NCBI RefSeq assembly: GCF_964194025.1
Contig: NC_134477.1
Span: 53,940,001-54,004,000 of the forward strand
DNA length: 64,000 bases
Direction of reading: 5' to 3'
Origin: Convolutriloba macropyga
Lineage: Eukaryota
The number at the start of each line of letters is the position of its first letter. Position 1 is the first letter of the stretch. The translations under genes and the position numbers were made by a program. Under the pieces are notes generated by a model that saw only the letters and a program-made list of their open reading frames with translations, searched no databases and had not been told where the DNA came from. This document shows, piece after piece, positions 1 through 64,000 of this stretch.

Positions 1-3000
1 TTCGAAGTCGAAGACAACTGAAGGAAAAAACGGAACAGCTGTTTCGAAGCCAGGCAGTAAACCTTCAGGTACTCAAGGCTCAAATGTATCGGCATCTGTT
101 GTTCACTCCCGGGGTACTTATGGTCAGAGCGGAGTTACGGAAAACGATGATCTTGGAGAGGAGGGCAGTAGTGCCGCGAAAAGCAAGTCAGCACTTTCGA
201 AATCAATGGGAACAGCGGGAAAAAGTAGAACCGATACTGGGGGCTCCAGGACTAAACCTTCCGGTAAAAGTGGCCCCGAGCTTAGTGTAGAAGACAATCA
301 GACTTCGACTTCATATGGAACACCGACTGAAAAAGTTGCAAACGGTTCTAAACGGACGGAGGGCCTGGATGAAGACGCAGAAGTTGATGAAGACCTGAGT
401 GGGGATGGTTTCACTGATGGGAAAAGCGGAGCTGGTTTTTCGAAGTCGAAGACAACTGAAGGAAAAAACGGAACAGCTGTTTCGAAGCCAGGCAGTAAAC
501 CTTCAGGTACTCAAGGCTCAAATGTATCGGCATCTGTTGTTCACTCCCGGGGTACTTATGGTCAGAGCGGAGTTACGGAAAACGATGATCTTGGACAGGA
601 GGGCAGTAGTGCCGCGAAAAGCAAGTCAGCACTTTCGAAATCATTGGGAACAGCGGGAAAAAGTAAAACAGATACTGCGGGCTCCAGGAGTAAACCTTCT
701 GGTAAAGGTGGCCCCGAGCTTAGTGTAGAAGACAATCAGACCTCGACTTCATATGGAACACTGACTGAAACAGTTACAAAAGGTTCTAAACGGACGGAGG
801 GCCTGGATGAAGACGCAGAAGTTGATGAAGACCTGAGTGGGGATGGTTTCACTGATGGGAAAAGCGGAGCTGGCTTTTCGAAGTCGAAGACAAGTGAAGG
901 AAAAAACGGAACAGCTGTTTCGAAGCCAGGCAGTAAACCTTCAGGTACTCAAGGCTCAAATGTATCGGCATCTGTTGTTCACTCCCGGGGTACTTATGGT
1001 CAGAGCGGAGTTACGGAAAACAATGATATCGGAGAGGAGGGCAGTAGTGCCGAGAAAAGTAAGTCAGCACTTTCGAAATCATTGGGAACGGCGGGAAAAA
1101 GTAGAACAGATACTGGGGGCTCCAGGAGTAAACCTTCCGGTAAAATTGGCCCCGAGCTTAGTGTTGAAGACAATCAGACTTCGACTTCATATGGAACACT
1201 GACTGAAACAGTTACAAAAGGTTCTAAACGGACGGAGGGCCTGGATGAAGACGCAGAAGTTGATGAAGACCTGAGTGGGGATGGTTTCACTGATGGGAAA
1301 AAGGGAGCTGGCTTTTCGAAGTCGAAGACAACCGAAGGAAAAAACGGAACAGCTGCTTCGATGCCAGGCAGTAAACCTTCAGGTACTCAAGATTCAAATG
1401 TATCGGCATCTATTGTTCACTCCCGGGGTACTTATGGTCAGAGCGGAGTTACGGAAAACAATGATATCGGAGAGGAGGGCAGTAGTGCCGCGAAAAGCAA
1501 GTCAGCACTTTCGAAATCATTGGGAACAGCGGGAAAAAGTAGAACAGATACTGGGGGCTCCAGGAGTAAACCTTCCGGTAAAATTGGCCCCGAGCTTAGT
1601 GTTGAAGACAATCGGACTTCGACTTCATATGGAACACTGACTGAAACAGTTACAAAAGGTTCTAAACGGACGGAGGGCCTGGATGAAGACGCAGAAGTTG
1701 ATGAAGACCTGAGTGGGGATGGTTTCACTGATGGGAAAAGTGGAGCTGGCTTTTCGAAGTCGAAGACAACCGAAGGAAAAAACGGAACAGCTGCTTCGAT
1801 GCCAGGCAGTAAACCTTCAGGTACTCAAGGGTCAAACGTATCGGCATCTGTTGTTCACTCCCGGGGTACTTATGGTCAGAGCGGAGTTACGGAAAACGAT
1901 GATCTCGGAGAGGAGGGCATTAGTACCGCGAAAAGCAAGTCAGCATTTTCGAAATCAATGGGAACAGCGCGAAAAAGTAGATCAGATACTGGGGGCTCCC
2001 GGAGTAAACCTTCCGGTAAAAGTGGCTCCAAGCTTAGTGCAGAAGACAATCAGACTTCGCCTTCATATGGAACACTGACTGAAACAGTTACAAAAGGTTC
2101 AAAACGGACGGAGGGCCTGGATGAAGACGCAGAAGTTGATGAAGACCTGAGTGGGGATGGTTTCACTGATGGGAAAAGTGGAGCTGGCTTTTCGAAGTCG
2201 AAGAGAACTGAAGAAAAAAACGGAACAGCTGTTTCGATGCCAGGCAGTAAACCTTCAGGTACTCAAGGGTCAAACGTATCGGCATCTGTTGTTCACTCCC
2301 GGGGAACCTATGGTCAGAGCGGAGTTACGGAAAACGATCTCGGAGAGGAGGGCATTAGTGCTGCGAAAAGCAAGTCAGCACTTTCGAAATCAATGGTAAC
2401 AGCGGGAAAAAGTAGAACAGATACTGGGGGCTCCCGGAGTAAACCTTCCGGTAAAAGTGGCTCCAAGCTTAGTGCAGAAGACAATCAGACTTCGCCTTCA
2501 TATGGAACACTGACTGAAACAGTTACAAAAGGTTCTAAACGGACGGAGGGCCTGGATGAGGACGCAGAAGTTGATAAAGACCTGAGTGGGGATGGTTTCA
2601 CTGATGGGAAAAGTGGAGCTGGCTTTTCGAAGTCGAAGAGAACTGAAGAAAAAAACGGAACAGCTGTTTCGATGCCAGGCAGTAAAGCTTCAGGTACTCA
2701 AGGGTCAAACGTATCGGCATCTGTTGTTCATTCACGGGGAACCTATGGTCAGAGCGGAGTTACGGAAAACGATGAGCTCGGAGACGAGGGCATTAGTGCC
2801 GCGAAAAGCAAGTCAGCACTTTCGAAATCAATGGGAACAGCGGGAAAAAGTAGAACAGATACTGGGGGCTCCCGGAGTAAACCTTCCGGTAAAAGTGGCT
2901 CCAAGCTTAGTGCAGAAGACAATCAGACTTCGCCTTCATATGGAACACTGACTGAAACAGTTACAAAAGGTTCTAAGCGGACGGAGGGCCTGGATGAAGA

Positions 3001-5895
3001 CGCTGAAGTTGATGAAGACCTGAGTGGGGATGGTTTCACTGATGGGAAAAGTGGAGCTGGCTTTTCGAAGTCAAAGAGAACTGAAGAAAAAAACGGAACA
3101 GCTGTTTCGATGCCAGGCAGTAAAGCTTCAGGTACTCAAGGGTCAAAAGTATCGGCATCTGTTGTTCACTCCCGGGGTACTTATGGTCAGAGCGGAGTTA
3201 CGGAAAACGATGATCTCGGAGACGAGGGCATTAGTGCCGCGAAAAGCAAGTCAGCACTTTCGAAATCAATGGGAACAGCGGGAAAAAGTAGAACAGATAC
3301 TGGGGGCTCCCGGAGTAAACCTTCCGGTAAAAGTGGCTCCAAGCTTAGTGCAGAAGACAATCAGACTTCGCCTTCATATGGAACACTGACTGAAACAGTT
3401 ACAAAAGGTTCTAAGCGGACGGAGGGCCTGGATGAAGACGCTGAAGTTGATGAAGACCTGAGTGGGGATGGTTTCACTGATGGGAAAAGTGGAGCTGGCT
3501 TTTCGAAGTCAAAGAGAACTGAAGAAAAAAACGGAACAGCTGTTTCGATGCCAGGCAGTAAAGCTTCAGGTACTCAAGGGTCAAAAGTATCGGCATCTGT
3601 TGTTCACTCCCGGGGTACTTATGGTCAGAGCGGAGTTACGGAAAACGATGATCTCGGAGACGAGGGCATTAGTGCCGCGAAAAGCAAGTCAGCACTTTCG
3701 AAATCAATGGGAACAGCGGGAAAAAGTAGAACAGATACTGGGGGCTCCCGGAGTAAACCTTCCGGTAAAAGTGGCTCCAAGCTTAGTGCAGAAGACAATC
3801 AGACTTCGCCTTCATATGGAACACTGACTGAAACAGTTACAAAAGGTTCTAAGCGGACGGAGGGCCTGGATGAAGACGCTGAAGTTGATGAAGACCTGAG
3901 TGGGGATGGTTTCACTGATGGGAAAAGTGGAGCTGGCTTTTCGAAGTCAGAGAGAACTGAAGAAAAAAACGGAACAGCTGTTTCGATGCCAGGCAGTAAA
4001 GCTTCAGGTACTCAAGGGTCAAAAGTATCGGCATCTGTTGTTCACTCCCGGGGTACTTATGGTCAGAGCGGAGTTACGGAAAACGATGATCTCGGAGAGG
4101 AGGGCATTAGTGCAGCGAAAAGCAGGTCAGCACTTTCGAAATCAATGGGAACAGCGGGAAAAAATAGAACAGATACTGGGGGCTCCCGGAGTAAACCTTC
4201 CGGTAAAAGTGGCTCCAAGCTTAGTGCAGAAGACAATCAGACTTCGACTTCATATGGAACACTGACTGAAACAGTTACAAAAGGTTCTAAACGGATGGAG
4301 GGCCTGGATGAAGACGCAGAAGTTGATGAAGACCTGAGTGGGGATGGTTTCACTGATGGGAAAAGTGGAGCTGGCTTTTCGAAGTCAAAGAGAACTGAAG
4401 AAAAAAACGGAACAGCTGTTTCGATGCCAGGCAGTAAACCTTCAGGTACTCAAGGGTCAAACGTATCGGCATCTGTTGTTCATTCACGGGGAACCTATGG
4501 TCAGAGCGGAGTTACGGAAAACGATGAGCTCGGAGACGAGGGCATTAGTGCCGCGAAAAGCAAGTCAGCACTTTCGAAATCAATGGGAACAGCGGGAAAA
4601 AGTAGAACAGATACTGGGGGCTCCCGGAGTAAACCTTCCGGTAAAAGTGGCTCCAAGCTTAGTGCAGAAGACAATCAGACTTCACCTTCATATGGAACAC
4701 TGACTGAAACAGTTACCAAAGGTTCTAAGCGGACGGAGGGCCTGGATGAAGACGCAGAAGTTGATGAAGACCTGAGTGGGGATGGTTTCACTGATGGGAA
4801 AAGTGGAGCTGGCTTTTCGAAGTCAAAGAGAACTGAAGAAAAAAACGGAACAGCTGTTTCGATGCCAGGCAGTAAAGCTTCAGGTACTCAAGGGTCAAAC
4901 GTATCGGCATCTGTTGTTCATTCACGGGGAACCTATGGTCAGAGCGGAGTTACGGGAAACGATGATCTCGGAGACGAGGGCATTAGTGCCGCAAAAAGCA
5001 AGGCAGCACTTTCGAAATCAATGGGAACAGCGGGAAAAAGTAGAACAGATACTGGGGGCTCCCGGAGTAAACCTTCCGGTAAAAGTGGCTCCAAGCTTAG
5101 TGCAGAAGACAATCAGACTTCGCCTTCTTATGGAACACTGACTGAAACAGTTACAAAAGGTTCTAAGCGGACGGAGGGCCTGGATGAAGACGCAGAAGTT
5201 GATGAAGACCTGAGTGGGGATGGTTTCACTGATGGGAAAAGTGGAGCTGGCTTTTCGAAGTCGAAGAGAACTGAAGAAAAAAACGGAACAGCTGTTTCGA
5301 TGCCAGGCAGTAAACCTTCAGGTACTCAAGGGTCAAACGTATCGGCATCTGTTGTTCACTCCCGGGGTACTTATGGTCAGAGCGGAGTTACTGAAAACGA
5401 TGATCTCGGAGAGGAGGGCATTAGTGCCGCGAAAAGCAAGTCAGCACTTTCGAAATCAATGGGAACAGCGGGAAAAAGTAGAACAGATACTGGGGGCTCC
5501 CGGAGTAAACCTTCCGGTAAAATTGGCTCCAAGCTTAGTGCAGAAGACAATCAGACTTCGCCTTCATATGGAACACTGACTGAAACAGTTACAAAAGGTT
5601 CTAAACGGATGGAGGGCCTGGATGAAGATGCAGATGTTGATGAAGACGTGGTTGGGGATGGTTTCACTGATGGAAAAAGTGAAGCTGGCTTTACGAAATC
5701 GAAGGGCACTGAAGAGAAAAGTGGAGCAGCTGTGTCTATGCCAGGCAGCACATATTCGGATACTCAAGGTTCAAATGTCTCGGTATCTGTTGTTCACTCT
5801 CGGGGAATGTATGAGCAGAACGGCGTTACTTATGCCGATAATGATGATGATGTTGATGGAGCGGAAGAGATCAGTGGAGCGAAAAGCAAAACCGG
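1..5895 (+). repeat. Coding tandem repeat, 438-bp/146-aa unit, 13 full units plus a degenerate partial unit in the window (array starts upstream)
   Basis: The unit start ttcgaagtc recurs at 1, 439, 877, 1315, 1753, 2191, 2626 (one 435-bp unit with a 3-nt in-frame deletion), 3064, 3502, 3940, 4378, 4816 and 5254, with a degenerate copy from about 5692. There are no frameshifts or stops in the coding frame. Confidence 0.97.
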
Positions 5896-7323
5896 TACTC
5901 TAGGTGTTGGAGTTGGTTCGCGAGTTTCTTCTAGAAAGTCGCACAAAACATCTCACGCGTCAGAAGTAAAGTCTCACGGCAGTTTTGAGACAACCAACTC
6001 GACTGATAACTCAGATTTAATACAACCAACAAAAAGTCAACTTTCTGACTCCAAAAGTAGGAGCTTGACAGCCGGCAAACCATTGCATTCAAAATCTGAA
6101 GTCAGTGGAAGCGGAAAGGTAGGTGGAACTGAAACTGGTACTCAAGAGAATGATGAAAAGAGTGATTCAGTAGAAAGGGAATCGCAGAAAGATGGATCAA
6201 TTACGTTTGGATCATTATCACAGAAGGTGGGTTCTCATCAAGCTGGACAGAGCGATGTCTCTCAGGAAGAGGGCTCCCAGAACACTGATGCAGATGGAAA
6301 CAGAACGGGGGTAGATTCGCAATCGGGAGAACGGGAGAAAAGTTTTGGTTCTCAAGGCGAAAAGAGTAAATCACAAGCCACAGAATCCGCAATTTCCGCT
6401 CGCACATCTCTCAAAGATGAGGAAACAGGTAAAGAATTTGAAGTGCAATTGGGGTCAAAGGGAACGCTCGGTGTGAAATCTCTAACGTCAGAGGACCAGC
6501 AAGATCCAGAAGCTGAAGGTTCCAAAGTTATGTCATTGAAACCAAGTGACGATGGCAGATCTAAAAGCAGTAGGTCGAGCAAGCGAAGCAGGGGTAGAAG
6601 CAGCCGACGATCAAAGAGAAGTGGTACAAAAGGTGGAAGTAGAGATGTTTCTCAAGGTGAAGATGATGGTGAAAAGAGCCAAGGTCAAAGTGCAGATGAC
6701 GAACAAAAAGCCTCGACAAAGGAGGATGATCATTTTGGAGACAACGAAAACAAAACGGGTGTTGAAATAAACAATGAAGAGGGAAGCGAAACTGATGGTG
6801 ATGGTCCGAACAGTATGATCAACCGATTTACAGACGGAAGAGCTTTAAAATCTAAAACAGGTAGTAAAAAAGAAACTGGAGCTTCAAGTCTGAAGCAATC
6901 TAGCGCTGAGCTAAGCGACTCAGAAGTTTCCTCGTTTGGTCGTAAAAAAGGTCCTGGAAGTAAGTCGACTAAAGGTTCCAAGAAAAGTGAACTTGCACGT
7001 AAATCAGGTCTGGAAACTCCGGACGACGAGGAGCCGGTCGGAGATCCTGGCAATTTGTCAAGTGAGATTGATTTACCTCCTAAAGATGATAGCAAGTGGC
7101 CTAAAACTGAGCCTACTTTGCCTCCGACTGAGTTTGGTAAACGGTATGAAAATTTAGCTAACAAAGACGAAAGGCCTGGAGGAGGCAAGCAACAGTTCAA
7201 CTTCGATGACCAGATGAAGTCCACAAAGAGTTGCATGCACTCTCTGGAACAGTTGAGGTCACAGCATGAACAGATGTTGAATGGATTGCAACAGTCCAAA
7301 CAACTGCAACAAGACGAAGCTGA
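2..7323 (+). CDS. KLC: Kinesin light chain gene, giant coding exon (5'-partial): tandem 146-aa repeats, non-repetitive low-complexity linker and start of the KLC heptad region
   Basis: The frame of ORF 206..7327 is open back to base 2 (TCG AAG TCG AAG ACA...), so the ATG at 206 is an internal repeat Met. The C-terminal end QFNFDDQMKSTKSCMHSLEQLRSQHEQMLNGLQQSKQLQQDEAE resembles the KLC N-terminus (human KLC1 DEIISKTKQVIQGLEALKNEHNSILQSL...). A perfect donor GA|gtaagt at 7323/7324 (phase 2) joins in frame to the exon at 16085. Confidence 0.85.
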
Positions 7324-8899
7324 GTAAGTAATTTTTGAAGTCAAATTGGAGAAGTGATTTCGGTCATGCCGAAACAGGATGTGGAGCGAAAAAGCGAGTG
7401 GTTTTGCGGCGTGAATTTTCTCCAATTCCAAAATAGAGTCAGAGAATAGGGTCATAAAATTTCTCTTTCTCGATTGTGATTTTTTGACTTGATTTTCGCT
7501 ATTTTTTCCAAATTTTTATTTTTCTGATCGGTTTTCCCAATCTATTTATTATCCACTCTAGGAATAGTCTTTTGTGTAGTCAATGAAAATTCTTTGAATT
7601 GTGTCAGGAGTACATGTCCTGCTGTTTTTTGTTTCATCTTCTGACGCTCGTTTTTCGTTTTACCTTTTTTCACACTGCAAAGCTGAAAAAGTCAAAAATT
7701 GTGAATGACTTCTTCCTCTCACTAACGGCTTTTGCGCGCGTGACGTCATTTCTCACTCTCTTTAGCAACCGTTTTTCGTTCATATGCGTGATTGGATTTT
7801 AGTCATACGTGACTTACCTCACTCAATAAAATGACTTCTGCACTTTAAAACTTGATTTATTTCAAGGTCAAAGGAACTGATGTGTGTAATAAAGGTCCCT
7901 AATGAAAAGCTTCTGCGCAATTAATTTTAACAAGCTTTATTAATTTATCGCTGAAGGTTTTTTACATAGTTATTTGAGCGGCGTCGATAACTTTCTCAAC
8001 TTATATATGTATCTGTTTCTATCTCTATTATATGATACTCAAGTATATTTCTTTCGCAGCTATTCAGGCAATGTGCTGGCTGTTTGATAATTATACTTCT
8101 ATTAATAAAAAAGTTATTAATAATAAGCTGATAGCGTTAATGCCATGGCTATTATCAAAGTTACATTTTAACTGTAGTTGGTCTTTTAATTAGCCATTGC
8201 CATCATTTTTTGTTTTGTTTAATTAGTTTTTCAAAATTCAGGTTAAAGTAAATTTTATCAATCTCTGGCGTTTAGGGTCTAAGTTTTCTGCGAGTTGTCG
8301 TTTTTGTACCAGTTATAACTTATAGCCGATATTTTTACCTCAGCCAACATCGCAAAAACATACAACGGTTGCTAGGCTCGTCCACGTTGTTATTTGATTT
8401 TTGATTTTGAAAATGTGCTCTCGGTCAAAGTTTAGCCATTATACCTTGCTGCATTTTTTTTCGATTTTGGGTCTATTCATTTTGAGTTTTTTTAGGAAAG
8501 AAACGAGCTACACCAGTGAAGCACGATGCATGAAGTCCAGATAAACTTTTTTATTATAAACCTTTACAGGCGGCTTAAACACTGTGCCCCAAAATTTTTG
8601 CGAAGGCATAACTTTATAGTGCAAAGCGCAATTATTTAAAAATTGTGGATCACATTTCTCTTTTTAGTAGCCCCCATCAGCGGTCTCCTTTTTTACAATA
8701 AATTTATTTGGATTGTATTGGTGTGCTGCCTTTAAGATGTATTCACACTTTTTTCGGCTTTTGGGCGTCAATGAAATGTCAAATTAGAGTGGTGATTTTA
8801 GTGACGTTGAAGTAATAAAAAGCTGCAAATCGAGTAGTTCTGAGCAAATTATTTTAAGTGGAGTGAGAAATTAGTGTTTGAACAAATTTTCAGTTGTCA

Positions 8900-11800
8900 T
8901 GAGGGAAATATTCAAGGTCATTAAAGCGATTGCTAGCTGGCATTAGAGTTACGCTTAGTAGCCTTCAGTTTTGAAACTGATTTAAGTGTAATTTTGCAAT
9001 ATAACCGAATGTGCACAATTTGCACACCAAATAAGAACACTTTGACGCTTAAAAATTTTTTGTCAATTTCTGTCTTAATTTTTTCTTTTTCAGTTTAAAT
9101 CCAAAAGTCCGTCAAGCGGGTCAACGGCAGCTATTTTCGGGGAACTTGCTGGCTATGTTTTTTATTTCTCATTTATGACAGGTTTCCTTGATTGCTATTG
9201 AGGAAAAAGTGTGTCTAATTTGAATAGGTGCTTGAATTCATAGGATTTGATTATTATGATTTTGACAATTGCAGTTTTTTGCTGATTTTGTGGTATTGTT
9301 GCTCACTCTAAAATATACAGTTCTCCTTAGCTTTGTAGTGCGGCCTTTTTTGGTGAATTGATTTGCTTCGATTTTCAATTTACTTTTTCATTGACTGAGA
9401 TACCGTTCGTTGTCGAATTGTTTGTGATTTTGTGTATATTGGCCTCATTTCTGGTTGTTGTCCCTTTTTCCGACATTAAACTGTTACATGATCGTTTGCG
9501 ACGTCTAAAATTTCATGGTATGCTTGTGTTAGGGATTCTGTGATACTAAGCATGTATTTATTTTACCTTATCTGCTCTGATTTTCAGAATTTCTGATTTC
9601 TTACGTTTTCTTGTTTTTGCCTCCTTCTTGCTCTGTCTGCCATTGATTCCCTCCAGGTTGTTGTGCTGTGTACTCGTTTTGAGGATGCGTACGGTCAATA
9701 TTTTTATAAGCGTTAATTTTTTTTCAAAACACTAAATCTTGGAAAATGAAATTTTTTTCTAGGGTTTGTTTTTTTGCGCAGATGCAGTTTTGGGTTAGTT
9801 GCCTATTTTAATTTGACATTGCTGTAAAAATGTTATTTGACAGGTCATTAGTCAATTAAATTCTTTGGGTTGTTTAACATCTTTGGGTTGTTTAACATCT
9901 AACCAAAAAACATCTAACCAAAAAATTAAATTTTTTGGTTAGATGTTTTCACACATCTTTCCATGACTTTGAGCTTTCAAAAGGGGGATAAACAGGTAAC
10001 GCCCAGTGGGAGTTAGGTTTTATTGGAGGCACTTAGCTAGCTTTAGTAGGATTTCAACTGCTTGGAGGTTGGAGGAGTGCAGATGCTGAAGCGGTCTTAT
10101 TTCGAAGTCAGAATGTGTTTTTTATTGCGTGCTGTGGAGTCCAAAGTGGTGCGTGCTTTAAGGTTTTTTTTTTGTCTGTTTTCCGAGGTTTTTGTTCGAT
10201 AGTTATTATTGATCTTAAATTGACGTTTGCCAAAGTTGATAAACGTCTTTTGAAAGACATAAATTTTTTTAATGTCCGTTTTTATGCTATATGTGTTGGT
10301 GTTGCGAACATAAACACGCAAAATTATACTTATTTTTGGAGCCTCAGTGGCCAGGGAAACCTCCTCTATTTTTTCATAGATTCAGTTTACTGCACAGTTT
10401 TTAGTAAAAGTGGAATGGTTTTTATGGCTGCAATGCTCTATCTAAGCTCAGTGGAGCTATATTGCAGTGATCTTAGTTTTTTTCTTAATTTGTTGTCTTA
10501 CGCCTTATTTGTTTGTTTACACAGCAAAGCTGAGAAAGTCAAAATTTTTGAATGACTCTTCCTCTCACTAACAGCATTTGCTCGGCTGCAGTCAGCTATC
10601 AATCTTCAGGTAAAGTTTCAAAGTCATTTGAGTTATTAGATTTTGTTTATACTATATACGGCACGCAAGTTCTACTTTCGCAGATATTTCGGTAACCTGT
10701 CGGCTATGTTCAACATTTTAATAATTATTTTTACTAATTATAATTTAGCAATTTTTGATTCTGAGTTTTTGAATTTTGATTTTTTGCTTTTCTGGAAATC
10801 ATTATTATGTTCCGAGATTATCGATCTTTTTGGGCCGGTGAAACATAGGATAATGAAGTAGTTGAGAAGATATTAATATTGCGAGTTTTAGCGACATTTC
10901 AACAACTTTTGAAATTGTTTCCATTTTTTCTGATTTCCTTAAATTATGGATATATAAGGGCCAATTAAACCCTTTCAGGTCTTGCAAATTGGTTGCTAGG
11001 CAGATTCGAGAGAAAAGTGGTTTTGAACATATTAATATTGCAAAGTTTGGAAATTTTTAGTTTCTTTGACTTTCTCAACTTTTGAGTGTTTGTCCTCGGT
11101 TGGCATTTTTTTATCACGTTTTTTGTTTTACATATTTCATAATTTCCACTTTTGATTCGTGGCTTACCTCAATCACTGTTCCAACTGAGTGGATTTCAAA
11201 TTCTTGTTACTCATTATGTCATATAGCGGATACGGTCAAAGTCAAAAGATCAAAATTAAAAGAAACGAGATAAACTGATAAAGCCCGGTCATTAAGTCAT
11301 TGCATTAGGTTTTCAAAATCCATTTGAGAGATTGCTAGCTGACATTAGTATTACGCTTATTAGTTTCAAGTACAGAAGCATAGTTAAGTATAGTTTTAGA
11401 CGATAATTGTAACTGCACATCGAATTAGAACTTTTTGAAACTTTGGAAAATTTTCTGTCAATTTCTATCTCTTCTGTTTCAATATCTACATGCGTCAAGC
11501 ATGCCAACGGCAGCTAATTCCGGCATTTTGTGTTTGTTCGTCATCCCCTCCGCCTTCACTGTAACGTAAGCATTGAATTACGCAATGTAATGAATACGGT
11601 CACCGTCAAAATTGCAAAATTAAAAGAAACAGTATAAACTGATAAAGCCTGGTCATTAGGGCATCAGGTATCAAAGTTCTTTATAGCAATTGCTAGCTGG
11701 CATTAGATTTTATGCTTAATAGCGTTTAGTTTAGAAGCTGAATTAAGTGTATTTTAGAATCTAACCGAATATGCAGAATTTGCACACCGAATATGAACAC

Positions 11801-13210
11801 TTTGACACTTGGAAAAAATTCTGTCATATTCTATGTTTTCACTTTATTTTTAACTTTTTCAGTTTCAATCCAAAAGTTCGTCAAGCGAGTCAACGGCAGT
11901 TATATTCCGGCAATTTGCAGGCTATTTCTCAGGGAATTTTTCAAAGTTAATTGAAACGATTTCTAGCTGGCATTAGTTTTACGCTTAGTAGCCTTCAGTT
12001 TATTAACTTAAGTGTAATTCTAGAATATTGCCAACTATGCACGCTTTGCACGCCAAATAAGAACGCTTCGACGCCCAAAAATTTTCTGTCATTTTCTATC
12101 TCTTAATTTTTTCCTCAGTTTCAATCCCAAAGTCCGTCAAGTGGGTCAACGGCAGATATTTCTGGCAATTTGTCGGCTAGGTTCTATTATTTTTCATTTA
12201 TGACAGCTTTCCTTGATTGCTATTGAGGAATAAATGCGTCTAAATTGAATGGGTGCTTGAATTCAGATACCGTTTGTTTTCGGTATTTGTTTTCGCTGAG
12301 ATACCGTTTGCTTTTGAACTATTAAAGTGAATTTGTGTATATTGGCCTCATTAGTAGTAGTTGTTCCTTTTTCAGATATTAAACTGCTTAACGATCGTTT
12401 GCGACTTCTAAAATTTTTGGTATGCTGTGGTTAAGGGTCCTGTGATACTGGTCATGTATTTATTTTACTTTGGCTGCACTGATTTTCAAAATTTCTGGTT
12501 TCTTACGTTTTCCTTGGTTTCTGCCTCTTTCTTGCTTTGTCTGTCATTGATTCCCACTAAGTTGTTATGTTGTAAACTTGTTTTAGGAATGCTTACGGTC
12601 AATAATTTTGTAAGGTGTTAATATTATTTTGTTTCTCAAAACAGTAGATATTGAGAAACGAAAATTTCTATTTCTTTCTAAACCGTTTGTTTTTCCGCAA
12701 GTGGGGTTGTGGGTTATTTGCCTGTTTTAGTTCAATATTTCTGTAAATTGTTATTCGTCAGGTCATTAGTTCATTCATTTTTTTGGATTGTATTTCATTG
12801 CATGCTGTGCTATTTATTTTGTAAGATGTTTTCACACATCTTTCCATGACTTTCAAAACGATCTTTCAAAACGGGATAAAGAGTTTACGCCCAGTGGGCA
12901 TTAGGTTTCATTGGGGGTCTTTAGCTAGCTATAATAGGCCTTCAACTGCTTGGAGGGGTGCAGCTGCTGAAAAGGTTGTCTTACGCCCTATTTGTTTGTT
13001 TACACAGCAAAGCTGAGAAAGTTAAAATTTTTGAATGAATCTTCCTCTCACTAACAGCATTTGCTCGGCTGAAGTCAGTTCTCAATCTTTATTCTGATTT
13101 TTTATTTGTCTGAGAATCATTATGTTCCGATGAAACTTTTTCTTGCTTGAATTTGGGTAACTAAATTGCTTCTGGAGCTGTGTTTGTGAAGATATTCATA
13201 TTGCGAGTTT
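8900..13210 (+). repeat. Older duplicated block (about 8900-10900 vs 11930-13210) built from HINE-like fragments
   Basis: Shared anchors: ccttgattgctattgaggaa (9186/12211), gatcgtttgcgac (9490/12393) and tttgtttgtttacacagcaaagctgagaaagt (10508/12991). Confidence 0.75.
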
Positions 13211-16084
13211 TTGGTTAGTTTATTTCACACATCTTTCCATGACTTGGAGCTTTCAAAACGGGGATAAACAGGTAGAGCCCAGTGGGCTTTAGGTTTCATT
13301 AGGAGCTCTTAGTTAGATATAGTAATCCTTGAAGTGCGTAGTGGTGCAGCTCCACGATCCATGAGCTCAAGCTGGCTACTACCAAGGCCAACCGCTTGAC
13401 GGTTTTCTGTGAGCATTTCGTCTGGCGTTAGTCGATTTTTTGATGAATTAAGTTTTTTGCGTTTGTTTTCATGATCGTAGACTAATTCTTTTCAAAACAA
13501 GTACTAGATATTTAAGTCTTGCATATTTTTTTGGCTGCTTTCCTGCGCAAGATATTTAAGTCTTGCATATTTTTGTCGCTCTTACATATTTTTGTCGCTT
13601 TTCTTCTTTTCCGTTTCGTTGCATAGTCTCATAAATAACTGTTTTAACTGACCTACTAGGTAATTGTCTTCATTTATCGGCTGCAATTTTAAGTTTTTTT
13701 CATTGACTTAGTTTACAGTTATTGTTTGCAGTTTTCGGGTTCATTTTCAAATCTTGCCTTTATTTGGTGTTGTTTTTCTCTTCTTCCACCTAACTTTGAC
13801 GTGTCAATGTTTATGTAAAGCGTTGTTTGATTGTTTTATCAAACTGGGTTTTTGTAACTAAAATTTTTGGTGGTCTTTTTTGACATTTATTTTTGTTTAT
13901 TTGGGCAAATAGGATTGTTTTGCGTACTGCCATAGCTTGATGTTGCTGCAACAATTTTGATTGTCTGAACTAGTTCAGTAGTTGGGATTGTTATTGAGAA
14001 CTTGCCCTGCAAAATTTGTTCACTATTCGAGTTGAATGAGAAATCAAATCAAAGTAGTGATTTCAGTCACCCTGGTGTACTAAAGGGATCGAAAAAGCTA
14101 GTAAGTTTGAAGCGTGTTTTTTTCTTTCAAATTACTTATAAAGTGGAGTGAGATTTCTCGTTGTTCGAACACAATTTTGCTTTTCGAGTGATTTTATTTT
14201 CACATAGGACAGTTTTACTTTTGTTTTCAGTGGATTTCTCTAGTGCTTATAAAATTGTGCCCGTGTTCTAATTTATTCTCTTTGCTACAACTTGAATCAC
14301 TCAATTGGCGTGTTGTAGCTGAGCACTATTTGTCATATGATGTGAGTGAATTTGAGTATTTTCTGTTACGTCTGTTGTCTTATCAGTTAGTCTCATTAAT
14401 GACCAGTCTATTGGGTTGCTATTGGGGAGTAATTGAATCAAATTAATATTCTTAGGTCACATCTTATTGGTTTTATGACTTTAATAATCTTTGATTTCAA
14501 AGAATATCAGCTGATTTTGAGTTTTGACTGTTGTTCGTTTTATTTACTTATCAAATAGTGCCATTTAAGGTAAGGCGCAGTGGTTACTAATTGGGATAGG
14601 TGAACCTAATTAAGGTTTCAAGTTCATTTCTAGTGGAAATGTTTTTGACACTATTTGTTGTCATAGAATATTACCCATTTTTTAAGTTTCGCATGTGTTT
14701 ATTGTTTATTTCTTGTCTTAACATTTTGTCATATGTTTTATTATTTTATAACTTTATTGACCCGTCTAACTGGTTGCTAATGAAGCATCATGGAATCTTC
14801 TGCTGCAATTTTTTTTTATTGGTTCTGATGTTAGGTGTTTTTGTTAATTCGAGGCTACTAATTTATAGAGAGTTTCCGTTTTCAGTCAAATTTCTGTTTT
14901 GTCCCTTTTTACCTTGTCTCTTTTCTGTGTTTGTCCTTTTTTACTTTGTCTCGCAGTGATTTCTGAAAGCTGGTGATATGATGTACGCATGCTAAAGATT
15001 TGTATGCATTCTTTGTGTCAGTAGTATAGAGTTGTTAGTATATAGTTATATATTAGATTTTCTTTTTTGCCCATTTAGTTTTTTGTGCTCTGTCGGCAGT
15101 CAGTGTTTAGTGTTGCTGGAAAAGATTACCTTATGAGGTCGTTAGTTAGTTCCATTTTTTGAATTGTTTTTCATGACTTTTCTTGTTTTGTTTTTGACTT
15201 CGCTAGACAAAGTTTTGTTTCGCGTGAAATATTTCGGATTACTCTAGACTAGTGTTACTCTTCTCACATTCTGCTAAAATTTCTTGTAGACAGCTAGTGC
15301 TTAGCAGAGCAATCTACAATGGACGAAAACGAAATCAACAGTAGAAAGGGGATAAAACCATGAAGCCCAGTTTTAGATGACTCGCGTTTGAACTCTGCTG
15401 TAATTAGTCATAGTTAACAGGTTCAATGTTTATTGGTATGGATGCCAATCCCTGCATCCTCTCATTAGGAAACAGGAGTATGTTTCACTACAAACGTCGA
15501 TCAGAATAACCCGCACTTTAAAACAATTAGTATCATTAATTTTATTCGTTGCTTTTAATTCCAAGGCGGAATATGGGAATCAATGGCGGCTATTTTTCGG
15601 CAAATTGAGGGGTTTGTTTTGAGCTTGACAGCTATCAGCGAGTAATCTCGGTTTATCGTGACTCATTGTTGCCAAAATAATTTAAATAACAGAGATAATG
15701 GATTCAATTGCTTAGGTTCAAATCCGACGCGTTTGACCTCCTGTTGACATTTTACTTTTCCGTTTCTTTTCTGAGTTAAAAAAGTAACTCAAAATTTGTT
15801 CTCTGTTTATCCATATAACTGGGCACCTGCAGTATACAAGTGTTTTCAGACAAAGACTGAAATGGTAGTTTTTGTGGCGTTCAGGCTCGAGGAAATTTTA
15901 ATAATGCAAATTACGATAGTTAAACCATGGTTTTAACCTAAGTTTCGCTAACCTGTCAACTCATAATCTTCCTTAAGGTGCCTGAATTGACCTCATGATG
16001 AACTGAAAAGCAACACGATGGTCTATCAGCTGACTCTAAGAAAAATTGAAGAAAGTGAAAAATTGATGCATGGTATGTGTTTAG

Positions 16085-16154
16085 GTCCAACGCCAAGTAC
16101 AAGGCCATTGAGCTCTCCAAGCAGAGAATAGAGAGCGGACTAGCCGATGCACAA
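16085..16154 (+). CDS. KLC: KLC exon (heptad region): (E)SNAKYKAIELSKQRIESGLADAQ
   Basis: Acceptor gtgtttag|G and donor CAA|gtgagt, phases 2 and 0. The translation matches KLC ESNLVEEKSNMIRKSLEMLELGLSEAQ. Confidence 0.92.
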
Positions 16155-17240
16155 GTGAGTGATTTCTATTTTTATATCAAACGTTTGATCACTCAAATGG
16201 TATTATGACAAGCGATGCGAATTTTTGTTTGCCGAGCTAGTGAGTACTGTTTCGTTGATAAAGTGTACAGCCTATTAACAATCACCGCGATACAATGTAA
16301 CTACTAATGATAGTGTATGCCTTGAGCATTTTCTAGAAAGACTACTTTTTGCTACTATTTCGGAAAATAGTTTTAGAAAATAAACTTCATCCGAATATTT
16401 AATTTTCACAGCGATGTTTTTTCTTAAACACATTAAAAATATCAGATATCAAATTTGTCAAGTTGTGATAAGAATTTTTACAACTTAAATTATTGTTGCT
16501 TCAAAACTCCGTGAAATGGTGGTAGTAACATTCTCAGCAGTGTGTTTTTTATCGATTCAAATGTTCCCAATTGTTGGCTGCGAAACAGAAGAGTGACAGC
16601 GTTTAAAAGTTCTTGGAAATTTTAATTGCTTTTAGAAGAAGCGACACTTTTAATTGCTCTCAGAGAAAGTTTGTAGGAATTATAATAGTCCTGTGATCTT
16701 TTAATGTAATTTTTCGCTTGACCAGTTTTTGTCTGACCCTTTTAACTTTCCGTGCTCAAAAACGGTTTTACTGGTAAAGCTAGGAGAGCATTAATTGGCT
16801 GAGCAGCTCTCTTAGAGCCGTACGCCTTACTAGTCTCTAAGTATGCAATTCACCAAGACTGTTTTGAGGAGACAATTAAAATAAATGTGGAATTTATAAA
16901 TACTCTTCAGATTCTTGTCTACTTTTTAATAGCCGCCATGAGTCTCAACGGCTATTTTTAAGGCGCTCTCCTTATTAAAATTCAAAGAATTTGAATTGTA
17001 TTGGGGTGTGCTGTCTTTTTTAAGATCTGTTCACACATTTTCATGATTTTGGAAGTCAAATTGGAATAGGGGTTTTGGTCACGCCGAAACAGGAAGTGGA
17101 GCGAAAAAGCTCGAGTGGTTTTGAGGCGTGAAATTTTTTTGCTCTTATTTTAAAGAAGAGTGAGAAAACAGTGTTTGAACAAAAGTCCGTTTTCTTGCTA
17201 GTGGTTTTTGTGTTCACATACGGCAATTTCACTTTGATTT

Positions 17241-17772
17241 TTAATAGCCGCCCTCATCTTCTCAGCCGGCTATTATAGCGCTCCTGTTTTTTTTACTTCG
17301 TCGAATAAAAAAATGTTTCGCTTTACCTCATTTTGCCGCTTTTTCAGCATTTTGCGTGATATCTTTTTGACTTCTCTAGGCTAGTTTCTCTCTTCTCTCA
17401 TTCTGCTAAAAGTGATTTTGAACATCAGTTGCTCAGCAAAGAAATTCAAAATCTGCAGAATCAATATAAAGAATTGAAGTCAGAAATAGAAACGGGATAA
17501 ACCCATAAAGCCCAATTTTAGATGCCCGCTATTTGAACGTCGTTCCTATAAGTCTTAGTTACCATCTTTAATGCTTATTGGTATTGATAGTAGCCCCTGT
17601 AGCCTCTCTCTAAGAAACAGAAGTACGTTATGTTCAACTACGAATTGCCATCAAAATAAATCGGACTTAAAAAAGGTTTTTGTACAAAAATCTTTTTTTT
17701 CTATCTATTTCAATCCCAATCATTCTTATTGGAATCAACAGTGGCTATTTTCCGGCAATCTGCCGGGTACGT
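17241..17772 (+). mobile_element. Internally deleted HINE-like element nested inside another HINE-like copy (16926-~18065)
   Basis: The host sequence ttcactctgatttttactg (intact at about 59312-59330) is split here as ttcactttgattttt[aatagccg...tgccgggtacg]tttactg. This is an insertion into a T-run with no TSD. Confidence 0.7.
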
Positions 17773-18084
17773 TTACTGTTTTTTCGATTTCTTTGATCGG
17801 ATTTTTTTTCTAGATGGTTTTTCCAATCCATTCATAGTTCATTCTATGCCCAGTTTTTTGTTTGAACCAAATTTTCATTTCTGGCTTGTGGTTATTTTTT
17901 CAGATGCGTCATTTTGACATAGATTTTCTGGTTTTTTAAAAAAATTTTTGATCTGATCTTTATAAATGGCTTTCCCAATTCACTCATAGTCCGTTCTAGG
18001 TCTAGTTTGTTGTTTTGTCAAAGAAAATTTTTTGAATTGTACGTCAAGACTTGTGCTGCTATGTTTTGTAATTAGCTTTACCTT

Positions 18085-21000
18085 TTGATCACCTCTTTTG
18101 TTTTACATAAGTCGCGATTTCCACGCTTGACTTCTGACTTAACCTCACTAACTGTTTTAACTGAATTTTTAACTTTTTCACGCATTGAATTAGGCAATGT
18201 AGTGAATACAGTCAAAGTCAAAAGAGCAAAATCAAAGGAACGGGATAAACCAATAAAGGCTGGCCATTAAGTTTTAGTGCATTAGGTTATAAAATTCGTT
18301 AGAGCAGTTGCTAGCTGACATTTGTATTAAGCTTAGTAGCTCTCATTAGAAGCTGCATTAGGTATAGTTTCTGAATCTATTTGAAGCTGCACACCGAATA
18401 AGAAAACTTTTTTTGAAGCTGAGGAAAAGTCAACTTTATCTCTTCCAATTCTCATGTGTGTCAAGTGCGTCTAGGGTGGCTATTTTCCGGCACTCTACCG
18501 GCTATGTTTCCTTTGTTTTTTACAGGAAGTAGTTTTGTTCATTTGGCATTTTGACCTAAAAGCGAAAGTTGGATAAGCTGTCCAGTTAAACAGTTTTTTG
18601 ATTAGCGAGAGGAGTTTTTAGATCATGCGCTGCTTTCAGTGAATGCATTTTTGACTTTCAAAATTGTTTTTGAGAGGACGGCACGTTTTAAGACGTTTTT
18701 CGTCCATTTCGCTCGATTTTTTAAATGTTTTTTATACTTGTATATTGTTTTTTGTGGAAATGGTTTTTTGATTATTGCTGCACGAATATGTAACTTTCTG
18801 AAATTGATACCGCAAATTCTTGCAGAGCCTAATAATTTTTTGTCAAGTGTTTGAGTTCAAAATTGTCACATTTTGCTAATATGTGTCTGCTTTCATTTAT
18901 TTCTTCACTTTAGGATCTCTAAATGATTTATCTGAAAACTCAATGCATATGGCAATTTTTTTCCAGAATGCATCCATTGAATGCCGTTCTTTAACATTAG
19001 GTGATTTTGTCTTGTGAAATGAGGCTCATGCTACTCCGATTTTTGCAATTTTTGTTCGATTTTCTAGTTTTCATCTTGTTTTTCATTTCATTTACTCGAA
19101 AAAATCTGGGATTTTAATTTCGTGTTATCAATAATTGAGTCATTTTTTGGTGTTAAGTCTTCGAAATTCAGTAAAAACGTTTTCATATTTTCAACTTTAA
19201 GAACTGTTTTACATTTTGTTTTTAATTATTTCAAAGTTTCGATTCTTTGGAATGTTTTTACTTTTTCTATTTATACAGGATTTTGGCCTTTTAATGTTTC
19301 TAGTGCGCCACATGAGTTTGGCCGTTTAATGTTTCTAAGGCGCCAATGCGTTTGCTTTCCTACTGCAATTTTTCTTCATTTCAATTTTTATTTCAAAATT
19401 ATTTTTTTTCCAAAGTCAAGTAGTCTTGTTTCTCCTATTTATAATGGGTCCGTGTTCCCAATATTCTGGATTGCTTTACTTTCTGGTATTCTCCTAAAAC
19501 TATAGTGTTATTAGCTCTATTTTTTGGGCTGCTTCTGTCAGTTTTGTGTCGAGTTAATCTTTTTTAGCCTTTTTGTTGGATTTTTTATTTTTAAATTTTG
19601 CAATTGATTTTAATATGAGGCAGCACTGCGAAATTGCTTCAATTCTGTTATAAAATCCTGCCTGTTGTTTTTTGTATTTATTCCTGGGCCGTGCTTTTGC
19701 TTTTAAACGTTTTTTTGCCTGTGAATATTGTTCTGTTTCTTTCCAGTTATCTCTTTTCATTTTAATATTTGGAATAGTTTGAGCTCATTTGTCTATGATA
19801 TTTCCACACAATTTTGTTTTGTTTTATTCAAACAATTTTGTTTTGTTTTCTTGAGTCCTGTATTTTAGTATTATTTTCTTTTGCAAAATTCAGTTTATTT
19901 TCTAAGAATGATATTCGTTTTCTGATTTCACAATGTGTTTTGGGTCGCACAGTTGATAGCGCAGTTCTGTTATTTTAAGACTAGTGTCATGAGTTATTTC
20001 ATGTCATTTTTTAGCCCTCTAAGTTTTTGAACCTATCAGTGAGCATACTATGAATTTTGGCCGTTTTTCAATATTAACAAAAGTTTTTTGATATAAAATT
20101 TTGCTGTATTAAACTTTCAGTGAGCTTTTTTCGGTCATAGTTATGTCTTATTTTTTATGTTTTTGTCGTTTTTTGTATTGTCACAGCATTTTGTCGTTTT
20201 TCTTTTTATTTTAACTTGTTCCAATGATGCTCATTTCAAAATATTTCTCGTTAAGACAGTGGTGCAAATTTCGCCAATATATTTAAATCAGTTCTGATGA
20301 GGCAAACAATGTTTTTATTTTTTGCCTCACCAGAAGAGTGAGGCAAAAAATGTTTTTGTTTTGCCTCACCATTTTTTGACAAGAGGTAATGATTTTGGCT
20401 GCCTTAACGGTATTACTTTAGAAGTTCCGAGTCGCTTCCGGAATTTTTCAGATATTTCTGTTTTGATCACGTTTTTCGTTTTACATGAGTCACGATTTTC
20501 ACTTGTAACTGAATGGATTTCAAATTATTTCACGCATAGAAATACGCAATGTGGTGAATACTGTCAAAGTCAAAATAGCAAAATCAAAAGAAATTGAATA
20601 GACCGATCATTAAGTTATGGAGCGGTAGGTTATTAAAGTTAATTAGAGTGTTTGCTAGCTAACATACTTATTAAGCTTAATAGCTTTTAGTTTAGAAGCT
20701 GAATTAGGTATAGTTTCTAAATCTAACTGAAGCTGCACACCGAATAAGAACACTTTTTTTGAAACTAAGGAAAAGTGTAAATTTTTATCTCTTTCAATTC
20801 GGATGTGTGTCAAGCGCGTCTAGGGTGGTTATCTTCCGGCACTCTGCCGGCTATATTTCTTTGGTTTTTTTACAGGAAATAGTTTTGTTCATAAGGCATT
20901 CTGACCGAAAAGCAAAAGTTGGATAAGCTGTCCAGTTAAACAGATTTTTGATTAGCGAGAGAAGTTTTTAGATCATTCGCTGCGTTCAGTGAATGAATTT

Positions 21001-23200
21001 CTGACTTTCAAAGTTGTTTTTTTGAGAGAATGGTGCATATAGATTAACGTTTTAAGACGTTTTTCGTCCAGCTCTCTTTCTTTTTTATACTTTAAATTTT
21101 GTTTTGTGTTAAAAATAGTTTTTGATTAATGCTGCACGAATATGTAACTTTCTGAAATTGATACTGCAAATTCTTGTAGAGCATAACAATTTTTTGTCAA
21201 GTGTCATGTTTCGAAGGATCTACAATGATATGACTGTTTACCAAGGTTTCAATTGTTTTTTATTTCAATATAAGCAAGGTTTAAAAATAACATCTGATGA
21301 TATTTCCAATCAACCAAAAACCACATTTATTGCTCTAAATCATCAGAAGTTTGCGCTCAAGAAGAAATTGGCAATGAAAAATGTTTGCTTCTGTCTTGCA
21401 TGAACACAAAATAATTTTCATTTGGCTCAAAAAAGTTCTATTCCTAACAACTCTGGGCTAAGCTTGACAAAAATACAAAAAAGATTTTCGTCGGTTTGAT
21501 GAAATGGAACTCAGCCAAACATCTTTCTACCCAGCCAAATGATGTTTGTGGATTTTTTTTCTTGTTTATCAATAATCATTGTTAATGACAGAAAGTTTAA
21601 TTCTGAATTTCTTATATTGACCAGAATTAAACTTTCTGTCATTAACAATGATTATTGATAAACAAGAAAAAAAATCCAAAAACATCATTTGGCTGGGAAG
21701 AAAGATGTTTGGCTGAGGTCCATTTCATCAAACCGACCAAAATCTTTTTCGTATTTTTGTAATCAAGCTTAGCCCCAAGTTGTTAAGTGTTTGAGCTCCA
21801 AATGGTCACATGTTTTACTGTTTCTTTTTGCTAATATGTGGCTTTTTTCAATAATTTCTTCACTTTAAGATCTTTAAGTGGATTTTTCTGAAAACTCGGT
21901 GCATATATAAATTTTCTTCTGAATGCATCCATTGAATGCCGTTCTTTAACATTAGGTGATTTTGTCTTGTGAAATGAGACGTGCTACTCCGATTTTTGCA
22001 GTTTTTGTTCAAATTTTATTTTTTATCTTGTTTTTCATTTTAGTTTCGATTCTTTGGAGTTTTTAATTTTTCTATTTATACAGGATTTTGGCCTTTTGTT
22101 GTTTCTAAAGCGCCGCAGGACTTTGGCCTTTTTATGTTTCTAAGGCGCTAATGCTTTTGCTTTTCTACTGCAATTTTTGTTCACTTCAATTTTTAATTCA
22201 GTATTCTTTTTTGCAAAGTCAAGTAGTCTTCTTGTTTCTGCTTTTTAGAATGGGCCCGTGTTCCCAACATTCTAGATTGCTTTACTTTTTAGTATTCTCC
22301 TAAAAGCTATAGTGTTATTAGCTGTACTTTATGGGTTGCTTCTGTCAGTTTTGTTTTTGATTTAATCTTTTTCGCCTTTTTATTGGATTTTTTAATTTAA
22401 AATTTGCGATTTGATTTCAATATAAGACAGCACTGCAAATTTGCTTCATTTCTGTTTTAAAATCCTGACTGTTGTTTTTTGTGATTATTCCTGGGCGTCG
22501 CTTTTGCTTTTAAACGTTTTTTTGCCTATGAATATTGTTCTGTTTCTTTCCAGTTATCTGATTTCATTTTAATGTTTGCAATAGTTTGAGCTCATTTGTC
22601 TGATTTTTCCACAAGAGAACAGTATATAGTGTTTTAGGCAAACAATTTTGTTTTTTTCTTGAGTCCTGTATTTTATTATTATTTTCTTTTGCAAAATTCA
22701 GTTTATTTTCTAAGAATGATATTCGTTTTCTGATTTCACAATGTGTTTTGGGTCGCACAGTTGATAGCGCGGTTCTGTTATTTCAAATCTAGTGTCATGA
22801 GTTATTTCATGACACCTTTTATCCCTCTAAGTTTTCTGAACCTATCAGTGCGCATACTATGAATTTTGGCCGTTTTTCAATATGACCAAATTTTTTTGAT
22901 ATAAAATTTTGCTGTATCACTTACAGTGAGCTTCTTTCGGTCATAATTATGTCTTATTTTAAATTTGTGTCGTTTTTTTGTGTTTTTACAGAATTTGCTC
23001 GTGGTTTTTTTATTTTGACACTGTTCCAATGCTGCCAATTTTCAAATATTTCTTGTTATGACAGTAGTAAAACCTTTGCCAATAATTAAATCACTTCTGG
23101 TGAAGCAAAAAATTGTTTTCAGACAAGAGGTAATGATTTTTTTGCTTTAACCGTTCTACTTGTGAAGTTCCGAGTCGCTTGCGGAATTATTCAGACAATT
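18085..23200 (+). repeat. Two diverged tandem copies of a ~2.4-kb repeat unit (about 18085-20460 / 20461-23200), related to the 1.75-kb modules at 49258-54525
   Basis: Shared anchors: tttgatcac, ggataagctgtccagttaaacag (18571/20921), gggtcgcacagttgatagcgc (19941/22750) and gaagttccgagtcgctt (20421/23164). Confidence 0.85.
21445..21785. repeat. Long inverted repeat (arms of about 160 bp, 16-nt spacer)
   Basis: The arm taacaactctgggctaagcttg...gaaagtttaattctg (21445-21605) is mirrored by cagaattaaactttc...caagcttagccccaagttgtta (21622-21785) with few mismatches. Confidence 0.95.
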
Positions 23201-23206
23201 CTTATT

Positions 23207-23718
23207 TTAATAGCCGCACAGCGTTAGCTGAGGCTATTATTGGCCTTCTCTTGTTTTTTTTTCGTGTCGACCATAATAAACGTTTTGTTACGACCATATG
23301 ACGTCACAACCACTTCAAATCTGCTTTTTGTTAAATCATTCATGCAACTTTAACTAAAGTACGTTTGCGTCATTTTTTTGCTTTTATTGGAGCGAGTTTT
23401 TTGTTCATTAGCGTGATTGAATTTTTGATCACACTTGACGTACCTCACTCTCAAAAGGACCTGTCTTTGAAACTGACTTTTATTTACTTTAATTCGAAGA
23501 GATAAGGTCAAATGGGTGTGTGCCTTTCTAAATGAAGGTTATTTAAGAGCAGCTAATAGAGGCATCAAAAAACATACTGATTTTTAATCAAAATATTACA
23601 TATCAGCCTTCAATGAAAAGATGATTTTTTTGGTGTCTTTTTTACGTTTTTTTTTGTTTTGAGTCTGCAGTTCTACGAAGCTCTTGCGGCTATTTTCTGG
23701 CAATCTGCCAGCTATGTT
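23207..23718 (+). mobile_element. HINE-like element, about 0.5-kb family
   Basis: aatagccgca (23209) / tgcggctatt (23685) plus hairpin ctggca-atc-tgccag and ctatg. Homologous to 61159-61645 and to the partial copy at about 55153-55530. Confidence 0.7.
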
Positions 23719-23859
23719 GATCACGTTTTTCGTTTTACATAAACCATGATTTTTACGCTTAACTGAATAGATTTCAAATTATTTCACGCATAGAATTACG
23801 CAATGTAGTGAATACTGTTGGAGTCAAAAGAGCAAAATCGAGGCTATCAAAGTTTATTG

Positions 23860-25453
23860 GAGTGTTTGCTGGCTGACAATTATATTAAGCTTATTAGCTT
23901 TCAGCTTAGAAGCTGAATTAAGTATAGTTTAGGAATCTAACTGAAACTACGCGCCAAACTTTTTGACACTAAAAAAGTCTTTTATTTTTTCCTTTTTCTG
24001 TTTTAATCCCTATGTGCATCCAGCTCGTCAAAATCCAGCTCTTTTCCAACCATAAAAATAAATCACATGACAATTAATCTAAAAGTTACTTTCATTTTTT
24101 GTATATTAAACGCAGTATAACTTTTTGACGGTGATTTTCTTTTTTCAAACACTACCAAGCTTCTTTCCACCAATTTAATGAGAACCACAACACTTGCTGA
24201 GTTTGAACGCAAATGTTTTGATGGATTCAACCTTTCAATTTTTCACTGCTTTGTTTTATAGAAATAAAAGAAATGAGATTTACGTTTGTTTTTTAAATCA
24301 GAAGCAGCATTTGTATGGTTTTTCTCTTTAATAAAAGCTTTTGGATTTTTTTTTAATATTTCCCCCAGCTTAGTAGGTGCATATCATTTGCACCACCCAG
24401 ACGCACATGACACTTTTTTAGCTAATGATTTACTATGTAATGGGCACGTGTTTGGGAACCGCGGTAGTATAACGTACTGAGGGGAGGCAGATGGAAAGGA
24501 TCCGTTTTCTTTCTATTTTGTATAATAACTTTGACAATGAATTTGCGTCTTCTATGTTCCATCAAAACTTTTTGGCCGTAGTTCATCAAGTACTAGTATT
24601 GAAAACTTGAATTAGGGAAAATACTACTTTGTAAATGACACTGACTTTGTAAAATTTCATTAGAGTGTTTGCTGGCTGACAATGATATTAAGCTTATTAG
24701 CTTTCAGCTTAGAAGCTGAATTAAGTATAGTTTAGGAATCTAACTGAAACTACGCGCCAAACTTTTTGACACTAAAAAAGTCTTTTTATTTTTTCCTTTT
24801 TCTGTTTTAATCCCTCTATGTGCATCCAGCTCGTCAAAATCCAGCTCTTTTCAAATCATAAAAATACGTGACATGACAATTAATCTAAACGTTACTTTCA
24901 TTTTTTGTATATTAAACGCAGTATAACTTTATGACAGTGATTTTCTTTTTTCAAACACTACCAAGCTTCTTTCCAGCAATTTAATGAGAACCACAACACT
25001 TGTTGATTTTGAACGCAAATGTTTTGATGCATTCAACCTTTCAATTTTTCACTGCTTTGTTTTATAGAATAGAAATAAAAGAAATGAGATTTACGTTTGT
25101 TTATTTAAATCAGAAGCAGCATTTGTATGGTTTTTCTCTTTAATAAAAGCTTTTGGATTGTTTTAATTGTTCCCCCAGCTTAGTAGGTGCATATCATGTG
25201 CACCACCCAGACGCACTTGACACTTTTTTTGCTAATGATTTACTATGTAATGGGCACGTGTTTGGGAACCGCGGGAGCATAACGTACTGAGGGGAGGCAG
25301 ATGGAAAGGATCCGTTATTTCTATTTTGTATAACAACTTTGACAGTGAGTTTGCGTCTTCTATGTTCCATCAAAACTTTTTGGCCGTAGTTCATCAAGTA
25401 CTAGTATTGAAAACTTGAATTAAGGAAAATACTATTTTGTAAAAGACACTGAC
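23860..25453. repeat. Tandem duplication, ~803-bp unit, two copies
   Basis: gagtgtttgctggctgacaat at 23860 and 24663. Both copies end gacactgac (about 24645 and 25453). Confidence 0.92.
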
Positions 25454-26441
25454 AACCTTTAGGTTTGAGTAGCATAAATTCTTAGTTCTTTACTTTGATA
25501 ATTTAAGTTCCCAGTACTTTTGTACATAATTGCTCGGATAAGTTTGACAAGACAACAAATAACCTTATTCGTAATTAGATTTGTTAAAAGGCTAAAACTT
25601 TCGGAGCTTTCGAAAATTGTCCGTATTCTTAGTTTACCTGTTTTCCCATTCGTTTACCAATTCGTTACATTTTTTTAAATTGAGTTTCATTGAATGTGAC
25701 TGGTTGATTGAAAAGATTTCGAAAATGCTTATACTCTTCTCTTTTTCTCCACTTGTCTTTTACGACTGATTAAGTGCTATGGTAAGAAATTTGAAGGATT
25801 TTTTTGGTCGCAGACGTCTTGTATGAAATTTTGCCTAACTTTTTCTCGCTTTTCGAGTGATTTTTTATCTCATCGAATTTTGTTTTTACATGATCTAAAA
25901 TGCCTTACCATTCACAAAGTTCAGCAGTTCAGATCAAATAGTGGCAATTTACTACTAGAAGTCAATTGAAAAGTATGTCATAATTGGTTCATATTCTCGT
26001 CTGATGAAGTCTCGAAGACTTCTGCAACTAAAAAATTCCTTCAAATTTCTTACCACAGCACTTAATCAGTCGTAATAGAGAAAAACAATGGAGAAAAAGA
26101 CGATAGTACAGGCATTTTTGAAATCTTAAAATGGCCTTAATAAGCTCTAATAACATAACATAACATCATTTGAAGTTGCTTTGTAAACATATTGCCCGGC
26201 TAACCCCACCCACCCTCACTTACATGGAAACAGGCTACAATAGAATCGATTCCCCATGACCCCCCACCGCACACTACCGGTCCTCATTGTCGATTAGCCA
26301 ACTCCCACAAAATACTGTCCTCGTTGTAGTATATTTGCAATAATGGGGGGGGGGGGGGAGCTATTCGTTATATACCCAATCAGCTTGAAGGAAGGAATGG
26401 CAGAGAAGCCAATTACAACCTGCTTATTTTTGTTGATTTAG

Positions 26442-26687
26442 TTCATGATCCAAGCCAATGCCTACATCAAACAGTTAGAATCAGAGAGACGTCTCTTACA
26501 AGCCCAAGTGAAGAGACTTATCCAAGAGAACTCCTGGCTCAGGGAAGAGTTGAACGCAGCCCACCAGAAATCACAAGAGAATGACCAGGCAATCGCAGCT
26601 TTAGAAGTTGAGAAAAAACACCTCGAGTTTTTGAACTCACTCAAAAAATTTGAAACTCAAGATGCGACGGATGAATCGATTAAAAAT
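26442..26687 (+). CDS. KLC: KLC exon (heavy-chain-binding heptad repeats): FMIQANAYIKQLESERRLLQAQVKRLIQENSWLREEL...EVEKKHLEFLNSLKKFETQDATDESIKN
   Basis: Acceptor tgatttag|TTC and donor AAT|gtaagt, 246 nt, phases 0 and 0. Strong similarity to KLC [26 protein letters not shown]...EEEKKHLEFMNQLKKY. Confidence 0.96.
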
Positions 26688-27072
26688 GTAAGTTTATCCC
26701 GCCCCAACATTCTTTCGAACCCTAAATTTGCTTTGAACGATCTTAAGACCATACTTGGTCTTGAGTGTGTTGAATTAGCTTTCCTTGTTTTCGCATAACG
26801 AATTTTTTCTGAGTTCTCTACCATCGTATCTTGATACAGTACAAATTATGTTCGGTAAATTTTTCAATTTTCTCTTAACTATCGGAAGCCTTAACTTATT
26901 GCTTTTGGGTTTTTCCCATTATTCGCCCCCTTTATGGTATGTTGAGGGGGTCTATACGTTATATGACCACTGAGGGGGTATATCAGTTGGAATATATCAG
27001 TTTCTTTTCGGTTACTTCTCTGGTTTCCAGCTGAAAAACTAAACTTCTAAATTGCGTTCGCTAAATATAAAG

Positions 27073-28002
27073 GGCGACAAAGCACCAACTGTTAAAAACA
27101 CCCAGCTCCTCAAGCCAGCTTCGAACCCTCCATTTGAGCCTGAAGATGACATGGAGGTCATGAAATCAACAAGAGGCATTCGAGGACCGCTCAGCATGGA
27201 ATCTGAAAGTCTGGCTAAAGGTTCTTCGAAGCTGGGTTCTAAGGCCACTTCAGAGAAAAATGAGTCCGGATCTGGAACAACGAAGGGACTTTCCGGCACC
27301 GGTGGAAGTGGTGCAAAGTCAGCAACTGGATCTCTGGGCGCGCAAATAGAAGAAGGGTCTGAGGATTTCGAAAGTGGTTCAGGCGAGGTTTCGGGACCCG
27401 TTGGGCAGAAATCTCAATTATCTGCTGAAAGCAACAAGAATGGTTCCAGTTCTGGTATGAACTCAGATGATGGATCTAAAAGTTTTGGAGGTAGTTCCAC
27501 AAAAGAACAATCTGGGTTTGGTGGCTCCTTAAATGAGAACTCAGAAAATGGTGGACCAAGCCACAACGAAACTGGTCTCACGGGAGGCTCAACTGCGAAA
27601 GGGCAGTCTGGGTTTGAAAATTCTACGAAATCGAAATCCGGATTTGATTCCAAGACAGGTCAGTCCACAAAAGATCAATCAGGGATCAACATCGAGGAAA
27701 CTTCGAAAGGTCCGTCAAATTTCAATGGTGCATCAACTGCAGGTAACACAGGGTTAAGTAAAAGTAAAGGCGGTTCAGCAAAAACGGGGATTTCTGGTTT
27801 GGATGACGTTGGCGAGGGTTCTGAAAACGAAGGCGAACCAGGAACTGAAAATGAAGACCAGTCCCAGGAGAACCCTGAAGATAATGAAGATTATGCCGAG
27901 GAAAGTTATGAAGGCCAGGGTCTATCGGAGGGCGAAGCGACCAAAACAGACTCGACCGGTTCCTCAACGTCTAAAGAAAAAGATTCAACTAGTTTCTCTT
28001 AG
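27073..28002 (+). CDS. Putative alternative terminal exon of the KLC gene (about 310 aa, Ser/Gly/Glu/Lys-rich), or a disabled exon
   Basis: A 316-codon open frame with higher GC than the surrounding intron and a composition like the giant exon. It is in phase 0 with the preceding donor via aag|GGC at 27072/27073. A stronger acceptor ttccag| at 27030 is also in frame but is followed by TAA at 27040. No consensus phase-0 donor was seen, and AATAAA lies at 28115-28120. Confidence 0.55.
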   Translation, partial: GDKAPTVKNTQLLKPASNPPFEPEDDMEVMKSTRGIRGPLSMESESLAKGSSKLGSKATSEKNESGSGTTKGLSGTGGSGAKSATGSLGAQIEEGSEDFESGSGEVSGPVGQKSQLSAESNKNGSSSGMNSDDGSKSFGGSSTKEQSGFGGSLNENSENGGPSHNETGLTGGSTAKGQSGFENSTKSKSGFDSKTGQSTKDQSGINIEETSKGPSNFNGASTAGNTGLSKSKGGSAKTGISGLDDVGEGSENEGEPGTENEDQSQENPEDNEDYAEESYEGQGLSEGEATKTDSTGSSTSKEKDSTSFS

Positions 28003-29880
28003 TCGCATTTTTAGTCTAATAATAGTTTCCTCTATTGTGTATGAAAAGAAACTAAGTCTACCAAAGATTGAAATAACGAGAAAATATTTTGTTTAGAAAA
28101 TCTAGTTTTGCATGAATAAACTTCATAAACAAAAGTGGCTATACCTATAACAATTGAAATGTTCTGCTGCTCTGTTCTGTATATCGCGGATTATTAGATT
28201 ATTATTAGGTGAACATGAGCTTATTCCTGAAAACGCATTTTCGACTGAATTGAGTGCGTGACATCATTTTTCACTTAGTGGAGCGGGTTTTTTGTTCATT
28301 TGAAATGACTTCCTAACTCTGAAATTGACTTTTCCTTAATTCAATTTAAAGGGAAAAGGTTAAGTGAGTGTTTTCCACTCCATTTGAAGGTTATTTGAGA
28401 GCAGCTATGTTGGTATTTTTTTCTAAGGTATGTGTTTCTAACAACTTAACCCAAAAATAAACAGAATTTTAGTTAGTTTTGATATTTCTAATAGCGTGAT
28501 CTGTTACTTAGGTGCTCTACTTTTTTATTTGCCTTACCTTTCGATCGCGTTTTTCGTCAACATAAGTCACCACGTCCACGTTTGACTCCGAACTTAAGTA
28601 CAATTTTGGGATCTAACTGAAACTTCACATAACTGATAACTCTTTTTACACTTAGAGGCAAATTCTGTCAGTTTTTGTCTGAAATTCTTTTCCTTACTTG
28701 TCACTCTAATTGAGGGTTATTTGAGAGCAGCTAATAGTGGCAGCAATACGTTATAAAGAATCCTACTCAAAATATAATATCTCAGCATATAAAAGGAAAA
28801 TTTTTTTGGCCTCAGCATATAAAAAGAATTTTTAAGGATCTTAAGAAACTTCACACCATTTAGAACACATTTTACACGTGAGACCAAATTCTGCCAATTT
28901 TTGTCTCTTTTCTTTCTTGTTTTAGTCTGGATTTTTGTCAATTATGTAACCTTATGTCAATTATGTCAATTATGTGGCTATTTGCCGGCTTTGTTCAAAT
29001 TTGAAGTTGTATTTGAGTTTTTTAGTTTAAAAGGCTGATGTAGTACTTATGTAGTTCTTTCAGCTACGCTATTGGGCAGAGTTTAGCAAGAACGATAGTT
29101 GTTTTATTGACAATAACGCAACAAACTTGAGCAATTTAATTTAATTTTGATTTTTAGTTTATCTACTCTGCCTGTTAAATGACAAGCAAAGTTTGCTATT
29201 CTGCAGTTGGTTTTCTATTGTTTGCCACGAGATAGGTTTTGTGCGTCCTAAGAAGTTTGGCCTGAGCGTCCTAAGAAGGTTTTCTGTTCTATAAATATTT
29301 CAATATGAAATGTTAGTTTTCAATTCTTCAACAAGAAAATCTACAATTCAGGTTTTGACTTTTTCCATTTTTGTAAAAAGAAATTGTTTCTGCTTAGGTT
29401 GGCTCCTAAGCAGCAAACGCAGCTTTAGTAATTTACTGTTGTTTCTGTTCGTCTAAAAAGTCGACAAAGTTGAACAAAATTGAGTCAAAAGAGTTTTCTA
29501 GTATTCTTTTCTCATTAATTAAATTTTTTAAAGTGGTAACCTTAGAAACGTTTGGGTGAGTTAGTGTTAACTTAGAAAATATCCCTAACTTGTGCATTGA
29601 GTTGGGAGCATTGGTCTGAAATCGTATTTTCAAGATGCAGATTTTGGCAAAAGTTGATTGTTCTCTTTGGGCTGGAACATGTTTTTGTAAGAATCGTGTT
29701 CGGTATTTATCAATCAAAATTTAATTGCAAAGACTTTATAATTGTTAACTAAATTTAGATGTTTAAGCTTTCTAAAGAGACTCTAGTTATCAGTTTCTGA
29801 GTAATAAAATGTGCAAATGTGATGAGCAGATCTGCAGTACTCGGGTTTTTGCTGTCGTATTTTCATGACCCAATATATTT

Positions 29881-31031
29881 TATCATTACGTCGCCAATCC
29901 TACATTTTGAGCAAGCAAATTTGCTTGCTGAAGTCAGCGTTGTGCGCGCTCCCATGTTTTAAGATAGAAAGGGATTTATAGGTATTTGCGGCCAGCAGTA
30001 TCAATAAGGGAAACTAATTCAAATTCGCCCAAATTTGCAAGAATTCGCCAGAAATGTCCGAGATTCCGGAATTACATGGCGCGTGAGAAAAGCAAACAGA
30101 TCTTGCCACTATTATCCGCAAAATTACGTCCCTAATATCCGCTCTAAGGTAAATACTTTCCGAGGTTTAATCGTCACTGATTTCCGCAGTTTTTGATGTC
30201 TTTTTCACTATTGTCCGGATCACTATTGTCCGCAACTTTATGTCACTATTATTATTATTGCGTTTTTATCCGCAACTTTAAAGTCACTATCATGCGCGGC
30301 TTATAATTATGAATTAGCTCAATTGTTTTGATTGCTTTAAATTTTGTTTCAGAAAGAAGGCACTGTGGGATCTTTATTAAACTAATCAAATGACCAGTTT
30401 CATCTATGAAGTGAAACAGTACTGAGGGATTTTTATCAAAATAATCACCAGGATGAAACAACTTAGTGATTCCTATTAAAATAATCTGACGCTTATTTTA
30501 GTAAACTCTAGTTTTGCTTCAGTTAGTGTTTGACGCCATTAAACTGATTGCCGCTGAGTCCAACTCACTGTCAGATCATCTAAAATAAATAGCGGTGAAA
30601 TAAAGTGAAACAGTACTGAGGGATTGTTTTCGAAATATTCACCACGATGAAACAGCACTGACTGATTCCTATTATAATCTGACGCGTATTATAGTAAGGT
30701 TAAGTTTTGCTTCAGTTAGTGTTTGATGCCATTAAAATGATTGCCACTTTTTTCAATTCACTGTCAGATGATCTGAAATAAATAGCTGTGTTAATTGCAG
30801 CTTATTTTTTTACGCCTTGATCTAAATTGTGGAAAAAGCTGACAAGTCTGTCATTAATTTTGTGATTTATAAATTAAGCGCAGCGCAATTAATTTATAAT
30901 TTAGAGCGCAGCATATATTTGAAATGGAATAGTTAATTATGCTCAAATTTGTGTTCGTGTTCGTAATTATGCTCACTCGTGTTCGTAAACGCGGACTGAA
31001 CTGAATTTGTAGGATTGGCGACGTAATGATA
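29881..31031. mobile_element. Non-autonomous DNA transposon (MITE-like), about 1.15 kb
   Basis: A perfect 24-bp inverted pair: tatcattacgtcgccaatcctaca (29881-29904) and tgtaggattggcgacgtaatgata (31008-31031). The outer TA (or AT) can be read as a 2-bp TSD. There is an internal duplication of about 195 bp (30408/30603) and no transposase ORF. Confidence 0.85.
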
Positions 31032-32959
31032 CCAAATTTTGTTAGTTTACTTGACTTCTGAGCCTATGAATTAGAAGCTTGCGACGGAGATGCCTTTTAT
31101 TTGAAAGATTGGCGACAAGGAAATTGAAGTTGTAATCAGGTGCTTATACATGCTTGTAGTAAAACTAAAATTAACAGAAAATTTTTGAAGTTATACTGAA
31201 ATACACTCTTTCAATATTTATTTGAAGTTGACGTTTCCTTCCTAAAAATGATCAAGTTCATTCGTCCTTCATTCACTTCCATACTTTAATATGGTGGAAA
31301 CACTACTGTGTTTTGCTTTCCGTTGAATGCTGTCATTTTCAAATCTATTGTTTTTGCAGTTTTTCAGTTACACATCAAATAAGCATTGGCCATCGGAGAT
31401 GTGAATTTTTTTTGCATCAGTTAATTTCTGTTAGTGTTAGAGTGTAATCGAATGGTTTAAATAGCAACTAGCTGCTGAAAAACTATCGATGTTGGAGCTT
31501 TTTTGATGTCTCACAGAATAGAAAAGCTCTAGTTATTGAATAAAATATTCGTGAATGAAGAAGATGAAATCTGCATAATGATTATAAGAGGAGTTCTTAT
31601 TGAGACGGTGGGATAACTCCTGCAGTATTCTGCTGCTGTCGTAAAGTCAAAGGCTGGCATGCTAATTTTTCAATTCGAGAGTTTAATGCTCTCCGGTTGG
31701 CTCATAACCGTCTGCTTCTTAATATAAGTGTTATAAAAAATGCGGCAAAAGGTTTCCCTTTTCATACTAAATCTTACTAGTAGTCGATAAATAGCTCTAA
31801 TGGCACCTCATCAACAGCCTACTTGCCCCGACCTGTAGAGGCAAGCTAAAATTAAATTGTACCGCTGCCTTCGAAAGCAATTCGTCCGACTTAAATCCAT
31901 TTAGGTTGTTAAGGACCGCAAAACAAAGTGGAGCGAAGTCCTCATTGGCGACATGATGGCGTTGTTCAAATGGAAATTATATATTGTACATTTTAAGAGC
32001 TAGGAGGTTCACATTTTTGTGGTAACAAAAATTAGGGATTATCGTACTCGTATGGGAGAAAAAGGCGAAAAAAAACCATTTGTCATATCAGATTAGTTAG
32101 ATTCATCTTTTACGATGAAGCCAGCTAATCACATTAGCAACTAATTCGTATCATTCTGCACCCCAAAACTTCTCCGTCTTTTGAAAAAAAAAACAGTGAA
32201 AAAATTAAAGAAACAGTGAAAACATTAATCTTAAAGCCATCATGTGAAACTTTGATCAATTAATAGGCTGGGGGAATGGAAACCACATGACTGTTGCAAA
32301 TTTCTCCCAACTGCTCTTGCGATCTTCGAATTTCCAATCAAACTCGTTATTGGTCATTTTCAAATATTTCAAAACCCAATAATAGGGAGGGGAGCCAATT
32401 TTTTTTTCAGTTTGGGCTTTCAAAAGAACACTAATTTTGATTTTTGTAACTTCTTTGAAAAACCTTTTAATAAGTTCTGGCTTTTATTAAAATGCAATTG
32501 TTTTCACAGATTTAAGTTTTTAACGAGCAATTTTCTGATTGGGTCTGCAGTGCCATAATATCTGATGTGCTCACTGTTCAAGATGCAATTTTAACTGTTT
32601 CTGATTTGTATAACAAATAGAAAATTTTTTTTAATTGCTCTCAAACGAAGATTGTAGCGCCCAGTGGGCATTAAGTGCTCTTAGAGCCTTTCAGCTCTGT
32701 TTCAGCTCAAACTGTTTTGGATACTTATACTTATGGTGTGAAGGGCGGTTCTTAGAGGTTGAAGGCACCCCCACTGTTGACACCCCCCCCTATTGCGCCC
32801 AACCCCCCCCCCCCAACCGGGCTGTTGCCCCCCCCCACCCCAGTGTTGCCCCACCCCCAATCAGCCCCCGGTGCACCCCACCCAACCCTCCGCCCCCCCC
32901 CCCCCCCCCTCTCTCTCTCTCTCCCATTGCTAGCTACTGACGAACAGCCGCTTGCTATA

Positions 32960-34310
32960 AACGCAATTTTATACTGTTTTGCAATTTTTTCTAGGTTTTT
33001 GAAAAATTTCGACATTGTTTTATCAGCCCTAGCTGTCAAGGAACCTCCTCTAGAGTATGATAATAGGTTACTGCATTGTTTCTAGTGGTATTGGAAGGGT
33101 TTCAACATTTTAACATACGAATTTTAGCAATTTTTTGACAAAACGTGCAATTTTTTAAAATTTTTTGACATTTTCTTCCTTATCCAGGTCTTTCCAGACT
33201 CAGGGGCTAGAGAACATCCTATGGGGTTTGATAATAACTTACTGACAAATTTTTAACGGTCATGGAATAGTTTTTCAACTTTTTAATGCCACAAATTTTA
33301 GCAATTTTTTGATAAAACTTGCTTTTTTTCAAGTTTTTTTGTAATTTTTTGTCGGTTTTTAGATTTTTTCAGCCTTAAGAGCCGCGGAACCTCTAGGGTT
33401 TGAAGATAGGTTACTGAATAGTTTCCAGATTAAACGGAATGACTTTTTTAACATCACAAATTTTAGCATATTTTTGATATTTTTGCCATTTTTTCCAATT
33501 TTTTTAAACATTTATAGTCATTATTCAGATTTTTCGAGCTTCAAAGGTCAAAAAAGCCTCCATTGGGGTTTGATAATAAGTTGTTAGAAAATTTTTGTTG
33601 GTCATGGATTAATTTTCAACTTTTTAATATCACATTTTTTAGCAATTTTTTTTTATAAAACTTGAAATTTTGAAGTTTTTGAAATTTTTTTCTAGGTTGC
33701 TCTAGTCTCAAGAACCTCGGAACTTCCGCTAGGGTTTGATTATATGTTACTGCATAGTTGGTAGACATAATGGAATGTTCGTCAAGATTTTAATATCACG
33801 AATTTAAGCAATTTTTAAACATATTTGCAGTTTTTTCATGTTTTTGATTTTTTTCCGGCAAAAGAAGCCCTAGTGCCTCCTCCAAGAATTGATAATAAGC
33901 TGCTGAATAGTTTCGAGAGTTAATGGGTTTATGATCAACCTTTTTTATGACTCCAGTTTTAGTAATATTTGGATAAAAATTAAACTTTTCAAATTTTTAT
34001 GTTCCAAGCGTATGGATCTTTGAGCCAGTGAAACTATTTCAGGCTTGAAACAGGGATACTGGATAATCTCTTGAGACAAGGAAATGGTTCTTACGATATT
34101 ATTGTCTTGAATTTTAGCAAGATTTTGTTAAAGTTTGCAATTTTTTTGATATTTTTTCAATATTTTTTGTCCTTTTCTGAGTTTAACGACCATTACTGGC
34201 CAACGAAACTTTTCAAGTCTCGGAGATGGGTTACTTGACAGAACTTTTGAGACAAAAATGGTTTTAATTTTTTTTATTGCGAAGTTGAAAACTTTTTAAA
34301 TTTTGCCCTC
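32960..34310. repeat. Degenerate tandem satellite, period about 155-177 bp, 7-8 units
   Basis: Recurrent (a)attttagcaattttt at about 33121, 33295, 33460, 33637, 33802, 33957 and 34111, each preceded by gg(g)tttgataata...ttactg-like motifs. Confidence 0.75.
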
Positions 34311-36661
34311 AGTTTTCTATATGATTTGTTTATTAACAAGGTTAGAAAACTAGAAGTTGCAGTGTCGAATCCAATCATGGAATATAGTCCTGTCTCCTTC
34401 TCTCTCTTTCGGTTGGGGTTTCTTTCCTTCTCTTTCTCGTTCACGTTTTATCTCCCTCTTTCACTCTCTCTTTTTGTTGATTCCGCACTTCAGCTGCTGT
34501 TATGTGGCGTAATGTCACCATCTCTGTTCGTCATTATCAATGAGTTATAGTTGAAATATTTTTTATCATAAATGATCTAACAGGCACTTTTAGGAAACCG
34601 TTGTTAATTGCTGTCAAAAGCAATGTGTAGAAAATATATTAATCCTGTTTGTCTTTATGCAATTTTTCGCTTGGCCGATTTTTTTTTATCCTACTCATTT
34701 GACTTTCGTGTTCAGAAACGGGATAAAGAGGTAGCGCCGTGAGGTCACTAATTCGTGGCTAGCTGTTGACAAAGCCAACCGCTCGCCGGTCGCTTGAGAG
34801 CAATTCGCTCGACGTTAGTCGGTTATGTTTGAGTTTTGTTGCGACAATTTTTGTTTTTTTTACGTCAAATAGTTACCATTGTCTTATCTTGTCTCTCTAC
34901 CATTTGGCGTTTTTTAGTTCATTGTTCAACGTTTGACCGTTTTAAAAGAATAAAATTGTAAAGCAAACTGCATTTTTGAAATTTCATTTAAATTTTTAAT
35001 TTTTGGTATTTTTAGCTAAATTGGCTCCAAATACACGTAATGTCCAAATACACGTAATGTCCAAATACACGTAGCGCTGTCAAATTTTTTAGCAACCCGT
35101 TCTTGATTTAACCAACTGTTTATTTGCTCTTGCCACTTCATGCTCATTGTTTTTTTGAAAATCTGTTATGTTTATATTTTTTGCGAGGTAGGTTTTTCCT
35201 CTGTCAATTTTCCAGTTTTTCTTTACCCATCAATTTTTTGTTTTGATCCCTTATTTTCTAGCTCTCAAAAATTTGATTCATTTAATTTTTTTTGAAAGTA
35301 AATATTGACGAAAAATTGAAAAGAGGGCAAAAATAACTTAATTTCAAACTTGAAAACACTTTGACTAGAAGCTGTGGAAACTCGCTGTAAGTTGTGTTGA
35401 AAATATTTTTAAGCAAAATGAGAAAATTTATAATACCTGTTTGTAGGTGGTAATAGTTTATCATGCATCTGCTAGTTTGAAAATGATGTTCTCTGGAACA
35501 CCAAAGCTTAGCGTAGCTCTAAAGAGTCTAATCAAAAGCGTGAATATAAGAAAGAGTACGTAGGGTTTTTGAAAGAAAGTGGATCAGAAATATGGACACG
35601 TTTTTATAAATCTTTATTCCTCTAATTTTGAAAATTCTGATCTATTTCTCTCCTATATTTTAGAATTGCCTTGATTTAACGAGGGTTTCAGATGGAATGT
35701 AGTTTTCACAGAAAAACCATAATAGAGTCAATTATTCAATTGGCTGAGTTTATTTTAAAAATTACATTTGCTGCTTTTATTGGATATTCAAAAATTTTTT
35801 ATTTTTCATTCACATGAAGAATGAAGGAGCCCGTGGTAAGCGCGATTCAAGAAAATGAAAAGAAAATAAATGTGCACAATTTTTTAAAACAAAAATATCA
35901 ACGGAAATCCCCTTTGCTCTTTTTTCAGTTCTCCGACTTGTCACGTTAACCTTCAAACTGATCTCCTATTATACGAGGCATTTTAATCAGTTGAGAAATA
36001 AAGATTTTCACGATGTAGAAATTTCTTAAAGGATACGTAATGTTTTATGTCACTAAATTTTTCAAAATAAAAAGTTTGAAAGATCATGATGTTCTTCTGT
36101 TCAATTATCTTTGATAAGTTTCTGGTTTGTTTTTTTTTCAATGCTTCTTTTTTTGTGTGTTGAAAATATGGAAATACTGAAATCTATAAATCGCTCTATC
36201 GTTTTATTCCATCGCACAACTGTTTTTTGAAAAATTACTAAGGGATTGTTACACTACAGAAAACCTCACAGTACTTTTTTGGATAAAGTTTTTTTAAAGG
36301 GTTTTCCCCGCATTTATTGTCTTTTTGCTCTGATTGGAGAGTTCAAAAAATTAATTAATTTTGAGCTTTTTTGCGGCCAGATCCAGTTTTTTGGCCAGAG
36401 GTCAGTTGTTTTTACCACCAAGTAAAGGGAGAAACATTACGCTGGCCGGGCTTAGTTTTATCAATTTTAACACCCAGAAATATTTAGCAGCAAAAGACAA
36501 GCGTTCTTGTCAGGTTTGTTTTGAAAAAAAAATAAAACGAAGCTATGCTAAGCTAGGGAATATCTAACATATGTCGATCTAACATAGCATAACATATTTG
36601 CATCTGACAATTAGCTTTCGTTGTAGTCTAGTTAATAACTTTGCTATGGCTCTAATTTCAG

Positions 36662-36749
36662 AGTGGATCACCTGAGAATGCCAAGGGCGCCAAAGACGAA
36701 CTTGGTTTGGACATCGGAGATCTGGACGACGCCAGAGATTCATCAACAG
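36662..36749 (+). CDS. KLC: KLC linker exon: SGSPENAKGAKDELGLDIGDLDDARDSST(E)
   Basis: Acceptor ctaatttcag|AGT and donor CAG|gtaaaa, phases 0 and 1, which bridge the 26687 donor and 47195 acceptor exactly. It is a GC-richer acidic island in AT-rich intron, at the position of the KLC acidic linker. Confidence 0.8.
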
Positions 36750-38233
36750 GTAAAAAAAAAGTTTTGAATTTTTTTTCATGACCTCATGAATGCTTTTGTT
36801 ACCGTAAATTTGTGTGAACGATTTAATGACAGATGCAACAAGTGTAAATTATCTTTGACTTCGAGAAATAAAATCCAGGTGAATGCTGATTTTTGCATAG
36901 AATAATGAATTTAATTCTCGGATGAGCTGTTCTCTGATTTAAAAAATGGCGGCTGGTTTTTGTGGTCATGTTTATAACCAAATAAGTAGTTCTGACAAAG
37001 CCAAATTGTTGTGCAGGTTACAATATGGTATTACATGCATTAGTATTGCTTGTATGGGTACGAGTTACAAGCAATACTAATGCAAATGAAATCGAGAGTC
37101 AGAATTCTAATGTTGGTTTTCAACTGCAGTACGGGTCTAAATTGTATGCCTTTTTATCACCATATCACCGAGAATAAATGTTGAGGTAAAAAACTAATAA
37201 CTCAAAAATATTATTGAAATAAAAAGAACAGATATGGGCTAACGTTTCAAAACGTTACAAAAAATATCTCTTTTGAGGCGTTTCTTAGTCCACGAGAGAA
37301 ACTTCGTGTACCAGCAAATAGTTGCTCGTTTTGATATGAGCCGCTATCCCCTAAAGTAAACGAATTGTTAAAAATTATAGATACTTTTTTACAAGAAACT
37401 TTGTGTCAATTTGAGGCTTTTTTAATTGCTTGCAAACAAAGTTTGTAGCTATTATAGTCCTGTGGTCTTTTTATGCACTTTATCGCTTGACCGATTTTTC
37501 GTCTGCTCTCAGAGCAGCGCTGTGAGAGCCTTTCGCCTTACTAGTCTCTAAGTATGCGATTCACCGAAACTGTCGAGGAGACATTAATGGTATGATGGTG
37601 ATTCTTAATCTTGAAAGTTTAACCTGCCTCAGTCACTCTCACTCCCCCGCGCCAACACATCCGTTCACCTGCCGATTTGAGCCCTTATGTCAACCAGCCC
37701 TCCCACCGCCATCTCTTGACTCCTATTCCGTTCACCCCCCCCCCCCCCCCCTCCCCCCTCCAGCGTCCCAATGCTTGCATCGCTAAGCCGCAGCTGGCCA
37801 CTACCGATGCCAACCGCTCGCAGCTCGTTTAAGAGCAATTCGAGAGGTTAGGTTACTTTTCTTGGGGAATAACAACACTACATCCTCTCCTACCACTGAA
37901 GCCGGCTACAACAATAGAACCCCCGGTGATTGTCGGACGGAGAGTAATTGGTCCAACATTGGTTGATTGTATTTAATTTTGGTTCAATTTTGGCCATAAT
38001 TTACTACGTTCGAAATTTTGTTTTAACTGATCCCCTGTTCTTACATTTGAGGTTGCTGTGTTCACTTAGTTTGTATGGTGGTTATTAAATCAGCGTAAGT
38101 AGCTTGGCCTTGCTATCGGAGTTCCCCTTTTTGTTAAAACCAATTTTTTTAGTTTTTCGGAAACAGTCTTTTTAATTATGGTATCTTCAACTCAGAGGGA
38201 TGAAGTCAAGAGGAGTTGGATAAACGGATAGAC

Positions 38234-41200
38234 GGAACGGGTGTCTTAATAAAAAAGCAGAGTCCGTCAATGTTTTGGCTCGCCTTCGATGTTACGCATT
38301 GTTCTTTTGACTGGCTCATTTCATCTCTTCTCCATTTTACGTATTCTTGTTGTCAGTGTTTGGTTTTCTGTTTTGTCAAGTTGACGTTTTGTCTGAATCA
38401 GAATTTTTTCAATATATTTTGCTGTGGAGTTTTACTAAGATTATTTGATTACTTGTTGTTTTTTAAAGCTGATCAAGATGGGTTTTTATGATGAAAAGAA
38501 GAAGTAAGCGATCTTTTCGATGCCTCGTTTTGTATGCAGAAACATCTCAGTTGTATGGATGTAAAAGATGTTTTCTGTTCTAAACGTACAGACAATTCTT
38601 GAAATAGGAAATAGCCCTGCAGGCATGTCTAGCAGTTTTTAAAATTTTCAAAATTGGGTGCTTCCGCTTTTGTCGGTAATAGCTCATAGCTCTTTTCAGT
38701 TTGGATTTTCCGGCAACATTTGCAGACATTTCAATTTTTCGTAGTTGTTCACTGCCGCTGAGATCCCTCTTTTTTTATAATTGCTTAGATTCCTTCAAAA
38801 GCATTCCATTTTTTTCTCTGCAGTAGCACCACCTGGAAATCAAACTTACCAAAGAAAAGAAAGAAAAGAAAGAATTTATTTATCAGAATCTCAGTAAATA
38901 CGTAAAATTAACACAGCACAAGTTAATGAGACTCGGAAAGGATAGGTAACGGGATCATTCGATCCGCCTTGTCCTACCCGTGGCTATTCACGAAATATTA
39001 AAAACGAAAACACAAAAAAAACTCAAAAATTAAAAATATTTTAATTTCCAAAAATCTGCAAATTAAATGTTGTCTATCTTTCCAGGTAAGCTTTTTGATA
39101 CCATAGACTCAAGAGGCATTGACTACTTATCCATTCTAAAGTATGAAGAGCGAGGGAGAAAATTTTTCTTTTTTAAATTATTAAGATTAAAATTTTTTTA
39201 AGTCTTTAGAAATTTTTAATTTTTACAAAAATAACAAAAAATGCATTATCTCGGATCCTAGAAGAGCTAGAGGGGTCAAACTTTTCACCCAGAATCAGGG
39301 CAAAAATAGATGTCCTGTAGCATGCAGCCAAGCGGGTTGAGATATTGGGTTCCTAAAAATTAAAAATATGTTTCACCAAATCCTGGTTTTGTAAAAGGTA
39401 CGTTTTTTTGATTTCATAATAAATTTTTTAAATTTCTTTTGCATTACACTTACTAATATTTTCTGGCAACAAATTGTTGGTTTGCAGAAGATTGAAGAGT
39501 TTCGAGGCCCTGTATTTTATAAAAATCCTCTCTATTTTGGTCCTAGCAATGGGTTCAGATAAAACCTGATTTGATGAAGACCTGGTGCATCTTTTGATTT
39601 CTTTCATTTTGAATAAATTGCTGGAAAATATTTGTTGAAGCAATCCAGCAACTGATCGTAATACGAATTTAAGCAATTCGTATACATGTAACTCAAATAC
39701 TTAAAATTTCATTTGAAAAGAAGATATCATTGCAATGATCCCGTCTGTTACGAAATTAGACAAATTTTAGAATCCTTTTCTGCAGCGGGAAAATAGGATT
39801 TAGCCTACTGTAGCTACAACAACCATATACAAGTATACCATATTGTATAATGGGTGCAACATTGCTACGATAATAGTTTATTAATTGAAACCGGGGCACG
39901 TAGTGCCTCAATTTCGAAATGATTCCACACTGCTTACCGAGTCTCTTTGTAACATAATCAACATGTGAATGGAACGAAAGTTTATTATCATTATGAATAC
40001 CTAAATATTTACACACAGGCTTACAATTTATCACAGTTTGATTTAAGCTGAAAGCAGAGTTGGAAGCACTAGGTTTTAAATTCATTTGTACAGTTTTTGT
40101 TAAGTTAATTGCAAGCTTATTGGCATTTAGCCAAACATTGAGGTTACAGAGATCCTCTTTTATACCTTTCACGTCATTGTTTATTGCAGTTAGGTTGGTG
40201 TCATCAGCAAATAGTAAAACTTGTAGGGAATTACAGGAAAATGGCAAGTCATTTATGTATATCAGAAACAATAGTGGTCCAAGAATAGATCCTTGTGGAA
40301 CACCGCAATTTATACTTTGCCAAGAAGAGGATATATTATTAACTTCTACCCTTTGGATCCGTTTCGAAAGGTAAGACTGTAACCATTTCAAGCATTGCCC
40401 TCTAAATCCATAGCTTTCTAGTTTATAAAGCAGGATGGAATGGTCTAGAGTATCAAAAGCTTTTCGTAGATCAAGGAAAGAGCTGATCATATTTTTATTC
40501 TTCACTCTCATATTTTCAACAAGGTCCACTAATACATCAATGGTACAATGCTTCGATCGAAAACCATATTGCTTGGGGTACAATAAAGAAAATTGCTCAA
40601 GATAGTCATACATTCTTACATACATTGCCCTCTCAAAAATTTAACTCCAAACTATAAGTAGTGATATTGGCCTGTAATTATTTTCACAAGTTTTATGTCC
40701 ATTTTTATGAAGTGGAAGAACTTTCGCTTTACGCAGCTCTTCGGGGAATTCGCCGTTTTGAAATGAGAGATTTACCAAATTAGTCAGATAGGGAATCACC
40801 GCATCAGATGAGGCTTTTATAATTAAAATGCTGATATAGTCATCCCCTGAAGAAGATTTATTGTCCAAATTATCAATAATTGATTTGATTTCACTTTCAC
40901 TTTTATCATTCAGAAACATTGACTTTTCAACTTTCAGTACCTTTGGCAGATTGGTGGGTTTAATTGTTTTGGTGACTTCTTGGGCAATTGTGGTGAAGTA
41001 TTTATTGAAACTTTCGGCAATCTCAGGAGCCGAGTTTTCTATACAAGAGTCGAGGGCAGGCACGATCGAAGAACTGAGATGCTTGCCACTTATATCGTTT
41101 AAAAGCTTATACGTCTGTCTTGAGTCTCCAATACATGAATCAAACTTCCTCCAGTAAAATTGCTGTTTTGTCTTAACTAAATTGCTTTTAAATTGATTAC

Positions 41201-44200
41201 TTAGATCCTTAAATTTCTTTAAAATCAAGGGGCCTTTATTTTGTTTCCAATTTTTGTGTGCCTTGTTTTTCCGAGATCTTAGATTTTTTAACTTGGTGTT
41301 AAACCATTTTGGTTGCGATGTTGTGGCTTTTGAACAGTTTATTTTGGGGGCTAATTCATGGGAACGGGTGTCTTAATAAAAAAGCAGAGTCCGTCAATGT
41401 TTTGGCTCGCTTTCGATGTTACGCATTGTTCTTTTGACTGGCTCATTTCATCTCTTCTCCATTTTACGTATTCTTGTTGTCAGTGTTTGGTTTTCTGTTT
41501 TGTCAAGTTGACGTTTTGTCTGAATCAGAATTTTTTCAATATATTTTGCTGTGGAGTTTTACTAAGATTATTTGATTACTTGTTGTGTTTTAAAGTGACC
41601 TGCTGATCAAGATGGGTTTTTATGATGAAAAGAAGAAGTAAGCGATCTTTTCGATGCCTCGTTTTGTATGCAGAAACATCTCAGTTGTATGGATGTAAAA
41701 GATGTTTTCTGTTCTAAACGTACAGACAATTCTTGAAATAGGAAATAGCCCTGCAGGCATGTCTAGCAGTTTTTAAAATTTTCAAAATTGGGTGCTTCCG
41801 CTTTTGTCGGTAATAGCTCATAGCTCTTTTCAGTTTGGATTTTCCGGCAACATTTGCAGACATTTCAATTTTTCGTAGTTGTTCACTGCCGCTGAGATCC
41901 CTCTTTTTTATAATTGCTTAGATTCCTTCAAAAGCATTCCATTTTTTTCTCTGCAGTAGCACCACCTGGAAATCAAACTTACCAAAGAAAAGAAAGAAAA
42001 GAAAGAATGAATTTATTTATCAGAATCTCAGTAAATACGTAAAATTAACACAGCACAAGTTAATGAGACTCGGAAAGGATAGGTAACGGGATCATTCGAT
42101 CCGCCTTGTCCTACCCGTGGCTATTCACGAAATATTAAAAACGAAAACACAAAAAAAAACTCAAAAATTAAAAATATTTTAATTTCCAAAAATCTGCAAA
42201 TTAAATGTTGTCTATCTTTCCAGGTAAGCTTTTTGATACCATAGACTCAAGAGGCATTGACTACTTATCCATTCTAAAGTATGAAGAGCGAGGGAGAAAA
42301 TTTTTCTTTTTTAAATTATTAAGATTAAAATTTTTTTAAGTCTTTAGAAATTTTTAATTTTTACAAAAATAACAAAAAATGCATTATCTCGCATTCTAGA
42401 AGAGCTAGAGGGGTCAAACTTTTCACCCAGAATCAGGGCCTAAAATTGGATGTCCTGTAGCATGCAGCCAAGCGGGTTGAGATATTGGGTTCCTAAAAAT
42501 TAAAAATATGTTTCATCAAATCCTGGTTTTGTAAAAGGTACGTTGTTTTGATTTCATAATAAATTTTTTAAATTTCTTTTGCATTACACTTACTAATATT
42601 TTCTGGCAACACATTGTTGGTTTGCAGCAGATTGAAGAGTTTCGAGGCCCTGTATTTTATAAAAACCTCTCTATTTTGGTCCTAGCAATGGGTTCAGATA
42701 AAACCTGATTTGATGAAGACCTGGTGCATCTTTTGATTTTTCATTTTGAATAAATTGCTGGGAAATATTTGTTGAAGCAATCCAGCAACTGATCGTAATA
42801 CGAATTTAAGCAATTCATATACATGTAACTCAAATACTGTTAAAATTTCATTTGAAAAGAAGATATCATTGCAATGATCCCGTCTGTTACGAAAATAGAC
42901 AAATTTTAGAATCCTTTTCTGCAGCGGGAAAATAGGATTTAGCCTACTGTAGCTACAACAACCATATACAAGTATACCATATTGTATAATGGGTGCAACA
43001 TTGCTACGATAATAGTTTATTAATTGAAACCGGGGCACGTAGTGCCTCAATTTCGAAATGATTCCACACTGCTTACCGAGTCTCTTTGTAACATAATCAA
43101 CATGTGAATGGAACGAAAGTTTATTATCATTATGAATACCTAAATATTTACACACAGGCTTACAATTTATCACAGTTTGATTTAAGCTGAAAGCAGAGTT
43201 GGAAGCACTAGGTTTTAAATTCATTTGTACAGTTTTTGTTAAGTTAATTGCAAGCTTATTGGCATTTAGCCAAACATTGAGGTTACAGAGATCCTCTTTT
43301 ATACCTTTCACGTCATTGTTTATTGCAGTTAGGTTGGTGTCATCAGCAAATAGTAAAACTTGTAGGGAATTACAGGAAAATGGCAAGTCATTTATGTATA
43401 TCAGAAACAATAGTGGTCCAAGAATAGATCCTTGTGGAACACCGCAATTTATACTTTGCCAAGAAGAGGATATATTATTAACTTCTACCCTTTGGATCCG
43501 ATTCGAAAGGTAAGACTGTAACCATTTCAAGCATTGCCCTCTAAATCCATAGCTTTCTAGTTTATAAAGCAGGATGGAATGGTCTAGAGTATCAAAAGCT
43601 TTTCGTAGATCAAGGAAAAAGCTGATCATATTTTTATTCTTCACTCTCATATTTTCAACAAGGTCCACTAATACATCGATGGTACAATGCTTCTATCGAA
43701 AACCATATTGCTTGGGGTACAATAAAGAAAATTGCTCAAGATAGTCATACATTCTTACATACATTGCCCTCTCAAAAATTTAACTCCAAACTATAAGTAG
43801 TGATATTGGCCTGTAATTATTTTCACAAGTTTTAGGTCCATTTTTATGAAGTGGAAGAACTTTCGCTTTACGCAGCTCTTCGGGGAATTCGCCGTTTTGA
43901 AATGAGAGATTTACCAAATTAGTCAGATAGGGAATCACCGCATCAGATGAGGCTTTTATAATTAAGTTGCTGATATAGTCATCCCCTGAAGAAGATTTAT
44001 TGTCCAAATTATCAATAATTGATTTGATTTCACTTTCACTTACATCATACAGAAACATTGACTTTTCAACTTTCAGTACCTTTGGCAGATTGGTGGGTTT
44101 AATTGTTTTGGTGACTTCTTGGGCAATTGTGGTGAAGTATTTATTGAAACTTTCGGCAATCTCAGGAGCCGAGTTTTCTATACAAGAGTCGAGGGCAGGC

Positions 44201-44498
44201 ACGATCGAAGAACTGAGATGCTTGCCACTTATATCGTTTAAAAGCATATACGTCTGTCTGGAGTCTCCAATACATTAATCAAACTTCCTCCAGTAAAATT
44301 GCTGTTTTGTCTTAACTAAATTGCTTTTAAATTGATTACGTAGATCCTTAAATTTCTTTAAAATCAAGGGGCCTTTATTTTGTTTCCAATTTTTGTGTGC
44401 CTTGTTTTTCCGAGATCTTAGATTTTTTAACTTGGTGTTAAACCATTTTGGTTGCGATGTTGTGGCTTTTGAACAGTTTATTTTGGGGGCTACTTCAT
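38234..44498. repeat. Direct tandem duplication of about 3.13 kb (38234-41359 / 41361-44498) covering the LINE 3' half and about 620 bp of non-LINE flank
   Basis: ggaacgggtgtcttaataaaaaagcagag starts at 38234 and at 41361. Copy 1 ends gggggctaattcat at 41359 and copy 2 reads gggggctacttcat at 44498. Confidence 0.95.
38851..41359 (-). mobile_element. 5'-truncated second copy of the same LINE (RT region and 3' UTR)
   Basis: Nearly identical to 41984-44498. RT ORFs at 40641..41228 and 39756..40625, with the same simple-repeat tail. Confidence 0.93.
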
Positions 44499-45400
44499 CA
44501 AGAACATTGGCAAATATATTGGCGAACAGATTAAAATCATCATTGACATTAGCAGTTTCATCAAAGCATTCTCCTAAGCGTTGCAGTAAACTGGATTTAA
44601 AGTCTGATACTGTTTTAGGGTTTTTCAGAACAGAAGTATCTCTAAAAGAAACAGGCCGTGGTGGTTTGGTTTCAGTTTTTATTCTCCATCTCAGAGAAAC
44701 AGGAAAATGATCAGATAAATCTTCATATTTCAGTACTTCAGTCGTATCTACATCAATATTTTGGTACACAAATTGGTCTATACATGTAGAGGCAGAATGT
44801 GTCACTCGTGTAGGCTCTTTTGGACTCAAATAGTACCCGTTTGATTCGATAGCGTTCTGATAATTTTTTGTAATTAAGTTATCTTCCAAAACATTTATAT
44901 TGAAATCGCCACAGATGGTCACTGGAGTTTGGCAGGTAGAATTTCGCTCCAGGAAACAATCAAATTTCTCTAGGAAATCTTTTTTATTGGTTCTTGGTTT
45001 ATTATAAATAACCCCCACTTTAAAGTTATAACCATCTTTTGTTTTTTCCGAAAAAATAGCCTCCTAAAAGTTGAGGTCAAAAATTTTTATCAAGCTACAG
45101 TTGCTTTTAACTTGAATCATAACACCACCACCACGACCGGAATCTCGGTTTTTTACAAAGAATTGGTTGTAGCCATTGATCAAATATCCATTAAAATTAT
45201 CGTTTTAACTTAGCCACGTTTCTGTTAAACATAAAACTTCTGGTGGAGACTCAAGACCAAGTACTAGTGCTTCCAACTTATCAAAGTGTGGCTTGATAGA
45301 TCTTACATTTAAATGAAGAATTGAAATTGTATTTAAAGAACATTTTGTAGCACCATTTTCTTTTTCAAAATTATGATCCACTTTCTTTACTTGTTTCAGT
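42560..45400 (-). pseudogene. LINE ORF2 (AP endonuclease + reverse transcriptase) with several in-frame stops and frameshifts
   Basis: APE motifs HLNVRSI, LCLTETWL, GRGGGV, ICGDFNIN, PTRVT..STCID and SDHFPV. RT motifs YRPISLL, FLDLRKAFDTLDH, GVPQGSILGPLLFLIYINDL, FADDT and YLGI. Stops at about 45205, 45065, 44275 and 43780. Confidence 0.93.
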
Positions 45401-46265
45401 AAAAACTCTAAACTCAGACGAATTAAAGCACCTTTGGACAGTATAAAAATCATAACCTAACTTTTGACCATCATCATATAAGGAATGAATCTTATACACT
45501 TTATTCTCAGCAGCATCGTTTTTAATATAATGAATAGTTCCTTCTCTAGACCACACTTTCTCAATTCTCCTGTCCTCCTTCATGAGATTGAAGAACTTTA
45601 ATCTAGGTGCAGTCATGTCTTCGAAAATTCTTACATGTTTCAACTGATCAAAGTTTGCTGCGTTTTTCTTACTCTTCAATATATTGATTTTTGCTACCCG
45701 TCTGGTGAAACGAACAATCACATGACGAGGTCGTTGCCCATTGAAATTTTGGAGCCGGTGAGCTATTGAGATTTCATCCGATGTTATGCTCGACTCTAGA
45801 GCTGAAGCAAAATCGACAACTTTTTCAATCGTCCTATCGTAGTCCTCATCATTCTTCTTTGCTGGGTCATAACACTTCTTCGGGTAATCCAATTATGCGA
45901 ACATTTTCGCGACGGTTGTAAGATTCAAGAATCTCGCTCTCACATTTGGCTTTTAGATTGCACCTTTCTTCAGCATAGTAAATCGATTCATTGACTTCCT
46001 TCTTTATCTCATCTTTTGCTTTCTTCAGCCTTTCATCTATCGCTGATTGGATGCTTTGTATTAACTGCTCTTCTATTATTTTCACAATACCCGGGATCGC
46101 TGATGCAACGGCTTCTTGAATTGTATTTTTTAGTTCATCATTGTTATCATTATCGTCAGTTGGACTGAAGGCACTTCGCAATCGCTTGTTGTCAGCTTTG
46201 GCAACTGGTGTTTGGTCATGGTATCTAAGTCCTGGCATGTGTTCTTTTTCATTTGACTCTGACAT
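45371..46265 (-). pseudogene. LINE ORF1 (coiled coil + RRM-like region), frameshifted near 45880
   Basis: NRRENVRIIGLPE, ISIAHRL, RPRHVIVRF and RIFEDMT motifs typical of LINE ORF1p, split across ORFs 45867..46265 and 45371..45892. Confidence 0.85.
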
Positions 46266-47166
46266 CTTCGTTCTCTGAAACTATTTAATAAGTTTATCAC
46301 AACAATTAGGCTAATGATTACCTTAAATCACTACCAGAAACATTTAGGCGATGTTGACAAAATTTTACTAAGGATTTAATCTGCTGGCTAACGTTCACCT
46401 CAAAACCGAGCAAAATATGTCGCCAAAAACAGAAAGGATCTAACCAATATAAAGGTTGCACTTCAAGGAAACCATTTTTTTCCTGGTTACTTTAGTTTTT
46501 TGTGTGTTTTTATTGTCATTAATTTATTATTTCGATTGAGAGCGTTTATCGGTTTTTAAAATTTTTCGTTAGTCTACAATCTCTTCGATTAACAGGGGTT
46601 TAGTAAAAAAAATATTTAACTAATTTTGTTTAAATTCTTGGAAATTTTTGAATTCTAATCGAAGTGTTATACATATAATAACCACATAGAAGTAATTTTT
46701 TTCCAGTTTTGTTTTTTTTTGGACCAGAGAACTCTCATTGTTGTCTTCCGCCTTCTCTGAGAACTTTGGGCACGACAAAACATTTGTTCCTTTTTCATGC
46801 TCCAATGAAGAAAATCTTCCTCAAAAACAATTTCTATCATCTTAGAAACTTCATTTTTTACATTTTGTTAAAAGAAATTGTGAAAGAAAAACAGTATGAA
46901 CTGACTGATTAAAGTCAATATTATATATGTCTCTAAATTTAAAACTATAATGTACTACTTCATTATCTTAGCCGAATATGTTCTCCTTTAAGAAGCGTTC
47001 TGGTCGTTTGAGTAATACTTGTGAAGCTTCAGTGTCATGAAATTGTCACTATGGAACCTGTTCTAGAATATAAACCCGTATACGATATAACTCTGACGTG
47101 ATACAGATGCACAAGTCCTATCATAAGGCGTTGGAGGTGGGGGGGGGGGTTCATTCGTAATAGTAG

Positions 47167-47382
<216 letters not shown>

Positions 47383-47883
47383 TGATATATTTGCGGTAAT
47401 TGAGGATCTATATGTGGTTACTGAGTTTTTTTAGGGGAGGGGTTACAATAGAGAAGTCCCGCTTGTTTCAGTATAAGAGGAAACCCACCTTTTCCTGTAA
47501 TAACAACTGATCAATTTGTGGAGCTATACAAATCAGACTCAAATTGCTTTTCAATCCGTTTTCATGTAACTACACAATCCGTTTTCAAACACCGTAAGCC
47601 AGTTAGCTGGTCATAATCAAGATTTTGGGCAAAATCAGACGCTGGTAATTTATCGTTCCATTTGATACCAGTTTTTCGTTTGATCAAAACCTTTTCTATT
47701 AATAGTCAACATTTATTAATTTCTATTTCCTAAAAGATTAGCCTCGTTTGTCTGTTATAAATGAGTTATTGGCTTCACTATGAAGAACGGCCTCGTTTTT
47801 TTTGCCCATTATAGTCTCAATGGACTAGTCAAAAGAGGCAATTGTCGGCAACTATTGATTTTTTGTGATAAGCTGTTGATTAG

Positions 47884-48030
<147 letters not shown>

Positions 48031-48351
48031 TAATGCTGAAAGACGGACTCTAACTTTGAAATTTGTTCAGGATTTCTATAAGGTTTATTTGTTCTGCGTG
48101 CAGTGTTCGAAAAAACAATAATTTTTATCAGTGAAAGTTATTCTGAAGTGTTATACCCCAAACTTTCTTTATCAATGGCATAATTGGATTTATGGAGCTT
48201 TTGTTGGTTGATCTCATGTGTAGATATGTCTGCTTTAACTACCAAAAAATCTAGTTTTAAACGATAAAGATTTACTGCTCAAATTTTTTGATTTGTCATT
48301 TTCGGTCATTTTTTGGGACACAAATTATGTTTGTGGAAAAGCATTGGCTAA

Positions 48352-48537
<186 letters not shown>

Positions 48538-48830
48538 TGAAACGCGCCTTAAAACGAGGAAAATTTAATTAATCGATTTAGAGGCAATTGAGCAATTCCA
48601 AACGAGCAATTTGAAAATGCTGAAATGAGAAATAAACTGGCAGATATTAGTGAGAATGTAAAAACGTAAATCATATGATGCGTTTTCCTAAATCATAAGA
48701 TGTTTTGCATAATTTTCTGGCCAGATTTTTTGAACTTTTTACCAGCCTTAGGATTGATATGTTAAAATGATCTAGAGGAAATCATCAACATTGGAACTCT
48801 ATTGAACTCTTACAAACTTTGGTATATTGA

Positions 48831-49013
<183 letters not shown>

Positions 49014-49110
49014 TAGTTTCCTACATCTAGGCCACATCCCCACTGAATTTTTAATTTCCCCGCCTGTCGTTCGAGAGCAATTTTTCGGGCGTTAGTCGGT
49101 TTGTTTTAAT

Positions 49111-52100
49111 TATAGCTGCGAAGCTGTAAGCTGAGCGAAGCTATATTGCGGTGCTCTTGGTTTTTTTACGACTCGAAGAGGAGTATTGGTTTTCTTAAGA
49201 TTTTTTTTTACGACTCGAAGAGGAGTATTGGTTTTCTTAAGGTTTTTTTTTTTTACCGGAAGTACTATTCGTTCAGACGCTGCTTTGACCTAAAAGCGAA
49301 AGTGAGTAAAATTGCCGTGTGAACTAATTTTTTCTGAGCGAGAGAAGTTTTTTGATCATGCGCTGCGTTTAGTGAATGACTTTTTGACTTTGCAAAGTAG
49401 TTTTTGACTGAATGGCACATATAGATAACCGTTTTATGCTGTTTTTTCGTCTAAGTGGCCCAATTTTTTTGCGTGTAATTTAGTTTTTTGTAGAAATAAT
49501 TTTTATTCGATGCTAAATTGAAATGTCAACCTCGGAAATTGATACCACAGTGTTTTGCAGAGCCTGTAGATGCCATTCAAGTTCAAAATTGTCACATATT
49601 TCTTGATTTTTTAGTTAATTTTTGTCTTTTTTTGTATTAATTTCTTTATTTTTGGATCTTTCAACCCTCTTTTTGTCAGAAATCAGTTAATATGACAACT
49701 TCTTTTTAATAATTTATATACTTAAGGCCTCTTTCTATCTCGATGTTATTTTGCTCTATAAAATTGTACATATGCTAATTCTATTTTGGTAGTTTTTTTC
49801 GATTTTTGTCAGTTTTTTGTTTGTATTTTGGTTTAAATTACTAGAAATAGTCATTTTTTGGCGTTAAGTTTTTGGAAAACACTTAAAACTTTTTCCTAAA
49901 TGAAGGCTTTAAAGTTTTTTGACGATTTTTTCTGCAAAATCTTTACATTTTTCATGTTTGAATTCGGCTTTTTCATAACTTTTGTTCTCTTTTCTGGAGG
50001 ATAAATCTTTGTATCGGATGACTTGTTATCTGTTCTATGTCTCGAATGCTGAACAATGAAATGTATTCGTTTTTCTTGATTTTTTTAATTTCATTTTTAA
50101 CTTTCAAAAGTCAAGAATGTCTTTGTTTCGGTGTTCCTTACATTGTGCCCATATTTTTCACATTCTAGTTGGTATCATTCTAGCTTTGTCCTGGCACCTA
50201 CATTCATTTTTGTTAAATTGATTTTGGTTGTTAAAAATTGAATGATTTCAGCTTTTTCTTAGATTTTCGTCATTTCTTTGGTTTGCAATTGATTTCATTC
50301 AACGTAAAGCAGTACTGAGAACTTGCTAGCAAGCTTTTTCCAAAATTTCCACTTCTTACTATTTACTGCATTTTTTTCCGGCCTTGGTATTAATTTAAAC
50401 GATTTTTTGCCTTTGAATATTTTTCTGCTGCTTATATCTTTTCTATGACCAATTTAATTTTTGAATTAATATGAAATCATGTTTTCTATCATATGTACAA
50501 CAAGTAAGAAGTTTGTTGTTTTTTGTCTTATTTGCAGTGATTAGAAATCTGATTGTAGTGGTTTTCTGATGCTTAATTTTGAGCATTCTTTTTGAAAAAT
50601 TTAACTTAGTTTCTTGAGATTATTATCTGCCGTTAGCTTTCGCGATCTTTTTGAGATCAGAATCGTGAACTATTTGAGGGCAATTGATAGCCCTGTCAGC
50701 TTTTTCAGCTCATCAGGTTTTTGATCATCCTAATTATTCGGACTTTTTTAACGTTACCAAACGTTTTCAGTAATATAAAATTTTGTTGCATTTTGTTTCT
50801 CTTGGTGAGTGGTTTGAGTTCCACCAATTTTTAGATCAGACCTGGGAAGGTAATGAGTTAAAGGTTTAATACAAAAGGTAATGGTTTCCGCTGCAATTAC
50901 AGTTTTGTTTGTGAAGTTTTGACGACGCTTTGAGTCGCTTCCGGATTTCTTCCGGCTATGTTCTTAAGGTTTTTTTTTACCGGAAGTACTATTCGTTCAG
51001 GCGATGTATTGACCTAAAAGCGAAAGTGAGCGAAATTGCCTTGTGAACTAATTTTTTCTGAGCGAGAGACGTTTTTTGATCATGGGCTGCGTTTAGTGAA
51101 TGACTTTTTGACTTTGAAAAGTAGTTTTTGACTGAATGGCACATATAGATATCCGTTTTTAGCCGTTTTTTCGGCTAAGTGGCCCAGTTTTTTTTGCTTT
51201 TAATTTGGTTTTTTGTAGTAATGATTTTTATTCGATGCTGTATTGAATTGCAAAACCTCGGAAATTAATACCACAGTTTTTTGGAGAGCCTGAAAATGTG
51301 TTTGAAGTTCAAAATTGGCACATATTTCTTGATTTTTTAGTTAGTTTTTGACTTTTTTTTCTAGTAATTTCTTCAATTTTGGATCTTTCAGCTGTGTTTT
51401 TGTCAAAAATCAGTTAACGTAGCAACTTTCCTTTGACAATTCATATACTCAACGCCTCTTTCTACCTGGATGTAATTTTGTGTTTATTAAAATTGCACAT
51501 ATGCTAATCCGATTTTGGTAGTTTTTTCCCAATTTTTCTGTTTTTTTTTTGTAATTTGAATTTAATTACTAGAAATAGTCTTTTTGTGCAACATGGGAGA
51601 CTTCAAAAAAAATCTGTTTTTGGCATTCATTTTTTTGGCTTTAAGTTTTTGAAAAAACAGTTACTTTTTTTCATAAATGCAGTCTCAAAAATTTATTGAA
51701 CATTTTATTCTGCAAAATTCTGTAAAATTATTTTGTTTGTTTGAATTCTGCTTTTTCTTTTTTTTGTGTTTTGTTCAGGGGAAGGATTTTTGTCTCGTTG
51801 TCTTTTCAACGTCTCGAACGCTGAACAATGAAATGTATTCGCTTTTCTTGATTTTTTGTAACAAACAATAACTTTTCTAACTTTCAAAAATCAAGAATTA
51901 GTCTTTTTGTTACGGTTTTCCTTACATTGTGTCCATATTTATCACATTATTGTTTGTATCATTCTGGCTTTGTCCTAGCACCTTCATTTATATTCCTTAT
52001 ATTGATTTCTTCAGTTGTTAAAATTTGAATCATTTCAGCTTTTTCTTAGATTTTTCTCATTTCTTTGGTTTGCAAATGTTTTCATTCAACTTAAGCCAGT

Positions 52101-54998
52101 ACTGAGAGTTTGCTAGAAAACCTTTTCCAAATTTTCCACTTATTACTATTTATTGCATTTTTCTTTAGGCCTTGGTATTTCTTTAAAACGATTTTTGGTC
52201 TTTGATTATTATTCTTTTGCTTGTCTTTTCTATGATTAATTTAATTTTTGATTCAGTAAGAAATCATGTTTTCTAGAATATATACATAAAGGAAGAAGTA
52301 TATGTTGTTTTTGTTTTAATTGCAGTGATTAGAGATCTAATTGTGGTGGTTTTTTTTTAAATTTGACCATTCTTTTTTAGAAAAATTCAGCTTAGTTTCT
52401 AAGATTGTTTTCTGCTGTTTACTTTCGCGATATTTTTGATAAAAGAATCATGAATTATTTGAGGACAATTGATACCACTGTCATTTTTTTCAGCCGGTCC
52501 GTAATTTGACCATCCTCATTATTTTGGACTTTTTTAACGTTACCAAACGTTTTCACTAATATTAAATTTTGTTGCATTTTGTCTCTCGTGGTGACAGTAG
52601 GTTAAATTTCACCAATTGTGAGATCAGACCTGAGGAGGTAATGAGTTAATGATTTAAAATAAAAGGTTATGGTTTCAGCTGCAATTAGGGTTTTCTGTGA
52701 ACTTTTGATCCTTCGAGTCGCTTCCGGAATTCTTCCGGCTATGTTTTTTTTTAAAGGAAGTAGATTTGTTCACGCGGCATTTTGACCTAAAAGCGAAAGT
52801 GTGAGAAAAGCTGTCTTGGTGAACAGATTTTCGCTAAGCGAGAGAAGTTTTTTGATCATGCGCTGCGTTTAGTGAATGACTTTTTGACTTTGAAAAGTAG
52901 TTTTTGACTGAATTGCACATATAGATAACCGTTTTTAGCCGTTTTTTCGTCTAAGTGGCCCAATTTTTTTGCTTTTAATTTAGTTTTTTGTAGAAATAAT
53001 TTTTATTCGATGCTAAATTGAAATGTCAACTTCGGAAATTGATACCACAGTGTTTTGCAGAGCCTGAAAATGCGTTTCAAGTTGAAAATTGGCACATAAT
53101 TCTTTATTTTTTTAGTTAATTTTTGGCTTTTTTTAATAATTTCTTCATTTTTGGATCTTTTAACCGTCGTTTTATCAGAAATCAGTTAATATGGCAACTT
53201 CTCTATGATAATTCCTATACTCCACGCTTCTTTCTACCTCGATGTAATTTTAATTCATAAAATTGTATATATGCGAATCCGGTTTTGGAAGTTTTTTTTT
53301 TCAGATTTTTTGTCAGTTTTTCGTTTGTATTTTGGTTGTAATTGATAGAAATAGTTTTTTTGTGCAACATGAGGGACTTTAATTTCGTTTCATTAAAAAT
53401 TCAATCATTTTTTGGCGTTAAGTTTTGAAAAAAACAGATAAAACTTTTTCATAAATGCAGTCTTTTTAAAACTTCTTTGACCATTTTTTTGCAAATTGTT
53501 TCAATGTTTCGTATTTATGAATGCTGCTTTTTCCTATTTTTTGTTCTCTTCAGGAGGATAGATCTTTGTATCGGATGACTAGTTATCTTTTCTATGTCTT
53601 GAATGCTGAACAATGAAATGTATTCGTTTTTCTTGAATTTTTTAAATTGATTTTCAACTTTCAAAAATCAATTTGTCTTTTTTTTACGGTGTTCCTTATA
53701 TTGTGCCCATATTTACATTTTAGTTAGTATCATTCTAGCTTTGTCCTGGTACCCACGTTTATTTTCGGTAGATTGATTTCTTCAGTTGTAAAAAAAATGA
53801 CTTATTTCAGCTTTTTCTTAGATTTTCGTCATATCTTTGGTTTCCAATTGATTTCATTCAACATAAGGCAGTACTGAGAACTTGATAGCAAGCTTTTTCC
53901 AAAATTTCAACTTATGACTAATTACTACAGCTTTCAGCTTACTACTACTTACGGCCTTGGTATTAATTAAAACGATTTTTTGCCTTTGAATATTCTGCTG
54001 CTTATGTCTTTTCTATGATCAATTTTATTTTTGATTAAGTATGAAATCATGTCTAGCTTATGTACAAGAAGGAACAGGTTTGTGTTGTTTTTTGTCTTAA
54101 TGGCAGTGATTAGAAGTGTAATTATAGGTGTTTTCTTATTCTTAATTTTGAGCTTTCTTTTTAAAAGATTTAACATGGTTTCTAAGATTATTATCTGCCG
54201 TTTGCTTTCGCGATCTTTTTCAGATTAGAATCATGAATCATTTGAGGGCTATTGATAACCTTGTCAGCTTTTTCAGACTATCAGGTTTTTGACCATCTGA
54301 ATTATTTTGGATTTTGTAACGTTAGCAAACGTTTTCGATAATATAAAATTTTGCTGCAATTTGTTTCTTGGTGACAGTGGTTTAAGTTTCAACAATTTTT
54401 AGAGCAGACCTGGAGAGGTAGTGAGTTAATGGTTTAATACAAAAGGTGGTGGCTTCCGCTGCAATTACGGTTTTGTTAGTGAAGTTTTGACGCTTCGAGT
54501 CGCTTCCGGAATTCTTCCGGCTATGTTTTTTGTTTCGTCGTCTGACGCTCTTTTTTCGTTTTACATTTGTTCACACAGCAAAGCTGAAAAAGTCAAATTT
54601 TCTTAATGACTTCTTCCTCTCACTAACGGCATTTGCGCGCGTGACGTCATTTCTCACTCGCTTTAGAAAAAATTTTTAGGTTATTTGCGTGATTAGATTT
54701 TGATCATACGTGACTTACCTCACTCAATAAAATGACTTTTGCACTTTAAAACTTAAGTTTAATTTGAATTTGTTTAAGGTCAAAGGAACTCATTTGTGCA
54801 GTAAAGGTCCCTAATAAGAGGCTTCTGCGGAATGAATTTTAACAAGCATTGTTAATTTATCGCTGAATGTTTTTTACCTAGTTTTTTTTGAGCGGCGTCG
54901 ATTTTTTTTTCAATTTTGATCTTTATTCGTTTCTGTCTCTATTTTATGGCACGCAGGTCTATTCTTTCGCAGCTATTCCGGCAATCTTCCGGCTATGT
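49111..54998 (+). mobile_element. Composite HINE-like element of about 5.9 kb with three head-to-tail ~1.75-kb internal modules
   Basis: subTIR pair atagctgcgaa (49112-49122) / ttcgcagctat (54966-54976), followed by a ccgg...ccgg hairpin and ctatg. Modules start ggaagta at 49258, 50982 and 52756, each ending gagtcgcttccgga(a/t)ttcttccggctatg. Confidence 0.65.
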
Positions 54999-55589
54999 TT
55001 TTAAATTAAGTTTTTAGAATAAAGTTGTTCTAAATCATATTAATAGGTAGCTGTATGCCTGAGATCATTTCTGATCATCTCAAGCATCTGGTAGAATTTG
55101 AGATGCAATCTTGAGCTGGCATTTTTTAGTGATTAGTTTTTGTCAAGTTTTTTAATAGCCGCAAAGCGATAGCTGGCGGTATTTTTGGCCTTCTGTTTTT
55201 TTTATTTCGTCTGGATTTTTGATACGACCATATGACACCACAAGCTGTTTTTCATTCATGCAATTTCAACTGAATTGCTTGCGTGACGTCATTTTCTACT
55301 CTTGTGGAGCGAGTTTTTGTTCATTTGCGTGATTAAGTTGTTGGTCACACGTGACTTACCTCATTCTCAAAATTGACTTCCTAACTCTTAAACTGATTTT
55401 TCTTTACTTTAATTCAGAGAGATATTGTCAAGTATGTGTATATCACTCTAATTGAAGGTTATTTAAGAGCATCGTATAGAAGCAGCAATGAGTGAAACAT
55501 TCTCATTCAAAAAAAAACATCTCAGCACTTAATAAAAAGTTCCTTTTTGGTCTGTTATCAGTCCTCTGGTCTCTTTCAAGCGTTTTTTT

Positions 55590-56072
55590 TTGCTTGATCG
55601 ACGTTTCCTCTGGCCCACTTGACTTTTCGTCCTCAAAAACGGCTTAAACAGGAAACGCTCCGAGTGCATTAAGGTCTCATAGAGCATTACGCCTATCCAG
55701 TGTCTAAGAATGCGATTCACCAAAACCGTTTTAGCACACAATTTCATGGCGCAAAGGGTGGTTCATAATCTTGAAATCTGAGCCCGTTACCTCTCTTTGC
55801 CTACTCAATCAACGCAATCACCCTATTCGACTCGAACACACATCCAGTCCTCCCACCTCTACCCCCTCTTGTCGAGCCAGCTCTCCCAACCCGACCCCTC
55901 CCCCCCCCCCCCGTCCCAATCGGTTGACCCCCCCCCCCCCCTCCTATTTTGCTAAGACCCCTCTCTGCCTGCCCTCAATGGAAGCATCTTTGAGCGCCAG
56001 CTGTTTACTATCGAAGCCAACCGCTCGCCGGTAGTTTGAGAGTAATTCGCCCCACGTTAGTCGGTTGTGTTT
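55590..56072 (+). mobile_element. Dispersed repeat family with a variable central poly-C tract (other copies at about 32640-32960, 37460-37845, 34650-34830, 13255-13440 and 16700-16880)
   Basis: Shared 5' motifs (gacttttcgt..aaaacgg, gcattaag..tagag, agtctctaagtatgcgattcacc) and a shared 3' motif gccaaccgctcgccgg...gagagcaattcg...cgttagtcggtt. Class unassigned. Confidence 0.6.
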
Positions 56073-57893
56073 TTTAGGTTCGGTTCTCTACTTTTTACCT
56101 CATTTTTTCGATATATTCAGGAAGTTTTGTGCTTACATATGGTAGTCATTTTTTGAAAAGAAATTAACTATTCAAGAGAATTTGAAATAAGCTATGGTTT
56201 TCGAGTAGAAACGTTTTAAGAATTTCCAAGATTCTGAAAATATCACCTTTTGCTTTTCACTCCCAATTTGTTTCCTCCGTTTTTGTTCAAAATTTAGTTT
56301 GTATAATGATTTAACTAATTTTTATTAGTTTAGTCTCTGATTGGTTAGGTCAGAAGTTAAGATTTACTTGGATTTGCTTTTGGAGTCTTCCAGATATCTG
56401 TTTTTATTTCATCGAAAATTTCTTTCGATTTACCTTAGCTCACAGCTTGTCTGCTCAAAGTGTTTTTAAACAGAAGCCAGCTCACAGCTTGTCTGCTCAA
56501 AGTGTTTTTAAGTAGAAGCCGCTAAAAACAATAGGCAATCAACAGACTCAGTATTGAAAACGAAATCCAACAATTTAAATGGATAAACTCATAAAGCACA
56601 ATTTTAGATACCAACTACCTGAACTTTGTTCTTTCAAGTCTTTACTGCCACATCTAATGCTTTTCAGTTTTGATACTAGTCCCTGTATCCTCTCACTAGG
56701 TATCTTGAGTAAATCTAACAACGAAATGAAATCAAAATAGTTCGCACAAAATAGTTATTGTACTACAATCAATTTTCATTTTTTGTTTTCTTTACATCCC
56801 AATTTGGGTTACAGGAATCAATAGCTGCTGTTTTCCGGCAATCTGTCAAATATGTTTTTAATGCCACGGAACAAACAGTTTTTTGTTCTCGTTTTGCTAA
56901 TGGAAGCAGCATCAGCAATAGGTCTCTGCCAGACAAATTCAAAACCTATTCGAAGTTTCATAGTTTTTAAAATTATAAACAACGTTGTTTACCAACACTG
57001 ATTCATGGTTACGGACGGACAACAATGAGACTTGAGAATTTTGCATTTTTCTTATTATTTAGTTCTTTTTGTTCACAGTTAAAGGATCAGATCTTCAAGC
57101 TTAGCATTATCGCTGTTTCTTCATGTGCTCTCATTGATAAGAAAGAATTGTTGTAAATAATTTTGAGTCAATAAATAACGAGCCACAGCAATTTTTGAGT
57201 TTTCGCTTCACGTCGAGCGATGCTGGTGTTGTCCTAGCTAAAAGAGTCCGCCGTAAAATGTTTTTATTGGAGCAATTTCGTTTTTGCTGAGGTGATAACA
57301 GTTTTGTGGAGACTGAATTTATTTTAAATTATTTTCCTTCGTTGTAAGAGGTGTTTTGTCTTGTTATTCTCTTAAAGTTTTACTTTATTGGCCTTCTTTC
57401 TCAAGGTTTTTGGCATGATTTGTCAAGGTTGAAGAATATTTGTTCTCTACTGTTGAGGTTCAAGTTGGCTTCTGTGGCTGAATTGCATTTAGTGGGCGTT
57501 ATCATCGCCTGTTTACAATGTGTTTTCATTGTTTTTTCAAAACATATTTGAAGGATTATGTGAGCTTCAAGTGTGCTCGCAGGATCCAGAATAGATTTAG
57601 TTTTCTGTGTAAGCTAATTTGTTTGACTTTTATTGTTTTCTTAGTTAAATTGTTTCTGTCCAGTACGAGTGCACCTTATAAAATTGGTGTGCTGCATTTA
57701 ACTTGACTATCTTTAAAATTTGTTTGAAAGAATGATCCATTTTTATTTGCTCTCGCACGAAATTTGAGGTATGTGTTATTATTGTAAAGTATGTGTTCCT
57801 TTTTTCATGCAAAATTTTTGCTCAACAGTTTTTGCGCTTTTTCTTGAACTTTCTCTCGCTCTCGTGACAATTTCAGGCTGGATTTTTGTGTGA

Positions 57894-58335
57894 TTAATAG
57901 CCACCGTCAGCCTCTGAACGGCTATTATTTAGGCGCTCTCCTTTTTTCAATTCGCTGTTTCAACTGAAAGGATTTTAAATTCTTTCACGTATTGAATTAC
58001 GCTATGTCCATACGGTCAAAGTGAAAAGAGCAAAAGCAAAAGAGATGGGATAAACGTAAAAAGCCCGGTCGTTAAGTCATAATGCATTAGGTTATTAAAG
58101 TTCATTAAAGCGATTGCTAACTGACATTAGTTTTATGCTGAACAGCTTTGTTTAGAGGCTGAATGTAGTGTAATTTTATAATCTAAATGATTATGTAGAA
58201 TTTACACACCAAATAAGAACAATTTGACACCTAGAAAAATTCTGTCAATTTCTATCTTTTAATTCTTTTGTTTCAATCCCAATGTGCGTCAAGGGGGTCA
58301 AAGGAGGCTATTTTCCGGCAATTTGCCGGCTTTAT
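57894..58335 (+). mobile_element. HINE-like element, about 0.44-kb family
   Basis: aatagcc (57896) with nearby cggctatt, and a 3' ggctatt (58306) followed by hairpin ccggca-att-tgccgg. The internal sequence is shared with copies at about 8900-9160, 11200-12185, 18170-18510 and 20520-20860. Confidence 0.65.
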
Positions 58336-58667
58336 CTAAATTTCATCCCGAAGTGCGAAAATGGTTGAGCAAAAAGTTTGCATGTAAAAAGACAAACACT
58401 CTTTACAATAATTGCGTCGATTTCGTTCAAACTGTTGCTTGTATGGAGGCGATTGTGAGCAAATCGATGGCGAGGCATGTTTAGCTTACGGGTAAATGTT
58501 GCAAATTCACATCCGGGAGGTTGTGGCTCGAAATCTTCCTGTGTTGCTTTTTCTGCACCCACGAAAGTTTAGCTTTACTACACACGTTTGAATGAAGTCA
58601 TTTTTTTGGACGCAGCTTAGATGCTATGCAATAGTTTCAGTTGGTACCGAAACGTTATAACTACTTT

Positions 58668-60675
58668 TTGACAACTTGATTTCAAAACCTATCCGTGATT
58701 TTTTTGTCTTGCCCAGTTTTTGTGTTGTCTTAGCTCGTAGTATGGTCATTGACAGTGCTCGTAGTTTGCTAATGTGAAAATTCATAATGGTTTGAGTTAA
58801 TGATTGGTGTTTATCATTAACATGACACTACAGCATTTCAAAATTTTTTCAACTTTTTGCCATTTTTTTTGTAACCGTGTCACTCAATTTGATTAAACGT
58901 CAAATCAATTTTAGTTCGCTACTAAAGGTTAATTTTCCGATTCAATTGTTTCAGTTCATAGCTAATAATTTTTGCTCACTTTTTGTCGTTTATTAATAGC
59001 CGCCCTCATCTTCTCAGCTGGCTATTATAGCGCTCCTAATTTTTTACAATTCAAAGAATTTTTACAATTCAAAGAATTTGAATTGTATTGGTGCGATGTC
59101 TTTTTTTTTAAGATCTGTTCACACATTTTCATGATATTTGAAGTCAAATTGGAGTAGTGGTTTTGGTCACGCCGAAACAGGACATGGAGCGAAAAAGCGG
59201 GTGATTTTGCGGCGTGAATTTTTTTATCTCTTATTTTAAAGTAGAGTGCGAAAATGGTGTTTGAACAAAAATTCGGTTTCTCGGTAGTGGTTTTTTTGTT
59301 CACATGCGGCATTTCACTCTGATTTTTACTGTTTTTTCGGATTTTCTGGATCGGATTTTCTAAATGGTTTTCCCAATCCATTCACAGCTCATTCTAGTCC
59401 TAGTTTTTTGTTTGAATTAAATTTTCATTTCTCGCTAGTGGTTTTTTTGTTTACATGCGGCATTTTGACATTAATTTTTTTTGTTTTTTTCTTATTTTTT
59501 GATCTGATTTTTTAGAAATGGTTTTCTCAATTCACTCCATTCTAGTCCATTTTAGGTCTAGTTTTTCTGTTTAGTCAATGAAAATTCATTGAATTGTACG
59601 TCAGGACTTGTCCTGCTATATTTTTTTACTTCGTCGATTTCGCTTTACCCATTTTGCCGCTTTTTCGACATTTTGCGTGAAATCTTTTTGACTTATCTAG
59701 GCTAGTTTCACTCTTCTGTCATTCTGCTCAAAGTCCTTTTAAACAGCAGCTGCTCAGCAAAGCAATTCAAAATGAAGAGAGTCAGTATAAAAAATCAAAG
59801 TCAGAAATAGAAACAGGATAAACCCATAAAGCCCATTTTTAGATGCCCGGTACTTGAAATTTGTTCTCATAAGTTTTAGTTACTGTCTATAATGCTTATT
59901 GGCATTGATACTAGACCCTGTAGCCTCTCACTGAGAGACAGGAGTTTGTTCAATTACGAATTGACATCAAAATAAATCGCACTTAAGAATGTTTTTATAC
60001 AAAAATCAATTTTTGTTGATATTTTCTTTTCTTTCAATCCCAATAGAGTTATGGGAATCAACGGCGGCTATTTTTCGGCAATCTGCCGGGTATGTTTTTC
60101 TCTTGAAATTTGATCCCATTACAATCGTCATCGTTTGCTAATGAAGCATAAAGGATTTGACAACTTGATTTCAAAACCTATCCGTGATTTTTTAGTCTTG
60201 CCCAGTTTTTGTGTTGTCTTAGCTCGTAGTATGGTCATTGACAGTGCTCGTAGTTTGCTAATGAGAAAATTTATAATGGTTTTGGTTTGAGTTGATGATT
60301 GGTGTTTACCATTAACATGACACTACAGCATTTCAAACTTTTTCAACTTTTTGCCATTTTTTTTGTAACCGTGTCACTCAATTTGATTAAACGTCAAATC
60401 AATTTTAGTTCGCTAATAAAGGTTAATTTTCCGATTCAATTGTTTCAGTTCATAGCTAATGGTTTTGCTCACTTTTTGTCGTTTATTAATAGCCGCCCTC
60501 ATAAAAATGTTTTTATACAAAAATCAATTTTTGTTGATATTTTCTTTTCTTTCAATCCCAATAGAGTTATGGGAATCAACGGCGGCTATTTTTCGGCAAT
60601 TTGCCGGGTAAGTTTTTCTCTTGAAATTTGATCCCATGACAATCATCATCGTTTGCTAATGAAGCATAAAGGATT
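58668..60675. repeat. Tandem duplication (58668-60155 / 60156-60675) with a ~1-kb internal deletion in the second copy
   Basis: ttgacaacttgatttcaaaacctatccgtgatt at about 58668 and 60157. The second copy jumps from aatagccgccctcat straight to aatgtttttatacaaaaatc. Confidence 0.88.
58993..60096 (+). mobile_element. Helentron-associated (HINE/DINE-1-like) non-autonomous element, about 1.1 kb
   Basis: 5' subTIR aatagccgcc (58995) with a nearby partial inverted copy ggctatt. 3' subTIR ggcggctatt (60063), then hairpin cggca-atc-tgccg and a T-run. No TSD. Related fragments lie at about 7331-7625, 16928-18065 and 17243-17771. Confidence 0.7.
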
Positions 60676-61158
60676 CTAATTATTGATTCTCAAAAATCAT
60701 GTAGTGCGCAGGATCTGTTGTTGATTTGCTGGCCTCAACTCTTAGCTATTTTCTATTGACTTAAGCACCGTTTGTTTCTGAAAATTTTCAATATTTGCTT
60801 TAACAAGTTTAGTAACAAGTTTTTTGTAATCTTGTCTTCATTTGGCGTTTTGTCCTGTCTTTTTTCACCTAACGGAGGATCTTATGGTTGATTTATGACT
60901 TTGAAAGTTGCATGTTATGCTTTGATCAAGAATTTTAGCTGGTTGATTTGTTTTTCTCACTTCGATGTCAATACTTTCCAAAAACATTGTGATTTTCGCT
61001 AATTTTTCGTTTTTGCCGATTTTGCATGCTGTTGTTGATTTCTAGATTTGTTGCAATGCTTAATCAATCAAATGTGTAGTGTCAGGTTCTTTCAGTTGCT
61101 GGTTTATGGATTTTTTGATTAAAACTTATTCGAAACCGATTTTTCAAAAGTTGTTTTG

Positions 61159-61645
61159 TTAATAGCCGCGAAGCGCTGAGGCTATTATTGGCGTTCTCAG
61201 CCAGGTTTTTTTTATCTCGTCGTCAAGATTTTTATTACGATTATATGACGTCACAATAACTTCAAATCTGCTTTTTGTTCATTCGTTCATGCAATTCAAC
61301 CTGAATTTCTTGCGTGACGTCATTTTTCTGTCTCAGTGGAGAGAGTTTTTTGTTCATTCGCGTGATTAAATTTTTGTTCACACGTGACTTGCCTCACTCT
61401 CAAAAATGACTTCCTCACTTTGAAATTGACTTTACTTTAATTCAAAGAGATAAGGTCAGGCGAATGTGTGTCACTCTAAATGAAAGTTATTTGAGAGCAG
61501 CTAATAGATTCTTAATCAAAATAAAAACATCTTAGCCCGTAATGAAAAGAATAAGTTTCTTTCTTGGTCTGTCTTTTTACTTTTTTAGACTGCAGATCTA
61601 CAAAGCTATTGCGGCTATTTTCTGGCAATCTGCCAGCTATGTTTT
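61159..61645 (+). mobile_element. HINE-like element, about 0.5-kb family
   Basis: aatagccgc (61161) / gcggctatt (61611) plus hairpin ctggca-atc-tgccag, ctatg and a T-run. Confidence 0.7.
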
Positions 61646-61677
61646 TTTTTGTGTACATGAGATCAAATGCTTTGGGT

Positions 61678-64000
61678 GATGAGAATCAAAACAGGTTACC
61701 TTTCGGCAATCTATTGGTAAATAATTGATAATCGAAAGCGATAATTTGTTTTCTGCTCTAATTGGTACTGACAAATCGTAATGTCTGCTGGACTTAAACT
61801 GTCTGCTTGTTCACGTGCTGCAATTTGACTCCGTTTTCTTTTCAGATTTTTAATATTTTTTCTGAATGGTATTTAGCTGCTCGCAAACGAACTTTTTAGC
61901 AATCATATTAGTCCTGTTGGTCTTTTTTTAATGCGAGTTTTCGCTTATCGATTTTTCGTCTGCTGACTCATTTGACTTTTCCTCCTCTGAAATGGGATAA
62001 AACACGTTATGGCCCAGCGGGCATTAAGTTCTTTTAGAGGCCTTCAGCTCACTAGTCTCCAAGTATGCGGTTCAGAGAAACGGTTTTGGAGACTTATGGT
62101 GTGAAGGACGGTTCTCATAGGTTGTCTTTGTGGTTTCTCAGCTGTTCTGAAAAACAATTTCAAATGATCGGTCATTATCGAAAAAAAATCAATAATAGAA
62201 ATGTGATAAACCCATAACGTACAATTATAGATGGCCGCTTCTTGAAAATTATTCATAGTTACCACATCTAATGCTGATTGGTACGTATAGTAATTTCTCC
62301 ATCCTGTCAGTAAGAACCAGCATTTTTCTAACTATGAAATGAAGTTGAAAGTGTTTGCTCTTTATAATTGTTTTGGTAATTCATTTTTGTAATTTTTCTT
62401 TCAATCCCAATCGGGTTGATGAGAATCAAAACAGGTTACCTTCCGGTAATCTATTGGTAAATAATTGATAATCGAAAGCAATAATTTGATTTCTGCTCTA
62501 ATTGGTACTTACAAATCGTAATGTCTGCTGGACTTAAGCTGTCTGCTTGTTCACGTGCTGCAATTTGACTCCGTATTCTTTCCAGATTTTTGATATGTTT
62601 TCTAAATGGTATTTAACTGCTCGCAAACGAACTTTTTAGCAATCATATTAGTCCTGTTGGTCTTTTTTAATGCGAGTTTTCGCATATTGATTTTCGTCTG
62701 CTGACCAATTTGACTATTCCTCCTCTGAAATGGTATAAAACAGGTAGCGCCCAGCGGGCATTAAATTCTCTTAGAGGCCTTCAGCTCATTAGTCTCCAAG
62801 TATGCGGTTCAAAGAAACGGTTTTGGAGACTTATGGTGTGAAGGACGGTTCTCATAGGTTGTCTTTGTGGTTTCTCAGCTGTTCTGAAAAACATTTTCAA
62901 ATAATCGGTCATTATCGAAAAAAAAATCAATAATAGAAATGTGATAAACCCATAACGTACAATTATAGATGCCCGCTTCTTGAAAATTATTCATAGTTAC
63001 CACATCTAATGCTGATTGGTACGTATAGTAATTTCTCCATCCTGTCAGTAAGAACCAGAATTTTTCTAACTATGAAATGAAGTTGAAAGTGTTTGCTCTT
63101 TATAATTGTTTTGGTAATTCATTTTTGTAATTTTTCTTTCAATCCCAATCGGTTTGATGAGAATCAAAACAGGTAACCTTCCGGCAATCTATTGGTAAAT
63201 AATTGATAATCGAAAGCAATAATTTGTTTTCTGCTCTATTTGGTACTGACAAATCGTAATGTCTGCTGGACTTAAACTGTCTGCTTGTTCACGTGCTGCA
63301 ATTTGACTCCGTTTTCTTTTCAAATTTTTTTTCATATTTTTTCTAAATGGTATTTAACTGCTCGCAAACGAAGTTTTTTCACGTGCTGCAATTTGACTGC
63401 GTTTTCTTTTCAGATTTTTGATATTTTTTCTAAATGGTATTTAACTGCTCGCAAACGAAGTTTTTAGCAATCATATTAATCCTGTTGGTCTTTTTTTAAT
63501 GCGAGTTTGCGCTTATCGATTTTTCGTCTGCTGACCCATTTGACTTTTCCTCCTCTGAAATGAGATAAAACACGTTAGCGCCCAGCGGGCATTAAGTTCT
63601 TTTAGAGGCCTTCAGCTCACTAGTCTCCAAGTATGCGGTTCAAAGAAACGGTTTTGGAGACTTATGGTGTGAAGGACGGTTCTCATAGGTTGTCTTTGTG
63701 GTTTCTCAGCTGTTCTGAAAAACAATCTCAATTAAGCGGTCATTTTCGAAAAAAATCAATAATAGAAATGTGATAAACTCATAACGTACATTTTTAGATA
63801 CCCGCTTCTTGAAAATTATTCTTAGTTTCCACATCTAATGCTGATTGGTAGGTATAGTAGTTTCTCCATCCTGTCAGTAAGAACCAGAATTTTTCTAACT
63901 ATGAAATGAATTTGAAAGTGTTTGCTCTTTATTATTGTTTTGGTAATTCATTTTTGTAATTTTTCTTTCTATCCCAATCGGGTTGATGAGAATCAAAACA
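61678..64000 (+). repeat. Tandem array, ~740-bp unit, at least 3 copies, running off the window
   Basis: gatgagaatcaaaaca at 61678, 62418, 63156 and 63985. Periods are 740, 738 and 829 bp; the third unit has an internal ~90-bp duplication. Confidence 0.95.

Follow-up and report, generated by a model that had tools for sequence, protein, structure and literature searches.

A long open frame in the intron behind the heptad exon of a kinesin light chain (KLC) gene in Convolutriloba macropyga raises the question whether this gene possesses a second 3' end, the use of which would replace the TPR domain by an unrelated tail. The heptad region of KLC binds the kinesin heavy chain, the TPRs bind cargo; an isoform of this type would retain the former region and lack the latter. 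The window, i.e. the whole stretch of DNA that was analysed, comprises 64,000 nucleotides (see Table 1 for the coordinates of the features). The giant exon is left through a phase 2 donor (TGA|gtaagt), and KLC exon 2 supplies one base to finish the split codon; the heptad exon is bordered by the acceptor AG 26440-41 and the donor AAT|gtaagt, and the TPR exons follow past the linker exon, from 47195 on. Three other acoels have KLC 5' exons homologous to exon 2, to the heptad exon and to the terminal part of the giant exon; in the window, canonical TPR exons are located downstream of these. The heptad exon gave only weak coiled-coil matches in Pfam and was 81-85% identical to the heptad exons of the three other acoel loci; its only other match in the genome was a paralogue on C1 (48%), which had no comparable ORF within 18 kb. 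It is a possible common upstream exon for both continuations of the gene, the canonical and the intronic one.

Table 1. Features of the KLC gene and of the intronic open frame (positions in the window).
Feature	Position	Strand	Remarks
Giant Ser/Gly/Thr/Lys/Glu-rich exon, 3' part	206..7323	+	ends with KLC N-terminal helix MKSTKSCMHSLEQLRSQHEQMLNGLQ
KLC exon 2 (SNAKYKAIELSKQRIESGLADAQ)	16085..16154	+	donor CAA|gtgagt, phase 0
KLC heptad exon (heavy-chain-binding coiled coil), 82 codons	26442..26687	+	phase 0 at both ends
Competing consensus-like acceptor (ttctctggtttccag|C)	27029..27030	+	42 nt upstream of the proposed acceptor
CTTCTAA (ACTTCTAA from 27043)	27044..27050	+	sole 7-mer common to the pre-ORF segments of all four loci
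Proposed acceptor AG (ataaag|GG)	27071..27072	+	first AG past CTTCTAA
Candidate alternative terminal exon, coding part	27073..28002	+	309 codons and TAG stop
Pro-x-Phe-acidic motif NPPFEPEDD	27124..27150	+	upstream of the first in-frame ATG (27151)
Four [ST]xKxxSG[FI] units (STKEQSGF, TAKGQSGF, STKSKSGF, STKDQSGI)	27496..27687	+	
Strongly acidic block with Tyr (EDNEDYAEESYE)	27811..27936	+	net charge -12, -7 in successive 30-residue windows
AATAAA	28115..28120	+	113 nt past the stop; GU-rich stretch next (tgttctgctgctctgttctgtat)
Canonical linker exon (SGSPENAKGAKDELGLDIGDLDDARDSST)	36662..36749	+	alternative partner of the 26687 donor

The intronic frame is open over 319 codons (27043-27999; 27052..28002 and 316 aa in the ORF listing), is closed by a TAG at 28000-28002 and represents the third longest open frame among the six frames of the window. 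When its own letters were shuffled (n=2000), the longest open run reached 257 codons (mean 98) and the full length was attained in 0/2000 cases. The GC content of the ORF was 0.47 compared with 0.33 in the surrounding intron, and its base use by codon position was near that of the giant exon; the compositional bias shared with this exon, as noted in the sequence-only reading, was confirmed for the amino acids (r = 0.945). A homology of the ORF to the giant exon was rejected (BLASTP E = 3): the two have composition alone in common. With regard to a possible origin from a repeat family, protein and DNA searches placed the ORF at a single position of the 1.18-Gb genome, and tandem DNA repeats of note were absent from it. 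The degenerate repeats described earlier are present as four units (STKEQSGF, 27496-27519, to STKDQSGI, 27664-27687), as recurring motifs and not as a DNA array, and the acidic tail was confirmed (ENEDQSQENPEDNEDYAEESYE, 27847-27912). A Pfam search assigned no family to the ORF, and its predicted structure was fully disordered (mean pLDDT 46, no helix, two isolated strand/bridge residues only); according to both analyses a TPR domain is absent from it. A product that contained the ORF behind the heptad exon would be KLC-derived, yet, without the TPR, an incomplete light chain.

In the present analysis, positional conservation of the ORF was found at three further KLC loci of acoels. In species B (L010/L014), an ORF of 3026 codons is situated between the heptad and linker exons, with the TPR exons further downstream; it is built from GDAEAKEGGSALS-type repeats, each 13 residues long, and its end is acidic. 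Neither AATAAA nor ATTAAA was present from its stop to the linker exon (258 nt), and in one haplotype of this species (L009) the ORF was broken by two small deletions. In species C (L011/L012), whose contig was the only one that came back from a metagenome scan for further acoel KLC loci, the frame is open from approximately 150 nt past the heptad donor to the edge of the short contig; its end lies off the contig. The third locus is the paralogue A2 of species A (L013), in which a Ser/Gly tail of 311 codons with an acidic end begins approximately 500 nt past a shortened heptad exon. A2 retains the giant exon, the KLC N-terminal exon and half of the heptad exon; a good phase-0 donor was not found after the conserved part of the latter. 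By comparison of its codons with those of the paralogue A1 (12 synonymous and 2 non-synonymous differences in the KLC N-terminal exon, 21 and 8 in the half heptad exon), the KLC 5' exons in A2 are under purifying selection. Linker and TPR exons were not found in A2 in the 17.6 kb downstream; as the contig ends 20 kb past the tail, TPR exons farther off are possible. In A1 (L008), a canonical KLC of compact structure, the intron measures 215 nt and the ORF is absent. The split of A1 and A2 is the pattern expected if two isoforms of one gene had become two genes.

The tails of the window locus (W) and A2 resembled each other in length (309 versus 311 codons), composition (r = 0.94) and charge profile: The acidic end of A2 is laid out as in W (SDDNYNQESDSE), and SGF/GSF units are also present repeatedly in the A2 tail. 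Homology of the tails at the residue level was marginal (W versus A2, z = 2.0-3.2; N-terminus of W versus C, z = 2.4), and synonymous sites were nearly saturated among the four loci. Homologue searches with the ORF, including 1.84 billion cluster representatives, returned no match, nor did the A2 tail as protein-search query. Since both the ORF and the A2 tail are called genes in database assemblies and neither of these entries was returned, the searches were uninformative; their blanks carry little weight, low-complexity filters probably being the cause. The database assembly L021 consists of contigs from the same individual (99.98% identical, with an identical ORF) and is therefore uninformative on polymorphism. 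In the contigs of two DNA samples, indels occurred in the flanks at 26150, 26344, 26802 and 26910, whereas the differences listed inside the ORF comprised one synonymous SNP (27294) and no indel. The four sequencing runs on the locus had an even depth over the introns and thus represent DNA.

Splicing from the 26687 donor to aag|GGC at 27073 would remove an intron of 385 nt and keep the reading frame. The earlier claim of an in-frame joining was correct in this respect (phase-0 donor, frame continued), and the coordinates given with it for the open frame, the spacing, the stop and the AATAAA were all verified; 27031, which had been offered as the other acceptor, does not lead into the ORF: An exon starting there off the phase-0 donor encodes LKN before the stop at 27040-42 blocks the frame (CTG AAA AAC TAA). 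The site at 27071-72 is A-rich and weak; the seven other acceptors of the gene are T-rich YAG sites. Its sequence ATAAAG|GG is common to W and A2. The introns of the four loci were not alignable by MAFFT, and their comparison was anchored on the shared CTTCTAA motif, which in each locus precedes the proposed exon start by 22-29 nt. In none of 3000 dinucleotide shuffles (0/3000) did all four loci share a 7-mer at 20-35 nt from the 3' end. The element looks like a branch point (compare UACUAAC); a descent of the region from a spliced leader was considered and rejected, the alignment to the leader being not significant (z = 1.2-1.7). The sequence-only reading had asked for conservation of the frame in related species, and indeed, at W, B, C and A2 alike, the first AG past CTTCTAA leads in frame into a long, stop-free ORF; at W, B and C the heptad exon is left through a phase-0 donor. 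The chance of this in-frame AG pattern was estimated at ~0.002 overall and at ~0.02 with W as the prior hypothesis. The AG and the ATG are separated by 9 (B), 12 (C), 48 (A2) and 78 nt (W); in W, this ATG is preceded by an out-of-frame one.

The start of the tail also speaks for an upstream exon. The motif NPPFEPEDD lies within the 10-residue blocks of highest pLDDT in the model (67 and 57, residues 11-30), and counterparts occur near the ORF start in B (MPDFSEDDG) and C (PLFPPGFDDG) and, in looser form, in A2 (YPDFNKP). As the motif precedes the first in-frame ATG of W, and the first ATG of an independent transcript would be the out-of-frame one at 27146, its translation requires an upstream exon. 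Overall, the comparative evidence speaks for a functional coding exon that could be joined in frame to the heptad exon. We give an about even chance to the reading that the ORF, a fast-evolving coding region that is confined to one exon and specific to the lineage of convolutid acoels, serves as an alternative 3'-terminal exon of a TPR-less KLC. The spliceosome would then have two options at the 26687 donor. Joining to the linker exon at 36662 and the TPR exons would yield the canonical cargo-binding light chain; use of CTTCTAA (27044-27050) as a branch-point-like element together with the first AG (27071-72) would instead add 309 disordered residues, i.e. the Pro-x-Phe-acidic motif, a Ser/Gly/Lys body and an acidic, Tyr-containing end, before translation stopped at the TAG (28000) and the transcript was cleaved past the AATAAA at 28115. 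The resulting product would comprise the entire heavy-chain-binding coiled coil without the TPR domain; if the junction is used and the protein made, it would be expected to bind the heavy chain without TPR-dependent cargo, and a dominant-negative or cargo-blind function is conceivable. The features of a terminal exon (in-frame acceptor, own stop, poly(A) signal) are present, with the exception of a canonical poly(A) signal in species B. Counted against this reading are the A-rich acceptor, the rival site at 27030, the missing poly(A) signal and the broken haplotype of B, the marginal homology of the tails, the lack of a good phase-0 donor in A2 and the position of the ATG 9 nt (B) and 12 nt (C) past the acceptor, as in leader-spliced genes. 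The TPR-less isoform proposed at the outset is partly supported: The comparisons favour an in-frame coding exon, conserved by position, and an mRNA in which 26687 is joined to 27073 and which ends near 28140 is the putative part of the proposal. The acceptor at 27072 is weak, and in a species with spliced-leader trans-splicing much of the evidence would also fit a nested gene.

Such a nested gene, the main rival explanation though rather unlikely in our estimation, would reside in the KLC intron, receive a spliced leader by trans-splicing at 27073 or 27031, be polyadenylated near 28140 and encode a stand-alone disordered protein of ~283 residues (from ATG 27151) unconnected to the light chain. 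A 32-nt spliced leader without ATG has been published for Symsagittifera roscoffensis, in which 30% of genes are trans-spliced (PMC9911081). The same 32-nt leader was present 2612 times in the genome investigated here at ≤3 mismatches (versus 0 for the control), the short AG-ATG distances of B and C correspond to the usual layout of leader-spliced genes (chance estimated at ~0.02), the exon, provided with a stop and an AATAAA of its own, forms a complete unit, and the A2 heptad exon can read through to a stop at 8068-8070, which would make the tail a second cistron. However, the first ATG after either acceptor in W (27146) would open an out-of-frame uORF of five codons overlapping 27151, and the conserved NPPFEPEDD would stay untranslated. 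Three further features would be left unexplained or lacking: an acceptor-to-ATG distance that is stop-free and a multiple of three in 4/4 loci, the purifying selection on the KLC 5' exons beside the tail in A2, and an AATAAA or ATTAAA for the upstream cistron, which is absent between heptad exon and acceptor in every locus.

The in-frame first AG of all four loci is equally unexplained by a truncated light chain without fused tail, in which splicing to 27030 would be followed by termination after Leu-Lys-Asn (TAA 27040) and the ORF would be 3' UTR or be translated by reinitiation only. The acceptor at 27030 (ttctctggtttccag) does resemble the real acceptors of the gene, whereas 27072 does not, and in C and A2 the motif likewise follows, at 0-7 nt, a T-rich AG that leads to an early stop in phase 0; but species B has no AG in the ~70 nt upstream of the motif, and an open frame of 309 codons with coding-like base use, as well as the likeness of W and A2 in length, composition and charge, would be unexpected for a UTR, so that we consider this explanation improbable. 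To a similarly low degree we credit the view that the ORF is without function now and open by chance, as a decaying remnant of low-complexity coding DNA that stems, for instance, from a dead gene or once belonged to the giant exon. It would agree with the broken haplotype of B, with the absence of significant similarity to the giant exon, with the ease with which tandem repeats like those of B yield long open frames and with the lack of homologues in any protein search, although these searches missed even the database entries of their own queries. The ORF of W, however, is non-repeat DNA of an open length that no shuffle reached; it recurs at the same spot in four loci despite nearly saturated synonymous sites, CTTCTAA and the AG are conserved with it, and among the differences listed it carried none of the indels, compared with four in the flanks. 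Very improbable, finally, is an inclusion of the ORF as a giant cassette exon, flanked by the heptad and linker exons, so that the light chain would be complete and its disordered linker enormously long: In species B, a phase-0 GAT|gtaggt does precede the stop by five codons and the phase-0 linker exon by 270 nt, with a PWM score (~1.8, by hand) comparable to real donors of these genes, but the ORF of W has no phase-0 GT with a donor score >3 (its good GT sites at 27659 and 27743 are phase 1), and in W and A2 the ORF is terminated by a stop and an AATAAA of its own.

The cargo choice and the autoinhibition of kinesin-1 are attributed to its light chains, which act via the TPR domain. If the preferred reading of an alternative terminal exon is true, a conserved product that keeps the coiled coil and dispenses with the TPR would amount to an intrinsic regulator of kinesin-1 or to a novel structural role for this motor, and at the same time a natural test of the role of light chains without TPR domain. 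In the four loci, a low-complexity coding exon would have been maintained in place, length class, charge layout and splice signal despite an almost complete change of its residues, and species A may show two isoforms in the course of turning into two genes. As a tentative extension, convolutid KLC may be a two-output locus in which the coiled coil is completed either by the TPR or by a disordered tail (300 to 3000 residues) that evolves fast and bears TPR-groove-like motifs (Pro-x-Phe-acidic, Tyr-acidic): The latter, a "bristle" light chain together with the giant N-terminal exon, would occupy kinesin-1 without TPR cargo and might interact in trans with the TPR of the canonical isoform, the two outputs having been split into two genes in one lineage. 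If the ORF is a leader-spliced intronic gene instead, the locus would be useful for the annotation of acoel genomes because gene predictors will miss such genes.

KLC splice isoforms with C-terminal variants, as in mammalian KLC1 and sea urchin KLC, arise from alternative 3' exons and have the N-terminal heptad region in common. To our knowledge, the known isoforms diverge after the TPR domain and all retain it. The arrangement described here agrees with them in that one gene would provide several products via 3' exons behind a common heptad region; in contrast to them, the alternative exon precedes the linker and TPR exons and would remove the entire cargo-binding domain. A natural TPR-less KLC isoform was not found in a literature search. 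The canonical LFP-acidic motif of KLCs is located between the heptad region and the TPR domain, and the tails begin in a comparable manner with Pro/Leu-Phe-acidic sequences (C PLFPPGFDD, W PPFEPEDD, B PDFSEDD); those of W and A2, moreover, end with an acidic-flanked Tyr reminiscent of TPR-groove motifs. The match is partial, a literal LFP being present in species C only, the following Asn/Ser in none and the A2 sequence reading YPDFNKP; the resemblance may thus be taken as a lead, not as membership. With intronic polyadenylation and composite terminal exons, the locus shares an intronic terminal exon that has its own stop and AATAAA and competes with a downstream acceptor. It differs from these by a long, positionally conserved ORF (309 to 3026 codons in the complete loci) in place of a few read-through codons, and by the conserved branch-point-like element in front. 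Similarities to the spliced-leader genes of acoels and flatworms (PMC9911081) consist in the abundance of the identical leader and in the AG 9-12 nt before the ATG in two relatives; here, in contrast, the ORF is positioned inside a host intron on the same strand, the start codon of W has a poor context, and the ORF and the host donor have kept their relative frame.

Kinesin light chain exons and the candidate alternative terminal exon in the window (Convolutriloba macropyga), with the corresponding open frames of species B
Feature	Position	Strand	Remark
Giant Ser/Gly-rich exon	end 7323	+	KLC N-terminal helix at its end
KLC exon 2	16085-16154	+	
Heptad exon	26442-26687	+	phase 0 at both ends
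Open frame (ORF)	27043-27999	+	stop TAG at 28000
AATAAA	28115	+	followed by a GU-rich stretch
Linker exon	36662-36749	+	
TPR exons	from 47195 on	+	
Species B ORF, two haplotypes	L010:10491-19571, L009:10482-18603		between KLC heptad and linker exons

The window (chromosome 10, 53.94-54.00 Mb, of this acoel) carries a kinesin light chain (KLC) gene on its plus strand, and an open reading frame (ORF) is located in the intron separating the heptad exon from the linker exon. The sequence-only reading had proposed that splicing of the heptad donor to 27073 attaches this frame as an alternative tail, yielding a light chain devoid of TPRs. Its description of the ORF was largely borne out: the frame has its own stop and AATAAA, aag|GGC at 27073 is in frame with the phase-0 heptad donor 385 nt upstream, the quoted repeat-like motifs and acidic tail are all found in it, and its composition resembles that of the giant exon (amino-acid correlation r = 0.945). 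In the canonical acoel linker exon, ..KDELGLDIGDLDDARD.. occupies the position of the LFP-acidic motif of other animals' KLC; the Phe-Pro signature is absent from it, while the proposed alternative tail begins with a Phe-acidic motif. Two tandem, partly broken LINE copies (endonuclease and reverse transcriptase ORFs; 39756-46265, minus strand) sit in the long KLC intron between linker and TPR exons.

The ORF is more than a chance opening. It ranks third by length among the open frames in the six frames of the window, and in 2000 shuffles of its letters the open run never exceeded 257 codons (mean 98), short of the full 319. Its GC content is 0.47 versus 0.33 in the surrounding intron, and its base use by codon position resembles the giant exon's; there is no alignable similarity between the two, although composition is shared. 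Membership in a repeat family does not apply: by protein and DNA search the ORF occupies a single place in the 1.18-Gb genome (1,175,981,408 bases in 4694 contigs searched; assembly published in PMC13650328, which also lists a poly(A)+ RNA-seq run), and it has no DNA tandem repeat structure. No Pfam family was found in it, and its product is predicted to be completely disordered (AlphaFold2 model: mean pLDDT 46, no helix, only two isolated strand/bridge residues).

Four runs from one study, aligned to window positions 24001-30000, covered introns and exons evenly (approximately 35-60x, the fourth run about 3x) and thus represent genomic DNA, not RNA. A second haplotype was visible in these runs, with flanking indels listed at 26150, 26344, 26802 and 26910 and three SNPs in the heptad exon; within the ORF, the differences listed include no indel and a single SNP, 27294 C>G, which leaves Ser unchanged; this is at most a hint of constraint. 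Depth summed over contigs rose in these runs from approximately 50 to 4,000-52,000 at 24600-24800, 28200-28400, 28600-28800 and 29800-30000, so that high-copy short repeats flank the ORF, the nearest beginning about 300 nt past its stop. The ORF protein query matched nothing among proteins of 170-540 residues or among 1.84 billion cluster representatives. In a database assembly of the same individual the ORF has been called as a gene, and the tail of locus A2 (see below), likewise a called gene, failed to retrieve itself; low-complexity queries such as these are evidently filtered out, and the blank searches therefore say nothing on novelty or absence.

A search with the heptad exon retrieved four loci in three other acoel assemblies. 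In species B (ERZ26859043), the heptad exon is of full length, and the ORF begins 241 nt past its phase-0 donor and comprises 3026 codons from its ATG, almost wholly 13-residue (39-nt) units of the type GDAEAKEGGSALS, ending in ..GNEGDDDVGDD; just 258 nt separate the stop from the linker exon, and the TPR exons lie a further 5 kb on. The layout thus matches that of the window, except that the tail is ten times as long. In haplotype L009, deletions of approximately 7 and 9 nt near L009:12640 damage two units and introduce stops, breaking the frame about 720 codons in; beyond them, another 1977 codons are open. Species C, a 1.9-kb contig of a metagenome assembly, contains the end of a Ser/Gly-rich giant exon, exon 2 and the heptad exon; its open frame starts approximately 150 nt past the heptad donor and runs off the contig.

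Species A (ERZ25878734) has two KLC loci. A1 is a compact canonical KLC with a 215-nt intron after the heptad exon, no ORF in that intron and no giant exon within 6 kb upstream. A2 comprises a giant exon (1755 codons or more), the KLC N-terminal exon, exon 2 and the first 36 heptad-exon codons. About 500 nt later comes a Ser/Gly-rich ORF of 311 codons whose end is acidic and contains Tyr, with an AATAAA 278 nt past its stop; no linker or TPR exon was found in the following 17.6 kb of contig. Codon differences between A2 and A1 were 12 synonymous and 2 non-synonymous in 30 codons of the N-terminal exon block, and 21 and 8 in 37 codons of the heptad part: the 5' exons of A2 are under purifying selection, and the split is old, since synonymous sites are nearly saturated. 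The strand that carries the A2 tail also holds, about 600 nt past it, a 262-codon Arg/Ser-rich open frame (L013:10094-10879; ..RSSRSKARSSSKRRYGSNRRSGSNR..), for which the window showed no counterpart. A second, diverged KLC-like locus of C. macropyga itself (chromosome 1, 71231732-71231881, minus strand) has a heptad exon with 48% identity over 51 residues, divergent beyond, then a long array of an approximately 850-bp repeat and no tail ORF within 18 kb.

Between loci, the tail residues are barely conserved: the alignment of the window tail with that of A2 gave z = 3.2 against full shuffles and 2.0-2.1 against block shuffles (BLASTP E = 0.66), and its N-terminus against that of C gave z = 2.4. 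The architecture of the tail, as judged from the window and A2, is conserved: the lengths, counted from the acceptor, are 309 and 311 codons, and amino-acid composition is correlated (r = 0.94). In each, a Ser/Gly body of almost neutral charge carrying SGF-type units gives way to a strongly acidic block towards the end, and a short Ser/Thr stretch closes the tail. A short motif recurs near the tail start (NPPFEPEDD in the window, MPDFSEDDG in B, PLFPPGFDDG in C; looser, YPDFNKP, in A2). The splice region before the tail is likewise conserved. CTTCTAA, which resembles an optimal branch point, is the sole 7-mer common to the four pre-ORF segments (window, B, C, A2), 29, 22, 26 and 25 nt from the proposed exon start, respectively; a shared 7-mer of any kind arose in 122 of 3000 dinucleotide-preserving shuffles, and in no shuffle did one lie that far from the exon start in all four. 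The frame conservation in related species that had been suggested as a check is seen in B, C and A2, each with an in-frame AG before the ORF: in 4/4 loci the first AG after CTTCTAA opens the long frame directly, in frame and stop-free. The chance of the equivalent AG being in frame and stop-free in the other three loci, with 27073 as prior hypothesis, is estimated at approximately 0.02, and that for all four at approximately 0.002. ATAAAG|GG is common to the window and A2, and the heptad donors are of phase 0 in the window, B and C.

A serious rival is a nested, leader-spliced gene inside the KLC intron, since the species trans-splices and the ORF ATG of B and C lies 9 and 12 nt past the acceptor, the classic look of leader-spliced genes. 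A 32-nt spliced leader has been published for Symsagittifera roscoffensis (PMC9911081); it matches the C. macropyga genome 2612 times (≤3 mismatches; control 0). All of the 100 listed places match exactly (e.g. chromosome 10, 53027532-53027563), so that the two genera share an identical leader, present in a very large number of genes or copies. The leader contains no ATG and cannot supply the start codon; the first ATG met by an independent transcript of the window ORF is at 27146, out of frame. It is conceivable that one acceptor serves both KLC splicing and leader trans-splicing. An alternative terminal exon of the KLC gene is favoured because the frame relation to the host-gene donor is conserved, because in the window tail the first in-frame ATG (27151) comes only after the conserved N-terminal motif, and because species A presents the pattern expected of two isoforms divided between two copies.

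Confidence in the terminal-exon reading is limited by the acceptor itself: 27072 is A-rich, in contrast to the gene's other seven, all T-rich YAG sites, and a T-rich alternative exists at 27030, 42 nt upstream. The latter corresponds to the other start (27031) put forward by the sequence-only reading, from which the ORF is not reached, as the frame ends after three codons; C and A2 have similar upstream AGs. Further limits are the broken B haplotype, the absence of a canonical poly(A) signal in B and the lack of a convincing in-frame donor past the conserved heptad-exon part in A2. For B, a cassette exon is possible, given a possible phase-0 donor five codons before the ORF stop; the window has no comparable donor.

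As an alternative terminal exon, the ORF would give a product retaining the whole heptad region, which binds the heavy chain, and dispensing with the TPR domain, which binds cargo motifs and has part in autoinhibition (PMC6214655). In species A, the two isoforms of the ancestral gene may have turned into two genes: the A1-type copy would have kept the TPR domain and lost giant exon and tail, and the A2-type copy, whose available sequence shows no TPR exon, would have kept giant exon, coiled coil and tail.

No natural KLC isoform without the TPR domain was found in the literature searched, nor is one known to us. Neither alternative terminal exons nor intronic polyadenylation is unusual as a mechanism, and alternative splicing at the 3' end is a known feature of KLC genes. 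The Phe-acidic start and Tyr-acidic end of the tail recall, as a partial match in sequence, the LFP-acidic and Y-acidic ligands of the TPR groove (PMC6214655).
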